A stretch of 64,000 nucleotides of DNA from Candidatus Gastranaerophilales bacterium (GTDB lineage: Bacteria > Cyanobacteriota > Vampirovibrionia > Gastranaerophilales > Gastranaerophilaceae): NCBI GenBank assembly GCA_944323875.1, contig CALUUH010000008.1, positions 1,542 through 65,541 of the forward strand, read 5' to 3'. Numbering within the stretch: the stretch's first letter is position 1; every line of letters starts with the position of its first letter. Below are positions 1 through 64,000 of the stretch, one piece after another. Below the pieces are notes generated by a model. The model was not told the DNA's origin, searched no databases, and saw nothing but the letters and a program-made list of their open reading frames with translations. Both the position numbers and the translations under genes were made by a program.

Positions 1-2911
1 TAGCTGCCGGCGCGACTTCCGGAAGTTTATCTCTGTCAAATCCGAGTTTGTCGGTGTATTCAAAGATAGAGCCTTTTTTGCCCGGCTGGTTCCAGCTAAA
101 GTCAACTTTAAGGTCGTTTGCAACCATTTGTTTGTATTTGTCGTGGTCGTAGAAATACATTTTAAGTCCTTCAACCATTTTTGCATATACATCATCGGTA
201 CTTGGAGTTGACGCAAGGAAACCAGTTACGCCATCTGTAATTGTATCATGGAATCCGCCGACATCAGTTGCGATAACCGGAGTACCTTTTGCAAAACATT
301 CACCTTGAATCAATCCGCAAGGCTCGTAATCTGACGGGCCAGTAAAGAATGTGCAGGCTGACATAATTGCAGGGTTCGGAAGACTACCTTTCAACGCAAT
401 AGTACGGCCTATACGTGCTTTGTTTGATCCTATACTTGCATCTTTCAAGTTGTCAAGATATTGAAGCTGTCCAGCATCTTCAACAGGACCGCCGACAATA
501 ATTACAGGCATTGGCTTGCCGGGGAAAAGGTTATCCCAGTTGTCAAAAAGTCTTGTTACTGCTTCTGAGAAGTATTTCAATCCTTTCTGACCTGACATTC
601 TGTGTGCCCAGCCGATTACAGGTGCATTTGCAAAATCATCTTCTGATATATTCATATCAGCAGCATCCGGTTTTACAATTTCAGTGTCTGCCGGATAATT
701 TTTATCAATAATTAACGGTTTTATGAATGCATTATATACTCTGCGTTTGTTATACATACGTTTTTCCATAACTTCATCAATCGGGGTATTTTCATCGTAT
801 GTTTGTAAATTTAATGTTTCACCTTCCTTGCGGAATTTTACATAGTTACGGATATTAGTTGCTTCCATATCCAGTTTATTTTTATCTGAACCGTTGAGTA
901 TACCGCCTATAGTGCCGGTGTTTTGTCTGCGTTGCAGCAGTGACCATAATATACGTGATTGTCTTGGATCATCAATACATTCTTTAGCGTGATTTGGTGA
1001 TACAATTTCAAACCAGTCTGCAAGTGCTGCACCGTGGAATAAACTGTTGAATTGTTTATCACCTGTTCTGCGTTTCATAAGAATTGTATTGCATATATCT
1101 TCATTTTGCAGACCGCTGTGTCCGTGTTCTGCAAGAGCTTTTGCGTAGTGGTCATACAATGTGTTAATAACGTTTTCTGTTGTCTGGTTTTTAGCAGTCA
1201 AAGAGCCGTTACCTGAATTTGTATTACCCTGTTCGCCGAGGTTGTGTCCAATCATCAGCATCGGCATGTCTTTTAGAGCATACATAACCTCTTGTGAAAG
1301 TTCCTTATATGCGTATTCCATAGGTGCACGGTATCTGAACAGACCGGCAACAGAACCTGCGTGCCAATCATTTAATACAAATGAATTTGGAGCCTTCAAT
1401 TCATCAAATGCAGCTTTGTCAGCGATTTTGATATTTTCAACGCTGGTTAATTTGCTGCCAAGTGCTTCTGACACTTTGTATTTAGCAAGAGTGTAAACTG
1501 ATTTTGTAAACAGTGCAAATTTTTCGGTTTCTTCTGCAAACGGAGTTGAATCATATATTCCATCCCGGAAATAATCATTGTTTTTAACAAATATCAGAGT
1601 TTTTGTCTTATCTGATCCTGCAATAGGTTTTTGCGCACTGTAGTATTCAACTTTTTCCATTAGTTGTTTGCCGTTACGATAAGTCGGTATTGTAATTTCG
1701 GCCAGCTTTTTCAAATCGTATTTTTCTTTATCATATATATATTGATAATGAGACTCATCTTTTTTCGTGTCAGGATTGTATTCTCTAACTTCCTTGAATT
1801 CACTGAGTCCTTTTTTCAAATACATAGGTATAAAGGTTGGAGAATCTATTCCAAGCGTAGTAAAGTTATCCTGTAAATCTGACGGAACAACACCCAGACC
1901 GCCTTTTTTGATAGGTTCGTATTCTGATGTCATACCCCAGAGAGAAGTTAATTCCGGATATTTTTCTTTATAGTTTTTGATATCATTGATTGTAGCATCC
2001 GCTTTTCTGTCAAGACGCATTACAGCCGCATCATGGATAATATTAAATGCTTCTTTAGATTTTTTGAGGTCAATTTTCTTTTCCCAATCTCTTACAGACA
2101 TGAGTCTCAAATCGTAGAATGGTTCAAGGAACAAATTCATAATTTGCTTATCTCTTGCACCTGCCGCATCAACAGCATCACGGGAATTTTCAATTGCAAC
2201 GTTAATTCTGCTGTCATAAGCATTTGCAATATTTTTAGCTTCTTCGGCCATACCGTAAACAGAATTAGCCTTATTTAATGCTTCGGCTGGCTTTTCGATT
2301 ATGGAAGTAGCTGTTTCAGAGGCTTTAGATATTTCATCATCAGTGAAGCCCTGTTCTTTTATCTGCTCTTTGTTGTCTTTCAAAAATTCTGCAATACCTA
2401 CACCTGAGCCGATACCGAGTAAAGCTGTCGTAAGCAGAGATTGTTTAGATACAGGAATATTTTTGTTTGACTCATTATTTTTAGTTGCTGTTTTTATGGC
2501 TTCTTGAATTTTATCTTCCAAATCCAAATCTTTTATTTTTTTAGACAAAATATCTAACGAATCTTTAAGTTCATTCAACATTTTGCCATTTGCAGATTTA
2601 CCTTTTTTATAAACCAGAGGCAATCCGATTACAGAAGTAGCAAGGGCGACTGTACCGGTTGCTAATCCTCCGTATTTCTGTGCCAAATCGCTAAATTTAT
2701 TTGTTTTTTGTTCGTTTTGTTGAGGAGCCGAACTATTTACGAATTCATCTTTTTTCGGTTGTTCCTGCATTAACGGTTTAGTTCCTGCCTCTTCTTTAAG
2801 CTCTGTCTTAACTGTTGGTTGAGCCGGAATAAATTGCGGCGACTGGTAGTTAATTTTTGTCTGGCTAAAAGATGACAACAGATTTGTCTTAGGTTGAATT
2901 TCAATACTCAT
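1..2911 (-). CDS. glgA: Glycogen/starch synthase-like GT5 glycosyltransferase with a ~325-aa N-terminal extension. Partial: the 3' end lies beyond the left edge.
   Basis: Absent from the ORF track because it runs off the window. Manual minus-strand translation from the ATG at 2911 (MSIEIQPKTN...) stays open to position 1. GT5 motifs appear in order: IKKGGLGVV (codons 1912-1886), NDWHAG (~1372-1355), GHNLGEQG, GILNGSD, HRMSGQKG, PSDYEPCGLIQGE, TDVGGFHDTI. Confidence 0.8.
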   Translation of the reverse strand, partial: MSIEIQPKTNLLSSFSQTKINYQSPQFIPAQPTVKTELKEEAGTKPLMQEQPKKDEFVNSSAPQQNEQKTNKFSDLAQKYGGLATGTVALATSVIGLPLVYKKGKSANGKMLNELKDSLDILSKKIKDLDLEDKIQEAIKTATKNNESNKNIPVSKQSLLTTALLGIGSGVGIAEFLKDNKEQIKEQGFTDDEISKASETATSIIEKPAEALNKANSVYGMAEEAKNIANAYDSRINVAIENSRDAVDAAGARDKQIMNLFLEPFYDLRLMSVRDWEKKIDLKKSKEAFNIIHDAAVMRLDRKADATINDIKNYKEKYPELTSLWGMTSEYEPIKKGGLGVVPSDLQDNFTTLGIDSPTFIPMYLKKGLSEFKEVREYNPDTKKDESHYQYIYDKEKYDLKKLAEITIPTYRNGKQLMEKVEYYSAQKPIAGSDKTKTLIFVKNNDYFRDGIYDSTPFAEETEKFALFTKSVYTLAKYKVSEALGSKLTSVENIKIADKAAFDELKAPNSFVLNDWHAGSVAGLFRYRAPMEYAYKELSQEVMYALKDMPMLMIGHNLGEQGNTNSGNGSLTAKNQTTENVINTLYDHYAKALAEHGHSGLQNEDICNTILMKRRTGDKQFNSLFHGAALADWFEIVSPNHAKECIDDPRQSRILWSLLQRRQNTGTIGGILNGSDKNKLDMEATNIRNYVKFRKEGETLNLQTYDENTPIDEVMEKRMYNKRRVYNAFIKPLIIDKNYPADTEIVKPDAADMNISEDDFANAPVIGWAHRMSGQKGLKYFSEAVTRLFDNWDNLFPGKPMPVIIVGGPVEDAGQLQYLDNLKDASIGSNKARIGRTIALKGSLPNPAIMSACTFFTGPSDYEPCGLIQGECFAKGTPVIATDVGGFHDTITDGVTGFLASTPSTDDVYAKMVEGLKMYFYDHDKYKQMVANDLKVDFSWNQPGKKGSIFEYTDKLGFDRDKLPEVAPAA

Positions 2912-3162
2912 ACAAACACCTTTTTACTTAACTAATATTCCTACTATCTATAAAGCTAAAATCTGTGAAATTTATTTTTTGCTAGCCGCATAGAAATGCG
3001 AGCAAAGTTGTTACAAATCTTCACCCGAGATTAGTTTTGAGACCACCATTGAAATTAGCACGAACAAATCGTCTTGTCAAACGGAAAAGATCAGTCAGTC
3101 GGGCAATTTTTTAAAAAATTTATATTAATAATGAATAAGAAATATAAATTTTAAAAAAGTTA

Positions 3163-3191
3163 TTGACAATAAAAAATGTTCTTGCTATATT
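3163..3191 (+). promoter_or_regulatory. Sigma70-like promoter for tRNA-Lys(UUU)
   Basis: TTGACA (3163-3168), 17-nt spacer, TATATT (3186-3191), about 30 nt upstream of the tRNA 5' end. Confidence 0.6.
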
Positions 3192-3221
3192 AAAATCACT
3201 GACGAAATGAATAGCGAGTAA

Positions 3222-3294
3222 GCGCTTGTAGCTCAGCAGGTAGAGCACTCCCCTTTTAAGGGATAGGTCGCGCGTTCGAATCGCGCCAAGCGCA
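3222..3294 (+). tRNA. tRNA-Lys (anticodon UUU)
   Basis: Cloverleaf read by eye: acceptor GCGCTTG/CAAGCGC, D arm GCTC-AGCAGGTA-GAGC, anticodon loop CTTTTAA, T arm GCGCG-TTCGAAT-CGCGC, discriminator A. No encoded CCA. Confidence 0.9.
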
Positions 3295-3298
3295 AAAT

Positions 3299-3328
3299 AA
3301 AAGGAAGGTTTAACCTTCCTTTTATTTT
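3299..3328 (+). terminator. Rho-independent terminator after tRNA-Lys(UUU)
   Basis: Hairpin AAGGAAGG-tttaa-CCTTCCTT followed by TTATTTT. Confidence 0.7.
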
Positions 3329-3550
3329 GCTGTTTAGCTAAGATGAGAACGCCTCTTGCGTTCGGCAGATTTTGCGTAGTGCGCCGTGTGAGCGAAGCGA
3401 ACCCAGCGCGAAGTAGCGCGCAGCGAACGAACTGAATTTTTACAAAGTAAAAATAAAGTGAGTGACAGCGAAGCGTGAAGCAATAATCCAAGACAACCAG
3501 GTATTCCGCAAACACAGAAAGACCTGCCGTTTAATGCGAGCAGGGCAAGA

Positions 3551-3565
3551 CGAATCGCGCCAAGC
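3551..3565 (+). repeat. Second copy of the tRNA-Lys 3' end (att-like direct repeat)
   Basis: CGAATCGCGCCAAGC at 3551-3565 exactly matches tRNA positions 3277-3291. The ~255 bp between the copies is visibly more GC-rich than its surroundings. Confidence 0.6.
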
Positions 3566-3733
3566 ACATTTTTTAAATATACAGAGGGTTTGAATTTTGC
3601 AAAAAATAATTTTTCTCTGACTTAATACACCGTACAATAGGCTTAGGTTGGATTTTTCTGCGGTTTAAAATGTTTTGTGTATTTTGTGTATTTTTGATTA
3701 AAATTTATCAAGTTTTATTACCTGAATATTTAT

Positions 3734-3766
3734 AAAAAAAGAGTGCGACATATAACCTCGCACTCT
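3734..3766 (-). terminator. Rho-independent terminator of the 887-aa repeat-protein gene
   Basis: On the minus strand: AGAGTGCGA-loop-TCGCACTCT followed by a T7 run, 19 nt past the stop at 3785. Confidence 0.75.
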
Positions 3767-3784
3767 CGCTATATAAAAATGTAA

Positions 3785-6448
3785 TTACATATTCTCTTTT
3801 ATCAATGCCTTATATTTGTTCCGCAGTGCTTTTACAACAATTGGTACATTTTCGTTAAGGTCTTTGATTTCAGCTTTATTATAATCAGAACGTTCGTTGT
3901 CCTTGTTATTATTCAAGAGTTCCTGTAATTTTTGGTTGGAAATACCATATTCACCGCCGAGCTTTAACAGTTTGCCAAGTATCGGATCCATTACCGGACG
4001 TCCGAGTCCGAAGCCCCATTCGTTGTTTACGTATTCAAACAGCGGTTCATCAGGTGAAAGACGCTCAAAACCTTCAAGAACATCTACAATATTGCTTTCG
4101 TCTATCTTGCCAAGCATTTCTTCTGTCACATCATTGTCACTGTACCACTTCAACTGTTTGTACAAGTCGTCTGCCAGATCACAGCTTTTCAGGTTGCCGT
4201 TTGCATCCAATACGGTTTGATTGCCTTTGGATCCTTTGGTATATTGGACAACATTACCTTTGTCATCATAAACAGGTTTCAAGTCTTGGTTGCTGTTCAT
4301 TACGCTGAGTTCTGTGACTAGATCCAAATTGCCCGGTTCATATCTTTTAACAACGACATTTGAATAATTAGGATATGTAGTGGCAATAGATAAAACTTTT
4401 GTCGTGTCACCATTTTCATAAACAGTTGTTGTCGTGTATCCGTTTTTAAATGTTTCTAAAGAGTCAATTTTATTCAAATCTCCGTTTCTGTAATGGATTG
4501 TTTTAACTTTTTGTCCGTTTACGAATTCAGAACGCTCTGTTACCTGCGGTGTACGCATAAAGTCAACAGCATTAATTTTTTCACCGTCTTTCATTCTTTC
4601 TGCCATTGCTATATTTTTTTGTTCGTCATTCATGCATTTTACTTCACGGTAAAGCTGACCGTCTCTGTAACCTCTTTGAACTGCAATTTTAGCAGGATTT
4701 GTATCGTGGTATTCTTTTTCTTTAACGATAACACCATTTTCATATTCTCTGTCATAGTAACGTCTTGCTGTAAGTTGTTCACCTTCCATATTTACAGCAT
4801 CTTTCGGGTAAGCGGTTTCATGTTTTTTCAAACCGTTTTCATAAGTCATAACAACTTTTCTTCCTTTACTGTCAACAAAGGATAATTCATTGCCTTTGAC
4901 TGTGTATTTAATACCCTTTTCATCAAGCTGTTTTTTGCTTACATCAAGAGTAACTACTCTGCCGCCCTGCGGCGTTTCGACGCCATCTGCCGGCTGTGTG
5001 CCGCCTGCCGGTTGAGTGCCGCCTGCCGGTTGAGTGCCGCCTGCCGGTTGAGTGCCGCCCTGCGGTGTTTCGACACCATCTGCCGGCTGTGTACCGCCTG
5101 TACCGGACGCTGAACCTCCTGCTGATATATCTTTTTTCCATTCGGCTATTTCTTTTTCAGGATCTACGGTAAGTATAGCTTTTGTATCTTCATTGTATTG
5201 TAATTCCATAGGTACACGAATTTTCGCACCTACATCAAAAGCTTCTATTGTTTTATTTTTACCCTGATATGTCTTAATTAAATCTTTGTTCAGTTCTTTA
5301 AATGCATTAACCTGTTCTTCCGGTGCATCTTTACCTAACAAGCGTTCGGTAGTCATTTTTAAGTTTTCACCGTTTTTAACATACACAAATGTATTTCCGT
5401 CTTTATCATATTCAATTGTGTGAGTTTCGTCACCATCTTTAACGGTAGAGGTTTTGCCGTTTTCGTGCCATTTGGTTGTAATCACATATCCGTCGCGTTT
5501 TTCTTCTATTTCATCAGGAGCTATTTGACGGAATTCACTGACTTTACCGTCTACCCCTGTTGTTTTGCGGTATAAAAGAGCATCTGTTTTACCGCTTTCC
5601 TGATCGATTGTGTATTGGCTTTCGGTTTCTGCAATACCTTCTTTTAACAATACAGGGTTGTTTTTAATTGTTTGCGTCAAAGTGCCGTTTTCATCATCAA
5701 ATTGATTAGTTACAACAGTACTAATATCACTGCCGGCGGTTGATTCGACTATTTTAACCGGTCTTTTTTGTGCATCAAACTCTGTTACAACTTTAGTCCC
5801 CTGCGCTTCAACTGTTTGTTTTGTCAAATTATTTTCTTCGTCATATTCATAATTTGTTGTTTGAACATTGCCGTTGCTGCTGTAGGTTTCTTTCTCAGGC
5901 AGATTTGCTTCATTATACTGGACAATATATCCGTCATTGCCTGATTTTTCTGCGTATGATGCAATTTTTGATGTATCTCCGTCACGGTAGAAAGTGAATT
6001 TTTCTATTGTCTGGTCGCCGCTCTGAACAGTTTGCGCCTGATATTGAATTTTACCGTCACTTTTGTAATATTCTGTTGTGTTCTCATCAACCTTAGTCGG
6101 ATAAACTCCTTCTGAATCTGTTATTTGTGTTTCCAAAATATCATTTAACATTTTGACAGCCTGCTTAATTTCTTTTCTGCTGCCCTGTAATCCCATTTCC
6201 CTTGCTTCTCTTACTGATAGCTTTCCATTCTCGTTTTTGTCGAATTTCGTCATTAAATCCTGAATATCAGACGCGTAAACATAGTTGCCGTCTGATAAAC
6301 CTGCATTCTTGAAAAATTCGTAAACCTGCTTGTTTTCTTTAAGTTGAGAAAGCTGCATTCCCTTTTGACTGAATTTCTGATTAGAAATTGCACCCATTTT
6401 ACCTACTTCATCAACCATTTTTACCTGCCTTTCGTTATAGTAATACAC
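3785..6448 (-). CDS. Large repeat protein. It has an EF-hand-like Ca loop, many YD/MORN-like beta-hairpin repeats, a GGTQPA low-complexity tract and an unknown C-terminal domain.
   Basis: 887-aa ORF. DKNENGKLSVRE (6206-6241) fits the 12-residue EF-hand loop pattern. Recurrent Y-x-x-D/N-G-x motifs occur throughout (YYKSDGKIQY, YEYDEENNL, IEYDKDGNTF, VYENGDTTKV). No obvious signal peptide. The start is uncertain: alternative ATGs at 6418 and 6397. Confidence 0.7.
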   Translation of the reverse strand: MYYYNERQVKMVDEVGKMGAISNQKFSQKGMQLSQLKENKQVYEFFKNAGLSDGNYVYASDIQDLMTKFDKNENGKLSVREAREMGLQGSRKEIKQAVKMLNDILETQITDSEGVYPTKVDENTTEYYKSDGKIQYQAQTVQSGDQTIEKFTFYRDGDTSKIASYAEKSGNDGYIVQYNEANLPEKETYSSNGNVQTTNYEYDEENNLTKQTVEAQGTKVVTEFDAQKRPVKIVESTAGSDISTVVTNQFDDENGTLTQTIKNNPVLLKEGIAETESQYTIDQESGKTDALLYRKTTGVDGKVSEFRQIAPDEIEEKRDGYVITTKWHENGKTSTVKDGDETHTIEYDKDGNTFVYVKNGENLKMTTERLLGKDAPEEQVNAFKELNKDLIKTYQGKNKTIEAFDVGAKIRVPMELQYNEDTKAILTVDPEKEIAEWKKDISAGGSASGTGGTQPADGVETPQGGTQPAGGTQPAGGTQPAGGTQPADGVETPQGGRVVTLDVSKKQLDEKGIKYTVKGNELSFVDSKGRKVVMTYENGLKKHETAYPKDAVNMEGEQLTARRYYDREYENGVIVKEKEYHDTNPAKIAVQRGYRDGQLYREVKCMNDEQKNIAMAERMKDGEKINAVDFMRTPQVTERSEFVNGQKVKTIHYRNGDLNKIDSLETFKNGYTTTTVYENGDTTKVLSIATTYPNYSNVVVKRYEPGNLDLVTELSVMNSNQDLKPVYDDKGNVVQYTKGSKGNQTVLDANGNLKSCDLADDLYKQLKWYSDNDVTEEMLGKIDESNIVDVLEGFERLSPDEPLFEYVNNEWGFGLGRPVMDPILGKLLKLGGEYGISNQKLQELLNNNKDNERSDYNKAEIKDLNENVPIVVKALRNKYKALIKENM
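4961..5097. repeat. GC-rich nested tandem repeat inside the repeat-protein gene
   Basis: Three exact 18-bp units TGCCGGTTGAGTGCCGCC (5006-5059) are bracketed by two ~45-bp near-identical units (4961-5005 and 5053-5097). The block encodes GGTQPADGVETPQ-(GGTQPA)n-GGTQPADGVETPQGG. Confidence 0.9.
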
Positions 6449-6516
6449 ACTACAAATGAGTTAACGGACAGCATGGCTGATTACTTTAGGATAAAATACT
6501 AAAATTTAATATATTG

Positions 6517-7497
6517 TTACATTTCGATAAAATTCAGGCATTCCTGATAAGTTTCAAAAACCTTAACTCTGTCGGTTATACCGAGTACATCAGGCGTTAT
6601 ATTCAGTGTTGTTGTATTTTCTTTTATAAGACAGATGTTTATATTTCTTTTCAGAGATTCAAAAACAGGTATAGAGCCAACCGCATCATAAGGCATAACA
6701 AGAAAATCAAGATTATCAATCGAAATACCTTTTTTTTCTGTTGTCAACTTAGGAGCCTGAGTCAGCCCGAGTAAAATACATGGCAAAAATGTCGGCGTAA
6801 TATATTCTGATGCAGAACGCGGATCTACAAGTTTCGGACTGATGGTATAATCATCAAAAGCCGGAGAATGTGCGCACGGGACTTGCAATTCTTTAGATAT
6901 AAAATGTGAAATTATTGCCTCAACTCCTCCGACAGGGTCGACGCCTGTGCCGTTTGCGTAATCAGGATTATCATCTTCCGGATCTTCAAACATACCGACC
7001 AGAGCAAGTGCTTCTGCACCTTGTTGCAAAAGTTTCCTGCATGAATGCAGCAAAGTTTGCGGATTTTTTATTCCTCCTGTAGAAATTCCGTTTTCATCTA
7101 TAAAAAACTCAACTCCCAACTCCTGTTCCGTCACTTCATACCCGTATAAATCAATGTCATAAACGGTTTTTACGGCATTCATTGTATTGATATGTATATT
7201 CAAAACATCTTCCGGTATAGCTTTGTCAAATACTATACCTATTTTGTTGTTATCAGAGGGCAAAAGATTTATTTCACCTTTAAAAAAGCTGTCCAGAGAA
7301 TACCCTTCCACATAGAGCATATTTTGTGTAATTCCTGAAAATCCGCCTGCATTAACAACATTTGGATTAACAATAAGTTTTGCGGCTCTGGCAAACCTAC
7401 GCGCCTGGACGCTTGCATCACCGGCATACCCGCCGATTGATGCGCCGATTCCTGTCGGTACAATAAATGCCCCTAATTTTTCACCCGTATCTAACAT
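6517..7497 (-). CDS. DUF3326-family protein (conserved in cyanobacteria and plastid-bearing lineages)
   Basis: IVPTGIGASIGGYAGDA, YVEGYSLDSF and GVDPVGGVEAIISHF...PCAHSPA match my recollection of the DUF3326 signature blocks. Confidence 0.6.
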   Translation of the reverse strand: MLDTGEKLGAFIVPTGIGASIGGYAGDASVQARRFARAAKLIVNPNVVNAGGFSGITQNMLYVEGYSLDSFFKGEINLLPSDNNKIGIVFDKAIPEDVLNIHINTMNAVKTVYDIDLYGYEVTEQELGVEFFIDENGISTGGIKNPQTLLHSCRKLLQQGAEALALVGMFEDPEDDNPDYANGTGVDPVGGVEAIISHFISKELQVPCAHSPAFDDYTISPKLVDPRSASEYITPTFLPCILLGLTQAPKLTTEKKGISIDNLDFLVMPYDAVGSIPVFESLKRNINICLIKENTTTLNITPDVLGITDRVKVFETYQECLNFIEM

Positions 7498-7513
7498 AAA
7501 ATAATATTACAAC

Positions 7514-7539
7514 AAAAAAGCAGCCAACGCTGCTTTTTT
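7514..7539 (-). terminator. Terminator after the 129-aa coiled-coil gene
   Basis: A6-GCAGC-caac-GCTGC-T6. It reads as hairpin plus U-run on either strand. Confidence 0.6.
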
Positions 7540-7568
7540 GCTAACAAAGCTATTTAATTTTTCAAATA

Positions 7569-7958
7569 TTACTGTTGTTGTCCTCCGTATGCAAAGTCCT
7601 TCTTAACGTTTGTTTGTAATAACTTGGTCCATGAGCTTTCAAAGGCTGTGATTTCATTCAATTTCGTTTCGTAATTGTTCTTTTCAAGTTCAAGCTCAGA
7701 TTCCCAAGATTCTAAGTTAGCTAACTCCATTTCATGATCCTGATTTAAGATCTCTACCAGATCTGAATATGCTACAGGATCTTCTTCATAATATTCGTAA
7801 TAGTATGTTTGTAACTGTTCATTATAACGAGCCTGTTCTTCTGCATTTTTCTTTGTTGCGGAAGTCATGTTGAACATAACGTTTGTCAACTTCTCGTTAA
7901 GTAAAGCTTTTTGTTTTGAATACATCAACAATGTTTCTTGAATATTTGATATTGCCAT
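7569..7958 (-). CDS. Hypothetical coiled-coil protein
   Basis: 129-aa ORF, heptad-like E/L/N/K-rich, C-terminal GGQQQ. Divergent from clpP. Confidence 0.5.
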   Translation of the reverse strand: MAISNIQETLLMYSKQKALLNEKLTNVMFNMTSATKKNAEEQARYNEQLQTYYYEYYEEDPVAYSDLVEILNQDHEMELANLESWESELELEKNNYETKLNEITAFESSWTKLLQTNVKKDFAYGGQQQ

Positions 7959-8113
7959 TGCTCTGTCCTCTTGTTTTAACTCTCTTACTTATATAAACAA
8001 ATTTGAGAGAAACCGATTTCAGAATGTATTTAATTCGTTACAATTGTTAACATTTATTTTTATGTTATATTTATACTATAATATTAGATATAGATATCTG
8101 TTAGGAGAACACG

Positions 8114-8731
8114 ATGGATCAGGAAACTTATTTTAGAATTATGGGTTATGTACCTACAGTAATAGAGGCTTCTTCAAGAGGTGAACGCTCTTTCGACATT
8201 TTTTCAAGACTGTTGAGAGAAAGAATTATATTTTTAGGTTCAGAAATTGATGACGAAGTTGCGAATTCAATAGTTGCACAATTGCTTTTACTTGATAGTG
8301 AAAACAATGAAAAAGATATTATGCTTTATATAAACAGCCCTGGCGGTGTAATAACTGCAGGCATGGCGATATATGATACAATGAATTTAATTAAGTCTGA
8401 TGTTGCGACAATATGTCTTGGTGATGCAGCATCAATGGGAGCATTCCTCTTATGTTCAGGAACAAAAGGCAAAAGAATGGCTTTGCCGAATTCAAGAATA
8501 ATGATTCACCAGCCTCTTGGCGGCGCTAAAGGACAGGCAACAGATATCGAAATTGAAGCAAAAGAAATTCTTAGAATGAAACACATGCTCATTGATATCA
8601 TTGCAAAAAATTCCGGTCAGCCTTATGACAAAGTTAAAGAAGATTGTGAACGCGATCACTTCCTTTCAGCACAAGAAGCTTTGGAATACGGATTAATTGA
8701 TAAAATTGTAGAAAAGACAAATAAACAATAA
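8114..8731 (+). CDS. clpP: ATP-dependent Clp protease proteolytic subunit
   Basis: [21 protein letters not shown], catalytic-Ser context [11 protein letters not shown], His context IMIHQPLGG, Asp context ERDHF. RBS AGGAG upstream. Confidence 0.95.
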
Positions 8732-8756
8732 AGTTACAAAAGTTTACAAAGTCTCG

Positions 8757-8791
8757 AAAAACATGCAATTCCGCGGAATTGCATGTTTTTA
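8757..8791 (+). terminator. clpP terminator
   Basis: ACATGCAATTCCG/CGGAATTGCATGT perfect hairpin followed by TTTTT. Confidence 0.8.
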
Positions 8792-8843
8792 TATTCATGT
8801 AAGGTTACAAAAAGGTTAGTTATTTTAAAGGTAGGAGTTAGAA

Positions 8844-9362
8844 ATGTCTCTATTAATTTTCGGCTTTCGAAAAATAGACATTATCAGGCAGAAGAACGAT
8901 TTGAACTATCGTTTGATGCAGGTTACCAAAAAGCTGTCTGATTTGCAGCAATACTCTGCAAATATAGGCGATGGTTCTGTATCTATGTTTGATATGATGA
9001 ATACACCTGCATCAATGTTCAACAGGCAGATGATGTTTTCTATGTATTCACACAATATGGCATTGGCCGGTGCCCAACAAAACTTTATGATGATGCAGCC
9101 TATGATGAACATGCAAATGCAGCAAATGGATCCTAGTGCGCAAGCTATGTATCAACAATGGGTGTTCAAAAATCTGTATCAGCAACAAAAAGAACGAATT
9201 AACAAAGTTGAACAAAAATTATTAAATCAACAGGAAACACAAATTCAACAGGAAAAGGCAAAAATCGAATCTCAATTGAAAATGTTAGATCAAGAATTAC
9301 AAAGTGTTTCTGAAGCAGAAAACAAAGCTATAGAAAACTGGAAACCTAATTATGTAGCATAA
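8844..9362 (+). CDS. Hypothetical Q/M-rich coiled-coil protein
   Basis: 172-aa ORF with RBS AGGAG. The central Met/Gln-rich tract (MMMQPMMNMQMQQM) is flanked by coiled-coil-like segments. Confidence 0.5.
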   Translation: MSLLIFGFRKIDIIRQKNDLNYRLMQVTKKLSDLQQYSANIGDGSVSMFDMMNTPASMFNRQMMFSMYSHNMALAGAQQNFMMMQPMMNMQMQQMDPSAQAMYQQWVFKNLYQQQKERINKVEQKLLNQQETQIQQEKAKIESQLKMLDQELQSVSEAENKAIENWKPNYVA

Positions 9363-9398
9363 ACTTCTGATTAACCCCTATCCTTAAACTGACCATAC

Positions 9399-9429
9399 AA
9401 AAGGGCTCACAATTAATGTGAGCCCTTTT
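9399..9429. terminator. Bidirectional terminator between convergent genes
   Basis: AAAGGGCTCACA-attaa-TGTGAGCCCTTT. Confidence 0.7.
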
Positions 9430-9435
9430 AACATT

Positions 9436-9942
9436 CTATATAATTATTGTATGCGTAACAGGAATATCAAATTCGTCATGCGGAAGTTTTTCAGTATACA
9501 GTTCTTTTGGAATTAGTGAAACAGTTGTAATATCCGGATTTTTAGCTAAAAATCTGTCGTAAAACCCGCCGCCATAACCAAGCCGGTAATTTTGCAAATC
9601 CAACATAAGAGCCGGTACAACAACCAGATCCAAAATATTTGCATCAACAGGAGCAGAACACGGTTCCATAATTTTTAAGTCAGAACATTTAAACTCCAGA
9701 CAATACGGACAAACCAGTAATTTATCGCCATCAACTTTCGGGAAATAAAAATTTTTGTCGTCGTTCAGCAATTCCAGCAAATCTATTTCATTTTTCAACG
9801 GGTAATACAGCATTATATTTTGAGAATTAATATAATAGTCTTTTTGTCTGAGTTCGGTGCAGAACTTTTGACTAACTGTCTTTATATCAATCTCTTTTCG
9901 TTTAGTTTTTGCAATTATACGCAGGTCTCTTTTATTATCCAT
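9436..9942 (-). CDS. 5-formyltetrahydrofolate cyclo-ligase
   Basis: 168 aa. Family-typical YFPKV and GYGGGFYDRFL motifs. Confidence 0.85.
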   Translation of the reverse strand: MDNKRDLRIIAKTKRKEIDIKTVSQKFCTELRQKDYYINSQNIMLYYPLKNEIDLLELLNDDKNFYFPKVDGDKLLVCPYCLEFKCSDLKIMEPCSAPVDANILDLVVVPALMLDLQNYRLGYGGGFYDRFLAKNPDITTVSLIPKELYTEKLPHDEFDIPVTHTIII

Positions 9943-9971
9943 ATTTTTACTATATAATAAAGTCAGGTATT

Positions 9972-10550
9972 ATGACAAATTTATGCAGCAACAATTTAAT
10001 AAATCCTAATTGGGCAAAACACGGCTATATACAGGTTTATACGGGCGACGGCAAAGGTAAAACAACAGCGTCGCTGGGCCTTGCAATGCGTGCACTCGGA
10101 CGCTGCTGGAAAGTTCTTATAATTATGTTCACCAAAGGCGGAGACGATTATGGTGAATTGAAATCATTCAGAAATTTATCGGACGAAATTCGTGAAAATT
10201 TAACCATTGTACAGGCCGGACTGGACAGGATAGTTTATTCCGATAACAAGAATGATTTAGACAGAGAAGAAATTCAAAAGGGCTGGCAGCTTGCCAAAAG
10301 AGCTATCCTTAATGACGAATATAACCTAATTATTCTTGACGAGGCGAATATAGCAATAGATTTAGGACTGATTGAATTGGAAGAAGTCATAGAAGTTTTA
10401 AAAAGCAAGCCTGAGGATATGGAAATCGTTTTAACCGGCCGGAATGCAAGACCGGAGATTATAGAAATTGCGCATCTGGTTTCAGAGATAAGACCTGTTA
10501 AACACTACTGGGACACAGGCATAGCGGCCCGCGAAGGTATTGAATATTAA
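9972..10550 (+). CDS. cobO: Cob(I)yrinic acid a,c-diamide / cob(I)alamin adenosyltransferase
   Basis: YTGDGKGKTTASLGLAMRALG P-loop and ILDE. The start is moved to the ATG at 9972 because the 9909 extension overlaps the divergent gene. Confidence 0.85.
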   Translation: MTNLCSNNLINPNWAKHGYIQVYTGDGKGKTTASLGLAMRALGRCWKVLIIMFTKGGDDYGELKSFRNLSDEIRENLTIVQAGLDRIVYSDNKNDLDREEIQKGWQLAKRAILNDEYNLIILDEANIAIDLGLIELEEVIEVLKSKPEDMEIVLTGRNARPEIIEIAHLVSEIRPVKHYWDTGIAAREGIEY

Positions 10551-10653
10551 CCGTAGGAAGGAATTTTTAACAAATATGTATAGCACAGCTTTATTGAGTT
10601 GCTAGGGGCCTAAGGAGTAAATAAAGACGTTAGGACGATAAGTCCATTAATAT

Positions 10654-10739
10654 GTGACTAGGTGACTAAGTGATTAGGTGATTAAGTGGTTACCAAAATA
10701 AGGCAGTAAGTTGCTAAGGCACTAAGGCAGTAAGGAGTT
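10654..10739. repeat. Two adjacent arrays of 8-bp-period degenerate repeats
   Basis: GTGACTAG GTGACTAA GTGATTAG GTGATTAA GTGGTTAC (10654-10693), then AAGGCAGT AAGTTGCT AAGGCACT AAGGCAGT AAGGAGTT (10700-10739). Confidence 0.85.
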
Positions 10740-10857
10740 ACAGAAGCGGTGAACTGTTCACTGTTTTTCTTGGAAAAATCTGTGATAAATTATACCCTTT
10801 TGGTCAATTTAATTTTTCATAATTTATGAAACAATATAATATAAACAGGCGAAAGGT

Positions 10858-11280
10858 ATGATGAGGCACTTTACATTTTTGCTCGGTTTAATATTGTTTT
10901 TGTCAGCCGGAAATAGTTTGGCAGAAGCTGTCGGATGCAAATCTCATAAATATTACGAAAAGGATTACCAGCAGGCGTGGTGCGCGGCTTCGGGCGGCAC
11001 GACAGAATATGTTCTGCCAGATAAAGCAAGAGTTGACTGTGTTACAAATACTCATGCAATAGAATTTGATTTTGCAAAAAAATGGGCTGAATCTATCGGT
11101 CAAGCACTGTATTATGGTAAGAAACTTAACAAGCGCCCCGGTATTGTTCTGATTGTGGAAAACGGCGTCAAGGATGAAAAATATATTAACAGAGTCAAAA
11201 CCGTTGCACAGGACAGCAACATATCTCTCTGGCTTATGACGCCTGAAGATATGTTATCAGATAAAAAGAGTGCACCTTAG
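10858..11280 (+). CDS. Hypothetical secreted protein
   Basis: N-terminal signal-like MMRHFTFLLGLILFLSAGNSLAEA. The stretch RVDCV...IEFDFAKKW loosely resembles a PD-(D/E)xK core (weak). Confidence 0.5.
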   Translation: MMRHFTFLLGLILFLSAGNSLAEAVGCKSHKYYEKDYQQAWCAASGGTTEYVLPDKARVDCVTNTHAIEFDFAKKWAESIGQALYYGKKLNKRPGIVLIVENGVKDEKYINRVKTVAQDSNISLWLMTPEDMLSDKKSAP

Positions 11281-11289
11281 TTAAGTCTG

Positions 11290-11598
11290 TTAAGCGGATT
11301 GAAGTTTGTCAACAGATATTGTGTACCCCAGCCCGCCTAATATTTTGTTTATTGTTACAAGACTCGGTGTTTTTGTTCGCCCGTGCAAAATATCAACCAG
11401 CTGTACTCTGTTCATGCCGACATCCTCGGCAAATTTGCTTACGGTTGTGCGTGCTTTGATTACCTGTTCTAATGCCCTGAAAAATTCAATGTAATCTCCG
11501 TCTTGAGCGTACTCAATAAGAGTCTGTCTTATCCATTCACGCTGAAATTCAGGGTTTTGTAATTCTTTATTTAAATAATCATCAAACTTTATGTTCAT
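11290..11598 (-). CDS. higA: HigA-type antitoxin (addiction-module antidote, HTH)
   Basis: 102 aa with a C-terminal HTH (FAEDVGMNRVQLVDILHGRTKTPSLVTINKILGGLGY). 4-nt overlap with the upstream toxin gene. Confidence 0.75.
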   Translation of the reverse strand: MNIKFDDYLNKELQNPEFQREWIRQTLIEYAQDGDYIEFFRALEQVIKARTTVSKFAEDVGMNRVQLVDILHGRTKTPSLVTINKILGGLGYTISVDKLQSA

Positions 11599-11924
11599 TG
11601 CTTTTTACTCCTGGTTATATAGTCTTTAAGGTATTTATCGGCTTGCTTAATAACTCTTTTTTGATCGCTTTTGTCACTTCCTGCTATTATTAGAATTATT
11701 ACATTATCTAATTCTTTAAAATAAATACGGTATCCTTTACCAAAAAATAGACGCATTTCACATAATTCGCTGTTTTGTAAATGTTTCCAGTCTCCGTAGT
11801 TGCCATCGCGCATTCTGTTTATACGCTTGTTGATACGAATGCGGTAATCAACACTTAGTGTTTGAACCCATTCAATGTAAGGACATTTACCCTCTGCAGT
11901 TGTGTATAATTCTATTTCTTTCAT
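11595..11924 (-). CDS. higB: HigB/RelE-superfamily toxin (addiction-module killer protein)
   Basis: 109 aa. ...GKCPYIEWV...INRMRDGNYGDWKHL...GKGYRIYF...IAGSDKSDQKRVIKQA matches the killer-protein family pattern. Toxin-first order is typical of higBA. Confidence 0.75.
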   Translation of the reverse strand: MKEIELYTTAEGKCPYIEWVQTLSVDYRIRINKRINRMRDGNYGDWKHLQNSELCEMRLFFGKGYRIYFKELDNVIILIIAGSDKSDQKRVIKQADKYLKDYITRSKKQ

Positions 11925-11932
11925 ATATTTAT

Positions 11933-11950
11933 TGTAGCATATCTGCTACA
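11933..11950. promoter_or_regulatory. Inverted repeat upstream of higB (candidate HigA operator)
   Basis: TGTAGCA-tatc-TGCTACA, 9 nt upstream of the higB start codon. Confidence 0.45.
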
Positions 11951-11986
11951 CTTTGTCAAGCGGCACAAATTTTTTTAAAAAGGGGG

Positions 11987-12020
11987 TTGACTTGGAGTTG
12001 ACTCCAGATTGTAGTATAAT
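11987..12020 (+). promoter_or_regulatory. Promoter with an embedded palindrome (MerR-type architecture?) upstream of the flavodoxin-to-larE block
   Basis: TTGACT (11987-11992). Perfect palindrome TGGAGT-tg-ACTCCA (11993-12006). TAGTAT at 19-nt spacing or TATAAT (12015-12020) at 22 nt. Confidence 0.45.
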
Positions 12021-12046
12021 ATGGTAAAGCAATTTATGGAGATGGT

Positions 12047-12619
12047 ATGAATAAAAAATTAATTATTTCAATTTTAGGTTTGGTTGTTATTTTATGCTCT
12101 CTGGGCATATACAAGGTTTTGGCTGATCAAAACAAGGAGGTCTATATGGACGATAAAAAAATACTTATTGCATACTTTTCCCACTCAGATAACACAAAAG
12201 CTGTTGCCGAAAAAATTCAGGATATTACAGGTGGTGACTTGTTTGAGATAAAACCGCAAAAGCCTTATCCGCGTGAATATAATGCAGTTGTTGAAATAGG
12301 TAAACAAGAAAAGGAAAACAATGTATTTCCTGAATTGGCGGATAACGGAAATGTTGAAAATTATGATATAGTATTTATAGGAACACCTGTATGGTGGTAC
12401 ACAATGGCCGGCCCTGTCAAAACATTTATTGCCAATAACAATTTTGACGGCAAGATAATTGCTCCTTTCTGTACTCATGGCGGCGGCGGTGCTTCCGCAA
12501 CTTATACTGATATGCAGAAACTTGCCCCGAATGCTACTGTGACAGAAGGATTTACTTCTTATGAACATTCTGCTAAAACAGAAGATGTAAAAAAATGGAT
12601 AAGTGGTTTAAAATTTTAG
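12047..12619 (+). CDS. Flavodoxin-family protein, possibly with an N-terminal membrane/signal anchor
   Basis: ILIAYFSHSDNTKAVAEKI and FIGTPVWWYTMAGPV flavodoxin-like motifs. Residues 1-25 are hydrophobic. An alternative internal start at 12146 has a stronger RBS (AAGGAGG). Confidence 0.75.
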   Translation: MNKKLIISILGLVVILCSLGIYKVLADQNKEVYMDDKKILIAYFSHSDNTKAVAEKIQDITGGDLFEIKPQKPYPREYNAVVEIGKQEKENNVFPELADNGNVENYDIVFIGTPVWWYTMAGPVKTFIANNNFDGKIIAPFCTHGGGGASATYTDMQKLAPNATVTEGFTSYEHSAKTEDVKKWISGLKF

Positions 12620-12628
12620 AGGATAAAA

Positions 12629-13867
12629 ATGAAACGAAGAGAATTCATAATTAATTCGGCACTTGCAGCGGGCGGCGCTGCATTGCTTGCCGGATGCGGT
12701 AAAAAGGAAATTAAAAAATCGGAAAATCAGGTTGTGAGAAGAAAATTTGACAATCTTGAAATTCCTTTAATTGCCCTTGGATGTATGCGTTTGCCTATGA
12801 GCAACGGTAAGATTGATATGGTCGAACTTGACAAAATGGTTGCGTATGCAATGGAGCACGGGGCAAATTATTTTGACACGGCATATATGTATGTTGATGG
12901 GAAATCAGAAAATGCTATCGGTGAAATTTTGAAACAGTACCCGCGTGACAGTTTCTTTTTAACCGATAAAAATCCGTCATATCTTGTTAATTCGCCGGCT
13001 GATGTTCACAGAATATTTAAAGAACAGTTGAAAAAGTGTCAGGTGGAATATTTTGATAACTATATGGTGCACAACATAAATAAAAATACCATAAGCAACT
13101 ATCGTGATAATGATATGTACGGAGAACTTTTAAAGCTTAAAAAAGACGGCTTGATTAAGCATCTCGGATTTTCATTCCACGGAGATCCTAAAATGCTCAA
13201 GGAAGTTATTTCCGAACATAAATGGGATTTTTGCCAGTTACAATTGAACTATTTGGATTGGGAAGTTGTGAACGGCGACCAGTTGTATGAAATTGCAGAG
13301 GAAGCTAATGTGCCTGTAATTGTTATGGAACCGCTGCGGGGCGGCGCTTTGTGCAATATTCCGGCAAAAGCTGCGGAAAAACTTAAAGCGGAATGTCCGG
13401 AGGATACACAGGCCTCTTTCGGGTTGCGCTGGGTTGCAAACAAACCGCTTGTGTTTACTATTCTTAGCGGTATGAGTAATTTACAGCAGGTTAAGGAAAA
13501 TATTGATACTTTCGTAAATTACAGACCGTTTACCGAAAAAGAAGAAAAAACAGCGCACGAAATAGCGCAGATTATCCAATCTCAAGGCGCTATTAATTGT
13601 ACGGCCTGTAAGTATTGTATGGAAGTTTGTCCGAGAGGGATAAATATTCCGGCAATTTTCGGACTTTATAATTTGTATAAAGCAAGCGCTCAGCCAAACG
13701 CAGCATTTATGTTTGTAACAAATTATAATGCGCTGAAAGAAGAAGAACGTGCAGATAAATGTATTCATTGCGGACTTTGTAACAAAAACTGTCCGCAAGG
13801 TTTGGATATACCTAAACTGCTTGCTGATGTGCTTGCAAAAGTTAAGGAAGTTGAACAGGGAATGTAA
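12629..13867 (+). CDS. Aldo/keto reductase fused to a C-terminal 2x[4Fe-4S] ferredoxin domain, with a twin-arginine signal and lipobox
   Basis: MKRREFIINSALAAGGAALLAGCG (RR motif plus LAGC). AKR core LGCMRLP...GANYFDTAYMY. CTACKYCMEVCP and CIHCGLCNKNCP. Confidence 0.8.
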   Translation: MKRREFIINSALAAGGAALLAGCGKKEIKKSENQVVRRKFDNLEIPLIALGCMRLPMSNGKIDMVELDKMVAYAMEHGANYFDTAYMYVDGKSENAIGEILKQYPRDSFFLTDKNPSYLVNSPADVHRIFKEQLKKCQVEYFDNYMVHNINKNTISNYRDNDMYGELLKLKKDGLIKHLGFSFHGDPKMLKEVISEHKWDFCQLQLNYLDWEVVNGDQLYEIAEEANVPVIVMEPLRGGALCNIPAKAAEKLKAECPEDTQASFGLRWVANKPLVFTILSGMSNLQQVKENIDTFVNYRPFTEKEEKTAHEIAQIIQSQGAINCTACKYCMEVCPRGINIPAIFGLYNLYKASAQPNAAFMFVTNYNALKEEERADKCIHCGLCNKNCPQGLDIPKLLADVLAKVKEVEQGM

Positions 13868-13869
13868 TA

Positions 13870-15150
13870 GTGAAACATTTATATAAAATCAGAGTTATAA
13901 CTTCTTTAATAGTTTTTGCGATTGTAGTATTGGGAATGTTAGGTATTTTTTATCCGGCAAAGATTTTTGATTTGCAATTTTTGCCGGTTGCCCAGAGAGT
14001 GATTGTAGATTTTTCTGTTGCAGCTCTTGTGGTTTTGATATTTCTTGTCGGAGCGACATTGATTTTTGGGCGTGTGTATTGCTCTTTAATCTGTCCTTTC
14101 GGGATATTGCAGGAACTTATCGGATTTGTAAAAGGCAAAGTTAAGAAAAATCATAGCGGCAGACAGATAAATTTCCCGCTGAAATATTTTGTTGCCGCGA
14201 TTGTATGGGGAATACTTTTGGGCGGCAGTGCAGTTGCAATAAGATATATTGAGCCTTATACATTGTTTGGCTCAGCATTGTCCGGAACTATCCTCGGGCT
14301 GGCTGCGGTTGTGATTATTCTTACGGCCGTTATACTGAAAGACAGAATATTTTGTACAAATTTTTGTCCGGTGGGTGTGCTGCTCGGACTTTTATCAAAA
14401 GTTTCGCTGAATAAAATCTATATTTCTGATATTTGTGTTGCCTGCGGGCAGTGCGAAAGAAATTGTCCTTCCGGCTGCATTGATGTCAAAAATAAAACGG
14501 TTGATAACGAGACATGTATAAAGTGTTTAAAATGCATTGATATATGTCCGAAAAGCGGTATTAAATACGGCATTAAACCAAAAGGCGAAGTAAAATTCAA
14601 TCCTAAAAGGAGAGATTTGATTATTGCAGTATCAGCGCTTGCCGTGTTTGGCGGAATGATTAAGGCCGGAATTGAAATTAAAGACAAAATTGTCGAAAAG
14701 ATTAAGGATGTAATCTTGCCGCCGGGGGCTGTTGATAAAGAAAGATTTTTGAACAAGTGCCTGAATTGTAATCTTTGTGTTGAAAATTGCCCGAATAAAA
14801 TTATAAAGAAAGCAGATTCAGAATACGGAGCAGTTCACTTAGATTATTCAAATGCACCTTGCAAATTTGATTGCCACAAGTGTTCAGAGGTTTGTCCGAG
14901 CGGAGCAATAAAACGTATCGGACTAGAGGAAAAACAGCGCACACGTATTGCTATGGCAATGATAAATAAGGACAAATGCGCTGAATGCGGTCTGTGCGTT
15001 GAGGCTTGCCCTGTACATGCTATAATCAAAGAAAACGGTAAAGTGCCGATTTTGAATGCAATGAAGTGTATTGGCTGCGGAGCGTGTAAACATGCATGTC
15101 ACTTCGGTGCAATAGAAGTTTTTCCTATAAAGGAACAAAAAACAATTTAA
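13870..15150 (+). CDS. Membrane-bound polyferredoxin (NapH/MauN-like 4Fe-4S binding protein)
   Basis: GTG start. Several TM segments. CSLICPFG and CTNFCPVG (CxxxCP) plus six CxxCxxCxxxC(P) motifs. Confidence 0.8.
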   Translation: MKHLYKIRVITSLIVFAIVVLGMLGIFYPAKIFDLQFLPVAQRVIVDFSVAALVVLIFLVGATLIFGRVYCSLICPFGILQELIGFVKGKVKKNHSGRQINFPLKYFVAAIVWGILLGGSAVAIRYIEPYTLFGSALSGTILGLAAVVIILTAVILKDRIFCTNFCPVGVLLGLLSKVSLNKIYISDICVACGQCERNCPSGCIDVKNKTVDNETCIKCLKCIDICPKSGIKYGIKPKGEVKFNPKRRDLIIAVSALAVFGGMIKAGIEIKDKIVEKIKDVILPPGAVDKERFLNKCLNCNLCVENCPNKIIKKADSEYGAVHLDYSNAPCKFDCHKCSEVCPSGAIKRIGLEEKQRTRIAMAMINKDKCAECGLCVEACPVHAIIKENGKVPILNAMKCIGCGACKHACHFGAIEVFPIKEQKTI

Positions 15151-15165
15151 ACAAAGGAGAAAGAT

Positions 15166-15381
15166 ATGTCATTAGGAATAACAGAAATTTTACTTATACT
15201 GGTTGTGATTTTACTTTTATTCGGCGGTAAAAGAATACCGGAAATTGCAAGAGCGCTCGGGCGTGCATCTTACGAATATAAAAAAGCAAAAAATATCTTG
15301 AAAGAAGAAGCACAAGGACTTAAAGACGCGATTGAAAGTACGGCTGAAAAACCTGAAGAATACCAGCCAAAAGATGTGTAA
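15166..15381 (+). CDS. tatA: Twin-arginine translocase subunit TatA/E
   Basis: 71 aa. [32 protein letters not shown] is canonical (FG hinge plus amphipathic helix). Confidence 0.9.
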
Positions 15382-15384
15382 GTT

Positions 15385-16116
15385 ATGAATGAAGAAAAGG
15401 ATGAAAGTTTAATCTCGCATTTGGAAGCACTTAGAGATACATTGTTGAAATGTATTATCTCTTTTTGTATTGCATTGCCGTTTACATTGTGGGCGGCACC
15501 TGCTGTTCTGGATTGGCTGATTCATACGATTTTGCAGGACAGTAATGTTAAACTCAACTTCTTTTCTCCGGCCGAGGTGTTTTTGATACAGATAAAAACA
15601 GCTATGGTTCTGGCGGTTATTGTTGCTTTTCCTTATATGGCAAAAAAACTCTGGGATTTTGTTTTGCCGGCACTGTATGATAACGAAAAAAAATTCATAA
15701 AGACGGCAGTACTTTCTTCAACGTTTTTGTTTGTATGCGGGGCCGCATTTTGTATTCTGGTTATACTTCCGCTTGTCATAAAATTCGGATTGAGTTTTGC
15801 GGGGCCGAATGTCGATCCGGTGTTTGGAATTTCAAATATAATGAATTTAACGCTGATGATGTCAATTGCTTTCGGGCTTATGTTTCAGATGCCGCTGGTG
15901 ACAATAGCTTTAATCCGTTCAGGCGTTATATCTTATGAAACGGTAAGTGATAAAAGACCTTACGTGATAGTTATTATATTAATTCTTGCGGCGATATTTA
16001 CACCGCCTGATGTGGTCAGTCAGCTTATGCTCGGTATTCCGACATATCTTTTGTTTGAACTTGGACTTTTGCTTGCCAGAATAAATAACAAAAAAATAAA
16101 GGTGGAAAATGAGTGA
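15385..16116 (+). CDS. tatC: Twin-arginine translocase subunit TatC
   Basis: 243 aa, six hydrophobic segments. SLISHLEALRDTLLK N-terminus and FTPPDVVSQ motif. Confidence 0.9.
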   Translation: MNEEKDESLISHLEALRDTLLKCIISFCIALPFTLWAAPAVLDWLIHTILQDSNVKLNFFSPAEVFLIQIKTAMVLAVIVAFPYMAKKLWDFVLPALYDNEKKFIKTAVLSSTFLFVCGAAFCILVILPLVIKFGLSFAGPNVDPVFGISNIMNLTLMMSIAFGLMFQMPLVTIALIRSGVISYETVSDKRPYVIVIILILAAIFTPPDVVSQLMLGIPTYLLFELGLLLARINNKKIKVENE

Positions 16117-16789
16117 TAAATATGTAGAACTTGATTTTGCAAAACTTGATATTGAACGTCAAAAACGCCGCGGATGTTCTGAGGCTGTGTTTTGCGAATG
16201 CAAGACTAATGAACAGCTTATAAAGATTTTTAAAACATTTCATGAACACGGACAAAATGTTATAGGTACAAGAGTTACACCTGAACAGGCACAGGCTTTG
16301 CTGGAAGAATTTTCTGATATAAAATATAATTCTGCGGCGCGGGTTGTGACATTGGTCCAATCAGATATCAGTAAAACAGGAGAGATAGCAATATGCACGG
16401 GCGGCACAGGTGATATTCCGGTTGCGGAAGAAGCAGCAGCCGTTGCAGAGTTTTACGGAAGTAATGTCAAAAAGTATTATGATGTAGGTGTTGCCGGAAT
16501 ACACAGATTGTTTGACAAAATTGATGAAATACGAAAGGCAAATGTCATTATTGCGGTTGCAGGCATGGAAGGAGCTCTTGGCGGAATTTTGGCCGGACTG
16601 GTGGACAAACCTGTGATTGCAGTGCCGACCTCTGTTGGATACGGAGCATCTTTTAAGGGGCTTTCTTCACTTTTGACAATGCTTAACAGCTGCGCGGAAG
16701 GTCTGACTGTTGTTAATATAGATAACGGTTTTAATGCAGGATACAGCGCCGCACAGATTAACAGACTTATTTCAGGAGGGAAAAATTAA
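16109..16789 (+). CDS. larB: Nickel-pincer cofactor biosynthesis protein LarB (PurE-like carboxylase/hydrolase)
   Basis: DIERQKRRGCSEAVFC, ICTGGTGDIPVAEEAA, AVAGMEGALGGILAGL. 8-nt overlap with tatC. Confidence 0.85.
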   Translation: MSDKYVELDFAKLDIERQKRRGCSEAVFCECKTNEQLIKIFKTFHEHGQNVIGTRVTPEQAQALLEEFSDIKYNSAARVVTLVQSDISKTGEIAICTGGTGDIPVAEEAAAVAEFYGSNVKKYYDVGVAGIHRLFDKIDEIRKANVIIAVAGMEGALGGILAGLVDKPVIAVPTSVGYGASFKGLSSLLTMLNSCAEGLTVVNIDNGFNAGYSAAQINRLISGGKN

Positions 16790-17634
16790 TGAATTTATAC
16801 TTTGAATGTAAATCAGGAATTTCAGGAGACATGTCGGTTGCAGCACTTTTGGATCTTGGTGCTGACAGAGAAAAACTTGAAAAAGCACTTGCCTCAATGA
16901 AGTTGGATAATGAGTTTACTTATAACATTTCAAAAAAATCAGTAAACGGAATTATGGCAACGGATTTTGATGTAATATTGCCGGATCGTTGTAACGGCGG
17001 ACACAATTGCGGGCATGGGGCACATCACTGCGGACACGGGCATGATGATTGTGAACACGAACACTGCGAAGGTGAACACCATCACCATTGCGGGAATGGA
17101 AATTGCGGACATTCTCACTGCCATGAGCACAGAAATCTGGAGGATGTAAATGCAATTATTGACAGTGCTGATATAACCGACAACGCTAAAAATCTTGCTA
17201 AAAAGATATTTAAAATAGTTGCGGAAGCAGAAAGCAAGGTTCACGGAAAAGAGATAAAAGATGTGCATTTCCATGAAGTCGGCGCAATTGATTCTATAGC
17301 CGATATTGTGAGTTTTGCTGTTCTGTTTGATGATTTGTCACCGGAAAAAGTTTATTTTTCAACATTAACAGACGGACAGGGGTTTGTAATGTGCCAGCAC
17401 GGGAAAATTCCGGTTCCTGTGCCTGCTGTTTGTGAAATAGCAGCGGCTTATAAACTCCCGTTAAAAATAACCGATAATGACGGAGAAATGGTTACTCCGA
17501 CCGGAGCGGCCATTGCTGCGGCTCTTTACACAGGTGAAGAACTTCCCGAAGAATTTGTGATAGAAAAAACAGGATACGGCGCCGGTAAACGCCATTATGA
17601 AAACCCTGTTTTGAGAGTAATGAGTATAAAGTAA
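16789..17634 (+). CDS. larC: LarC N-terminal (LarC1-like) nickel-insertion protein with a His/Cys-rich tract. The C-terminal CTP-binding domain is absent.
   Basis: MNLYFECKSGISGDMSVAALLDLGA. GHNCGHGAHHCGHGHDDCEHEHCEGEHHHHCGNGNCGHSHCHEH. Ends ...GYGAGKRHYENPVLRVMSIK at 281 aa. Confidence 0.8.
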   Translation: MNLYFECKSGISGDMSVAALLDLGADREKLEKALASMKLDNEFTYNISKKSVNGIMATDFDVILPDRCNGGHNCGHGAHHCGHGHDDCEHEHCEGEHHHHCGNGNCGHSHCHEHRNLEDVNAIIDSADITDNAKNLAKKIFKIVAEAESKVHGKEIKDVHFHEVGAIDSIADIVSFAVLFDDLSPEKVYFSTLTDGQGFVMCQHGKIPVPVPAVCEIAAAYKLPLKITDNDGEMVTPTGAAIAAALYTGEELPEEFVIEKTGYGAGKRHYENPVLRVMSIK

Positions 17635-17645
17635 AGGAGGATATT

Positions 17646-18557
17646 ATGCATTTAGGAAATGGTATTATTTGTCCTGTAACAGGACTCCCGATGTTAGCAA
17701 TAGCAGGCGCAACGGCTTATTATGCTTACAAAAAAGCAAGGAAAGATTTTTCAAAAGACCGAATTTTACCTGCTGTTGCCACAACAGGACTTGTTTTTGC
17801 ATTGCAGATGATTAATTTTGCAATACCTGCTACCGGTTCAAGCGGGCATATTGTCGGCGGCATACTGCTGGCGGCTCTGTTAGGGCCGTATGCGGCATTT
17901 CTGGCTATGTGCGCAATTCTGTTGGTTCAGGTGGTATTTTTTGCAGACGGCGGTTTGCTTGCTCTCGGATGTAATATTTTCAACATGGGATTTTTAGCAT
18001 GTTTTGTCGCTTATCCGTTGTTGTTTAAACCGCTTGCAGACAGAAATAAACCTTTCTTAGGCGCTGTTTTGGCATCAATTGCAGCTTTGCAGCTCGGTTC
18101 AATTGCTGTTGTCATAGAAGGCGCGCTTTCAGGTTCTGTTGCACTTAACAGTATTATGAATTTTACAGGTTTAATGCAGGTAATTCACCTTCCTATAGGT
18201 ATTGTTGAAGGTGTTGTTACAGGCATTGCTGCAGTAATTGCAAAAGTAGTTGACAGTAAAAAATTGTCATATACTTTTGCCGGAATTTCAGTTGTTCTTG
18301 CAGGTGTAATTTCACAATACGCTTCACAAAAACCGGACGGACTTGAATGGTCTTTATTAAACATTTCTGATTCTGTTGTTATACAGACACAAGGGATGCT
18401 TTATGCAATGTCAGAAGCTTTGCAGGCTAAAACGTCAATTTTTGCAAGTATGCCGTACACTTTCGGAAGTATAGCAGGATTGGCTGCTGTTGCCGTAATT
18501 ATGTATCTGTTCGGAGTCGTGATGACAAAACATACGGTAAATGAAAATGCAGAATAA
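17646..18557 (+). CDS. CbiM/NikM-type Ni/Co uptake permease fused to a PDGLE domain
   Basis: MHLGNG N-terminus, multiple TM helices, SQKPDGLEWSL near the C-terminus. No cbiQ/cbiO adjacent. Confidence 0.75.
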   Translation: MHLGNGIICPVTGLPMLAIAGATAYYAYKKARKDFSKDRILPAVATTGLVFALQMINFAIPATGSSGHIVGGILLAALLGPYAAFLAMCAILLVQVVFFADGGLLALGCNIFNMGFLACFVAYPLLFKPLADRNKPFLGAVLASIAALQLGSIAVVIEGALSGSVALNSIMNFTGLMQVIHLPIGIVEGVVTGIAAVIAKVVDSKKLSYTFAGISVVLAGVISQYASQKPDGLEWSLLNISDSVVIQTQGMLYAMSEALQAKTSIFASMPYTFGSIAGLAAVAVIMYLFGVVMTKHTVNENAE

Positions 18558-19326
18558 ATTTTCACAACTGAAAAATTATTTATACGACTTGGAAAAGCAG
18601 GGTTTATACCTTGCTTTTTCCGGTGGTATTGACAGCACGCTTTTGCTCTGGATTTGTAAGGATTTAGATATTATTGCAGTGACTCTTAAATCGGTTTTTC
18701 AAACAGAAGAAGAAATTAAACAGACAAGAAAAATATGCGACAAATACGGAGTAAAACAAAAAATCGTAGAATTTTTTCCTCTGGAAAGCGATATCTTAAA
18801 AAATAATCCTAAAGACAGATGTTATCACTGCAAAAAATTGTTTTTTACCAGACTAAAAGAAATATCAAAGGACGGCTGTGTGATAGACGGCACAAATTTT
18901 GATGACCTTAGTGTATATAGACCCGGTTTAAAAGCATTAAAAGAACTCGGGATAATTTCACCTTTTGCAAAATTTGAAATTACCAAACAAGAAATTAGAG
19001 ATTATGCAAAAGAATGCGGAATAGAAATTTTTGACAAACCTTCAACCCCGTGCCTTGCAACAAGATTTCCTTACGGTACAGAATTGACACCTGAAAAATT
19101 AGCGCTGGTTGAACAGGGTGAAAAAATATTGAGAAGTTTCGGGTTTAATTGTTGCCGTCTGCGCATGCACGGTGATATTGCAAGGATAGAAATACCAGTC
19201 TCTCAATTCGCACAATTTTTAACTGCAAAAGACGATATTATAAAAGCTTTGAAAACACTCAATATAACCTACATAACCCTTGATATGGAAGGTTTTAGAA
19301 GCGGAAGTATGGACATAGTTAAATAA
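18541..19326 (+). CDS. larE: LarE, ATP-dependent sulfur transferase (PP-loop)
   Basis: LAFSGGIDSTLLL PP-loop. CYHC plus STPCLATRF cysteines. An alternative ATG lies at 18547. Confidence 0.85.
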   Translation: MKMQNKFSQLKNYLYDLEKQGLYLAFSGGIDSTLLLWICKDLDIIAVTLKSVFQTEEEIKQTRKICDKYGVKQKIVEFFPLESDILKNNPKDRCYHCKKLFFTRLKEISKDGCVIDGTNFDDLSVYRPGLKALKELGIISPFAKFEITKQEIRDYAKECGIEIFDKPSTPCLATRFPYGTELTPEKLALVEQGEKILRSFGFNCCRLRMHGDIARIEIPVSQFAQFLTAKDDIIKALKTLNITYITLDMEGFRSGSMDIVK

Positions 19327-19380
19327 TATTTTACTACATTCATGTTTATAATAAAATAACCATGAAAGGATTAAAAAATT

Positions 19381-19677
19381 ATGAAAACTCAAAGTATTAC
19401 CCCGAATTTCACAGGTAAATTTACTATTCCGAATGCAGGTAATAATAAAAATGTTACTTATTTATACAACAAAGTTTCAACACTTGTAAAAGATAATCAT
19501 GTAACAGCAAATTTTCATCGCGATAAAATTGAAATAGCTTCTCACAATTCAGCGGACAAAAAGATTAGAAAAGGGCTGAAACAGTTAGGTATTGAATATA
19601 CAGAAAAAGAACCGCCTAAACAGAATAAATTACTGGAATTAGCACACAACTTAATTTCTCAATTTATTCCTCAATAG
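19381..19677 (+). CDS. Hypothetical protein
   Basis: 98-aa ORF. RBS-like AAAGGA upstream. N-terminus MKTQSITPNFTGKF. Confidence 0.45.
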   Translation: MKTQSITPNFTGKFTIPNAGNNKNVTYLYNKVSTLVKDNHVTANFHRDKIEIASHNSADKKIRKGLKQLGIEYTEKEPPKQNKLLELAHNLISQFIPQ

Positions 19678-19684
19678 GAACAAT

Positions 19685-20149
19685 CTACAGTCCGTATTTT
19701 TGTTTTATCTCAACGAGAATAAGCATATTGGGGTAATATTGCGGACAGTAACTGTATGGAGTCATCAGTTTTGCGGTTGTTTTTAATTCTTTTGCCGCGG
19801 AAGGTCTGTCATAAAGGTCATTTACATAAGTATTAACAACCATTGCAACAGAACTCGTTGCTGCATCTAAAATGCTGCACAAATTTTGCGGTTGATTTTC
19901 GGAGGCTTCCGGAGTATTTTCCGCAAGTAGTACACGGCAGTCATTACTCTGTTTTTTCATAAATTTGAATTTACTGAAAGGATTTATGTTTTTTGTAATC
20001 AGTTTTGCCAATAATTCCTCGTTCTGGCAAATATTTGTTATTTCAATCTGTTGTCTTGAAATAATAAAATTTTTAATCCCGAAAAAGCCCCAGAGTAAAA
20101 CCAAAATTCCAAGCGCAATAGCAAGCGACTTCCAGTATTTTTTTAACAT
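19685..20149 (-). CDS. Hypothetical membrane-anchored protein
   Basis: 154 aa with one N-terminal TM (SLAIALGILVLLWGFFGI). Confidence 0.45.
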   Translation of the reverse strand: MLKKYWKSLAIALGILVLLWGFFGIKNFIISRQQIEITNICQNEELLAKLITKNINPFSKFKFMKKQSNDCRVLLAENTPEASENQPQNLCSILDAATSSVAMVVNTYVNDLYDRPSAAKELKTTAKLMTPYSYCPQYYPNMLILVEIKQKYGL

Positions 20150-20214
20150 ATAACTTCCTAAAAAATTTAACCTGACATTTATATTATAACTTATTTTTTA
20201 ATAAGTTTCAACCC

Positions 20215-20694
20215 CTAATGTCTTATGCAGCAGCGCTCGAGTTTACGGACAAAACGTGTAGGCAGATTTTCTGTTTTTGCGGTTATAGAATCCACCAATA
20301 TGGTTTTGCAGCCAAGCTTTTTTCCGCACCAGATATCTGTCAGCGGTCTGTCACCTACTAAAACAGCAGTTTCAGCAGTAATTCCGTGTTCTTGCATAAA
20401 TTTAGCGGCTTTAGTGCAAGAAGGTTTATTTGCGTCAAAAAGTATCGGAAAATCTGATATTGCCTGGACTTTTTTTATGTAATCTGGATTTTTATTGTTT
20501 GATATTACTCCGATAAAGAAATTCTGCGCAACTTTATCCAGCCAGTCAAGGGTTTTAAGTGTGTACGTGCCTGATTTTGAGGCCATTATCGTACTGTCGA
20601 GATCAAACAACATTGCCTTTATTCCGATTTTTTGCAATTCTTCCAGATCTATTGCATATATATCTTCTACATTGTAATCAGGTTTAAGAAACAT
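20215..20694 (-). CDS. YqeG-family HAD phosphatase (HAD-IIIA)
   Basis: MLFDLDSTI (DxD motif), VISNN, GDRPLTDI. Confidence 0.75.
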   Translation of the reverse strand: MFLKPDYNVEDIYAIDLEELQKIGIKAMLFDLDSTIMASKSGTYTLKTLDWLDKVAQNFFIGVISNNKNPDYIKKVQAISDFPILFDANKPSCTKAAKFMQEHGITAETAVLVGDRPLTDIWCGKKLGCKTILVDSITAKTENLPTRFVRKLERCCIRH

Positions 20695-21928
20695 GCTGTT
20701 TTACTCCTATTGTGCGGGCTATTGCATACTTGTAATCAATCGGGCTTTGTGAAAATTTTATATAGATATCATCATTTGTATTAGCAAGTTCAACTTCCTC
20801 GCCCAATTCATTTTTAATTGAAACCACTTTTGATTTGAATTGCTCATGTGGAGTTATAATTTCTATTTCATCATTCAGCAGCATTTTGTTTTTGATTTTA
20901 ACCAGATAGTAATCTTCATCAGTTTTGAAACCTTTGAATTCGCATAAGAAATCCGCGCCGGCCAATCCTTTAGATATATCGTAGCTGTAACTGTCACCGT
21001 TGTTGTCACCTAATGCAAATCCGAGTGTATAGCCGCGGTTGCCGACTTTTTGCAGTTCGGTAAAGTATTTGTGCAAATCATCTGTTTTGCCGGCTAATAT
21101 TTCATCAATAGCGCCGCGGTAAGCCTTTGCTACAGCAGAAACATAATAAAGACTTTTGGTACGTCCTTCTATTTTAAGAGAGTCTACGCCTGCTTCAATC
21201 AACTGCGGCAAGTATTCCACAAGACACAAATCTTTCGGGCTCAAAATATGAGATCCGCGTTCATCCTGATTAATCTCGTAATATTCATCAGGACGTGTGC
21301 TTTCAACGAGTTTGTAACTCCATCTGCAAGGCTGTGAACAGTTGCCATGATTAGCTTTGCGTTCTCCTTTTGAAAAATAATCGCTCAAAAGGCATCTTCC
21401 TGAAAAAGATACGCATTGCGCCCCGTGTACAAAGCATTCCAGTTCAATATCGGGAACTTCTTTTCTTATTTCTGCAATGTCTTTAATCGGCAGTTCTCTG
21501 GCCAGAATTACACGGCTTGCGCCAAGGTCGCGCCAGAATTTAACGCTCTCATAATTCAGGGTATTTGTTTGTGTGCTTACATGAACCTGTGTTTGCGGCA
21601 TATATTTTCTGACAAGATTAAAAATACCGAAATCACTTAAAATAACAGCATCCGGAGCTGCATCCTTAAATCTGTCTATGCAGCTTTCCAAAAGTTTTAT
21701 ATCATTGTTAAACGCAAAAATATTCAGCGTTAAATAAGCCTTTGCTCCGAGAGAATGTGCCAGTTCAACTGCATGTTTCAAATTCTCAAGTGTGATAAGT
21801 TCGCCTTTACGCATTGCGCGCAGGCTAAAATCCACAACACCAAGATACACTGCATCCGCACCGTATCTAATAGCGTATTCCAATTTTTCCAAATTACCCG
21901 CAGGTAACAACAGTTCTACTTTTTGCAT
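20684..21928 (-). CDS. Peptidase U32 family protein
   Basis: 414 aa. ELLLPAGNLEKL...GADAVYLG, the conserved E-x-F-x-H-G-(A)-x-C block (ECFVHGAQCVSFSGRCLLS) and SLKIEGR. Confidence 0.85.
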   Translation of the reverse strand: MQKVELLLPAGNLEKLEYAIRYGADAVYLGVVDFSLRAMRKGELITLENLKHAVELAHSLGAKAYLTLNIFAFNNDIKLLESCIDRFKDAAPDAVILSDFGIFNLVRKYMPQTQVHVSTQTNTLNYESVKFWRDLGASRVILARELPIKDIAEIRKEVPDIELECFVHGAQCVSFSGRCLLSDYFSKGERKANHGNCSQPCRWSYKLVESTRPDEYYEINQDERGSHILSPKDLCLVEYLPQLIEAGVDSLKIEGRTKSLYYVSAVAKAYRGAIDEILAGKTDDLHKYFTELQKVGNRGYTLGFALGDNNGDSYSYDISKGLAGADFLCEFKGFKTDEDYYLVKIKNKMLLNDEIEIITPHEQFKSKVVSIKNELGEEVELANTNDDIYIKFSQSPIDYKYAIARTIGVKQHVS

Positions 21929-22035
21929 AACTGTATAATACCCGAAAGGTGATAAATAATCAACCGAATAGGTGATGTCTGTTTGTGATAAATGTGGACA
22001 ATATAATTATCAAAAGAATTTATGGAGATGAAAGT

Positions 22036-22170
22036 ATGCAAACAATAGAAAATGCAGCAACAACTATTAAAGAAATTTGGGAGTATCAACACCCTCTAAT
22101 GCATATGTGGTTTGGTATTAGTGCTTTATCATTATGTTTTATGTTTGCATTAATATATTTTATAATTTAA
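22036..22170 (+). CDS. Possible small membrane protein
   Basis: 44 aa from an ATG with GGAG 9 nt upstream. C-terminal hydrophobic helix WFGISALSLCFMFALIYFII. Confidence 0.3.
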   Translation: MQTIENAATTIKEIWEYQHPLMHMWFGISALSLCFMFALIYFII

Positions 22171-22224
22171 CATAGCAAAAAATCCATTTTTCGGTTTTAT
22201 ATTATTCATCAGAAAGGTCACAGT

Positions 22225-22776
22225 ATGGGTAATATAAGTTTTCAGGCTAATTATATAAAACCGGTTTACGTCAGGAAAAAGGATGCGGATGATAATTTCC
22301 ATCCTTATAAAACCTCTATGGTTGAGATGGATAAAACTTCTGCAAATGATCGTAGAGTCTTGAATGCGCTTTCCCACGGCTGGGGAAGATATAACTTTGT
22401 GTCAGATATTTACTTTGATATAGAGCGTGATTACTTCGCGGGACGGGATAATTCTAACAAACATGTTTTTGCGATAACCTCACAGGTTGATGATTTTGAT
22501 AATTTGCGTGCTGATGATGTGCTTGCCGTTGCAGAATTTATAGAAAAGAAGAACTTAAACGAATTAGAATATCTGCAGGTCAATCCTGATTGTGCTTATG
22601 TAAATCCGCATTCCTGTTTTAAAAATATCGGTTCTGTAATGCTGAATTTTCTTGCCGACCGTTTCCCTGATAAAATTATTAAAGTATTCCCGACAAGTAC
22701 TGCTGTAGCAAGCTTTTATAAGAAAAACAGCTATTCCGTTATGCCGGAAGATTCAAGATATCTATGGAATGGCTAG
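22225..22776 (+). CDS. Hypothetical protein (weak GNAT-like C-terminal half)
   Basis: 183-aa ORF. LEYLQVNP...KNIGSVMLNFL...FYKKNSY loosely resembles GNAT motif A. Confidence 0.45.
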   Translation: MGNISFQANYIKPVYVRKKDADDNFHPYKTSMVEMDKTSANDRRVLNALSHGWGRYNFVSDIYFDIERDYFAGRDNSNKHVFAITSQVDDFDNLRADDVLAVAEFIEKKNLNELEYLQVNPDCAYVNPHSCFKNIGSVMLNFLADRFPDKIIKVFPTSTAVASFYKKNSYSVMPEDSRYLWNG

Positions 22777-23777
22777 GCATTTATTTTAACTGCTTCTTGC
22801 TCAAGATGCTGATTAGCGCCTATAACCTGAGAATATAAATCCACCCCGACAAAACAGTTTGATGCAACTATACTGTCTTTGATTTTTACGTTGTCGTCAA
22901 TCTTGACATTATCCCAGATAATACAGTTTTCAAGGGTTACATTCTTTCCGAAACTGCAATTTTTACCTATTGTACAATTGCCAAGAATGTTTGCCTTAAT
23001 ATTCTCTGTTTCGGAAATGTATTTTCCCGTCGCGGTTTGTACAACAGGTGAGTGATTAAATTTGCACAAGCCGTTAAACAAATCCTGTGTGGACTGTCTG
23101 TACTGGTCTAAAGTCCCGATATCACTCCAATATTCATCTATCTCAAAAGTATTTATCTGTTTGAGTGAGACAAGTTGCGGAAAAACATTTTTCGCAAAAT
23201 CATAAAATGTATCTTTCGGGATAAATTCAAAAATTCTATAATTAAAGATATAAATTCCGGTATTTATGAAATTGCTTTTAGCATCTTCAATAGGCGGTTT
23301 TTCCTGAAATTCAGTTATAAAACCGTCATCATCGGTCACAACAACCCCGAAATTCGGAATATCTTCCATCGGAACCTGTTTAATCCCGATAGTGGCAATA
23401 GCCTCTGATTGTTTATGAATTTCAATCCCTTTTGCCAAATCTGCATTAGAAAGTCCGTCAGCAGAAAGCACAACAAAATCTTCATTTTCATCAAAGAAGA
23501 ATTGACATTTTTTCAAGCCGCCGGCCGTTCCGGAAAGATTTTCTTCTCTAATATAATTAAATCTGACGCCATACGGATTATTAGAATATCGTTCAATAAT
23601 CTTGTCTGCAAGATAATATGTATTGGCTACGACATCACGTACGCCAATAGATGCAAGTTTTTCCAGCAAAATATCCATGACCGGTCTGTTTGCGACAGGA
23701 ACAAGAGGTTTAGGAAGATTTTGTGTAACAGGGTCAAGTCTTGAGCCTACGCCTGCAGCCATTATCATTGCTTTCAT
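22773..23777 (-). CDS. Sugar-1-phosphate nucleotidyltransferase with a C-terminal left-handed beta-helix
   Basis: MAAGVGSRLDPVTQNLPKPLVPVANRPVMD signature. The C-terminus has hexapeptide-like repeats (NCTIGKNCSFGKNVTLENCIIWDNVKIDDNVKI). Confidence 0.85.
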   Translation of the reverse strand: MKAMIMAAGVGSRLDPVTQNLPKPLVPVANRPVMDILLEKLASIGVRDVVANTYYLADKIIERYSNNPYGVRFNYIREENLSGTAGGLKKCQFFFDENEDFVVLSADGLSNADLAKGIEIHKQSEAIATIGIKQVPMEDIPNFGVVVTDDDGFITEFQEKPPIEDAKSNFINTGIYIFNYRIFEFIPKDTFYDFAKNVFPQLVSLKQINTFEIDEYWSDIGTLDQYRQSTQDLFNGLCKFNHSPVVQTATGKYISETENIKANILGNCTIGKNCSFGKNVTLENCIIWDNVKIDDNVKIKDSIVASNCFVGVDLYSQVIGANQHLEQEAVKINA

Positions 23778-23932
23778 GGATTTTCCTTCTTTTTTCTGTA
23801 AGTATTATTATTTTGACATAAAAAATTGCATGTGGCAAATTTTGTTAAGGAAATATAATTTGCAATTTTACTTGATTTTTATGTTTTTAGATGATAAATT
23901 AGAAAACAGAGAAATGAATAAATACAATTTGT

Positions 23933-24004
23933 GGGCGTGTGGCGCAGTGGTAGCGCAGTTGACTCTTAATCAATTGGTCGTGGGTTCGAATCCCACCGCG
24001 CCCA
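23933..24004 (+). tRNA. tRNA-Lys (anticodon CUU)
   Basis: Acceptor GGGCGTG/CGCGCCC, D arm GCGC-AGTGGTA-GCGC, anticodon stem-loop GTTGA-CTCTTAA-TCAAT, T arm GTGGG-TTCGAAT-CCCAC, discriminator A. Confidence 0.9.
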
Positions 24005-24021
24005 GTTACTTTTTCTTTGGT

Positions 24022-24254
24022 AAAAAGAAAAAGTAACCAAAAAGAAAACCACACTCTAACAACCTAAAAAAGCAGGCGAAAAAGAAAATTGAACATAAGG
24101 TTTATCTAAAAAGAAAAAGTAACAAAAAAGAAAACCATACTCCAGCAACCTAAAAAGTAGGCAAAAAAGAAAATTGAACATAAGGTTTATCTAAAAAGAA
24201 AAGTAACCAAAAAGAAAACCATATTCCAGCAACCTAAAAAAGCAGGCAAAAAAG
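24022..24254. repeat. About 2.7 tandem copies of an 85-86-bp A-rich unit immediately 3' of tRNA-Lys(CUU)
   Basis: Units at 24022-24107, 24108-24192 and 24193-~24254, differing by a few substitutions or indels. The first unit overlaps a perfect 14-bp hairpin (GTTACTTTTTCTTT/AAAGAAAAAGTAAC, 24005-24037). Confidence 0.9.
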
Positions 24255-24297
24255 TTTGTAGGTTCTTGTTCATACCCCGATTAATCTATTGTTTAAA

Positions 24298-25275
24298 TCA
24301 CGTAGAAACGCGCTGGTCGCCGAATAAGAATACCTGTAAGATACTTTCATTTTGTTTTATCGGACGGTAAAAGTCTTTTACTAAAACTAATTGGGTTTGG
24401 ATTAGATCAGCATTAATGCTTCGCAGGTAGTTCTCTAATCTTTCTGATGTTTTTGTATATTTTTTCTGTTTAACAAAGGCATAAAAGACGGTTTTGCGTC
24501 TGGAAATTTCACTTAGTGCAAAGTCAAGAATATCGTCATAAGAAATATCGTAACCGTCGTTAGTAGATAGATCAATTATGAAATTCACATTATCCTCGGT
24601 TGTAATAGATAAATACGCAATAATACGGCCTTTGGCCGGTTCTTCCATAACATAACGGTTTTTGTAAGCATTTGCAAAGCCAGCAAATGTCGGTTCCTGA
24701 TATTCCTCTTTTGTTCTGTCTAAAGACGGCCTGTAAAGGCTTACCAGTTCGCCGTTAAACAGTCTTGAAACAGCTTTTGCATCGGATTTTTGGCAGTAGC
24801 GGAATAAATTCGGGCTGTGGTTTTCGCTTTTTGTGTTTTCAAGCTTCCAAAGGCATTCGCAGGAACATTGCCGGAAGCCGCAGCCGCTCCTGAATAAGTC
24901 CACAAGTTCTTCGTGAGACTCGTCCACCATTACATTAAACGAAACAGCGCCTTGAGCCCCGAATCTTGCAATAACAAAATCAATAAGCTGTTTCCCGACT
25001 TCGTAGTAGTTTTGCTTAAAAATTAGGCGTGTAATGTTAATTTTATAAGGATTACCATAAGTCGGAACGATTGTTATTAGACCTTGTATTTCACCTTCAT
25101 CCAGCAGAATATAGGACTCTGGCAGAACTCTGTATTTGAGCGGCAAAAGAGCACTCAGCATAACAAACGCTTCCCTCATAAGCGCTTTAGAAAATTCGTT
25201 CTCGCCGCCGAGGTAGGATATCATTTTTTTGATTTTCGGTCTGTCGAAACAGTTCAAACGTCTTATTCTGCTCAT
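24298..25275 (-). CDS. Hypothetical protein with two GNAT-like halves
   Basis: Start moved to the ATG at 25275 (MSRIRRL...), because the longer ORF overlaps the divergent dehydrogenase gene. GEIQGLITIVP...VGKQLIDFVIARFGAQGA resembles an acetyltransferase fold (weak). Confidence 0.5.
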   Translation of the reverse strand: MSRIRRLNCFDRPKIKKMISYLGGENEFSKALMREAFVMLSALLPLKYRVLPESYILLDEGEIQGLITIVPTYGNPYKINITRLIFKQNYYEVGKQLIDFVIARFGAQGAVSFNVMVDESHEELVDLFRSGCGFRQCSCECLWKLENTKSENHSPNLFRYCQKSDAKAVSRLFNGELVSLYRPSLDRTKEEYQEPTFAGFANAYKNRYVMEEPAKGRIIAYLSITTEDNVNFIIDLSTNDGYDISYDDILDFALSEISRRKTVFYAFVKQKKYTKTSERLENYLRSINADLIQTQLVLVKDFYRPIKQNESILQVFLFGDQRVST

Positions 25276-25342
25276 ATAACTATTATAATATTTTTTGCAG
25301 CATTTTTCAAGTTTATGGTAAAATTTTTTTGAGAGGTTTGCT

Positions 25343-26326
25343 ATGAAAATTGCAGTTATAAACGACGATAAAATAGTGACTGCTGACGCTGATAATTTAT
25401 CCCTGAGCGGACGAAAAGGTGCGGTAGTAAAAGTTCTTGGCTGCGGCTTGTGCGGCTCTGATATCGTTAAATTCGTGCATAAAATTTCCAAAAACGGAAC
25501 TGTTTTAGGACACGAAATAGTCGCTGAAATTGTTGAAATAAATTCAGATACTAAGTTTAAGACAGGTGATGTGATTGTTACTTCGCATCATATACCTTGC
25601 GGGGAATGCAAATATTGCAAACACGGTAATGTATCTATGTGCGAACATTTTAAATCAACCAATATTTATCCGGGCGGCTTTAGCGAATTTGTCTACCTGT
25701 CAGAAGAACATTTGCAAAATGTTGCGCATTTAAAGCCTGAAAATTTAACAGCGATAGAGGCGTCTTTTTACGAACCTCTTGGCTGCTGTGTTCGTGCGGT
25801 TAAACGCGCAAATCTTAAAACCGGAGATACGGCGCTGGTTATCGGATTGGGCTCAATAGGTATACTTATGGCGCAGGCGCTAAAGGCTTACGGGATAAAC
25901 GCCGTGGGTTGTGATTTAATCCCTGAGCGCGTAGAGCTTCTGAAATCCTACGGGCTTGAGGCGTATAAAGAATTACCGCAAGGGTTTGAGGCTGACGGAA
26001 TATTTATGACATCAGGTGCGGACAAAGCAATTGATACCGCCATAAAATATGTCAGAAGCGGCGGCAAAATACTCGTATTCTCAAGTACTCCAAAGAATTT
26101 CGGGTATGTAAATAATGAAATTTACTATCGAGAATTAACGGTTATGGGTAGTTATTCGCCTGCACCTGTTGACTTGCAAGATTCACTTGAGATGTTAAAA
26201 TCAGGAAAAGTTAAAGTTTCCGGTCTGTCAACTGTATATAAGCTGGAGGATATAGAACAGGCCTTTGAGGACACTATGAGTAACAAAATAATGAAAGCTT
26301 ATATATTAATTAGTAGTGAACAGTGA
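25343..26326 (+). CDS. Zn-dependent medium-chain dehydrogenase/reductase (sorbitol/threonine dehydrogenase-like)
   Basis: GCGLCGSDI, GHEIVAEI, structural-Zn Cys cluster CGECKYCKHGNVSMC, Rossmann VIGLGSIG. Confidence 0.85.
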   Translation: MKIAVINDDKIVTADADNLSLSGRKGAVVKVLGCGLCGSDIVKFVHKISKNGTVLGHEIVAEIVEINSDTKFKTGDVIVTSHHIPCGECKYCKHGNVSMCEHFKSTNIYPGGFSEFVYLSEEHLQNVAHLKPENLTAIEASFYEPLGCCVRAVKRANLKTGDTALVIGLGSIGILMAQALKAYGINAVGCDLIPERVELLKSYGLEAYKELPQGFEADGIFMTSGADKAIDTAIKYVRSGGKILVFSSTPKNFGYVNNEIYYRELTVMGSYSPAPVDLQDSLEMLKSGKVKVSGLSTVYKLEDIEQAFEDTMSNKIMKAYILISSEQ

Positions 26327-26444
26327 ACTGTTAACAGTGAACCGGGCTTTCCAGCCCAACAAGATACTTGCCCAACAAGAAACTAAAACCGATAAAAAGG
26401 TTTTTGATAAAGTAAATAAGTAAACGGTTTTAAAATAAGAGGTA

Positions 26445-27494
26445 ATGGGAATAATGCGTGCAATACAATATTACGGACCACAAAATATAAAGTATGAAGA
26501 AGTAATGGTTAAACCGCCAGAAGAAGGCGAGGTTGTCGTAAAGGTCATGTCAGCCCTGACCTGCGGCACTGATGTCAAAACATACAGGCGCGGTCATCCT
26601 GTGCTTATCAAAAGTGTACCGTCAGGATTTGGACACGAATTTGCCGGTATTGTGGACAGAGTTGGTAAAGGCGTAGAAAATTTTAAGGTCGGTGACAGAG
26701 TTGTCGCTGCAAATTCAGCCCCTTGCGGACACTGTTTTTATTGCAGGCATGAAGAATACAACCTGTGTGAAAATCTTGATTTATTAAACGGTGCTTACGC
26801 TCAATATATAACTGTTCCGGCGCGTATTGTGCAAAAAAATATGCTGATTTTACCTGACGATTTGAATTTTGACAAGGCGGCTTTCTGTGAGCCTTTGGCA
26901 AATGTTGTCCACGGCGTTGAACGTACAGGAATAAAGCCGGGGCAAACCGTCGGGATTATCGGGATTGGCCCTATAGGTCTGATGTTTGCGCGTCTTGCTA
27001 AACTTAAAGGCGCTAATGTAATTGTTGCAGGCCGTAATCCTATTAAGCTTAAGGCCGCCGAAGAATTTTCACATGCAGATGAAATAGTTGACCTTACGCG
27101 TTACGCTAATCCTGAAAAAATCTTCAAAGAGTTTACAGAAGAAAAGAAGGGATTGGATGTGGCTGTTGAATGTGTCGGGTTGCCTGAAATATGGGAAAGA
27201 ATATTTTCCTGTGTACGTCCGGGCGGCACTGTTCACTTTTTTGGCGGCTGCAAATCCGGTTCGACTGTGACATTTGACACAACAAGAATGCATTATGATG
27301 ATATAAAACTGATGAGTGTTTTTCACCATACACCGCAATATTTCAGGCAGGCTCTTGAACATATTGCCTCAGGGGATGTTGAAGTAGAAAAGCTTATCAC
27401 GGACACAATAGGCCTTGACAAAATCGAATGGGCAATGCAGCAGCATATAGCCGGCAAAGCTATTAAATTCCTCGTCAAACCGTGGATGGAATAG
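26445..27494 (+). CDS. Zn-dependent medium-chain dehydrogenase/reductase
   Basis: CGTDVKTYRRGHP, GHEFAGIV, CGHCFYCRHEEYNLC, IIGIGPIG. The start may be the ATG at 26454. Confidence 0.85.
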   Translation: MGIMRAIQYYGPQNIKYEEVMVKPPEEGEVVVKVMSALTCGTDVKTYRRGHPVLIKSVPSGFGHEFAGIVDRVGKGVENFKVGDRVVAANSAPCGHCFYCRHEEYNLCENLDLLNGAYAQYITVPARIVQKNMLILPDDLNFDKAAFCEPLANVVHGVERTGIKPGQTVGIIGIGPIGLMFARLAKLKGANVIVAGRNPIKLKAAEEFSHADEIVDLTRYANPEKIFKEFTEEKKGLDVAVECVGLPEIWERIFSCVRPGGTVHFFGGCKSGSTVTFDTTRMHYDDIKLMSVFHHTPQYFRQALEHIASGDVEVEKLITDTIGLDKIEWAMQQHIAGKAIKFLVKPWME

Positions 27495-27525
27495 AAAGCT
27501 TTACCATCAATATTTATAATAGTAA

Positions 27526-27551
27526 AAAAAAGCCCGTCGTAACGGGCTTTT
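27526..27551. terminator. Bidirectional terminator
   Basis: AAAAAGCCCGT-cgta-ACGGGCTTTT. Confidence 0.8.
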
Positions 27552-27588
27552 AACATATAAACTCTCAAATCTTATTTTAAACACAGCA

Positions 27589-27744
27589 CTACTTAACTGC
27601 ATGTAATCGTGCCTGAATACCAGCATCCGCATTAATCATTTTTGCGTTTGCTATCGCCATACTACGGCGTTTTCTCGCTCCTCTTAATATAAATTCAACA
27701 CTATCGCTTACATTACACGAAGGTTGTGAAATCTTCTTTATCAT
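27589..27744 (-). CDS. Possible 51-aa basic protein (below the ORF-track cutoff)
   Basis: ATG at 27744 is preceded by AAGGAG at 7-nt spacing. MIKKISQPSCNVSDSVEFILRGARKRRSMAIANAKMINADAGIQARLHAVK. The terminator at 27526-27551 lies downstream. Confidence 0.4.
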   Translation of the reverse strand: MIKKISQPSCNVSDSVEFILRGARKRRSMAIANAKMINADAGIQARLHAVK

Positions 27745-27907
27745 AAATTTACTCCTTAGATTCTAATTACATTTTTTCTATCGGAGTTGTTTAAAAAAAT
27801 CTTTAATAAAATAAGGCGATTGTAAATAAAATTTAACATTCTTTTCTAAAGTGAAATTGCAGAAATAAAAAATACTTTATAAAAATATAGTGGAAAGGAG
27901 TGTGTGT

Positions 27908-28165
27908 ATGATAGGCAGCGTTACAAAATCAGGGGCACTAAATTTATTTGCGCCAACAACACGTCCACGCAGACCGGACGAAATTATGCAGGATGTTTTT
28001 AACAAAAGACAGCAAGAAAGAATAGAAAAAGTATATGAGAATTTGAGTACAAAAGTTAAAAACGGAGAGCAGTTATCTGATGCAGAAAAATTACAATTCG
28101 TTTTTTTAAAGGCATTGGATATTGCTCAAGATATTTCGCAACCGGTAATAAAATACAATGCATAA
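27908..28165 (+). CDS. Hypothetical protein
   Basis: 85 aa from the ATG with AAAGGAG upstream. Confidence 0.45.
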   Translation: MIGSVTKSGALNLFAPTTRPRRPDEIMQDVFNKRQQERIEKVYENLSTKVKNGEQLSDAEKLQFVFLKALDIAQDISQPVIKYNA

Positions 28166-28166
28166 G

Positions 28167-28373
28167 CTAAATTTTTTCAAAATTTATCTTATAACCCAAT
28201 AATCCTGCAAGTTTCTCCAATTCATCATAAGGCATTGTACCTCTGACGAGTTTTTGTGAGAGGCTTTGTACTGTATATTTTTTGTTTAGAGCAACGGAAG
28301 CTTCAGCCGCCAGCTCTGTCAGCGTCATGTGTTCTTTTACCAATAGTATTTTTAAGTCGTCTCTGGCTGTCAT
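28167..28373 (-). CDS. Small HTH DNA-binding protein (XRE/Cro-like)
   Basis: 68 aa. MTLTELAAEASVALNKKYTVQSLSQKLVRG helix-turn-helix-like segment. Divergent from the prepilin-like gene. Confidence 0.55.
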   Translation of the reverse strand: MTARDDLKILLVKEHMTLTELAAEASVALNKKYTVQSLSQKLVRGTMPYDELEKLAGLLGYKINFEKI

Positions 28374-28448
28374 ATATAATCCTGTTTAATTAATATTATA
28401 TATTTTTTGCCTGATCTTGACATTTTTCTCCTGATATGATATATGTTT

Positions 28449-28482
28449 CAATAAATATAATTATTTATAATTATATTTATTG
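28449..28482. promoter_or_regulatory. 34-bp perfect palindrome (16+2+16) in the divergent HTH/prepilin intergenic region
   Basis: CAATAAATATAATTAT-tt-ATAATTATATTTATTG. All 16 arm positions pair when checked base by base. Confidence 0.6.
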
Positions 28483-28519
28483 AATATAATGTTAGATTAC
28501 TTAATATATGGAGGGTATA

Positions 28520-29236
28520 ATGAATAGATTTGCTTTTACGCTTGCTGAAGTTTTGATAACGATCGCTGTAATCGGGATTGTTGCCATACTGACAGTGCCG
28601 GCAATCGTAAAAAAATATCAAAAGAAAGTTGTTGCAATAAGGGCTAAACAAGCCTATAGTACACTTGTAGAAGCAATAAAATTATCCGAAATTGAAAATG
28701 GGCCTAGTTCAGAGTGGAATATTGTATTAAGTTCTGATGGTACAGAAAATACAAAGTTAGTAGTGGATAAGTATATTGCACCATATCTGAATAATTTGCG
28801 GTTTTGTGACAACAATAGTGATGATATATCTAAAAAGTGTGGTGCGTTTTTAAGTTCTGCGGGGAAAGGTTATTTTTTGCCCAACGGTACAAGTATTTCG
28901 TTTGTCGCAGGTGGAGAGTCGTATAATGAGGATGAAGCCGTTAATGATTTTATATTTGCAATTATTGTAGACACAAATGCCGGCAAAAAACCTAATATGC
29001 TTGGATATGATGCTTTCTATTTTCAGCTTAATAAAGACGGATTTGGACCATTTGGATTCAATCAACGAGATACATTTACCAGAAGTGATATTTTAAATGG
29101 GTTTGTTAATGACCGGGGAGAGTTAATATCCTGCAAAAAGGAGTCAATAGATGAAAACGATCTGTGTTACAGGCATGGATGTACGCTTTTGTTAATGTTA
29201 GATAACTGGGAAATAAAAGATGACTACCCGTGGTAA
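28520..29236 (+). CDS. Prepilin-type N-terminal cleavage/methylation domain protein (type IV pilin / T2SS pseudopilin-like)
   Basis: MNRFAFTLAEVLITIAVIGIVAILTVPAI is the class III signal (F-T-L-x-E plus hydrophobic helix). RBS GGAGGG lies before the ATG at 28520. Confidence 0.8.
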   Translation: MNRFAFTLAEVLITIAVIGIVAILTVPAIVKKYQKKVVAIRAKQAYSTLVEAIKLSEIENGPSSEWNIVLSSDGTENTKLVVDKYIAPYLNNLRFCDNNSDDISKKCGAFLSSAGKGYFLPNGTSISFVAGGESYNEDEAVNDFIFAIIVDTNAGKKPNMLGYDAFYFQLNKDGFGPFGFNQRDTFTRSDILNGFVNDRGELISCKKESIDENDLCYRHGCTLLLMLDNWEIKDDYPW

Positions 29237-29245
29237 ATGATTTTT

Positions 29246-29290
29246 AAAAGCGGGCATTTCTGATTTTGAGTTTCAGAAATGCCCGCTTTT
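29246..29290. terminator. Bidirectional terminator between the pilin-like gene and rpmA
   Basis: AAAAGCGGGCATTTCTGA-ttttgagt-TTCAGAAATGCCCGCTTTT. Confidence 0.85.
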
Positions 29291-29308
29291 ATAATATCTT
29301 TGGATCTA

Positions 29309-29566
29309 TTAGCCAGCAGCGTAAACGCTTACTTGTTTTCTGTCGCGTCTGTGTGATTCAAATTTCACCTGACCGTCAATCAATGCGAACAAAGTATCAT
29401 CAGATCCGATGCCAACATTGTTGCCAGGGTGAATTTTAGTTCCTCTTTGACGAACTAAGATATTACCGGCTTTTACTGTTTCGCCGCCGAATTTCTTAAC
29501 GCCTAAACGCTTCGCTTCTGAGTCACGTCCGTTACGGGTTGATCCCATACCTTTTTTATGTGCCAT
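29309..29566 (-). CDS. rpmA: 50S ribosomal protein L27
   Basis: [24 protein letters not shown]. No N-terminal propeptide. Confidence 0.97.
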
Positions 29567-29614
29567 TTGTATATCTCCTTTTTTTGTTGGGCTGGAAAGC
29601 CCAACCTACTTTCT

Positions 29615-29861
29615 TTTTTCTACTATAGCCTACGATTTTGGTCGTATCGCCTTTTGATTAGATAGTATTAATTTGTCAATAACCGTGTTACCGGCTTTAT
29701 TTTGTCAATGCACTCGGGTGTTCTGTCGGTACTTATTAATTAACCTAGGAACTTGTCCCTCGCACCTGTTTTTCTACCATAGCCTACGATTGTAATCGTA
29801 TCGCCTTTTGGTTAGATAGTATTAATTTGTCAATAACCGTGTTACCGGCTTTTGTTTTGTC
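29615..29861. repeat. Two direct copies (~90% identical) of a ~92-nt element in the rplU-rpmA spacer
   Basis: Copy 1 at 29615-29706, copy 2 at 29769-29861. Both contain an internal hairpin whose stem is kept despite a different loop (TACGA-ttttgg-TCGTA versus TACGATT-gt-AATCGTA). Confidence 0.85.
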
Positions 29862-29882
29862 GGGCAGATAAGCCCAACCTGC

Positions 29883-30236
29883 TTATTCTGCATCTTCTGT
29901 TGATTCAGAAGCTTTCTTTTGTGCTGAAGTTCTGATTTTTGATATCATAACTCTTGTAAAACCTTGTCTGTGGCCTTGTTTTTTTCTGTAACCTTTTTTA
30001 GGTCTTTGTTTGAAAACAATGATTTTTTTAGCTTTGTCATGTTTTACAACAGTTCCTTCAGCTGATGCGCCAACAACATAAGGCTGGCCAACTTTAGATT
30101 TTTTACCGTTAACTATCATAACGATTTTATCAAAAACTACTTTGCTGTCTTGTTCGGCTTCTAATAATTCAATATCAACGTAACGTCCTTCTTCTACCTG
30201 ATATTGTTTGCCGCCTGTTTCTACAATTGCGTACAT
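29883..30236 (-). CDS. rplU: 50S ribosomal protein L21
   Basis: [23 protein letters not shown]...[21 protein letters not shown]. Confidence 0.97.
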
Positions 30237-30370
30237 TTTTTTGTCCTTTCATTTTGGGTTTCGTAACATTGCGTGACAAACCTGACGTATGGCTTGAAAA
30301 GTATTACTTCGGCTTGTAAATGTCACTCAATGTGTTTATTGCACGAGTTACCACTACTAATACATTTGTC

Positions 30371-30399
30371 ATTATCCACCAGTCAATGCGCTATGTCAA
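30371..30399 (-). promoter_or_regulatory. rplU promoter, giving a ~125-nt 5' leader
   Basis: Minus strand: TTGACA (30399-30394), 17 nt, GATAAT (30376-30371). Confidence 0.6.
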
Positions 30400-30462
30400 G
30401 TAGTATTAATATTTATTAACTTTATACTCCTGATTCGTTTTTTGGAGTATCATAAAGGTATT

Positions 30463-31800
30463 ATGAAATTCAGTATTGAAGATATTAAATGCGCGACAGG
30501 CGCACATCTTATTAAAAACACCTTAAATCAAGACGAATACAGCATTTCAACAGATACAAGAACTATTGAAAAGAATGACATTTACCTGCCTTTGAAAGGC
30601 GCAAAATTTGACGGCGAAAGATTTTGCGATAAGGCAATTCAACAAGGCGCGGCAGGATGCTTTGTTACAGGGGATGAGTTCCCGAAAGATGCCGGTATTG
30701 TTTTTAAAACGGATAATACCTTGTATGCTTATATGGCGCTGGCTAATTACGTAAGAAATAAATTCAATCCTATAACCGTAGCAATAACAGGCAGTTCCGG
30801 TAAAACAACAACTAAAGAAATTCTTTATTCAGTACTATCACAAAGATATAAAACCCATAAAACTTTTTCTAACCACAATAACGAAATAGGTTTTTGCCAG
30901 ACGGTTTTATCAATGCCGGAGGATACAGAGGCGCTTATAATAGAAATGGGAATGCGCGCTCAGGGCGAAATTGAACTGCTTTCTAAATATACACAGCCTG
31001 ATTATGCAATTATTGTCAATGTAGGGTCTGCACATATCGGCCGATTGGGCTCTCTTGATAATATAGCAAAAGCAAAATGTGAAATAACTTCATACCTGAA
31101 ACCAACCGGAACACTTATTGCAAACGACTGTGAAAGAATACGAAAATTTGTCAGCTTTGCTGGTGAAAAAATATTTTATTCAATGAAGGATGTGAAAATT
31201 CTTGTCCATAAACCTTCTTACACAAAATTTATCTATAAAAACAACGAGTACGAATTGCAGGTAGAAGGTGATTATAATGTCGAGAATTCTCTTGCCGCAA
31301 TTGAACTGGCACAAAAACTGGGACTGACTTACACAGAAATTAAGCAGGGACTTTACAATTATCATCCGATAGAGAAACGCTGGGAAGTGGAAGAAGTTAA
31401 AGGGCTGAAATTTATCAATGACAGCTATAATGCTAACCCTGATTCTATGAAGGCATCTGTTTCAACTTTTATGGAATTATATAACAATCCTGTTGTTGTT
31501 ATCGGAAATATGGGTGAACTCGGCGATAAAGAGGTAGAATTCCACAGAGAAGTCGGTGATTATCTTGGAAACAAAGAAAAAAATAAACATGTAAAATTTA
31601 TTACTGTCGGTAATCTTGCAAGGTATACAGGCGAAGAACTTGCAAAATTCGGATTTGATGTAACAAGTTTTGAGGATAATCTTGCAACATCTCGTTACAT
31701 TCTTGATAATCTTGATGTCGGTACTACAATATTCTTAAAGGCTTCCAGAACAATGAAGTTCGAAGAAATTATTCAATCCGTAAAAGAGGGAGAAAGATAA
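30463..31800 (+). CDS. murF: UDP-N-acetylmuramoyl-tripeptide--D-alanyl-D-alanine ligase
   Basis: ITGSSGKTTTKE P-loop, NNEIG, DSYNANPDSM. Sits in dcw context. Confidence 0.9.
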   Translation: MKFSIEDIKCATGAHLIKNTLNQDEYSISTDTRTIEKNDIYLPLKGAKFDGERFCDKAIQQGAAGCFVTGDEFPKDAGIVFKTDNTLYAYMALANYVRNKFNPITVAITGSSGKTTTKEILYSVLSQRYKTHKTFSNHNNEIGFCQTVLSMPEDTEALIIEMGMRAQGEIELLSKYTQPDYAIIVNVGSAHIGRLGSLDNIAKAKCEITSYLKPTGTLIANDCERIRKFVSFAGEKIFYSMKDVKILVHKPSYTKFIYKNNEYELQVEGDYNVENSLAAIELAQKLGLTYTEIKQGLYNYHPIEKRWEVEEVKGLKFINDSYNANPDSMKASVSTFMELYNNPVVVIGNMGELGDKEVEFHREVGDYLGNKEKNKHVKFITVGNLARYTGEELAKFGFDVTSFEDNLATSRYILDNLDVGTTIFLKASRTMKFEEIIQSVKEGER

Positions 31801-31802
31801 TT

Positions 31803-32783
31803 ATGATAATGATAACAGTGGCATTTTTGCTTGGCTTGATATTGTGCCTGCTTTTTGGTGTCCCGTATATCGACTTTTTAAAGAAAAAAATGATTGGTCA
31901 GTACATAAAAGATTGCGCACCTGAGGCTCATGCCAAAAAAGAAGGCACTCCGACAACCGGCGGCGTTTTTATCATTGTTGCTGTTATAACTTCATCAATA
32001 ATTACTTTGCTGTTGGCACAACACCTGACTACCGAGGCATTTATAGTTCTGATAACACTTTTGTTTTATGCTTTTGCCGGTTTTCAGGATGATTATATTA
32101 AAATAAAAGGCAAGGGCAATGACGGACTTACTCCGCGCGGCAAACTGTTAAGACAAATTGCTATTGCGCTTTTGCCTACATTGTATTTAATGATGACGTC
32201 AGATAGTGCGGCTGTTGTTGATATCGGTAATTATTCAGTTAATCTTGGCTGGTTGTATCCTGTGTTTGCTGTTTTTGTGATTACAGGTTCTTCTAATGCA
32301 TATAATTTAACAGACGGTCTTGACGGATTGGCTGCATTTACAGGCCTTTTTGCCTTTATTGCCTGTTCAATTGTTTCCCTGTTAAAAGGTTCTGTTGAAG
32401 AAGCTATAATTTCTGCTGCTGTTGCAGGCGCATTGTTAGGCTTCTTGCGTTATAACAAACCGAAAGCGCAGGTTTTTATGGGCGATACCGGTTCGCTTGC
32501 AATAGGAGGATTGCTCGGAACTATTGCGGTTATGGCTAAATTTGAATTCCTTTTAATCGCTATAGGCTTTATTTTTGTAATGGAAACTTTATCAGTTATA
32601 ATTCAGGTAACAAGTTATAAATTAACGGGTAAGAGAGTTTTTAGAATGTCGCCTATACATCATCATTTTGAACTCGGCGGCTGGAGCGAAAAGAAAATAG
32701 TTTTAACTTTCGGGCTGGCGTCCGCATTGCTTGCAATTTTAGCGATAGTAAGTTACCTGTTTACTTTAGCCGGAGTAAAATAA
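31803..32783 (+). CDS. mraY: Phospho-N-acetylmuramoyl-pentapeptide transferase
   Basis: GTPTTGGV, NAYNLTDGLDGLA, MGDTGSLAIGG, PIHHHFE. Confidence 0.95.
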   Translation: MIMITVAFLLGLILCLLFGVPYIDFLKKKMIGQYIKDCAPEAHAKKEGTPTTGGVFIIVAVITSSIITLLLAQHLTTEAFIVLITLLFYAFAGFQDDYIKIKGKGNDGLTPRGKLLRQIAIALLPTLYLMMTSDSAAVVDIGNYSVNLGWLYPVFAVFVITGSSNAYNLTDGLDGLAAFTGLFAFIACSIVSLLKGSVEEAIISAAVAGALLGFLRYNKPKAQVFMGDTGSLAIGGLLGTIAVMAKFEFLLIAIGFIFVMETLSVIIQVTSYKLTGKRVFRMSPIHHHFELGGWSEKKIVLTFGLASALLAILAIVSYLFTLAGVK

Positions 32784-32784
32784 G

Positions 32785-34131
32785 ATGGATTTAAAAAATA
32801 AAAAAATACTTGTATTAGGTTTGTCTAAAAGCGGCATTGCGGCTGCGAAATGTCTTGCTAAACGCGGTGCGGACGTTTACATAACAGAAGGTAAGGACGC
32901 AAAAGAAGAATATAAATCCAAAATTCAGGATTTGAATAATACAGGAATAAAAGTTGAAACAGGCGGGCATAGTGATGATTTTATCAACGGCTCGGTATTT
33001 GCTGTTACAAGCCCCGGTATTCCGCCGCACAGCAAGATTATGAAAAAACTGAACGCAAAAAATATTCCTGTAATTTCAGAAATAGAACTTGCATACAAAC
33101 TGACAAAAGTACCTTTTATTGCAATAACAGGGACTAACGGTAAAACAACAACAACAGCCCTGACTGCTCATATATTGTCTGAGGTTTATAATGCCGTGCC
33201 TTGCGGAAATTACGGACTTCCGCCATGCGATATGCTGGATGAAGATTTAGATTATTTTGTATGCGAATGCAGTTCGTTCCAACTTGAATATACAAAAGAG
33301 TTTGCCCCGAAAATATCAGTATTCACAAACTTTACGCCTGACCATATTGACTGGCATGAGGGACTTGAAAATTACTTCAATGCAAAGGCAAAGATTTTTA
33401 AAACGCCGCAGGCACCTGTTTATTCTGTACTGAATGCTCAGGATGAAAAACTGCTGGACTTTTCTAAACATTGTGACGGTGAAGTTTTTCTTTTTGACGG
33501 TGATATAGGACAAAATTGTTCTTATATCAAAGATGACGCAATTTATTATAAAAGATATGGCACAGCAGAAAAAATTATTGATCTGAAAGATTGTCCGCTA
33601 ATCGGTCATCATAACTACCAGAATGTTATGTGTGCCATAATTTGCGCTAAACTCACAGGTATTGAAAATGATCTCTTGCGTCATGCAATAATGACGTTTA
33701 AAGTGCCGGAACACAGATTGGAAAAATTCGCACAATCCGGAAAAACTGTTTTTTATAATGATTCAAAGGCAACTAATCCTGAGGCTTCACTTGTTGCAAT
33801 ACGTTCTTTTAATAATTGTGATGTTGCGTTAATTGCAGGCGGACGTGATAAAAATACTGACTTAACCGAGTTTTGTGACGCAATAAAAAAACATATTAAG
33901 ACTGTTATATTACTGGGTGAAGCTGCGGACAGATTTGAAACGAATTTGATAAAGAACGGTTTTGATAACATAATAAGAGTAGATACATTTGAACAGGCGG
34001 TTGATAAATCAATCGAATTGAAGCCGGATGTTGTACTTTTGTCACCGGCATGTGCAAGCTTTGATATGTTCTCAGGTTACGAAGAAAGAGGAAAGGTTTT
34101 CAAAGAGTATGTCTTATCAAAGATCAATTAG
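32785..34131 (+). CDS. murD: UDP-N-acetylmuramoylalanine--D-glutamate ligase
   Basis: GLSKSGIAAAK, ITGTNGKTTTT, DSKATNPEA. Confidence 0.95.
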   Translation: MDLKNKKILVLGLSKSGIAAAKCLAKRGADVYITEGKDAKEEYKSKIQDLNNTGIKVETGGHSDDFINGSVFAVTSPGIPPHSKIMKKLNAKNIPVISEIELAYKLTKVPFIAITGTNGKTTTTALTAHILSEVYNAVPCGNYGLPPCDMLDEDLDYFVCECSSFQLEYTKEFAPKISVFTNFTPDHIDWHEGLENYFNAKAKIFKTPQAPVYSVLNAQDEKLLDFSKHCDGEVFLFDGDIGQNCSYIKDDAIYYKRYGTAEKIIDLKDCPLIGHHNYQNVMCAIICAKLTGIENDLLRHAIMTFKVPEHRLEKFAQSGKTVFYNDSKATNPEASLVAIRSFNNCDVALIAGGRDKNTDLTEFCDAIKKHIKTVILLGEAADRFETNLIKNGFDNIIRVDTFEQAVDKSIELKPDVVLLSPACASFDMFSGYEERGKVFKEYVLSKIN

Positions 34132-35296
34132 CAACAGAGAAAGAATATCTAAATATGATGATCGGCCGGTACAGAGCGTAATCGTTTCGTCACCGGATCA
34201 GACACTTTTGATTGTTGTTGCGTTTTTGATAGTGATAGGATTTATGGCGATTTTTTCTGCCACTGCTCCGAAATGTCTAGATGAAGGCGGAAACCCTGCA
34301 CAGTTTTTGATAAAACAGGTAATTTGCTTTGTTGTTGGATTTTTCGGATTGAAATTCTTTTCAAATTACGATTATAAAAAACTTGCGGATTGGAATGTCG
34401 TAATTATGGTATCAATTATCCTTGCTCTTGTATTGGTTGATTTTACGCCGCTCGGGGTCATGGTAAACGGGGCAAAACGATGGATTAATATTGCAGGATT
34501 TCAATTGCAGCCTTCTGAATTTGCAAAACCGGCCGTTGTACTTTTGCTGGCACATGCTTTTAGAAAAGACGGACGACTTTTAGATCAGGAAAAATGGGTT
34601 TGGGCCTTTATTCCTATTATCATAATGCTGGGCTTGATTTTTATTCAACCGAATTTAAGTATGGTAATTTTGCTATTGGCGACATCTGTTGTAATGTTTT
34701 TGTGCGCCGGCGGTTCTATGAAGCTGTTTTTAAGCTGCGTCGGAGCCGGTGTTATGGCAATTATTGTTGCTGCGACGACGATTATAAAACCGTACCAGCT
34801 GCAGCGCTTGAAAACCTGGACCAATCCGGAAATTGATCCGCTCGGAGCCGGATATAATATTATTCAATCATTGATTGCCTTTGCCTCAGGCGGTTTCAGC
34901 GGCGTGGGGTATGGCGGCTCAATTCAGAAATTATCTTATCTCCCTGAATGCCATACAGACTTTATATTTGCGATTATTGCGGAAGAATTGGGATTTCTCG
35001 GATGCCTGCTTGTAATCGGGTTGTTTTTTACACTTATACACCGTGGATTTTTGATAGCTGCAAGATGTCCTGATATGTACGGCAAAATCCTTGCTGTCGG
35101 ATTAACTTTTTCAATAGGATTTCAGGCATTTTTGAACATGAGTGTTGCAAGCTCATTTTTACCGACAACCGGTGTTCCGCTGCCGTTTATAAGTTACGGC
35201 GGATCTTCTCTTATTGTTTCTATGATAATGATCGGTATTCTGTTGAATATATCCAAAAAACGTATAATGAAGATAAGGAATAATAACGGTGTCTGA
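34109..35296 (+). CDS. ftsW: SEDS-family peptidoglycan polymerase FtsW/RodA
   Basis: Start placed at the ATG at 34109 (RBS AGAGGAAAGG). QPSEFAK, TDFIFA, GVPLPFISYGGSS. Confidence 0.9.
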   Translation: MSYQRSISNRERISKYDDRPVQSVIVSSPDQTLLIVVAFLIVIGFMAIFSATAPKCLDEGGNPAQFLIKQVICFVVGFFGLKFFSNYDYKKLADWNVVIMVSIILALVLVDFTPLGVMVNGAKRWINIAGFQLQPSEFAKPAVVLLLAHAFRKDGRLLDQEKWVWAFIPIIIMLGLIFIQPNLSMVILLLATSVVMFLCAGGSMKLFLSCVGAGVMAIIVAATTIIKPYQLQRLKTWTNPEIDPLGAGYNIIQSLIAFASGGFSGVGYGGSIQKLSYLPECHTDFIFAIIAEELGFLGCLLVIGLFFTLIHRGFLIAARCPDMYGKILAVGLTFSIGFQAFLNMSVASSFLPTTGVPLPFISYGGSSLIVSMIMIGILLNISKKRIMKIRNNNGV

Positions 35297-36428
35297 TAGT
35301 CAAAAGATTACATATTTTATAACAGGCGGCGGCACAGGCGGACATATTTATCCGGCCGTTGCTGTTCTTGATGCTTTGCTGCAGGACGAAGATACAAAAG
35401 CTGTTTATTATATTGGCAACCCGAATAATCTCGAATACAGTATTATAAGCCAAAAGCCCGTAAAATTTTTGGGGATAAATATTCACGGAATGCCGAGAAG
35501 ATTTAGTTTTGCATTTGTAAAATGGGCATTTCAGCTGTGGCTGGCATGGTTAAAATGTTGTTATTATATATTCAAATACAAACCGGATGTTGTATTGGGA
35601 ACTGGCGGATATGTTTCTGCCCCTATGCTAATGGCTTGTATGTCGTTTGTCAGAGGGACAAAAGGACGATTTACACCTTATATGATGCATGATTGCGATG
35701 CGCAACCGGGACTTGTGACAAGAGGATTGGCCAGATATGCAAAAATGGTTTCACTGGCATTTGAGTGCGCAAAAGATTATATTAATAACAAAAATTGTGT
35801 GATAAACGGAAACCCGATACGTGCGGCATTTAAAACTTTAACAAAAGAACAGGCACGCAAAGCTCTCGGACTGGAAAACAGATTAACCGTCTGCATAATG
35901 GGGGGCTCTCAAGGTGCAATGAGTATAAATAATGCGGCGGTGGAACTGCTGCAAAAACTTTCTCAAGCAGGAGTTCAGGTTATATTCCAGACCGGAAAAA
36001 AGAATTTTGAACGCGTAATTGAACAGTTGATAAAGATTTATCCTGAATATGAAGATGATAAAAACCTTGTTGTAAAACCATATTTTGACGATATGGTAAC
36101 AGTGATGAAGGCATCAGACATAGCGGTGTCCCGTTCCGGCTCATTGAGCTTATCTGAGATTGAGGCATCAGGTATTGCGGCAATTCTGGTTCCATACCCG
36201 CATGCGGCAGCAGACCACCAGCGTAAGAACGCAAAATTTTTGCTTGAAAAAGGTGCTGCTCTGTATCTGGAAGATAGCGAGGTTAATGAAAAGACATTAT
36301 CGGAAAAACTTTTTGAACTCATTAATTCTCCGGAAAAACTTTCTGAAATTCAGCAAAACGCACTATCTCTTGCAAAATTTGATGCTGCTAAAAATATTGT
36401 TAATCAGCTAAAAGAGCTGATATCGTAA
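35289..36428 (+). CDS. murG: UDP-N-acetylglucosamine--LipidI N-acetylglucosaminyltransferase
   Basis: GTG start. GGGTGGHIYPA, GGSQGA, HQRKNA. Confidence 0.93.
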   Translation: MSDSQKITYFITGGGTGGHIYPAVAVLDALLQDEDTKAVYYIGNPNNLEYSIISQKPVKFLGINIHGMPRRFSFAFVKWAFQLWLAWLKCCYYIFKYKPDVVLGTGGYVSAPMLMACMSFVRGTKGRFTPYMMHDCDAQPGLVTRGLARYAKMVSLAFECAKDYINNKNCVINGNPIRAAFKTLTKEQARKALGLENRLTVCIMGGSQGAMSINNAAVELLQKLSQAGVQVIFQTGKKNFERVIEQLIKIYPEYEDDKNLVVKPYFDDMVTVMKASDIAVSRSGSLSLSEIEASGIAAILVPYPHAAADHQRKNAKFLLEKGAALYLEDSEVNEKTLSEKLFELINSPEKLSEIQQNALSLAKFDAAKNIVNQLKELIS

Positions 36429-36539
36429 TTTGATGTTTGTGTAAACGTACAAATTCTTGCAATTTTTAAATGATTAACAATTCAGGTATTTTATTAGTAA
36501 AAACTTTATGCTATAATTTTTGTATAAAAGGAGAAAAAT

Positions 36540-36884
36540 ATGACTTTAAGAAATGAACGTGTAAGAAAAGAATTAATGCGCGATATCTCAGATATATTAC
36601 AAAAGGAAATACGCGGGCTTCTCGGTGTTGTATCAATCATTGATGTGGAAGTTTCACACGACAACTCTTTTGCAAAAGTCATATACAGTGTTCTCGGTTC
36701 TCCAGAGCAAATTGAAAAATCTAAAGAAATAATAGAAAAAAGCACACCTAAAATCAGATATGAAGTAGGCAAACGTATACGCCTGCGTCTTACCCCTGAA
36801 TTAAAATTTGTATATAGTGATTCTTTTGAAAAAGGTTCACGCGTAACAGAGATTATTGATAAAATATCCCGCGGAGAATTGTAA
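36540..36884 (+). CDS. rbfA: Ribosome-binding factor A
   Basis: RVRKELMRDISDILQKEI...TPELKFVYD-type pattern. Confidence 0.9.
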   Translation: MTLRNERVRKELMRDISDILQKEIRGLLGVVSIIDVEVSHDNSFAKVIYSVLGSPEQIEKSKEIIEKSTPKIRYEVGKRIRLRLTPELKFVYSDSFEKGSRVTEIIDKISRGEL

Positions 36885-36886
36885 TC

Positions 36887-37774
36887 GTGTTGAGCGACTG
36901 TGTCAATACAAAGTCTTGTTTCGGATTTTTAAATATCTACAAACCGGCCGGAATGACATCCCATGATGTTGTCTATAAAATTAGGAAAATAACAGGCATT
37001 AAGCAGGTCGGACACACAGGAACTCTTGACCCGTTTGCAGAAGGAGTTCTGCCAATATGTATAGGTAAAGCAACACGGCTTATTGAATATTTGACAGATG
37101 ATAAAGAATATCTTGCAACTGTACAATTCGGCAAAAGTACGACAACATACGATCTTGAAGGCGATGTAACCTCTCAAACAGACAAGAAAGTATCAGAAAA
37201 TGATATTCTTTCTGCACTAAAAGATTTTGAAGGTGAAATAGAGCAGTTTCCGCCAATTTATTCCGCGATAAAAGTTAATGGTAAAAAATTGTACGATTAT
37301 GCAAGGCAAGGTCAGGAAGTTGAAATTAAACCGCGTAAAGTCGTTATTGAAAAAATCGAATTGAAAAAATTTGACTTTGAAAGCCAGAGTGCGGAAATTC
37401 TTGTCAAATGCTCCAAAGGTACATATATCCGCTCAATTGCGCATGATTTAGGACAAAAGACAGGTGTTGGAGCATATCTTACCAGTCTCGTCAGAACTCA
37501 GGCCGGAAACTTTTTTGTAAAAAATGCAATAAAACTTGACGATATAGAAAATAATTATTCCGCCAATATGCTTATCAACCCGCTTGATGTTCTTGAGCAG
37601 CCAACAATAGATGTCGCAGATAGTGAGCTTGAAAAAATCAGGAACGGACAATTTTTGAAAAATAACGGAATAAATAATGGTCAAACTGTTATTTTGATTT
37701 ATAATAAAAATGTTATCTGTGCGGTTGGAATTGCAGATTTCAACAAAATAAAACTAAAGAAAGTGTTTATCTAG
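36887..37774 (+). CDS. truB: tRNA pseudouridine(55) synthase
   Basis: GFLNIYKPAGMTSHDVV, GHTGTLDPFAEGVLPI (catalytic Asp), KGTYIRS. Confidence 0.93.
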   Translation: MLSDCVNTKSCFGFLNIYKPAGMTSHDVVYKIRKITGIKQVGHTGTLDPFAEGVLPICIGKATRLIEYLTDDKEYLATVQFGKSTTTYDLEGDVTSQTDKKVSENDILSALKDFEGEIEQFPPIYSAIKVNGKKLYDYARQGQEVEIKPRKVVIEKIELKKFDFESQSAEILVKCSKGTYIRSIAHDLGQKTGVGAYLTSLVRTQAGNFFVKNAIKLDDIENNYSANMLINPLDVLEQPTIDVADSELEKIRNGQFLKNNGINNGQTVILIYNKNVICAVGIADFNKIKLKKVFI

Positions 37775-37775
37775 T

Positions 37776-38639
37776 ATGAAAAAATTGCTTACTTTATTTA
37801 TTCTTTCAGGATTTTTATTGTTTAATCAGGTCAGTGCAGAAAACTGCTATCAGGAATTTAAGTGCCCTGCTGAAAACGGTTTAACCTCAACATATTCAAG
37901 GTTTTTTAGCAATGTAACAGGTAATAAAATTCTTGCTGAAAAAATAGCGCAGGCCATAATCAAAAAAAATATTAAAAAAAATGCGCAAGGCGACTTTAGT
38001 GTAAAATTAAAATCCTATAGCGCGCGGGATATGAGAGCCGGACGCTTCAAGTCCTTTGAACTCAAAGGCAAAGATGTAAATTTTGAGGATGTTTACGTCT
38101 CAGAATTTGATCTCAAAACAATCTGTGATTTTAATTACATAAATCTCGACAAAGATTGGAATATGACGATTGTCGAAGATGTGCCGATGACTTTTGAATT
38201 TACAATAACAGGAGAGGATCTGAATAAAACAATGTCCTCAAAAGAATATCTTAGAGTTTTGCAGGATATAAATTACCTTGGCGGCGGTCTGTTTACAATC
38301 GAATCAACCGATTTAAAAATAAAAGATAACAAAATCTATTACATATTAAAATATGCCATTCCTTTTGTACGCAAACCGCAGGAAGTTGTTATAAATGCAG
38401 GGTTGGAAGTTAAAAACGGCAATATAAAATTTGCAGACGCGCAAATTCTTAATGACAATTTTCTTCTAAAAGCTGATAAATTATCTTCTGTTTTAAATTA
38501 TATTAATCCACTTGATTTTTCAGTCAAAATACTGGAAAATAAAGATGCAAGATTAAATATAAAAAATGTCTCAATAGAAAATAACCAAATACAGGTTGAC
38601 GGCACAGTTGTTTTGTTGAAAGATATTATTAAAGAATAA
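37776..38639 (+). CDS. Secreted protein, possibly DUF2993/LmeA-like
   Basis: Signal peptide MKKLLTLFILSGFLLFNQVSA. A repeated beta-rich pattern with FELKGKDVNFEDVYVSEFDL and TITGEDLNKTM resembles DUF2993 (from recollection only). Confidence 0.5.
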   Translation: MKKLLTLFILSGFLLFNQVSAENCYQEFKCPAENGLTSTYSRFFSNVTGNKILAEKIAQAIIKKNIKKNAQGDFSVKLKSYSARDMRAGRFKSFELKGKDVNFEDVYVSEFDLKTICDFNYINLDKDWNMTIVEDVPMTFEFTITGEDLNKTMSSKEYLRVLQDINYLGGGLFTIESTDLKIKDNKIYYILKYAIPFVRKPQEVVINAGLEVKNGNIKFADAQILNDNFLLKADKLSSVLNYINPLDFSVKILENKDARLNIKNVSIENNQIQVDGTVVLLKDIIKE

Positions 38640-38650
38640 GGAATTGAATT

Positions 38651-39256
38651 ATGCGAAAAGATCAAAAGGTATTTTTAGGAACACTTGCAGTAGTAATGGT
38701 TGGTATTTGCGCATTTACGGCAATGAAAGTATTGTATAACGATGAACAGGCCGCAACAGGGCCGCTCTTACCTGTTCAGGAACAACAAGGAGAACAACCG
38801 CCGGAAGAACAAAAGCCTGTTGAAAAAGAAAAAGTTTATGTAAATGTATTTTTTATAGGACAGGATGAAAATAATTACGAAGTATATAAAGCCGTAAAAC
38901 GCGAATACGATCAGGCGGTAGACGGCTCTAAAATAGAATATGCTATCGACAGCCTTATAATGGGGCCAAAGCCGGAAGAAAAAGCATACGGTGTATATTC
39001 GGAAATTCCGTCAGGAACACGCGTAATCTCAATTACAGAGCGTCCGGAAGGTATTATTATCAATCTTTCTTCTGAATTTGAAGCAGGCGGCGGCACTGAT
39101 AGCATTTATAAAAGAATTTACCAGTTGATAAAGACAGCAAAAAGAAATACCGACAAGCCGGTTTATCTCTATATAGAAGGCCGCAAAGCTGATGTTATTG
39201 GCGGTGAAGGTATTATGTTAAATCAACCTTTAAATGAAAATTCTCTGGATGGCTAA
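38651..39256 (+). CDS. GerMN domain-containing protein
   Basis: N-terminal TM, then VYVNVFFIG...IEYAIDSLIMGP...GTRVISITE...IIINLSSEF...IYQLIKTA, typical of the GerM N-terminal domain. Confidence 0.7.
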   Translation: MRKDQKVFLGTLAVVMVGICAFTAMKVLYNDEQAATGPLLPVQEQQGEQPPEEQKPVEKEKVYVNVFFIGQDENNYEVYKAVKREYDQAVDGSKIEYAIDSLIMGPKPEEKAYGVYSEIPSGTRVISITERPEGIIINLSSEFEAGGGTDSIYKRIYQLIKTAKRNTDKPVYLYIEGRKADVIGGEGIMLNQPLNENSLDG

Positions 39257-39262
39257 TCTGGC

Positions 39263-39529
39263 ATGGAAAAAGATTTAGACTACTACTTAAATTTGAATTG
39301 GACGCTAATCGAAGGGCAAGATCTCGATTTTGAAGGTAATCCTTATTTTTATATTGAAATAAGAGAACTGCCGAGTTTTGTTTTCTGCGCAAAAACACTC
39401 GAAAAAGCACGTGCAAATTACAAACAGCAGCTTGCGCTGACATTAAAAATTATGCTGGATGAAGGAGACGAAATAATTGAACCTGATGATTTTGAGGATG
39501 AACCGGATTGGGAAAGTCTTTGTCCTTAG
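39263..39529 (+). CDS. HicB-like (UPF0150) antitoxin-fold protein with no adjacent HicA
   Basis: YYLNLNWTLIEG...YFYIEIRELPSFVFCAKTLEKARANYKQQL...MLDEGDEIIEP matches the HicB N-domain pattern. Confidence 0.6.
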   Translation: MEKDLDYYLNLNWTLIEGQDLDFEGNPYFYIEIRELPSFVFCAKTLEKARANYKQQLALTLKIMLDEGDEIIEPDDFEDEPDWESLCP

Positions 39530-39554
39530 CAGATAAAACAAATTGCTCAAAATA

Positions 39555-39773
39555 TTAGAATTTGCAATTTAAAATATCCTCAATATTAACATTCAGAGCT
39601 TCGGCTATCTTGTATAAAGTTTTTATTCTTATATTGTAATTGCCTCTTTCAATTGCGCTCAGCGCATTAGTACTCAAGTCGGCTCTAAACCCCAATTCTT
39701 CCTGCGAATAATCTTTTTTAAGCCGTAAATAACGAATACTCTGTCCTATTTTGAATAGCAACTCATCTTTCAT
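39555..39773 (-). CDS. XRE-family HTH transcriptional regulator
   Basis: IGQSIRYLRLKKDYSQEELGFRADLSTNALSAIERGNYNIRIKTLYKIAEAL. Confidence 0.85.
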   Translation of the reverse strand: MKDELLFKIGQSIRYLRLKKDYSQEELGFRADLSTNALSAIERGNYNIRIKTLYKIAEALNVNIEDILNCKF

Positions 39774-39810
39774 ATCAACATATTAAGTTGTTGACAAAGA
39801 TAAATCCAAT

Positions 39811-39840
39811 ATGTATACTTAGATTATTACAAGTATACAT
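39811..39840. promoter_or_regulatory. 10-10-10 inverted repeat carrying two GTATAC boxes (candidate XRE operator)
   Basis: ATGTATACTT-agattattac-AAGTATACAT. It overlaps the -10 of a + strand TTGACA-17-TATACT promoter (39791-39819) and a minus-strand TTGTAT-17-TAATAA promoter. Confidence 0.55.
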
Positions 39841-39944
39841 GTATAAATACAAGTAAAATTACAGGCTTAATATAAACGGAGCAGCCATTTTATAATGGTG
39901 ACGGGTAGACATCCATTCCCTGTTTACCCGTCTGCTTCGTTTTA

Positions 39945-41096
39945 TTATTTATAAGCTTTTGTATACTGCGGATTTACGGCAAGCCATTTAAAGCTTTGAG
40001 TTTCGACTTCCGGCTTACTTACAACAAAAGTTCCGCCGTAACGGCCGCGGTTAAAGATCAGATAGCCTTCTTTTGCCAGATTGCTAAACGCTTTGCGGAT
40101 TGTATTAGGACTGAGGTTAAGTTTTTCTGCCAATTCAAATATTGAAGGTAATTTATCACCTATTTCATACTCATCCGCTATCAATTTTTTGATATAATTC
40201 TGCGTTTTTTCATAGTAATAGAATGCAGCTTCAGGTGCCGGAGCAAAAATAGAAGTTTCTTTTTGTTCATCATAAGAATTATCATTAGGCATTTTTATAA
40301 CTGTTGTACCATAACGTCCGCGTCTAGGAAGGATGATGCCGTCATAGACTAATATTTGTAACCCGTCATGAACTGTTTTTATACTAGCCTTTAATATTTT
40401 TGAAAGCTCAGAATGCGATGGCATACGATCACCGACTTTGAGATTTTCCACGATGTAATTTTTTAGATCATTTTCTATTTTTTCAACAAGTGTTACCATT
40501 TCTGAGTCAACTATTTCAAAATCAGTTGAAACAACTTCCCAGCAGCTTATTTTTTCGTTTTTCTGATAATTACGTTTAAGAATACCAATAGAACAGAGAT
40601 AGTCAATAGCCAGACGTGCCGTGTTTGCAGAATATCCTATTGTATTTCCGATAGCACGCGCTGAGGTCAACTTGTCTCCTTTTTTCATATTATTGGCTTT
40701 GATATACTGTTTAATTTTTTCTATTGCCATCTCACGTTTGGAGGTAAGCTTGCGTAATGCAGTTTTTTTGTCTTTCGGATCTTTGACAATCGTTCCCAGA
40801 CACTGCTTTGACTCCAGATATCCTAAATCCTCTACACGTCTGTAAGCTGTCTGAATAGTACCTATACTAACGCCGAGCAAATAGGCTAAATCAGGTTTGT
40901 GCGGCAGCACGTAGTTAAACTTAATTTTTCCGGTATTTAAGCCGTCCTCAATCCATTTTACAATCCATTTGGCAATTACTGCAGTTTTAGGCTCAGTAAT
41001 ATTTTTTAAATCCGGCAGCGGAAAATCAATATCTGAAACATTTATTTGAGTTAACTCATTTTTATTAGGAGAAATATAATTTTTTTCCATACACAC
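39945..41096 (-). CDS. Protein composed of four tandem GntR-type winged-HTH modules with no effector domain
   Basis: Four segments each fit the GntR wHTH pattern: LPHKPDLAYLLGVSIGTIQTAYRRVEDLGYLESKQCLGTIV; LTSARAIGNTIGYSANTARLAIDYLCSIGILKR; MPSHSELSKILKASIKTVHDGLQILVYDGIILPRRGRYGTTV; LPSIFELAEKLNLSPNTIRKAFSNLAKEGYLIFNRGRYGGTFV. Confidence 0.75.
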   Translation of the reverse strand: MCMEKNYISPNKNELTQINVSDIDFPLPDLKNITEPKTAVIAKWIVKWIEDGLNTGKIKFNYVLPHKPDLAYLLGVSIGTIQTAYRRVEDLGYLESKQCLGTIVKDPKDKKTALRKLTSKREMAIEKIKQYIKANNMKKGDKLTSARAIGNTIGYSANTARLAIDYLCSIGILKRNYQKNEKISCWEVVSTDFEIVDSEMVTLVEKIENDLKNYIVENLKVGDRMPSHSELSKILKASIKTVHDGLQILVYDGIILPRRGRYGTTVIKMPNDNSYDEQKETSIFAPAPEAAFYYYEKTQNYIKKLIADEYEIGDKLPSIFELAEKLNLSPNTIRKAFSNLAKEGYLIFNRGRYGGTFVVSKPEVETQSFKWLAVNPQYTKAYK

Positions 41097-41334
41097 ATCC
41101 TACTTTGTAAAAATAATACACTATTTATAAAAAAACATCAAATATTTTTTTGTTAGCATGTTAAGAAAGTTTACAAAATCTTCCAAGGAAGTACACATTT
41201 TCATGCATACCCTTGCTAAATCAGTATTACACCACGCCAACTTTACAATTCTTAACCGGATATCTGCATGCCGGCCGATTTGGTGTAAAATGTACATATC
41301 TGAAAAAGTTTTTCATTATAGAAAGAGGTAGTAT

Positions 41335-41670
41335 ATGAATACAGTTGTATTGGTCGGCAGAGTAGGCCGTGATGCAGAAATAAGATATTTTGAATCAGGA
41401 AAAGTTAAAGCTAATTTTTCTGTGGCCGTAAACCGCTGGGACGCAAAAACAAAATCTGAAGTTGCAGACTGGTTTAATATCGATGTATGGGATAAACAGG
41501 CTGAATTTGCAGGTGAATATGTAAAAAAAGGTATACTTGTTGCTGTTGACGGCCGCATTGACGTAAATCGCTGGACTGATAAGGCAACAGGGGATGATCG
41601 CGAAAACTTTTTGGTCGTTGCAAATAATATAAGATTACTTAGTTCTAAAAGAGATGTAGAAGCATTATGA
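41335..41670 (+). CDS. ssb: Single-stranded DNA-binding protein, short form without an acidic C-terminal tip
   Basis: MNTVVLVGRVGRDAEIRYFESGKVKANFSVAVNR...WFNIDVWDKQAEFAGEYVKKG OB fold. Ends ...SSKRDVEAL. Confidence 0.85.
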   Translation: MNTVVLVGRVGRDAEIRYFESGKVKANFSVAVNRWDAKTKSEVADWFNIDVWDKQAEFAGEYVKKGILVAVDGRIDVNRWTDKATGDDRENFLVVANNIRLLSSKRDVEAL

Positions 41671-42983
41671 TAGTTACCTCTAATATAGTCGGAATACTTG
41701 CTGACGATTTGACCGGTGCTAATGATACCGCGTTACAATTTCATATTCAGGGGGCAAACACACAGATATTACTTTCTAATGATGTTGAGCCGCTGAATAC
41801 TAAAAATACACAGACCTGGGCTGTTTCAACTGAATCAAGAAATGTGGCGCCGGAAGAAGCGTTTCAGTCTGTCAAAAGTGCAGCAGAAATGCTTATCCAG
41901 AAGATAAATCCTGACTATTTCTATAAAAAAATTGATTCTACTCTGAGAGGGAATATTGCGGTTGAGGTACTGGCATTACTTGATACATTAAATTGGGATG
42001 CAGCGGTAATTGTGCCTGCTTTTCCGCAGGAAGGCCGTATTACTGTCGGCGGATATCATCTTTTAAAAGGTGTGCCGATTGAGCGTACAGAAATGGCCAG
42101 AGATCCTTATTCGCCTATATTTGAATCTCATATTCCGACTCTGTTTGCCGCGCAAATTGATGAAGAATGCAAAGATTTAATCGGCACTATTGAGTTAAAG
42201 ACCATAATGAACGGCGCGGGCCCTATTTTACGCGAGTTAAATGAATTGATTTCAGACGGTAAAAAACTTATCATCGCTGACGCGGTTTCAACCGTTGATA
42301 TTGAACAAATTGCACTGGCTATAAACAAATCCGATTATAATATTCTGCCGGCCGGAACTGCCGCATTTGCACGTTCTCTTGCCGAATTATGGTTTATTGA
42401 CCTTGATAACAGCCATATCACTAAAACTTTCCCTGAATTACCAAAGTTAATTATTTCAGGAAGTGCAACACAAATTACGGCAAATCAAATTAAAACTCTT
42501 GAAAATAGTGATGATATTGACGCTCTCATAATAAGTCTGACATACGATAATATCAAAAACGGTGTATCTGAGGCATTAGTTGATCGTATTGTATCTAATT
42601 TGGGACAAAAAAATACGGTTTTAGTGCATACATCTCATATTATCCAAAATTTTGACGGATTTTCTGATGATTCCCTGAATGCCGAACTCACCCGTACTAA
42701 ATTAGCCACGATGATTACGGATTATCTGGCCGAATTGACACAGAAAGTAATTGCTAAACATGAGGTTATTTTAATAACTCTCGGTGGTGAAACTTCTTAC
42801 AAATGCTGTAATGCCATAGGTGCAAACCAATTGCAGCTTATTGATGAAGTTGTTCCGGCTATTGCTCTTTGTATGGATCACAATGCACAGTGGATTGTCA
42901 CCAAATCAGGCAACCTCGGGAATGCTAACACTCTTATTGATATATTAAAATATTTTGAGTCACACGAAAGCTCTGCAGGATAA
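41667..42983 (+). CDS. Four-carbon acid sugar kinase family protein (DUF1537; threonate/erythronate/4-hydroxythreonine kinase class)
   Basis: GILADDLTGANDTA N-terminus and KSGNLG near the C-terminus. ATGA overlap with ssb. Followed by a PdxA-family gene. Confidence 0.8.
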   Translation: MIVTSNIVGILADDLTGANDTALQFHIQGANTQILLSNDVEPLNTKNTQTWAVSTESRNVAPEEAFQSVKSAAEMLIQKINPDYFYKKIDSTLRGNIAVEVLALLDTLNWDAAVIVPAFPQEGRITVGGYHLLKGVPIERTEMARDPYSPIFESHIPTLFAAQIDEECKDLIGTIELKTIMNGAGPILRELNELISDGKKLIIADAVSTVDIEQIALAINKSDYNILPAGTAAFARSLAELWFIDLDNSHITKTFPELPKLIISGSATQITANQIKTLENSDDIDALIISLTYDNIKNGVSEALVDRIVSNLGQKNTVLVHTSHIIQNFDGFSDDSLNAELTRTKLATMITDYLAELTQKVIAKHEVILITLGGETSYKCCNAIGANQLQLIDEVVPAIALCMDHNAQWIVTKSGNLGNANTLIDILKYFESHESSAG

Positions 42984-42985
42984 AA

Positions 42986-43909
42986 ATGGATTATCAGAAT
43001 AAAATAGCGATTACAACGGGCGATCCTGACGGTATCGGCGCTGAAATAACAATTAAGGCTCTAAACAGGCTTAATTTACCGTCTGAAAGCGTTGTAATTA
43101 TTTCTAACAGCAAAATTCTTGACTACTACGGCAAGTTAAACAATTCGTACGAAGTATTGGAAATTCCCTATAATGCAGAAGTAAGTCCGGGGCAAATAAC
43201 AGCCGAATGCGGCGAATTTTCTTTTTTGTCACTAAAAAAGGCGTGTGAAATAAAGCCTAAAGCGATTGTGACAGCTCCGGTTGCCAAAAGTGCACTGCAT
43301 AAAGCCGAACATATCTTCAACGGTCAAACAGAAGTGCTTCAACATTTTCTTGCACATGACAGGCAGAAGGCCGAAATGCTTTTTGTTGCAAACGATTTTA
43401 GAGTCCTGCTTTTGACACGTCATTGCGCTCTAAAAGACATTCACCTTACGGAAAATGTTGTTATAGAAAAGATAATGAACCTAAAACAATTCTTTAATAA
43501 TCAATTGAATATGCAGGCTCCTAAATTTGCTTTATGCGGATTTAATCCTCATGCCGGTGAGGACGGGATATTAGGACGGGAGGAAATTGATGTTCTTATT
43601 CCTGCTGTCCAAAAGCTGCAAAAAGCAGGAATTGATATCACAATGCCGCTGCCGGCCGATACGTTATTTGTAAAAGCCGGACAGGCTTATCGGGATAACA
43701 AAAAAATGCCTTATGACTGCTATATAGCTAACTACCATGATCAAGGGCTAATCCCGATAAAAACCGTTGCCGGCAGTGCAACTGTAAATATGACAATAGG
43801 ACTGGATATTATCAGAACATCCCCTGGGCATGGCACAGCCTTTGATATTGCAGGAAAAAATATTGCAGACGAAACTGGCATGATCGCGGCAATTAAGGCT
43901 GTTTTGTAA
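42986..43909 (+). CDS. pdxA: PdxA-family 4-hydroxythreonine-4-phosphate dehydrogenase-like enzyme
   Basis: IAITTGDPDGIGAEI, GFNPHAGEDG, YHDQGLIP, TSPGHGTAFDIAG. Confidence 0.85.
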   Translation: MDYQNKIAITTGDPDGIGAEITIKALNRLNLPSESVVIISNSKILDYYGKLNNSYEVLEIPYNAEVSPGQITAECGEFSFLSLKKACEIKPKAIVTAPVAKSALHKAEHIFNGQTEVLQHFLAHDRQKAEMLFVANDFRVLLLTRHCALKDIHLTENVVIEKIMNLKQFFNNQLNMQAPKFALCGFNPHAGEDGILGREEIDVLIPAVQKLQKAGIDITMPLPADTLFVKAGQAYRDNKKMPYDCYIANYHDQGLIPIKTVAGSATVNMTIGLDIIRTSPGHGTAFDIAGKNIADETGMIAAIKAVL

Positions 43910-43971
43910 GTTTTTAATATTTTTACCATTAAGTAATACAAATTTTAAAAACAGGAAATATTTTAAATCAG

Positions 43972-44009
43972 AATTGACACTATATAAGTTATTATATATA
44001 GTGTCAATT
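43972..44009. promoter_or_regulatory. 15-bp perfect inverted repeat enclosing a promoter upstream of the small LuxR-like genes
   Basis: AATTGACACTATATA-agttatta-TATATAGTGTCAATT. Contains TTGACA (43974-43979), 17 nt, TATAGT (43997-44002). Confidence 0.55.
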
Positions 44010-44040
44010 ATATTTAATGAAAGGAGTATAGATATACGAT

Positions 44041-44283
44041 ATGAAAGACAGGATTGAACTCTATAACAACAGGATTTTTTACCTCTTGCTTTCCGGATTA
44101 ACATACACAGAAATTGCCGAAAAATATTATCAAAGGAATAAATATAAATTTATCTATCAGGTTCAAAAGCTTTTTAAAGCACTGAATATACGAAACAGAA
44201 GGCAACTGGCATATTATGCTGTAGAAAATAATTTAGTAGACCTGAACAGAGTCGAGGCATACAATGGATTTACTAACCTATGA
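44041..44283 (+). CDS. Stand-alone LuxR/GerE-type HTH protein
   Basis: 80 aa. LLLSGLTYTEIAEKYYQRNKYKFIYQVQKLFKALNIRNRRQLAYYA. Confidence 0.6.
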   Translation: MKDRIELYNNRIFYLLLSGLTYTEIAEKYYQRNKYKFIYQVQKLFKALNIRNRRQLAYYAVENNLVDLNRVEAYNGFTNL

Positions 44284-44458
44284 AGAAAAAGTAGTCATGG
44301 AAATGCTTATCCAAGGGTACAATGCTCAAGAAGTAATCTCATGGCTTGCGATAGATTATCAGGAATATAAAAAAATAAAACTTCGGCTCATGCATAAATT
44401 GCAGGTAAAAAGAATTATACAGCTACTTCCGTTTGCTATAAAGTTATATAAGAATTAA
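44264..44458 (+). CDS. Stand-alone LuxR/GerE-type HTH protein (second copy)
   Basis: 64 aa. LTYEEKVVMEMLIQGYNAQEVISWLAIDYQEYKKIKLRLMHKLQVKR. 20-nt overlap with the previous ORF. Confidence 0.5.
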   Translation: MDLLTYEEKVVMEMLIQGYNAQEVISWLAIDYQEYKKIKLRLMHKLQVKRIIQLLPFAIKLYKN

Positions 44459-44460
44459 AT

Positions 44461-44494
44461 AGAGGCGCCGCTTTTTCAAAAAGCGGCGCCTCTC
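44461..44494. terminator. Bidirectional terminator
   Basis: AGAGGCGCCGCTTTTT-ca-AAAAAGCGGCGCCTCT. Confidence 0.85.
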
Positions 44495-44507
44495 ATAGAA
44501 TAGCCCT

Positions 44508-45488
44508 TTAAATAGCTGCTTTTTGTTCTTTTTTATCGTTCCAGAAGTCAACAAGCATACTACAGAAGAATATACTTGAATAAGTACCGACAGCAATACC
44601 GAGTATCATAGCCAGCACAAAATCTTTTGTAGTAACACCGCCAAAGAAGTATAACGCAAGCAATGTTATTAATGTTGTCAAAGATGTATTAATACTTCTT
44701 GCCAGTGTCTGGTTAACAGAAGCATCCACTATCTCGCCGAAAGTCATTTTCTTTGCGTAATACCTCAGATTTTCTCTGATACGGTCAAATACTACTATTG
44801 TATCGTGGACAGAGAATCCTACTACGGTCAATAATGCAGTGATAAACAATCCGTCAATCTGTACGTTAAATACCAATCCGAGTATTGAAAACACACCGCA
44901 TACAAAAAGGACGTCATGTACAATACCCAGAATAGCTGCAAGTGCATAGTCAAATCTAAAGCGGAATGACAGGTATGCAATAATTCCTAATACAGCCAGC
45001 GACAATGCTAACAAAGAATTTTTAAATAATTCTTTACCCATCGTCGGACCGACTGAATTAACTGAAATCAATTCCGGATTACTATATTCCTGCTGCATTA
45101 CAGACATAATCTGCTGCGGTACTGTTGAATCCTTATCTATGAATTTTGTTCTGATTGAAATAATAGAGTTAATATTTGATTTTGTCTGCTCTTGCTGGGT
45201 GTTGTTTACGTTAAGAACCTGAATATAAGGATTTTCAATCCCTATTTTTTCAAGAGCTTCACGGTTTTTAGCTACATCTTGATTCGTAACTTTTTCTACC
45301 AGACCGTATTGCAGGATTGTACCGCCTGTGTAGTCAATGCCGACTTTCATCGGTGCATGGTTTGGATAGATTGTTGAAGAATATATCATTGCGATAATAC
45401 CCGGAATGAGTAATAACGCAGTTAAGCCCATCCATAACCATCTGAATTTTACAATATGTACTAAATGTTTTCTACCTGTATTTATCAT
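44508..45488 (-). CDS. secF: Protein translocase subunit SecF
   Basis: GIDYTGGT, HDVLFVCG, FSVHDTIVVFDRIRE, SINTSLTT. Confidence 0.93.
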   Translation of the reverse strand: MINTGRKHLVHIVKFRWLWMGLTALLLIPGIIAMIYSSTIYPNHAPMKVGIDYTGGTILQYGLVEKVTNQDVAKNREALEKIGIENPYIQVLNVNNTQQEQTKSNINSIISIRTKFIDKDSTVPQQIMSVMQQEYSNPELISVNSVGPTMGKELFKNSLLALSLAVLGIIAYLSFRFRFDYALAAILGIVHDVLFVCGVFSILGLVFNVQIDGLFITALLTVVGFSVHDTIVVFDRIRENLRYYAKKMTFGEIVDASVNQTLARSINTSLTTLITLLALYFFGGVTTKDFVLAMILGIAVGTYSSIFFCSMLVDFWNDKKEQKAAI

Positions 45489-45507
45489 TTTAATTAATAC
45501 CTCATTT

Positions 45508-46815
45508 CTAGTCTAAGATACCAAAGCGAGCTTTTTCGCGTTTAGTTTCCACTGCGTCATAACCTTTTCCTATTTCATCCTGTCTGAGTCCGAATGTACC
45601 CGGATGTTTGAGTTCTCCTGTACCAAAGATAAGGTGCATAAAGTTTTTGGTAACTGTAATTGCTGAGAACATTGATACGATAACACCGAGTGCAAGAGTT
45701 AATGCAAATCCCTTAACAACACTTGTACCGAGCATATAAAGGATTATACAGGTTATGATTGTTGTCATGTTTGAATCGAAAATACTTGTAAATGCTCTGT
45801 CAAAACCTGAGTTAATTGCTGTAAAGAGGTTGCGTCCTTCTCTTAATTCCTCTTTTGTTCTCTCAAAAATAAGGATGTTGGCATCAACAGCCATACCGAT
45901 TGATAGGATAAAACCGGCTATACCTGCAAGAGTAAGCGTTACAGGAATTGTTTTGAACAAAGCAAACAGTATAACACTGTATATAATAAGTGCAATGTCA
46001 GCAATTAAACCCGGAACTCGATAATAAGCAAGCATAAACAACATAACAGCTGTCAAACCTATGATACCGGCTACTTTAGATTTAGCTACACTGTCAGCAC
46101 CCAGAGTCGGACCAACTGTATTTTCTTCAACGATTTTGGCCGGAACAGGCAGAGCACCTGCGTTTAACAGGTTAACCATTCTGTTTGCTTCTTCATAAGA
46201 AAAACCTGTGCCGCCGCTTGTTATTTGAGCATTACCGCCATAGATAGGTTCATTTACTCTCGGATCGGAAATCAATTCTCCGTCAAAGAATATTGCCATT
46301 GTCTGGCCGACAAGTTCTTCTGTCAGGTCACCGAATTTTTTTGCACCGGCAGAGTTAAATTCCAATGATACAACCCATTGGCCTGATGCATCGGTTGTAA
46401 GTGTTGATTTTGATAAATCCTGACCTGTCAAGCCGGTAGATACCCATTCTTCAACACCGTTAGCATTTTTAGCTTTTTTCTTAAATTCCAACTGCGCAGT
46501 TTCACCGATAAATGATTTTGCTTCGGTTAAATCTGTTACATCCGGTATTTCAACAAGTAATCTTTTGTCACCGACCTGTTGAACAACTGTTTCTGCAACA
46601 CCGAGTTTGTTAACACGGCTTTCTATTGCGTATTGCAGACGCTGCATTACTTCCGGTGTAATTTTTGCAACACTGGCGGTTGTTTCCGCTTCCAGTACCA
46701 ATCTTGAACCGCCTACAAGATCCAGTCCTAATTTTACGGGTTTCTTCCAAATTGCCACTCCTGAAAGAAGGACAATTAACACGATAACCCAGAACATAAT
46801 AATTTTGTTTTTCAC
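45508..46815 (-). CDS. secD: Protein translocase subunit SecD
   Basis: LGLDLVGGSRLVLEA, GPTLGADS, GMAVDANILIFER. Confidence 0.93.
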   Translation of the reverse strand: MKNKIIMFWVIVLIVLLSGVAIWKKPVKLGLDLVGGSRLVLEAETTASVAKITPEVMQRLQYAIESRVNKLGVAETVVQQVGDKRLLVEIPDVTDLTEAKSFIGETAQLEFKKKAKNANGVEEWVSTGLTGQDLSKSTLTTDASGQWVVSLEFNSAGAKKFGDLTEELVGQTMAIFFDGELISDPRVNEPIYGGNAQITSGGTGFSYEEANRMVNLLNAGALPVPAKIVEENTVGPTLGADSVAKSKVAGIIGLTAVMLFMLAYYRVPGLIADIALIIYSVILFALFKTIPVTLTLAGIAGFILSIGMAVDANILIFERTKEELREGRNLFTAINSGFDRAFTSIFDSNMTTIITCIILYMLGTSVVKGFALTLALGVIVSMFSAITVTKNFMHLIFGTGELKHPGTFGLRQDEIGKGYDAVETKREKARFGILD

Positions 46816-46887
46816 TTTTGTATTCCTTTTTTATACTGATTAATCTTATTTTAATTAAAAATTAAAATGTTTTATAGCCGTTATGGG

Positions 46888-47781
46888 CTAATCTTCATAA
46901 AATGTATCCAATACGGTAAAGAATTCTGATTTTTGTTCGTCATTAAGCTCAACAAGCGGGTGTCTGACAAATTCTTCACATAAACCTTTATGCGCAAGAG
47001 CAGCCTTTAATGGCACAGGATTTGGCGCCATAAACATTTTTTTCATAATCGGATAAAGCTTTTTATGCATGTTCATCGCCGCAATAAACTGGCCGTTTTT
47101 GTAATTTCTTATCATTGATTTCAATTCTTTACCGAACAGATGAGATGTAACGGAAATAACACCGCGCGCTCCTAAAGAAAGCATAGGCAGTGTTAAACTG
47201 TCATCACCTGAATATACGCTAAAATCTTCCGGCGCTTCAAGTTTTATTTCTGTTACTGCATCCATATCAGAAAAACTTTGTTTAACCGCAACGATATTCT
47301 GATACTTTTGAGCAAGTTGAGCTATGGTTTTCGGCAGCATCTGCACTCCTGTGCGTGACGGAATGTTATACAGAATAATAGGTAAATTTGTACTTTCCGC
47401 AACTGCTGAAAAATGAGCAATAATACCTTCCTGAGAAGGTTTGTTGTAATAAGGGACAACAGATAAAAGTGCGTCTACGTCTTCTTTTTCTGCAAGTTTT
47501 GCTGTTCTGCAAGCCGTAGCAGTACAGTTAGAGCCCGCATTCATAATCACTTTTGCCTTACCCGCAACAGCACGTCTGACAGAACTCAGCAATTCCAATT
47601 CTTCTTCGTGAGTAAGTGTAGGTCCTTCACCGGTCGTGCCGGCAACAAGAATAGCATCACTGCCGTTTTCCGCAAGATATCCTGCAAGCTGTTCCGCTCT
47701 GTTGTAGTCAATCTCTCTTTTTGCATCCATTGGCGTAGCCATAGCGGTGATTACTTCTCCGGCATCATATCTTAAAGCCAT
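46888..47781 (-). CDS. dapA: 4-hydroxy-tetrahydrodipicolinate synthase
   Basis: Start at the ATG at 47781 (RBS GAGG). VAGTTGEGPTLT, YNIPSRTG, VAVKQS (Schiff-base Lys context). Confidence 0.92.
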   Translation of the reverse strand: MALRYDAGEVITAMATPMDAKREIDYNRAEQLAGYLAENGSDAILVAGTTGEGPTLTHEEELELLSSVRRAVAGKAKVIMNAGSNCTATACRTAKLAEKEDVDALLSVVPYYNKPSQEGIIAHFSAVAESTNLPIILYNIPSRTGVQMLPKTIAQLAQKYQNIVAVKQSFSDMDAVTEIKLEAPEDFSVYSGDDSLTLPMLSLGARGVISVTSHLFGKELKSMIRNYKNGQFIAAMNMHKKLYPIMKKMFMAPNPVPLKAALAHKGLCEEFVRHPLVELNDEQKSEFFTVLDTFYED

Positions 47782-47899
47782 AAAATACCTCTTTTCTTTT
47801 ATATATCCCTTTTCATAACGATTATACCCCAAATATAAAAATAATAAAAATATTTTACAAGTTGTAAAACAATTGCAGGCTGTATAACTGATATAAAAT

Positions 47900-47927
47900 A
47901 AAAGTCCTCTTTTTGTTGAGGACTTTT
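47900..47927 (-). terminator. infB terminator
   Basis: Minus strand: AAAAGTCCTC-loop-GAGGACTTTT followed by ATTTT. Confidence 0.7.
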
Positions 47928-47941
47928 ACTGTTAGAAATTA

Positions 47942-50455
47942 TTACAAGCTTTTGCGCTCAACTTCTTCTGTCGTTGAAACTTCAATAATATCGCCGACTT
48001 CTATGTCATTGAATTTAGCAAAAGATATACCGCATTCAAAACCTTGTGCAACTTCTTTTACATCATCCTTAAAGCGTTTAAGCTGATCAATTGCGCCTTT
48101 GAAGATTTGTTTTCCGTCACGGTAAACAATAGCGTCTTTGCTTCTGACGATTTTGCCTTCAGTTACATAACAGCCGGCAATTCTTGTTGTCTTACCGATT
48201 GTGAATACCTGACGAACTTCCGCTTTACCCAGTTCAACTTCTTTGAGTTCCGGTTCAAGTAAAGAAAGCATTGTTTTTTCAATATCTTCAAGAATTTGAT
48301 AGATGATGTCGTATTTCTTGATTGTAACACCTTCTTTTTCAGCGGCAGCCGCTGCATTGGCATCTTCTTTAACAGTAAATCCGAGAATTAGCGCGCCGGA
48401 GGCAGATGCAAGCATAACATCCGCTTCTGAAATATCTCCAACACCAACATGGATTATTTTTGTTTTAATTAGATTACTGTCAAGCTGTGCTATAGCCTGA
48501 GAAACAGCTTCGGCCGACCCGTGAGTATTAGCTTTTATGATTAAATTCAGTTCCGGAATATCATCTTCGCCGGCAACAGCTTCTCTTCTGATATGTGCCG
48601 GAAGCATAGCTTCAAGACGCTTGTTACGTTCTTTTTCTTTGCGTTTTTCAACTATTGCCTTCATTTCTTTTTCATTTTGAACAACTTCAAAGTAATCACC
48701 GGCCTGCGGAACTTCGGTCAAACCTAATATCTCAACAGGTGTAGAAGGTTCTGCTTTTTGAATTCTTTCGCCGCTATCAGAAAGTAATGCTCTTACGCGG
48801 CCGCAAGCAGTACCTACAACAATACAGTTACCTACACGCAAAGTACCGTTTTGAACAAGAAGTGTTGCAACAGGACCTTTTCCTTTGTCAAGATTTGCTT
48901 CTATAACAACACCTGATGCTTCAGCTTTCGGATTAGCTTTTAAATCCTCAACATCCGCAACAAGCAGAATATATTCAAGCAATTCATCAATACCTGTTCC
49001 GTTAAGTGCAGAAACTTTAACCGTGATAGTATCACCGCCCCAGGCTTCCGGAACAAGTCCGTGCTCTGTTAATTGCTGCAATACCCTGTCAGGATTAGCG
49101 TCAGGCTTATCAATTTTGTTTACGGCAACAATAATCGGAACATTAGCGGCTTTGGCATGGTTTATAGCTTCGATTGTCTGCGGCATTATACCGTCATCAG
49201 CCGCAACAACAAGAATTGCAATATCAGTTGCCTTGGCACCGCGGGCACGCATTTCCGTAAAAGCTTCGTGACCGGGGGTGTCGACAAATACTATTTTTTT
49301 ATTCTCTTTGTCATCAAGATAAACTGTATAAGCACCGATAGACTGCGTAATTCCGCCGACTTCGGTTGCAACAATTTTATGTTTTGAAGCTCTGATACTG
49401 TCGAGTAATGTTGTTTTACCGTGGTCAACGTGTCCCATAATACTTACAACAGGAGCACGCTTTTTCAGTAGTTTTTTATCAACATCCGTTAAAGCTTTTG
49501 TTTTCTTTTCTTTTTCAAGCTCTTCTTCAATGTATGCATCTAAATCTTCATCCAGAACTTCTAACCCGTATTCTGCACAGATTTTTTTGATAACATCAAC
49601 ATCAATAAGCTGGTTAACAGTTGCCATTATACCCTGAAACATTAAATATTTAACAATTTCGGCAGGTGTTTTTTTGATTTTTTCAGACAATTCTGATATC
49701 GTCATAGCCTGATTAACAACAATCTGTGTAACCTGTTCTACTTCTTCTTCCTTGTGAACTTTCTTCTTATGTTTCTGAGCGGCTGCTTTCTCTAAAGAAA
49801 TTCTTTCCTGCTCTTCTTTTTTAGAAAACTCTTTGTCCTTACGCTTGCCGTCATTACGTTTTTTGTTACCGCCTTTATTTTCATAAATTTCCTGAGAAAT
49901 TATATGGCGTTGTATCGGACGTTTTTCGCCTGATTGTGCAGCAGGTTTTTCAAACGGTTTTCTGGGAGGCCGCCCCGCTTTTTCTTCACCGTTTTTAGCA
50001 AATCTCTGCGCTTTATCCGGTCGTTCGGAACGTTTAACGCCATCCTTTGCTGGAACTCTTTTTTCTCCTGTCGGTTTAACGGCTGCCGGATCTTTTCTTG
50101 GAGCGCGTCTGACTATTTCCAAACGGTTTTGCGGTTTTACAACTTCTATTTTAGGACGTTTAATTTCTTCTTTAACTTCCTCTTTAACCTCCGGCTGCGG
50201 CTCCGGCTTAGGTTCTTCTTTCGGAACTATAACTTCAGGAGGTTTTGCCTTTTTAACGACAAAAGCTTTAGGCTTTTTATTAACTGTTCCGCCTGAAGCT
50301 ACAAAGTCTTTAAGACGTTTTATCTGATCTACAGTTACAGAACTTGCGTGAGTCCTTACTGTTATATTTATCTGGGCAAATTTCTCTATGACTTCCTTGC
50401 TGGTAAGCCCCATTTCTTTTGCTAATTCACTTATTCGTACTGTATCAGAACTCAT
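47942..50455 (-). CDS. infB: Translation initiation factor IF-2
   Basis: [25 protein letters not shown]. Lys/Glu/Pro-rich N-terminal region. Confidence 0.97.
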
Positions 50456-50687
50456 TTATTAATTTCCCTTTCAATTCATCCGGTATAGAGGTTTTCAGGA
50501 TTTTGGAAATTTTATTTTTCTTAAAAGCAGCCTCTATACAAGTTTTATTATAGCAGAGATATACCGATCTGCCAAATGTTTTTGTATCCGGGTTTACAAA
50601 AATGTCAGAATGTGCATCACGAGTGATTTTTATAAGATTAGTTCTATCTGTAATTTTTCCGCATCCTGCACATTTTCTGTTTACCAC
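50445..50687 (-). CDS. ylxR: YlxR/DUF448 RNA-binding protein
   Basis: GTG start. RKCAGCGKI...R...GRSVYLC pattern. 11-nt overlap with infB. Confidence 0.8.
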   Translation of the reverse strand: MVNRKCAGCGKITDRTNLIKITRDAHSDIFVNPDTKTFGRSVYLCYNKTCIEAAFKKNKISKILKTSIPDELKGKLINEF

Positions 50688-51769
50688 TAACTCACCTCTG
50701 CTAATTTTTCGAGTTTTAATTTTTGGTCGTGCTCTGTCAGAAGCTTAATTAACTCATCAAGGTCGCCGTCAATTACTGTCCAGACATTAAGGTTATGATT
50801 AATCCTGTGGTCAGTCAGACGTCCTTGAGGGAAATTATATGTTCTTATGCGTTCACTTCTGTCGCCTGATCCGACCTGAGAACGGCGTAAGTCTGTAATT
50901 TCCTGCATCTGTTTTTGCACTTCCATATCATAAAGCTTTGCTTTCAAAATTTGCAAAGCACGTTCTTTATTTTGAAGCTGTGAACGTTCTTCCGTACAGA
51001 AAATCATTATTCCTGTCGGCTTGTGAAATACACGTGCAGCGGTTTCTACTTTGTTAACGTTTTGACCGCCGGCACCGCCTGATCTTGCGGTTGTTATTTC
51101 AATATCGTTCATATTCAATTCAACTTCAACATCGTCAACTTCCGGCATAACCGCAACTGTTGCTGTTGAGGTGTGGACACGTCCCTGCGATTCTGTTGCA
51201 GGAACACGCTGAACCCTGTGAACACCGGATTCATATTTTAGTTTTGAGTAAATACTGTCACCTTTAATGGAGATGATTACTTCAGCAACACCGCCGGCTT
51301 CACAATCCGTCTTACTCAAAATCTGTGTCTGCCAGCCCTGTTTATCTGCATAGCGCATATACATACGCATCAGGTCGCCGGCAAATATATTGGCTTCGTC
51401 ACCGCCTGCGCCGCCTCTTATTTCAAGGATAATATCTTTATCATCCATAGGGTCGCGCGGTAACAAAAGTACCTTCATTTTTTCTTCGTACTCAGGGATT
51501 TTAGCTTCGTTAGCCTCCATTTCTGATTTCAAAAACGCACGCATCTCCGGATCCGTTTCAGCATGAATAAGTTCTTTGGCCTCGGCAATAGCGTCGGTTG
51601 CCTTTTTCCATTCATAATACAAATTCACGGTTTCTTCCATAGATTTGCGCTGTTTTGACAAATCCCTAAACTTATTATAATCCTGAATGATTGCAGGATC
51701 TGACAATTTTTCGCCAAGTTCTTTATATTTCTGTTCTATTTGTAAAATCTTATCTAACATATCTTTCAT
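50687..51769 (-). CDS. prfA: Peptide chain release factor 1
   Basis: [12 protein letters not shown] (PxT) and [11 protein letters not shown] (GGQ). Confidence 0.96.
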
Positions 51770-51949
51770 AACACTTTGATTATAGCAGGAACATGATTTT
51801 TTTCAAATTAGTATCAGATCAGGTGATTTTTAAGTGTAAGATTAACATTTGTAAAGATTATCCTGTTGGCAATTGCATATTTCTTAAGTATCTGCTACAA
51901 GTGTAATAATTAAAAGAAAGGTGTGTACTTTAAGAGAAGGAGTGGGGAC

Positions 51950-53455
51950 ATGAAAATATCACCAATACAAAATTACAACTATTCAGTAAACAACTACCGA
52001 CAGGCGGATTTTAACCGGAATTTCCAACAGGTGAAGCCGTATTCATCAGATGTCTTTGTCTCCACAAGTGCGCAAAAGCAGAAAAATAATATAAATTTTA
52101 CGGGTAATATCCAGAACCTTTTATCAGTAATACCTAAAAAGATTTCGCTTGACGATAAAATCGCTGCGCTGTTTGATGAATTCAAAAGAGGCGATGTCAT
52201 TACTGTGGGTAAAAATTTTAAGGAAACTCAAAAAGCATTAAAAGCTTCTCTCGGGTCAGTAGATCACATTATAAAAAGAGTATTTTTTATTAAAGATAAT
52301 GATGTGGACGGAAATATTGCTTTTTTCAAAAATGCAACAGGAGAAAAGGAATTTTTAAACCTGAACAAATTCGACCTGTATTTAAGCAGTGAACAGGGAC
52401 AGGATGCCTTAAAACCTCAGACAAGCTTTTACGTCATGCCGGGCGATATTCTCTATGTCGGCAAAAAGGGTATAATGATAAAAGATGCAGCAAGTCCGGA
52501 TCTGGCATCTGAAAGACGCAAATTTTCAAATGTTTTCGATTTCACAGAGGACTCCAGGGAGGTTATCAAACGCCAGAATTCAAAACAGCTTGCGACGCTG
52601 GTAAGAGAGATTAAATCCCGCAAGCAGCCAATATCTTTTGCGGATGTCGGCGGGCAGGACAAAGTTATTGACGAACTTAAAAAGGGTATTTTGTATCCGA
52701 TAAAATATCCGGAAGCGTTTGAAAATGTATCAGTAAACCACGGCACAATTTTAACGGGCCCTCCGGGAACAGGTAAAACCTTAATTGCAGAAGCTCTTGC
52801 TAATGAATCCAGTGCATATTTCAAAAAGTTGAACGGCTCAGAACTGAAATCCAAATGGATTGGAGAGTCAGAAAGCAATCTGCGTGATTTGTTTGCGGAA
52901 GCGGTTGAAAAGCAGCCTAGTATAATTGTATTTGATGAATTTGATTCAGTTGCGAAAAAGCGTGACAAAATAGACCATTACAGTGCTGAATTCGTCAACC
53001 AGTTGTTATCAATAATGAGTGATATTGAGAAAAACAACGATGATGTTTATATTCTCGCAACCACCAATAAGATTGATATGCTGGACGAAGCTATCAGACG
53101 TTCAGGACGTTTTGGCAAGCATATTGAAGTAGGACCGCCGGATTTAAACGGTACAAAACAAATATTAGGTATTCATACCAGCCAAAAGCCGCTGGACAAA
53201 TCACTTGATGTAGAGCAATTGTCAGCTAAGCTCCACAAAATAAATGCAACCGGCGCCGATATAGCAAGGATTGTTGCAGATGCTCACGGTAATGCGTATC
53301 AAAGGCTCGGTATATTTGAGAAAATGGACAAGGGAACTTTTACCAAAGCTGATATAGACAAGCTTACAATCAAACCGGAAGATTTTAACAAGGCAATAGA
53401 CGACTTTATAGCAGAAGGAAAAGTTACGGAAAGAAAACGTATCGGATTTAATTAA
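51950..53455 (+). CDS. AAA+ ATPase (classical AAA clade, single ATPase module) with a ~230-aa N-terminal domain of unknown function
   Basis: GPPGTGKT (Walker A), IIVFDEFD (Walker B), ATTNKIDMLDEAIRRSGRFGKHIEV (SRH). The start at 51950 has GAAGGAG upstream. Confidence 0.85.
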   Translation: MKISPIQNYNYSVNNYRQADFNRNFQQVKPYSSDVFVSTSAQKQKNNINFTGNIQNLLSVIPKKISLDDKIAALFDEFKRGDVITVGKNFKETQKALKASLGSVDHIIKRVFFIKDNDVDGNIAFFKNATGEKEFLNLNKFDLYLSSEQGQDALKPQTSFYVMPGDILYVGKKGIMIKDAASPDLASERRKFSNVFDFTEDSREVIKRQNSKQLATLVREIKSRKQPISFADVGGQDKVIDELKKGILYPIKYPEAFENVSVNHGTILTGPPGTGKTLIAEALANESSAYFKKLNGSELKSKWIGESESNLRDLFAEAVEKQPSIIVFDEFDSVAKKRDKIDHYSAEFVNQLLSIMSDIEKNNDDVYILATTNKIDMLDEAIRRSGRFGKHIEVGPPDLNGTKQILGIHTSQKPLDKSLDVEQLSAKLHKINATGADIARIVADAHGNAYQRLGIFEKMDKGTFTKADIDKLTIKPEDFNKAIDDFIAEGKVTERKRIGFN

Positions 53456-53476
53456 ATTCAAAAATTTCAAAAAAGA

Positions 53477-53499
53477 GGCTGTACGTTATGCGTACAGCC
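53477..53499. terminator. Bidirectional terminator
   Basis: GGCTGTACG-ttatg-CGTACAGCC flanked by A- and T-rich runs. Confidence 0.7.
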
Positions 53500-53523
53500 G
53501 ATTTATATATAATAGAATAGCCA

Positions 53524-53967
53524 TTAGAATTGTACATTAAAGTAACTTTTTATACTTTCCGCAGAACAAGGAGTCTTGTCCTTCATTCTGTAACTGTTAT
53601 ATTTGCAGAAAGTTTCAACAAGTAATTTATAATGGTCAACCTGCTTTTTGTCCATTTCCAGAACAAAATCTGTTGACAATTTCGGATAATCTTCAGTATA
53701 ACCTTCTTCCAGATTATTTACCATCGGAAAAAGTGCATCACGTGTTCTAATACGTTTATTGTCGTAACTTGCACACTCGTAGTTAAAATAGTTTAAGAAA
53801 TAATATTCGTATTTCAAACCTGTACGTACGCGCTGACAAACATCATTCAAAACAGCCGCGCTGGAAGCTATAGCTTTTCTTGAAGCAACTGCGCTTTTTG
53901 CATCAATCGCAAATGCGGATGATGATAAAATTAATAAACCCAATAATAAACTAATAACTTTTTTCAT
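53524..53967 (-). CDS. Hypothetical secreted protein
   Basis: Signal peptide MKKVISLLLGLLILSSSAFA. Confidence 0.5.
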   Translation of the reverse strand: MKKVISLLLGLLILSSSAFAIDAKSAVASRKAIASSAAVLNDVCQRVRTGLKYEYYFLNYFNYECASYDNKRIRTRDALFPMVNNLEEGYTEDYPKLSTDFVLEMDKKQVDHYKLLVETFCKYNSYRMKDKTPCSAESIKSYFNVQF

Positions 53968-54009
53968 AGGTTTATGGTAACACAGATTTATGTTTTTGGC
54001 AAGTATATT

Positions 54010-55329
54010 TTAAAAAATCACGACAGCAAGCAGTGCAAAAAGGATTAATGCTATATTATAATGCAAGAATGTCGGCACGCAGGTATCCCAGATATGGTCA
54101 TGCTGACTGTCGGCATTCAAGCCTGCTGTAGGGCCGAGCGTTGTATCAGAAGCCGGAGAACCCGCATCCCCGAGGGCCGCAGCAGCAGCCAGTACTATGA
54201 CAGTTGCCGGCAAGCTGAACCCTAATTTTATGCAAATAGGCACAAAAAGCACAGCAAGAATCGGAATTGTACCAAATGAAGTACCAATACCGATTGTTAT
54301 AAAAAGTCCTATTAAAAGCATAATTGCAGCGGCTATAATTTTATTACCCAACATAAGCGGTACAAAAGCATTAACAAGTTCATCAATTCCGCCTGTCGAA
54401 TTTAAAACCATTGCAAAACCGGCCGCTACCAGCATGACAAAAGCTACATAGCCCATAAGTCCGACACCTTCGTTAATAACCTTATCCATCTTATCATGGT
54501 CTATAGCCTGTGCCCCAAATATCACGCAAAGTCCGACAAGCGCTCCGAGCGGCAGTGAACCTGTCCACAACTGAACACCAAGTGTTGCAAATGCCGCAAA
54601 AAGGGTTATGTAATGGTTTCTGTTGAAGCGTATAGAACGTTTTTGAGCCTCAACTATACCTGTATTAATTTTCAAATCTTTATATTCACGCGGTTTTCGA
54701 TACGAGATAAATATTGCGATAAATAGCGCAATAACCATTGCAAGTCCCAGAAACCAGGTATATTTCCAAACCTCAAGCTTTTGAACAGCAACACCGTTCA
54801 TAGAGAGATTATCGGCCAGAAGCCCCTGAAAAATAAGTCCAAACCCTGCCGGTATTGCAATATAAGGCGCTTTTAGTCCAAATGCAAGAGCGCAAGCAAC
54901 GGCTCTTCTGTCAATTTTTAGTCTGTTCATCACATGCAGCAGCGGAGGTATGATTATCGGGATAAAAGCAATATGTACAGGAATTAAGTTCTGAGACATA
55001 ACAGCCATAATCGTAATTATCCCGATAAGCAGCAAGGCATTACTCTTTATTAAAAGAGAAATTCTTTTTGATAAAACAAAGGCCAGTCCTGTATGAGTCA
55101 TTGCAGCCGCAAAAGCGCCTAGCAATATATAACTCAATGCAGTTTCTGAATTTCCGCCCATGCCTGTAATAAATGTTGACATAATTTCATTGATAGGCAT
55201 TCCTGCAATTAATCCGGCGGCAACAGCAGAAATAAAAAGCGCAAGCAGAACATTTATTCTGCACAGGCACAAAACGCAAAGCAGTACAACCGAAACTAAT
55301 ATAGGGTTTAGTAATATATGCCAATCCAT
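54010..55329 (-). CDS. Multi-pass transporter, NhaC/YuiF-like Na+/H+ antiporter family
   Basis: 439 aa, about 11-12 hydrophobic segments. Family assignment is from overall resemblance only. Confidence 0.6.
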   Translation of the reverse strand: MDWHILLNPILVSVVLLCVLCLCRINVLLALFISAVAAGLIAGMPINEIMSTFITGMGGNSETALSYILLGAFAAAMTHTGLAFVLSKRISLLIKSNALLLIGIITIMAVMSQNLIPVHIAFIPIIIPPLLHVMNRLKIDRRAVACALAFGLKAPYIAIPAGFGLIFQGLLADNLSMNGVAVQKLEVWKYTWFLGLAMVIALFIAIFISYRKPREYKDLKINTGIVEAQKRSIRFNRNHYITLFAAFATLGVQLWTGSLPLGALVGLCVIFGAQAIDHDKMDKVINEGVGLMGYVAFVMLVAAGFAMVLNSTGGIDELVNAFVPLMLGNKIIAAAIMLLIGLFITIGIGTSFGTIPILAVLFVPICIKLGFSLPATVIVLAAAAALGDAGSPASDTTLGPTAGLNADSQHDHIWDTCVPTFLHYNIALILFALLAVVIF

Positions 55330-55455
55330 TCTTTCAACTTCCTTTTAAATCAGGCGTTACGCATATCTTATTGACTTTTGTATAATATCATAAAAACATT
55401 TACAAATCCCGCATAATATTATATAATTAATTGACGCATGATTTAGGAGTAAGAT

Positions 55456-56604
55456 ATGAAACATATTGAGCGCTGGCTTAAAAAGGGGCTGATTAATGAA
55501 GATTTAGCCTTGAAATTGGAGCAGGAAATTGACGAAGTTAATAAACAAAAATTCAAATTTGCAATGCAAATTACATTATACACTGTAGGTGTAATCCTGC
55601 TGGGAACAAGTTTAATCACCTTTATTGCAGCCAATGATTGGATTTTGGAATTATTGAGGCAAATGTATTTTTTGAAGGTTGTTTTGGTTCTTATACTTAC
55701 ACTTTTATTTTTGATTGGTGGAAATTATCTTGCATACGAGAAAAAGACATTGCCGGGACTTGGTAATTCATTAATATTTTTATCAACAATTTTAATCGGA
55801 GCAAACTATGCGCTCTTAACTCAAATTTTCAATATAGACGCGGAAGCCACAATTGTTCCTGGGCTGTGGTTTGTCAGTATTTTCCCTCTCGCATTTATTT
55901 ACAGAAGCCGGGCCATCAACTGGCTTTCCATAATACTGTTTATTTTTGCTTTTTGCTCGATTTATGAATACTGGGATTATGATTCAGGATTAATCTGGAC
56001 ATTATATATGCCGTTTATAATCGGAGCTATTCTGTACAGTTTCGGTAATTTAAACGTTATAAAAGAAAAGTATTCGGGATTTGATATAAGTTATAAACTT
56101 ACAGCATTGCTGCCAATGTATGTAACATTTTTGATTTTGATATTTTCTGCTGAGGATTCTTATTGTTCTCACAGAATAAATTATATTCTTCCTCCTGTTG
56201 TTTTGATTGTTTTTAACATTGTAAATTATATTCTTGATAAATCTAAAAATGATTTCTTAAAAATTGAGACAGTATTTATCACGGGAGTTGCGGCATTTAT
56301 GCTTGCTTTGCTTTTGCTTCCGTACGTAAGTCCTGCAGGTGTATCAATCACGGCACATATCTTTATAATTTACCTGATCTGGGCTGGATTTAGTTTCGGG
56401 TATAAATATGAAAATGTATCACTGATTAATCTTGTAAATATAATGCTTATTATTTATGTATTATCGACTTATTGCCGTTTTGGCTGGTCGTTTATGGATA
56501 AAACAATATTTTTCTTTATCGGCGGCGTTGTGCTTATTTCAATGGGATTATTCCTTGAAAAGTATAAGCGTTTCGCGCTGAAAAAGTCAGAGGAGGATGT
56601 ATAA
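55456..56604 (+). CDS. DUF2157-like integral membrane protein
   Basis: A soluble N-terminal helix (IERWLKKGLINEDLALKL) is followed by more than 10 TM segments. Paired with a GDYXXLXY gene. Confidence 0.6.
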   Translation: MKHIERWLKKGLINEDLALKLEQEIDEVNKQKFKFAMQITLYTVGVILLGTSLITFIAANDWILELLRQMYFLKVVLVLILTLLFLIGGNYLAYEKKTLPGLGNSLIFLSTILIGANYALLTQIFNIDAEATIVPGLWFVSIFPLAFIYRSRAINWLSIILFIFAFCSIYEYWDYDSGLIWTLYMPFIIGAILYSFGNLNVIKEKYSGFDISYKLTALLPMYVTFLILIFSAEDSYCSHRINYILPPVVLIVFNIVNYILDKSKNDFLKIETVFITGVAAFMLALLLLPYVSPAGVSITAHIFIIYLIWAGFSFGYKYENVSLINLVNIMLIIYVLSTYCRFGWSFMDKTIFFFIGGVVLISMGLFLEKYKRFALKKSEEDV

Positions 56605-57113
56605 TGAAAAAGACCGTATATATTATTGCCGCTGTCTGGACTCTTATAACGTTCGGTATTTTCGTGTATAATGAAATGCACTTTATTAAAGGTAAAGAGG
56701 TTATTCTAAAAGTTGTTCCGTATGACCCGCGAGACTTTTTGCGCGGCGATTATGTTACTTTGAATTATGAAATAAACAATATTGAATTTCACGGGAAGAA
56801 AATTCCAAAGGTCAATTCTGAAAAACCGGTCTATGTTATTTTAGAAAAAGACTCTAAAGGAGTTGCATCTGCTGTTGATATAACCGACCAAAAACCGGAA
56901 AATGAATTATATATTAAAGGTAATCTCTACAGTATGAGACAACATAAAGAAAAAACCGCATATCGCATACATTATGCTAATATCGATCGCTTTTATATGA
57001 AAGAAGGTACAGGCAAAAAATTAGAAAAAGATTTGCAAAAAAATGGCGGATATGTAAAAGTCTTTATCTCCTCCGGCGGAAATGCACGGATTAAAGAAAT
57101 AATTCAAAAATAA
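56604..57113 (+). CDS. GDYXXLXY domain-containing protein
   Basis: PRDFLRGDYVTLNYEI contains the name-giving motif. N-terminal TM. 1-nt overlap with the upstream gene. Confidence 0.8.
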   Translation: MKKTVYIIAAVWTLITFGIFVYNEMHFIKGKEVILKVVPYDPRDFLRGDYVTLNYEINNIEFHGKKIPKVNSEKPVYVILEKDSKGVASAVDITDQKPENELYIKGNLYSMRQHKEKTAYRIHYANIDRFYMKEGTGKKLEKDLQKNGGYVKVFISSGGNARIKEIIQK

Positions 57114-57124
57114 ACATTTATTTA

Positions 57125-57151
57125 AAAAGCCTCTGAATTTCAGAGGCTTTT
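57125..57151. terminator. Bidirectional terminator
   Basis: AAAAGCCTCTGA-attt-CAGAGGCTTTT. Confidence 0.85.
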
Positions 57152-57153
57152 AA

Positions 57154-58170
57154 TTATTTAAGTATAAAATGATAAATCGAATAGTAAATAATAGAGGACA
57201 AAATCATGCATGCCGGTATTGTAAGCACCCAGGCAATTACGATATTACCGACGATACGCCATTTAACTGCATGCGCATGCAGAGTTGAGCCGACCCCCAT
57301 AATAGATGTAGAGATAACGTGCGTTGTACTCAGCGGAATACCGAAATGCGAAGCTGTCAAAATTAATGCCGCAGCAGATGTTTCAGCCGCAAAGCCGTGA
57401 ATTGGTTTCAATCTTATAATCTTATGTCCCATTGTTTTAATTATTTTCCAGCCGCCATTCATCGTGCCGGCAGCCATTGTCAGAGCACAGACAATTATTA
57501 CATATATCGGGATATCAAAATCTCCGCCCGGTGCTTTATGTAATACTCCGCCGGCCAGCAATGCCAGAGTAATAATACCCATTGTTTTTTGTGCGTCGTT
57601 AGACCCGTGGCTTATTGCCATCAGGCCTGATGATATCAATTGCAGTTTTCTGAAACGTTTATTTACCTTTTGCGGATTTGCGCGGTAAAAAAGCAATACT
57701 AAAAACAGCATAAAGCTAAATCCGACAACAAAACCTAAAATAGGTGATGTAAACATCGGTATAATAACTTTTTCCATCAATGTTGTAACATGCACAACAT
57801 CAACGCCGGCTTTAACTATTGCCGCCCCGAGCAAACCGCCGATAAGTGCATGTGAAGAACTTGAAGGCAAGCCCAAATACCATGTCAGCAAATTCCACAG
57901 TACTGCAGCAAGCAATGCACAGAAAATTACGGTTAAAGTAATTAATTCGGAATTAACAATTCCTGATCCGATAGTTTTTGCAACATGTGTTCCGGTTAGA
58001 GCCCCTACAAATTCCAAACTTGCCCCGAAAAGAACAGCCTGTTTGGGAGAAAGAACTTTTGTGGAAACAACCGTCGCTATAGCATTTGCACAGTCATGGA
58101 AACCGTTTATAAATTCAAATGCAAGTGCAACTGCAATTACTGCTATCAAAATTAAAATAGTAATCGACAT
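57154..58170 (-). CDS. Inorganic phosphate transporter, PiT family
   Basis: FEFINGFHDCANAIATVV and HGSNDAQKTMGII duplicated signature. Confidence 0.9.
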   Translation of the reverse strand: MSITILILIAVIAVALAFEFINGFHDCANAIATVVSTKVLSPKQAVLFGASLEFVGALTGTHVAKTIGSGIVNSELITLTVIFCALLAAVLWNLLTWYLGLPSSSSHALIGGLLGAAIVKAGVDVVHVTTLMEKVIIPMFTSPILGFVVGFSFMLFLVLLFYRANPQKVNKRFRKLQLISSGLMAISHGSNDAQKTMGIITLALLAGGVLHKAPGGDFDIPIYVIIVCALTMAAGTMNGGWKIIKTMGHKIIRLKPIHGFAAETSAAALILTASHFGIPLSTTHVISTSIMGVGSTLHAHAVKWRIVGNIVIAWVLTIPACMILSSIIYYSIYHFILK

Positions 58171-58179
58171 AAAATACTC

Positions 58180-58821
58180 CTAACTCTGTTTTAATACGAC
58201 ATTCAAAATCGCATCTGATACATTAAAGCAAGCATCAAGAGCATTTTCGATTTCTTTATACATATCTCTGAGTTTTATAACAGTCAGTGCATCGTATTTG
58301 CCAGAGAACAAGTCACTCATAGCTTTGTAGTGAACTTCGTCCCCATGAGACTCCAGTTCTTTCATAGCTATATTTGCCTGAGTAATTTCTTCTACGTCGC
58401 TGACTTTTTTAAATTTTGTCAATATAATAGAAAGCTGTTCGGTCGCTTTAACCAAAGTTAAAGCTTGTTCTTTCATTTCTTCGGTATATTCAGACAGTCT
58501 GTATACCTCCAAATTTAAACAAGCTTTAATAATTCTTTTATTAATTTTTCTCAGTTGTACCGCTATATATTGGATATCTTCACGCTCCAGAGGAGTAATA
58601 AAGCTTTTATTTAACTGCTTCAGAGTAAGTTTAAAAGATAGTTTACTTTTCTTCTTATTTTTAAACGCTAATTCCTTCTTCTCCGGCGTAAGCCCTGTTT
58701 CCATTATCTCATTATACAAATCTGCTGACTTTTTACATATCTCCGCGCTATCCTGAAATAATGTGAAAAACATCTTATCTTCAGGCGGCATAATATATGA
58801 CATTAAATTAAATTTTGACAT
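58180..58821 (-). CDS. DUF47 / PhoU-like phosphate-transport regulator partner of PiT
   Basis: Start at the ATG at 58821 (RBS GGAGG). All-helical, with HGDEV...ALD motifs. Conserved pairing with PiT. Confidence 0.75.
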   Translation of the reverse strand: MSKFNLMSYIMPPEDKMFFTLFQDSAEICKKSADLYNEIMETGLTPEKKELAFKNKKKSKLSFKLTLKQLNKSFITPLEREDIQYIAVQLRKINKRIIKACLNLEVYRLSEYTEEMKEQALTLVKATEQLSIILTKFKKVSDVEEITQANIAMKELESHGDEVHYKAMSDLFSGKYDALTVIKLRDMYKEIENALDACFNVSDAILNVVLKQS

Positions 58822-58925
58822 ATTGACCTCCGTATTCACACACAAACAGTCTAGCAAAAAAATATTACTTTGTATTTATTCTGTTCACAAATTTTAATAT
58901 TTATATTACTATGTAGTAGGAGGTA

Positions 58926-59903
58926 GTGAAATTGAATAAATTATATTTGCAGTTCAGAGGTTTTTGTGCGAAAAGTAGTAAATACCTGTTCTCTCAACTC
59001 ACCAGAGATAAACTAAGATTCAAATGGAATTATGTTGAGTGGTACGGATTTTATAATTTTTTAAGGTATGCAGCTAAATGTTACCTCAACAGTCTGCGGC
59101 CACAAAAATATGAAATTAATCTGGCAATAACTGCAATAGCAAAAAATGAAGCCCCTTATATCAGAGAATGGATTGAGTTTCACCGGCTGGTCGGGGTTGA
59201 AAAATTTTTCATTTATGACAACGAAAGCACCGATAATCTTAAAGAAGTTCTAAAGCCGTACATAGAGTCAGGTATAGTTGAATATACATATTTCCCGGGC
59301 AGATGCCGACAGTTTCCTGCATACCGTGACTCTATTGCCAGAAATGCAAACAGGGTTAAATTTATGGCGATTATTGATTGTGATGAGTTTATCACACCGA
59401 TTAAGCACAACACAATACCGGAATTTATAGAATATCTTGAAAAAAAGATTAAGCATAGAATTGATGCCGTCGGTATAAATTGGATTATGCACGGATATAA
59501 CGGCCACTACGATAAGCAAGAAGGTCTGGTTTGCGAAAATTATTCCAAATGTGATTTTAATACCGGTGCGAACCAACACATAAAGTCAATTGTCAGACTG
59601 AGAAGCGTAATCACTAATTCGCATCCGCATTTTTGTATCTATAAAAATTTTGCCAAAATCGTCAACGCAAACGGCGAGGATATGTACGGCCCTTTTTGCC
59701 ATCCTTATATAGAAGATATTCGAATAAATCATTACTGGTCAAAATCTTATAGTGAATTGCTGCAAAAAATTGACAGAGGAATGGCTGATAACAATAATAA
59801 ATATCCGGAAGTTCCGTATGAGCCGAACTATCTTTCGATAGATGAAGATCATTCAATGGATAGATTTATTCCGATTTTGAAAGAAAAACTAAAGATTAAT
59901 TAA
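58926..59903 (+). CDS. Glycosyltransferase (GT92/GT2-like, DUF23-type)
   Basis: GTG start after AGGAGG. AIAKNEAPYIREWIEFHRLVGVEKFFIYDNESTD and IDCDEF (DxD). Confidence 0.7.
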   Translation: MKLNKLYLQFRGFCAKSSKYLFSQLTRDKLRFKWNYVEWYGFYNFLRYAAKCYLNSLRPQKYEINLAITAIAKNEAPYIREWIEFHRLVGVEKFFIYDNESTDNLKEVLKPYIESGIVEYTYFPGRCRQFPAYRDSIARNANRVKFMAIIDCDEFITPIKHNTIPEFIEYLEKKIKHRIDAVGINWIMHGYNGHYDKQEGLVCENYSKCDFNTGANQHIKSIVRLRSVITNSHPHFCIYKNFAKIVNANGEDMYGPFCHPYIEDIRINHYWSKSYSELLQKIDRGMADNNNKYPEVPYEPNYLSIDEDHSMDRFIPILKEKLKIN

Positions 59904-60342
59904 ACACATTCACAACTGACAAAAGAATTTTTAAATCTTCATCCAGCATACTGTATTCAGAATCAGGAATAACTATTTTTTGTGCCTGAAAATCCTGCAA
60001 AAATCCGGCTTTCATACTGTCTTCATCAGGATAACTCGCAATAAACATATAAAAGTCTTTCAGCTGCTTGATATATTTCTGATTAACCTCTTTATTCTGA
60101 GCATTATCTGCACTATATTTCTTCTCTAAATCCAAAATCTGTGAATAGACCGTCTGACCTTTGTTAAGTTTTGAACTTATATAATCCAATTTTAAAGATG
60201 CATGATGCTGTGAAAGACGTCCTATCGGGCTGTTTACCACCCCGCGGATAAGACTTTCATCATCTTGTTGCATCTTATTTTCTACGGCCAGCGTCATTAC
60301 AGGTATGCACATAATCAATAACGCAACTATTATTCTTTTCAT
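59896..60342 (-). CDS. Hypothetical secreted protein
   Basis: Signal peptide MKRIIVALLIMCIPVMTLAV. Confidence 0.5.
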   Translation of the reverse strand: MKRIIVALLIMCIPVMTLAVENKMQQDDESLIRGVVNSPIGRLSQHHASLKLDYISSKLNKGQTVYSQILDLEKKYSADNAQNKEVNQKYIKQLKDFYMFIASYPDEDSMKAGFLQDFQAQKIVIPDSEYSMLDEDLKILLSVVNVFN

Positions 60343-60377
60343 AAAACCCTCAACTTTTTTCTAAGTTTAGCATAAAA

Positions 60378-60833
60378 TTATTTACCGTGCAGTTTTATTA
60401 TGTTATTTTTTATATTCATATATCTCTCGCATTGCTTTACTCTGTCATAGCCAAGCATTATTCCGAGAATAAAGTCCTGTTCTGCCGTTAACTGGTTTAA
60501 TTTTGGATTAAACGTCCTCACAACATTAACACACTGAGGCGCGCCAAAATACACATTTATCTTATTATTTCCAATATCATGAATAACATAATCTATCTTT
60601 TCATTATTCAATCTTTCTTCAATCGGTTTCTTGTAAACAGCCTTTTCTGTTGTTAAAATTAAATTTCTAATCCCCTTTTTAAATTCATAAATATGGTGGT
60701 GAAACACCCGCAAATCTGCATATTCTTGTTTTAATGCCGGAGTGATTTTGGGTATTCTCGCTCCAAATGCTGGATTAGAGTTGTAATAAGGATTTATTGG
60801 TGTGTAATACGGTGTAATACTACTGATATACAT
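60378..60833 (-). CDS. Hypothetical protein, possibly DUF2023-like, with a Pro/Tyr/Asn-rich N-terminal extension
   Basis: HHHIYEFKKGIRNLILTT...YFGAPQCV...GIMLGYD resembles DUF2023 (recollection, unverified). Confidence 0.45.
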   Translation of the reverse strand: MYISSITPYYTPINPYYNSNPAFGARIPKITPALKQEYADLRVFHHHIYEFKKGIRNLILTTEKAVYKKPIEERLNNEKIDYVIHDIGNNKINVYFGAPQCVNVVRTFNPKLNQLTAEQDFILGIMLGYDRVKQCERYMNIKNNIIKLHGK

Positions 60834-60989
60834 TTATCCTCCTACTGTTAGAGATATCTAACTTTAATATGATACACATATTTTTTCTTATGTCAAGTTT
60901 ACAAAACTTCAAATAAAGATAGTTGTATTGACAAAATACTACAGGTATAGTACAATTAAACATCAATAGGATATATTTAGAGGTAGTTT

Positions 60990-61451
60990 ATGAAAAGATT
61001 AGTAACAAGTTTTTTATTAATAGCCTTTATGAGTTCACATGCAGCATTTGCAGTTGAAGCAATTTCAGATAATGAAGTTACGCCGCCAAAATGGGAAGAC
61101 TACGTACCTGAAAAATACCAGAATCCAAGGGATTTTTCTCGGGGAAAATCAATAGGTGAGCTGGTAACCGGTATTGTATTAACAGATTTAATAATCACCT
61201 CTCCTATTGGTGTTCCGATGATTGTTCATTCAACGACTAAGTTAAAAAATAAATCTTACTACGATAAAAAGATAAAATTTGAGCAGGGGTTGAAAGATGC
61301 TGAACAAATATCTGATCCTCAGGAACGAGAGGCCGCATATAAAAAATTACTCAAAGAGTGTAAAATGACTGAAGAAATGTATGAAAAACAGACACAAAAA
61401 CAGGCTAAAAAGAGAGAGAAAGAGAAAAATAAACAAGAAAACGAGTCCTAA
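60990..61451 (+). CDS. Hypothetical secreted/membrane protein with a Lys/Glu-rich tail
   Basis: Signal peptide MKRLVTSFLLIAFMSSHAAFA. A TTGACA-17-TACAAT promoter lies upstream (~60930-60958). Confidence 0.5.
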   Translation: MKRLVTSFLLIAFMSSHAAFAVEAISDNEVTPPKWEDYVPEKYQNPRDFSRGKSIGELVTGIVLTDLIITSPIGVPMIVHSTTKLKNKSYYDKKIKFEQGLKDAEQISDPQEREAAYKKLLKECKMTEEMYEKQTQKQAKKREKEKNKQENES

Positions 61452-61547
61452 TTGTAACAATTTTAATAAAAAATAACAAAATTTGTAAAAAATATGTTTT
61501 ATAACAAAACATCAATAATGTTACTTTAAAACTTGAAAGGAGGCAAC

Positions 61548-61805
61548 ATGCCAAATGTAAATCGTATTTCTATTTATATACCATCAGGTCAAGAAGTAGA
61601 AAGAGCTGCAAAACTTGCAATGGAAAACATTGACAAACAACTTCAAAAATTGCCTCCGGTAAAAAAGCCTGCAAGTGCAGCCGATAATTTCCCTGGAATA
61701 TATGATGATTCACAAGCTTTTCGGCCATTAAGGATTAAAAAATCTCTACCTTTGAATAATCTGACTGTAGATAAGGCGATAAGAACATATCGTTCAGCAG
61801 GATAA
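61548..61805 (+). CDS. Hypothetical protein
   Basis: 85 aa from the ATG with GAAAGGAGG upstream. Confidence 0.45.
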   Translation: MPNVNRISIYIPSGQEVERAAKLAMENIDKQLQKLPPVKKPASAADNFPGIYDDSQAFRPLRIKKSLPLNNLTVDKAIRTYRSAG

Positions 61806-61847
61806 GGTATTGAAAAAAGAGAGCTTTTTCATTAGACTGTAATTAAT

Positions 61848-61975
61848 TAAACTTTCTAGGGTTCCGCGATTTTATAATCGGCTGGTCCGAGAGAAAGTTC
61901 GCAGATATATTCTGTGTACACGGAAGGATAAAAGCCCGGGAGATATCAATTATCTCTCAGGCTTTTAAATTGAAA
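61848..61975 (+). promoter_or_regulatory. Guanidine-I (ykkC/yxkD) riboswitch with a terminator expression platform
   Basis: P1 ACUUUCU/AGAAAGU encloses CUAGGGUUCCG...CUGGUCCGAGAG. Then ACACGGAAGGAUAAAAGCCCGGGAGA. The 3' aptamer strand is shared with the hairpin GCCCGGGAGATA/TATCTCTCAGGC followed by TTTT. Confidence 0.85.
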
Positions 61976-61990
61976 AAAGGAGACTAAATT

Positions 61991-62308
61991 ATGCACTGGA
62001 TGATCTTATTAATTGCAGGATTTTTTGAAATAAGCTGGGCTATAGGATTAAAGTATTCTCACGGTTTTTCCCATATTATCCCCTCTGTAATCACAATAAT
62101 TTGCATGATTGCAAGTTTTTATTTTCTGGCACTTGCTCTAAAAAGTTTACCGCTCGGGACTGCATACGCAATATGGACAGGTATAGGCACTCTGGGGACG
62201 GTTATATTAGGCATTATCCTGTTTAAAGAGCCACTGACAGCAATGCGTCTTGTCTGTATAGCTCTGATTATTACAGGAATAACCGGTTTGAAACTGCTTA
62301 CGCATTAG
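61991..62308 (+). CDS. sugE: SMR-family guanidinium exporter (SugE/Gdx)
   Basis: MHWMILLIAGFFEISWAIGLKYS (conserved Glu in TM1). 105 aa, four TM segments. Downstream of the guanidine riboswitch. Confidence 0.9.
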   Translation: MHWMILLIAGFFEISWAIGLKYSHGFSHIIPSVITIICMIASFYFLALALKSLPLGTAYAIWTGIGTLGTVILGIILFKEPLTAMRLVCIALIITGITGLKLLTH

Positions 62309-62364
62309 GTTCAAAAAACTTAATAAAATAGCAAAAATTGATTAATGTCTTTTTTATTAAAAAT

Positions 62365-63828
62365 ATGATTAAACCGGTACAGTTAGCAGAAGATATAGTC
62401 AAATTAGGAGCAAAAGCCGTTCAAAAAAACGGTAGTGAAGTATTAGATGATGTAGCAGAAAATACAGAGGCGCTGCCTAAAGTTAATGGTGAATTGCTGC
62501 AATCCTATTGTGGCGTAAACACCCAAAAGTTGTTCGAAAACTTTTCTGATTTTGTATCGGAATTCAAAACTAAACTTTTAGCTTACAAAAATGATATTCC
62601 TGAGGGGCTTTACAAAAAACTTAATGAAATGAGTGATATTAAAGATTTTTCTCTGCAAAAAGCCGTCGGTGAATATTATTCCGGTCTGGAAGAATGCAAA
62701 ACTTTAGAGGAAGTTAAAAAACTTTATCCTGAAATTAAAGTTCCAAATCTTAATTTTGAAGAAGAAATAGCACAGGATATTAAAAATTTGACCTCAAAAA
62801 ATATATGTGATGAAGTTGTAAAATTAAAGACTCCGGATGAAAAGAAGCAATTACTTGATAATTATTATAAAGAAAAAATATCAAAACAGGTCGAAAAATG
62901 GGAAATATATCCTGAATTTCAGACGATACTCGACAATGTTGAACAAGAAATTATCGACGGCAAATTCACCGGCAAAATTACAATTCCTAAATACAATCAA
63001 AACTTTAACACCCGTATGCCTCTGCGTTACAGATTAATGCATACAAAAGATCGGGAATTAGCCATTATTGACATACTTAAACAACATTTTATTCAGGGCA
63101 AAGGGTTTAATGAGATAAATCTAAAAACGTTTGATGGATGTGATATAAGTGCGCAGCGCCTAAAACACACCATTTCTATCGGTGAGCTTGACAAGAATTT
63201 TAAATTATTTATAAAACTGAATGAAAGTAAGGCTGAAATGTATCAAAAGCTTGCCTCTCTTGACAGACATCAAATAAATTCCGCAATAATGACACAAACC
63301 TGGAAAAGCAGCCGGTTACGCGTCGATTTAGGCAATGAAACAGCTTACAAAAAGGATTGGAGTCTTGTTAAGCCTGTATGGCAAAAAACAATGTTTCCTG
63401 ATACAACTTTTTACCCGACAGACAAGCTTATAGATGTATATTTGCTGGGATTATTTAAAAACGGAAAAATCGTTTGTGAAAATCCTAATCCGTTGAAAAA
63501 GCATTTAGAAACACCGTTTTTGGACAAAAATCAAATAATGCTCTTGAAAAGACTCTATAAATTGTCAAAGGATTTGGATATGGATAAACAAATATTAAAA
63601 AGTGACAAATTTCAAGAGTTTAAATCTCAATTTGATCTGAATGATATGAAAAAATCTATAGAAGTTCTGGAGGAACATTACAAAAACGCATTCTTCAAAC
63701 ATTTTTGGACAGACGAAAGAAAAATGCGTTTTGCAAATGCGCTTCACAGGAACAAAGAACTCGCAAATAGAAATATAAACATTTCAGAAGATATACTTAC
63801 GAGAGCTCTGGATACGGTATTTTCTTAA
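62365..63828 (+). CDS. Hypothetical protein (all-helical, Lys/Glu/Asn-rich)
   Basis: Long ORF with no recognisable motifs. The start could be TTG at 62338 or ATG at 62365. Confidence 0.5.
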   Translation: MIKPVQLAEDIVKLGAKAVQKNGSEVLDDVAENTEALPKVNGELLQSYCGVNTQKLFENFSDFVSEFKTKLLAYKNDIPEGLYKKLNEMSDIKDFSLQKAVGEYYSGLEECKTLEEVKKLYPEIKVPNLNFEEEIAQDIKNLTSKNICDEVVKLKTPDEKKQLLDNYYKEKISKQVEKWEIYPEFQTILDNVEQEIIDGKFTGKITIPKYNQNFNTRMPLRYRLMHTKDRELAIIDILKQHFIQGKGFNEINLKTFDGCDISAQRLKHTISIGELDKNFKLFIKLNESKAEMYQKLASLDRHQINSAIMTQTWKSSRLRVDLGNETAYKKDWSLVKPVWQKTMFPDTTFYPTDKLIDVYLLGLFKNGKIVCENPNPLKKHLETPFLDKNQIMLLKRLYKLSKDLDMDKQILKSDKFQEFKSQFDLNDMKKSIEVLEEHYKNAFFKHFWTDERKMRFANALHRNKELANRNINISEDILTRALDTVFS

Positions 63829-64000
63829 TGTTAACATCAAACAGTCAAGCATTGAGTTATTTTTAGCCAATAAACTGTCGATTTCTGGTAAAATATACTA
63901 GAAATTATAAATATATAAGGGATAATCTAAAAAAATAAATTTGCCGGTATCAAGAGTATAGGTGAATGTACTGCTAATTAAATTTTATATTGTGCACATT

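Follow-up and report, generated by a model that had tools for sequence, protein, structure and literature searches.

The occurrence of larBCE without LarA is a recognised open problem in Cyanobacteria (PMC11796402), the sister lineage of the gut Melainabacterium (Gastranaerophilales) studied here. In a 64-kb stretch of its DNA, referred to as the window, a block of genes on the + strand (12047-19326) joins larB, larC and larE to genes for an exported aldo-keto reductase (AKR) with iron-sulfur motifs, a polyferredoxin (PFD) and the Tat components TatA and TatC. Which protein would use the nickel-pincer cofactor? We propose, with a probability of roughly 55%, that the block forms a single operon, which makes an AKR dependent on the nickel-pincer cofactor, exports it from the cytoplasm and connects it to an iron-sulfur chain across the membrane. 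As judged from its sequence and gene context, this AKR is most likely a form of the nickel-pincer AKRs first reported in 2026 that is exported and wired for electron transfer, and that has not been described before.

All nine + strand ORFs of the initial annotation were found at the coordinates claimed, and profile searches with each ORF returned the nine families that it had named (Table 1). The gaps of 9, 2, 15, 3 and 11 nt were reproduced, as were the overlaps between tatC and larB (8 nt), larB and larC (1 nt) and cbiM and larE (17 nt). The nine genes are tightly packed, in a translationally coupled layout. A promoter-like site had been reported at 11987-12020. Its hexamers and TATAAT are present, and a promoter scan match at 11998-12025 scored 9/12, but such sites are as frequent as expected by chance (33 in the region, 34.1 in shuffles). 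The block had also been described as free of hairpin terminators. The terminator scan listed eight weak terminator-like hairpins on its + strand, so that this description holds in the sense that none is convincing.

Table 1. Features of the block and its upstream region, in window coordinates.
Feature	Position	Strand	Evidence or remark
Promoter-like region	11987..12025	+	TTGACT at 11987 and 11998, TATAAT at 12015-12020
Palindrome GGAGTTGACTCC	11994-12005	+	inside promoter-like region; read directly from sequence
GGAG ribosome-binding site	upstream of ATG 12047	+	sequence reading
Flavodoxin (Flavodoxin_4), 190 aa	12047..12619	+	PF12682, 1.4e-31
AKR-FeS lipoprotein, 412 aa, candidate nickel-pincer enzyme	12629..13867	+	Aldo_ket_red PF00248, 5.9e-40; Fer4 dicluster models
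AKR-FeS twin-arginine motif KRREFI	12632-12649	+	sequence motif
AKR-FeS lipobox LAGC	12686-12697	+	sequence motif
AKR-FeS S182-F-H184	13172-13180	+	alignment to 9YEB; H184 = NphT H144
AKR-FeS M233-E234-P	13325-13333	+	alignment to 9YEB; E234 = NphT K200
AKR-FeS two CxxCxxCxxxCP motifs	13598-13633, 13760-13795	+	sequence motif
PFD, 426 aa, NapH-NapG fusion	13870..15150	+	TIGR02163 NapH 6.5e-28; NapF 5.8e-24; NapG 6.5e-16
PFD internal RR motif NPKRRDLI (RR247-248)	14599-14622	+	directly before TM5
PFD TM5	14617-14673	+	topology prediction; Lys-rich sequence, then NapG-like domain downstream
TatA	15166..15381	+	PF02416 1.9e-16; TIGR01411 56.1 bits (cutoff 53.9)
TatC	15385..16116	+	PF00902 3.8e-59; TIGR00945 170.5 (cutoff 132.7)
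LarB, NaAD carboxylase/hydrolase	16109..16789	+	NF033503, 294.5 bits (cutoff 175)
LarC1-only cyclometallase, 281 aa	16789..17634	+	TIGR00299.2 197.8 (cutoff 90); Pfam Ni_insertion positions 1-233 of 375
Putative His/Cys-rich nickel-binding stretch of LarC1	16984-17133	+	sequence
CbiM/NikM-type S component + PDGLE, 303 aa, N-terminus MH...	17646..18557	+	PF01891 8.6e-47; PF13190 1.1e-10
LarE sulfur transferase	18541..19326	+	TIGR00268, 268.3 (cutoff 150)
LarE motifs SGGIDS, CYHC, PCL	18619-18636, 18820-18831, 19048-19056	+	sequence motif

The AKR-FeS protein combines an aldo-keto reductase with a 2x[4Fe-4S] domain at its C-terminus. Its AF2 model (pLDDT 80.9) is an AKR TIM barrel, and the catalytic tetrad D83/Y88/K114/H148 is retained. 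AKR-fold proteins that adjoin larBCE without larA bind the nickel-pincer mononucleotide NPMN (NphT, PDB 9YEB; Semersky et al., Nat Chem 2026, PMC13524815). In the alignment to 9YEB, H184 of the window AKR was placed on H144, the Ni ligand, and the posterior probability of this match was high. The RR, S-F-H and M-E-P motifs were invariant among 120 close AKR homologues wherever the position was present, and Glu234 is at a position that is near-invariant across the AKR-FeS family. As Glu234 stands in place of the covalent Lys200, the window AKR falls into the 'His-only' class, His without Lys making up 40% of the 427 published co-occurrences of an AKR with larBCE and no larA (PMC13524815). The same residue suggests that cofactor binding would be non-covalent. 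It also counts against a pincer reading, as do the missing LarC2, the overall similarity to canonical NADP-dependent AKRs (53 bits, versus 36 bits to NphT) and the retained dinucleotide-site motif SGMSxxxQxxxN, which has no counterpart in NphT. Across the AKR-FeS family as a whole, 146 of 151 representatives had the diagnostic His. Outside Gastranaerophilales, however, lar adjacency is rare, and thus the His may be a family trait unrelated to nickel.

Conservation in relatives had been named beforehand as a check on the arrangement. The order AKR-PFD-TatA-TatC-LarB-LarC1-(CbiM)-LarE, with tatAC-larBCE still adjacent to the AKR-FeS gene, recurred in five other Gastranaerophilales loci (L003, L008, L009, L010 and L090; four from a one-genome-per-species collection), with protein identities of 55-87%. 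The flavodoxin gene was part of the cluster in L003, L009, L010, L011 and L090, and the CbiM-PDGLE gene lay within the lar cluster in L008, L009, L010 and L090. Flanking genes were compared for L003, L008, L009 and L010, and none was shared with the window. The block stays intact where the flanks differ and is therefore not a chance juxtaposition.

Two separate modules could still share one transcript. The AKR-FeS protein and PFD would then use a conventional, firmly bound NAD(P)H or do without a nicotinamide cofactor, and the pincer cofactor made by larB-larC1-cbiM-larE would serve a client, LarA-type or other, whose gene lies in another part of the genome. The nearness to NADP-dependent AKRs, the kept dinucleotide motif and the missing Lys all fit such a division. 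Most AKR-FeS family members are also not adjacent to lar genes: outside Gastranaerophilales these were found in the flanks of 2 of ~158 sampled AKR-FeS loci and of none of the 14 Tat-type loci, and L012 keeps AKR-PFD-TatAC with no lar genes within 7.7 kb downstream. Moreover, the absence of LarA covers 64 kb, and larA could sit elsewhere. However, the two halves stay joined, with tatC/larB coupling, in at least six loci, the four checked having unrelated flanks. CbiM adjoins the AKR genes also at loci without lar and tat, such as L004 (L004-L006 each bring two AKR genes and CbiM-PDGLE together) and L014 (AKR-PFD-CbiM, then CbiQ- and CbiO-like ORFs identified by inspection). Adjacency to larBCE also arose independently for cytoplasmic AKR-FeS proteins in two Clostridia, where the gene lies directly beside larB-larC-larE (Acetivibrio, L024; Pseudoflavonifractor capillosus, L034), and the window AKR has the NphT-type His insertion. 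Finally, the periplasm has no NAD(P)H pool for an AKR; with a hydride cofactor that is fixed and recyclable, it would become clear how one could function there. We regard two unconnected modules as unlikely.

The form of the cofactor is a further question. By its CXXC-C motif, LarE is of the [4Fe-4S]-dependent, non-sacrificial type (PMC9283937). CbiM-PDGLE, which scored below the NCBIfam CbiM equivalog cutoffs, is probably a nickel importer. When aligned with LarC from L024 and L034, both full-length, the window LarC ended exactly at the LarC1/LarC2 linker; thus, the CTP-binding LarC2 domain is absent. The 120 nearest LarC homologues were all LarC1-only (240-281 aa). Precomputed Pfam matches (~2.6-39 kb), an hmmscan run on the ORFs still without an identity and a tblastn search with two LarC2 domain queries revealed no LarC2 or second Ni_insertion domain in the 64-kb window, and no LarC2 was found near any of the clusters. 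The Pfam and hmmscan searches likewise bore out the absence of LarA (DUF2088) from the window. LarC2 performs a CTP-dependent activation step, CMPylating P2TMN so that LarC1 metalates a dinucleotide-like intermediate, which the AMP analogue P2TAD mimics (PMC13510736). With LarC2 missing, the cluster by itself does not show a complete NPMN pathway.

These observations would also suit an AKR-FeS pincer enzyme whose cofactor is NPAD-like, with AMP retained, and not NPMN; it would be held non-covalently in a preserved dinucleotide tunnel, and the CMP-adding LarC2 would be dispensable, since the AMP handle would stay on throughout. The canonical adenosine-side motif and the missing Lys agree with this, an NPAD-dependent enzyme exists (see below), and NPAD binding by some AKRs has been proposed as possible (PMC13524815). 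Yet these AKR-FeS motifs occur beside a full-length LarC in L024 and L034, the LarB score is that of a standard equivalog, and LarC2 may be encoded elsewhere. We therefore consider an NPAD-like cofactor quite doubtful.

The polyferredoxin had been annotated as 'NapH-like'. The family was right, but the label is too narrow for a protein that joins NapH to NapG and has an RR motif inside. Topology and motif predictions gave its N-terminal half four TM helices as well as two CxxxCP motifs, put two [4Fe-4S] motifs in the cytoplasm, and placed up to four [4Fe-4S] sites of the NapG-like domain outside (three canonical CxxCxxCxxxC and one variant). An MLMS-1 polyferredoxin of the same architecture was found experimentally to be dual-targeted by Sec and Tat (Tooke et al., eLife 2017, PMC5449189). 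Two Tat clients are predicted in the operon, the AKR through its signal and PFD through RR247-248 with TM5. The exported AKR-FeS protein adjoins a NapH-NapG-type polyferredoxin in the window and in 7 of 14 other Tat-type loci, and TatAC adjoins AKR-PFD also in L012 and L013. The FMN domain of the flavodoxin is predicted to be extracytoplasmic because of a hydrophobic N-terminal signal or anchor helix (aa 6-24).

For the exported nickel-pincer AKR, we suggest that CbiM-PDGLE would import Ni(II), and that LarB, the [4Fe-4S]-type LarE and the LarC1-only cyclometallase would make the nickel-pincer nucleotide in the cytoplasm, where it would be loaded with two [4Fe-4S] clusters into the AKR-FeS precursor. 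TatA and TatC of the operon would export the folded holo-AKR through its twin-arginine signal to become a lipoprotein, and would also flip the NapG-like four-cluster domain of PFD across the membrane through the RR motif before TM5. The electron path, its direction and the substrate we infer: electrons would run between a donor or acceptor, either cytoplasmic or quinol, and the AKR, by way of the PFD clusters and then the AKR's own two clusters, with the exported flavodoxin possibly converting between one-electron and two-electron steps. At the end of the chain, the D-Y-K-H tetrad would be the site of hydride exchange between the bound pincer cofactor and a substrate in the periplasm, a carbonyl or an alcohol. 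AKR chemistry is reversible and PFD clusters are predicted on both membrane sides, which would also allow a periplasmic sugar, alcohol or aldehyde dehydrogenase sending electrons inward through PFD in place of an electron-sink reductase. NphT uses one cofactor for both the oxidation and the reduction of aldoses (PMC13524815), but NapGH-type modules deliver electrons outward as quinol dehydrogenases (PMC5449189) and no sequence feature of the block fixes the direction, so we think the oxidative role very unlikely.

The initial annotation had offered two possibilities. Of these, a client unlike LarA has the stronger support, given the published precedent, the NphT-type His insertion and the conserved block, with nickel binding predicted. 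An extracytoplasmic reductase chain fed through the polyferredoxin is likewise borne out by the predicted PFD topology and the MLMS-1 analogy, but its being merely co-transcribed with lar is disfavoured. The evidence merges both into one reading.

Among known systems, the cytoplasmic AKR-FeS proteins (~375 aa, widespread in Clostridia and other anaerobes), for which literature searches found no functional characterisation, share the AKR and 4Fe-4S dicluster architecture at 35-47% identity, with D83, Y88, K114, H148, S182, H184, M233, P235 and eight Cys invariant; they lack a signal peptide and a polyferredoxin partner. The lar locus of Lactiplantibacillus plantarum (larA-larB-larC1/C2-larD-larE and the lar(MN)QO nickel transporter) likewise clusters LarB, LarC1 and LarE with a fused NikM/N-like metal-uptake component. 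In contrast, the window block has no LarA, LarC2 or Q or O transporter subunits, its LarE is of the CXXC-C [4Fe-4S] type and not sacrificial, and its lar genes share one operon with Tat and redox genes. With NapGH and the MLMS-1 polyferredoxin, PFD has in common four NapH-type TM helices, CxxxCP motifs, cytoplasmic clusters, a twin-arginine motif immediately ahead of TM5 with positive charges after it, and a NapG-like multi-cluster domain outside. The window lacks nap genes, and the partner gene here encodes an exported AKR-FeS protein, whereas Tooke et al. gave no redox partner (PMC5449189). According to the literature that cites it, the NPAD-dependent ornithine cyclodeaminase (Desguin et al., Int J Biol Macromol 2025) is also a lar-adjacent, non-LarA pincer client with non-covalent binding, although its fold differs from that of AKRs; it may be linked to LarC1-only clusters.

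NphT shares with the window AKR the TIM-barrel fold, larB/larC/larE beside the gene without larA, the D-Y-K-H tetrad and the Ni-ligand His in an S/T-x-H-G insertion after strand 5. The window AKR differs in Glu234, in not conserving equivalents of W218/Y219 and in keeping SGMSxxxQxxxN. It adds the C-terminal 2x[4Fe-4S] domain, Tat signal and lipobox, and has a membrane polyferredoxin, a flavodoxin and dedicated TatAC as partners; none of these additions or partners is mentioned in PMC13524815. The earlier statement that the arrangement matched no described system needs amending for the AKR/NPMN link, published in June 2026, and stands for the exported, Fe-S-fused, polyferredoxin-coupled form, of which neither that paper nor our other literature searches yielded any mention. 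The polyferredoxin, flavodoxin and TatAC partners imply net electron transfer rather than the substrate-to-substrate hydride shuttling of NphT.

The nine + strand ORFs described in the initial annotation were recovered with the same boundaries, separated by 9, 2, 15, 3 and 11 nt or overlapping by 8, 1 and 17 nt, and profile searches agreed with the identity proposed for each of them. The stretch has a GC content of 37% and is chromosomal, because it carries the housekeeping genes murF, mraY, murD, ftsW (intact), murG, secDF, infB and prfA. Candidatus Gastranaerophilales are non-photosynthetic Melainabacteria. The statements about promoter and terminator were the weakest part of the original observation. 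The TTGACT...TATAAT sequence reported upstream is indeed present, but promoter-like matches occur at chance frequency (33 vs 34.1). The block had also been said to contain no hairpin terminator; eight + strand hairpins are listed there, although all are weak. Co-transcription is better argued from the gene overlaps than from these signals.

Features of the nine-gene block and of other parts of the window
Feature	Position	Strand	Match
Flavodoxin_4	12047-12619	+	1.4e-31
Aldo_ket_red + 4Fe-4S dicluster (PF00248), AKR-FeS	12629-13867	+	5.9e-40
NapH/NapF/NapG-type polyferredoxin	13870-15150	+	NapH 6.5e-28
TatA	15166-15381	+	56.1 bits, cutoff 53.9
TatC	15385-16116	+	170.5 bits, cutoff 132.7
LarB	16109-16789	+	294.5 bits, NF033503 equivalog cutoff 175
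LarC1	16789-17634	+	TIGR00299.2 197.8 bits, cutoff 90; Pfam model positions 1-233 of 375
CbiM + PDGLE	17646-18557	+	8.6e-47 and 1.1e-10
LarE	18541-19326	+	TIGR00268 268.3 bits, cutoff 150
CobO	9909-10550		
Two small overlapping genes	11290-11924	-	
Perfect palindrome	11994-12005	+	
98-aa ORF	19381-19677		
ftsW	34.1-35.3 kb		
DUF1537-type kinase (SBD_N + NBD_C), then PdxA-family dehydrogenase	41667-43909	+	
Guanidine-I riboswitch RF00442	61845-61944	+	83.4 bits, gathering score 63
SMR family gene	61991-62308	+	

Several other features of the window were recorded. Just upstream of the operon, the second TTGACT hexamer is overlapped by a perfect palindrome, GGAGTTGACTCC. It might serve as the operator of a regulator that responds, for example, to nickel; a gene for such a regulator was not identified. 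Two small overlapping genes lie immediately upstream of the operon and are absent from the flanks of the other clusters. They look like a toxin-antitoxin pair, because one of them weakly matches the HI1420-downstream antitoxin-like family. The 98-aa ORF was rejected as a tenth operon gene, having no family match and no homologue in the other clusters. Farther away, a guanidine-I riboswitch directly precedes a small multidrug resistance (SMR) gene, the classic guanidinium-exporter arrangement. A four-carbon acid sugar kinase is followed by a PdxA-family dehydrogenase, the usual pair of threonate/erythronate-type acid-sugar catabolism.

The gene order AKR-polyferredoxin-TatA-TatC-LarB-LarC1-(CbiM)-LarE recurs in five other loci, usually with the flavodoxin included. 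The AKR is 67% identical to that of the window in L003 and 79-82% identical in L008, L009, L010 (these three from a one-genome-per-species collection) and L090. None of the 14 proteins flanking the window block was found in the flanks of L003, L008, L009 and L010, the four of these five loci that were compared. The surroundings have thus changed around the block, which was therefore moved or retained as a unit. Chance juxtaposition, which absence of the adjacency in relatives would have indicated, is ruled out.

A precedent for an AKR served by LarB, LarC and LarE has been published. Semersky et al. (Nat Chem 2026) mined LarC neighbourhoods with LarB and LarE and without LarA, and PF00248 AKRs occurred in 427 such LarA-less neighbourhoods (PMC13524815). 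One of them, NphT (PDB 9YEB), binds nickel-pincer mononucleotide through a covalent tether at K200, with nickel coordinated by H144, and it uses the customary AKR tetrad for an intermolecular hydride transfer (PMC13524815). Among lar-linked AKRs, 34% have both the histidine and the lysine and 40% have only the histidine, for which non-covalent binding was proposed (PMC13524815).

When the full-length window AKR was compared with PDB sequences, 9YEB ranked 12th. With two helices masked with X it came among the top five matches, and residues were mapped on that basis. The tetrad D83/Y88/K114/H148 corresponds to D47/Y52/K75/H106 of NphT and is invariant. The segment KHLGFSFHGD aligns with KHIGITGHGH of 9YEB, so that S182 matches T142 and H184 matches the nickel ligand H144, and in both proteins one residue is inserted when compared with the canonical G-x-S-N motif. 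H184 is invariant in 120 close homologues. The segment VIVMEPLRGG aligns with LMTIKAIARG, which pairs M233 with I199 and E234 with K200; G281 corresponds to G248. The covalent-tether lysine is not present in the window AKR in this alignment. The AKR gene shares an operon with larB, larC and larE in a window without LarA, which fits the family's context of lar genes next door and no larA within about 20 ORFs, so that three of the four sequence and context features of the family were found and the covalent lysine was not. Having H184, and E234 in place of K200, the window AKR thus belongs to the 'His-only' group.

Other features are those of ordinary AKRs. At the place where NphT has GLASAGDVRLLPK, the window AKR retains the canonical LSGMSNLQQVKEN motif, which aligns with VLIGASKPSQIIEN of 6HG6. 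This is the motif of dinucleotide-binding AKRs, absent from NphT, and its presence would argue against an NphT-like capped cavity with no room for the AMP half of NAD(P). By overall score in the PDB sequence search, the window AKR is closer to NADP-dependent AKRs than to NphT. Its AF2 model (pLDDT 80.9) consists of an AKR barrel of the ordinary kind and, after it, a helical Fe-S domain. Foldseek against the PDB (to 2026-04-08, without 9YEB) placed canonical AKRs on top, which speaks for a generic AKR fold only, and returned no solved structure spanning both the AKR and the Fe-S domain.

We surveyed how general the histidine is. A search of 1.84 billion representatives at E<1e-30 gave an AKR-FeS family of at least 944 clusters at 50% identity. 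Among the best 150 of the 944 clusters plus the query, S-x-H was found in 146 of 151 sequences, M-E-P in 139 and a glutamate at the E234 position in 144; most of these proteins are about 375 aa long without a signal peptide, and 12 of the 151 have an RR signal. The frequency of S-x-H makes the histidine a trait of the whole AKR-FeS family, and this cuts both ways for the pincer reading.

From 185,579 species genomes and JGI metagenomes, 166 loci were collected and annotated locally. Outside Gastranaerophilales, about 144 loci are of the cytoplasmic type, with larB-larC-larE in two (L024, L034) and Flavodoxin_4 in four. Another 14 are of the RR-signal type, many of them on short contigs, with a polyferredoxin in seven, TatAC in two (L012, L013), CbiM in one and lar genes in none. 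The gene-poor stretch after tatC in L012 held a single tRNA and no lar genes, masked N runs or rRNA. The JGI metagenomes yielded mostly cytoplasmic AKR-FeS, and their sole new lar adjacency was L090, another Gastranaerophilales cluster. Physical linkage between AKR-FeS and lar genes is rare outside Gastranaerophilales. The four loci with Flavodoxin_4 (L053, L062, L086, L138) are from Clostridia and have the gene near a cytoplasmic AKR-FeS, echoing the head of the window operon, which hints at a recurring AKR-FeS/flavodoxin partnership.

Nickel-related neighbours differ among the loci. L024 (Acetivibrio) and L034 (Pseudoflavonifractor capillosus) both have a full-length LarC. In L024, larB-larC-larE lie between AKR-FeS and a canonical AKR14-like reductase (14242-15237) that has GISNYD and FSPLAQG and lacks the nickel-type histidine. 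In L034 (14534-18083), AKR-FeS-larE-larB-larC is followed by four ORFs that by eye look like an FmdE-like protein and an ABC transporter's binding-protein, permease and ATPase subunits; they may be a further metal-uptake system linked to this cluster. L014, a 13.8-kb contig of a MAG labelled Rhodospirillaceae, has an RR-type AKR-FeS, the polyferredoxin, CbiM and, by inspection, CbiQ- and CbiO-like ORFs (7996-12784); CbiM with these ORFs would form a complete ECF nickel/cobalt transporter, and no lar genes were found on the contig. In three Gastranaerophilales loci (L004-L006), two RR-type AKR-FeS genes are directly followed by CbiM-PDGLE. These neighbourhoods indicate that nickel-related genes joined AKR-FeS several times independently. 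The first of the two L004-L006 genes (8688-9944 in L004), a 45% identical paralogue immediately upstream of the intact copy, has lost H184 (GFSGPG), the tetrad histidine (IFNIV) and some of the second Fe-S motif, and may encode a non-catalytic partner subunit. Three 'SGP/AGP' representatives (P0122, P0126, P0186) resemble this degenerate paralogue.

It is doubtful, though worth stating, that the entire AKR-FeS family consists of nickel-pincer enzymes whose Fe-S clusters recycle the cofactor, with a LarC2-independent pathway in Gastranaerophilales. A different explanation is that two unrelated modules are simply co-transcribed and that LarA lies elsewhere. That explanation is favoured by the lack of the covalent lysine, by the canonical dinucleotide motif that the AKR retains and by how seldom lar linkage occurs across the family, but the modules stay fused and conserved and the CbiM and lar adjacencies arose independently, and we consider it unlikely.

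The cofactor genes were inspected for completeness. LarE has SGGIDS27, CYHC94 and PCL170, that is, the PP-loop SGGxDS and the CXXC-C tri-cysteine, which marks the catalytic [4Fe-4S] subclass of LarE (PMC9283937). The window LarC has 21 histidines, clustered at aa 66-115 in a His-rich putative nickel site, and in the alignment it ends exactly at the LarC1/LarC2 linker. The LarC1-only state is a stable trait of the lineage and not an assembly error, because all of the 120 nearest LarC homologues are 240-281 aa long. When the L024 and L034 LarC2 domains were used as tblastn queries, LarC2 was absent from the window and from all Gastranaerophilales loci, within up to 10 kb of the clusters. The previously reported absence of LarA (DUF2088) from the 64 kb was confirmed, and no second Ni_insertion domain was found in the window; both results come from precomputed Pfam matches (about 2.6-39 kb), hmmscan of the remaining unidentified ORFs and the LarC2 tblastn, with secDF, infB, prfA, dapA and PiT recognised by eye. 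In CbiM-PDGLE, both Pfam domains score above cutoff and every NCBIfam CbiM equivalog below it, and there is no CbiQ or CbiO inside the block. Cobalt import, suggested by CobO upstream, was rejected as the main reading of CbiM, because CbiM stays inside the lar cluster despite different flanks.

LarC2 is thought to be essential for CTP-dependent activation. It carries out a CTP-dependent CMPylation, after which nickel is inserted in LarC1 (PMC13510736). An NPAD-like dinucleotide cofactor, with its AMP retained, could make LarC2 dispensable; the LarC1-only state and the LSGMSNLQQVKEN motif are compatible with it, and we judge it distinctly unlikely. It is a refinement of the nickel-pincer model and does not contradict it.

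The export signals point outside the cytoplasm. The N-terminus of the window AKR, MKRREFIINSALAAGGAALLAGC, has a twin-arginine motif and a lipobox and is that of a predicted Tat lipoprotein, and the C-terminus has two CxxCxxCxxxCP motifs. RR is present in all 115 homologues with an N-terminus, and the lipobox cysteine in 110 of 120. The polyferredoxin is a NapH-NapG fusion. The NapH part comprises four TM helices as well as two CxxxCP and two [4Fe-4S] motifs; of the four [4Fe-4S] motifs in the NapG-like part, three are canonical and one is a variant. NPKRRDLI (aa 244-251) leads into TM5 (aa 250-268), which is followed by the Lys-rich EIKDKIVEKIKD; the cysteine motifs at 189 and 216 are predicted inside and those at 297, 331, 370 and 400 outside. 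For this architecture, joint insertion by Sec and Tat, with Tat recognising TM5, was demonstrated in experiments, and no redox partner was named (Tooke et al., eLife 2017, PMC5449189). By sequence, the window polyferredoxin has the dual-targeting features defined there, which include a weakly hydrophobic TM5 (PMC5449189). With the AKR signal and the RR/TM5 of the polyferredoxin, the operon therefore encodes two predicted Tat clients beside its own tatAC.

Starting from the observed gene identities, signals, motifs and synteny and from the NphT precedent, we infer cofactor binding by the window AKR and an electron path, its direction and a type of substrate. Nickel would be imported by CbiM-PDGLE, and the pincer cofactor would be made in the cytoplasm by LarB, LarE and LarC1. 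The AKR precursor would be loaded with this cofactor and two Fe-S clusters and exported by TatAC as a folded holo-lipoprotein, and TatAC would also flip the NapG-like domain of the polyferredoxin outside. Electrons would then cross the membrane through the polyferredoxin to the AKR clusters and on to the bound cofactor, the flavodoxin possibly serving as a one-electron to two-electron adaptor, and the cofactor would exchange hydride with a periplasmic carbonyl or alcohol substrate. To our knowledge, a protein that needs cytoplasm-made cofactors can be exported only through Tat, and we know of no NAD(P)H pool for a periplasmic AKR; a pincer cofactor fixed in the enzyme and regenerated by Fe-S clusters would solve this problem. 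We give the whole mechanism a probability of roughly 55%. That the same chain runs in the oxidative direction, which bears on direction only, seems very unlikely to us.

The initial annotation had offered two options. An NPN client that is not LarA-like seems largely borne out by the NphT precedent, the H184 motif and the conserved block. As for the other option, its structural half, an extracytoplasmic reductase fed through the membrane polyferredoxin, holds; its other half, mere co-transcription with lar genes, is what we consider unlikely.

In about 15% of genomes, most cyanobacteria included, larBCE have no larA to go with them, and which protein they serve is a recognised problem (PMC11796402). 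The operon from the sister lineage Gastranaerophilales offers a specific, testable candidate and points to a different use, in which the pincer cofactor would sit in an exported enzyme and be recycled by way of Fe-S clusters and a polyferredoxin in the membrane. Such a use would place nickel-pincer chemistry in an extracytoplasmic redox chain of common, uncultured human and animal gut bacteria. If the doubtful family-wide reading were true, nickel-pincer catalysis would for the first time be coupled to an electron-transport chain, with net redox in place of hidden or substrate-to-substrate hydride transfer. The Gastranaerophilales enzyme would then be the first extracytoplasmic, Tat-exported pincer enzyme, with a cofactor from a LarC1-only pathway, possibly an AMP-retaining NPAD-like route, and there would be a concrete candidate for the long-sought non-LarA client of larBCE in the cyanobacterial lineage. 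Testable gains of the operon would be a physiological partner for the NapH-NapG fusion polyferredoxins, a kind of Tat cargo that is new, and a natural LarC1-only system in which to ask if the LarC2 step, which depends on CTP, can be dispensed with. Should the histidine motif prove diagnostic, the anaerobe 'aldo/keto reductases' of a very large and uncharacterised family have been mis-annotated as NAD(P)H enzymes.

AKR-fold pincer clients were not demonstrated until June 2026, and then for a soluble substrate-to-substrate hydride shuttler alone (PMC13524815). Fe-S, Tat, lipoprotein and polyferredoxin features are not mentioned in that paper and were not found in our other full-text searches. 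The NphT family is the closest known system, and the window AKR has in common with it the fold, the tetrad, the histidine ligand and the lar context. It differs from NphT in that the covalent lysine is absent and the Fe-S, Tat, lipoprotein and polyferredoxin features are added.
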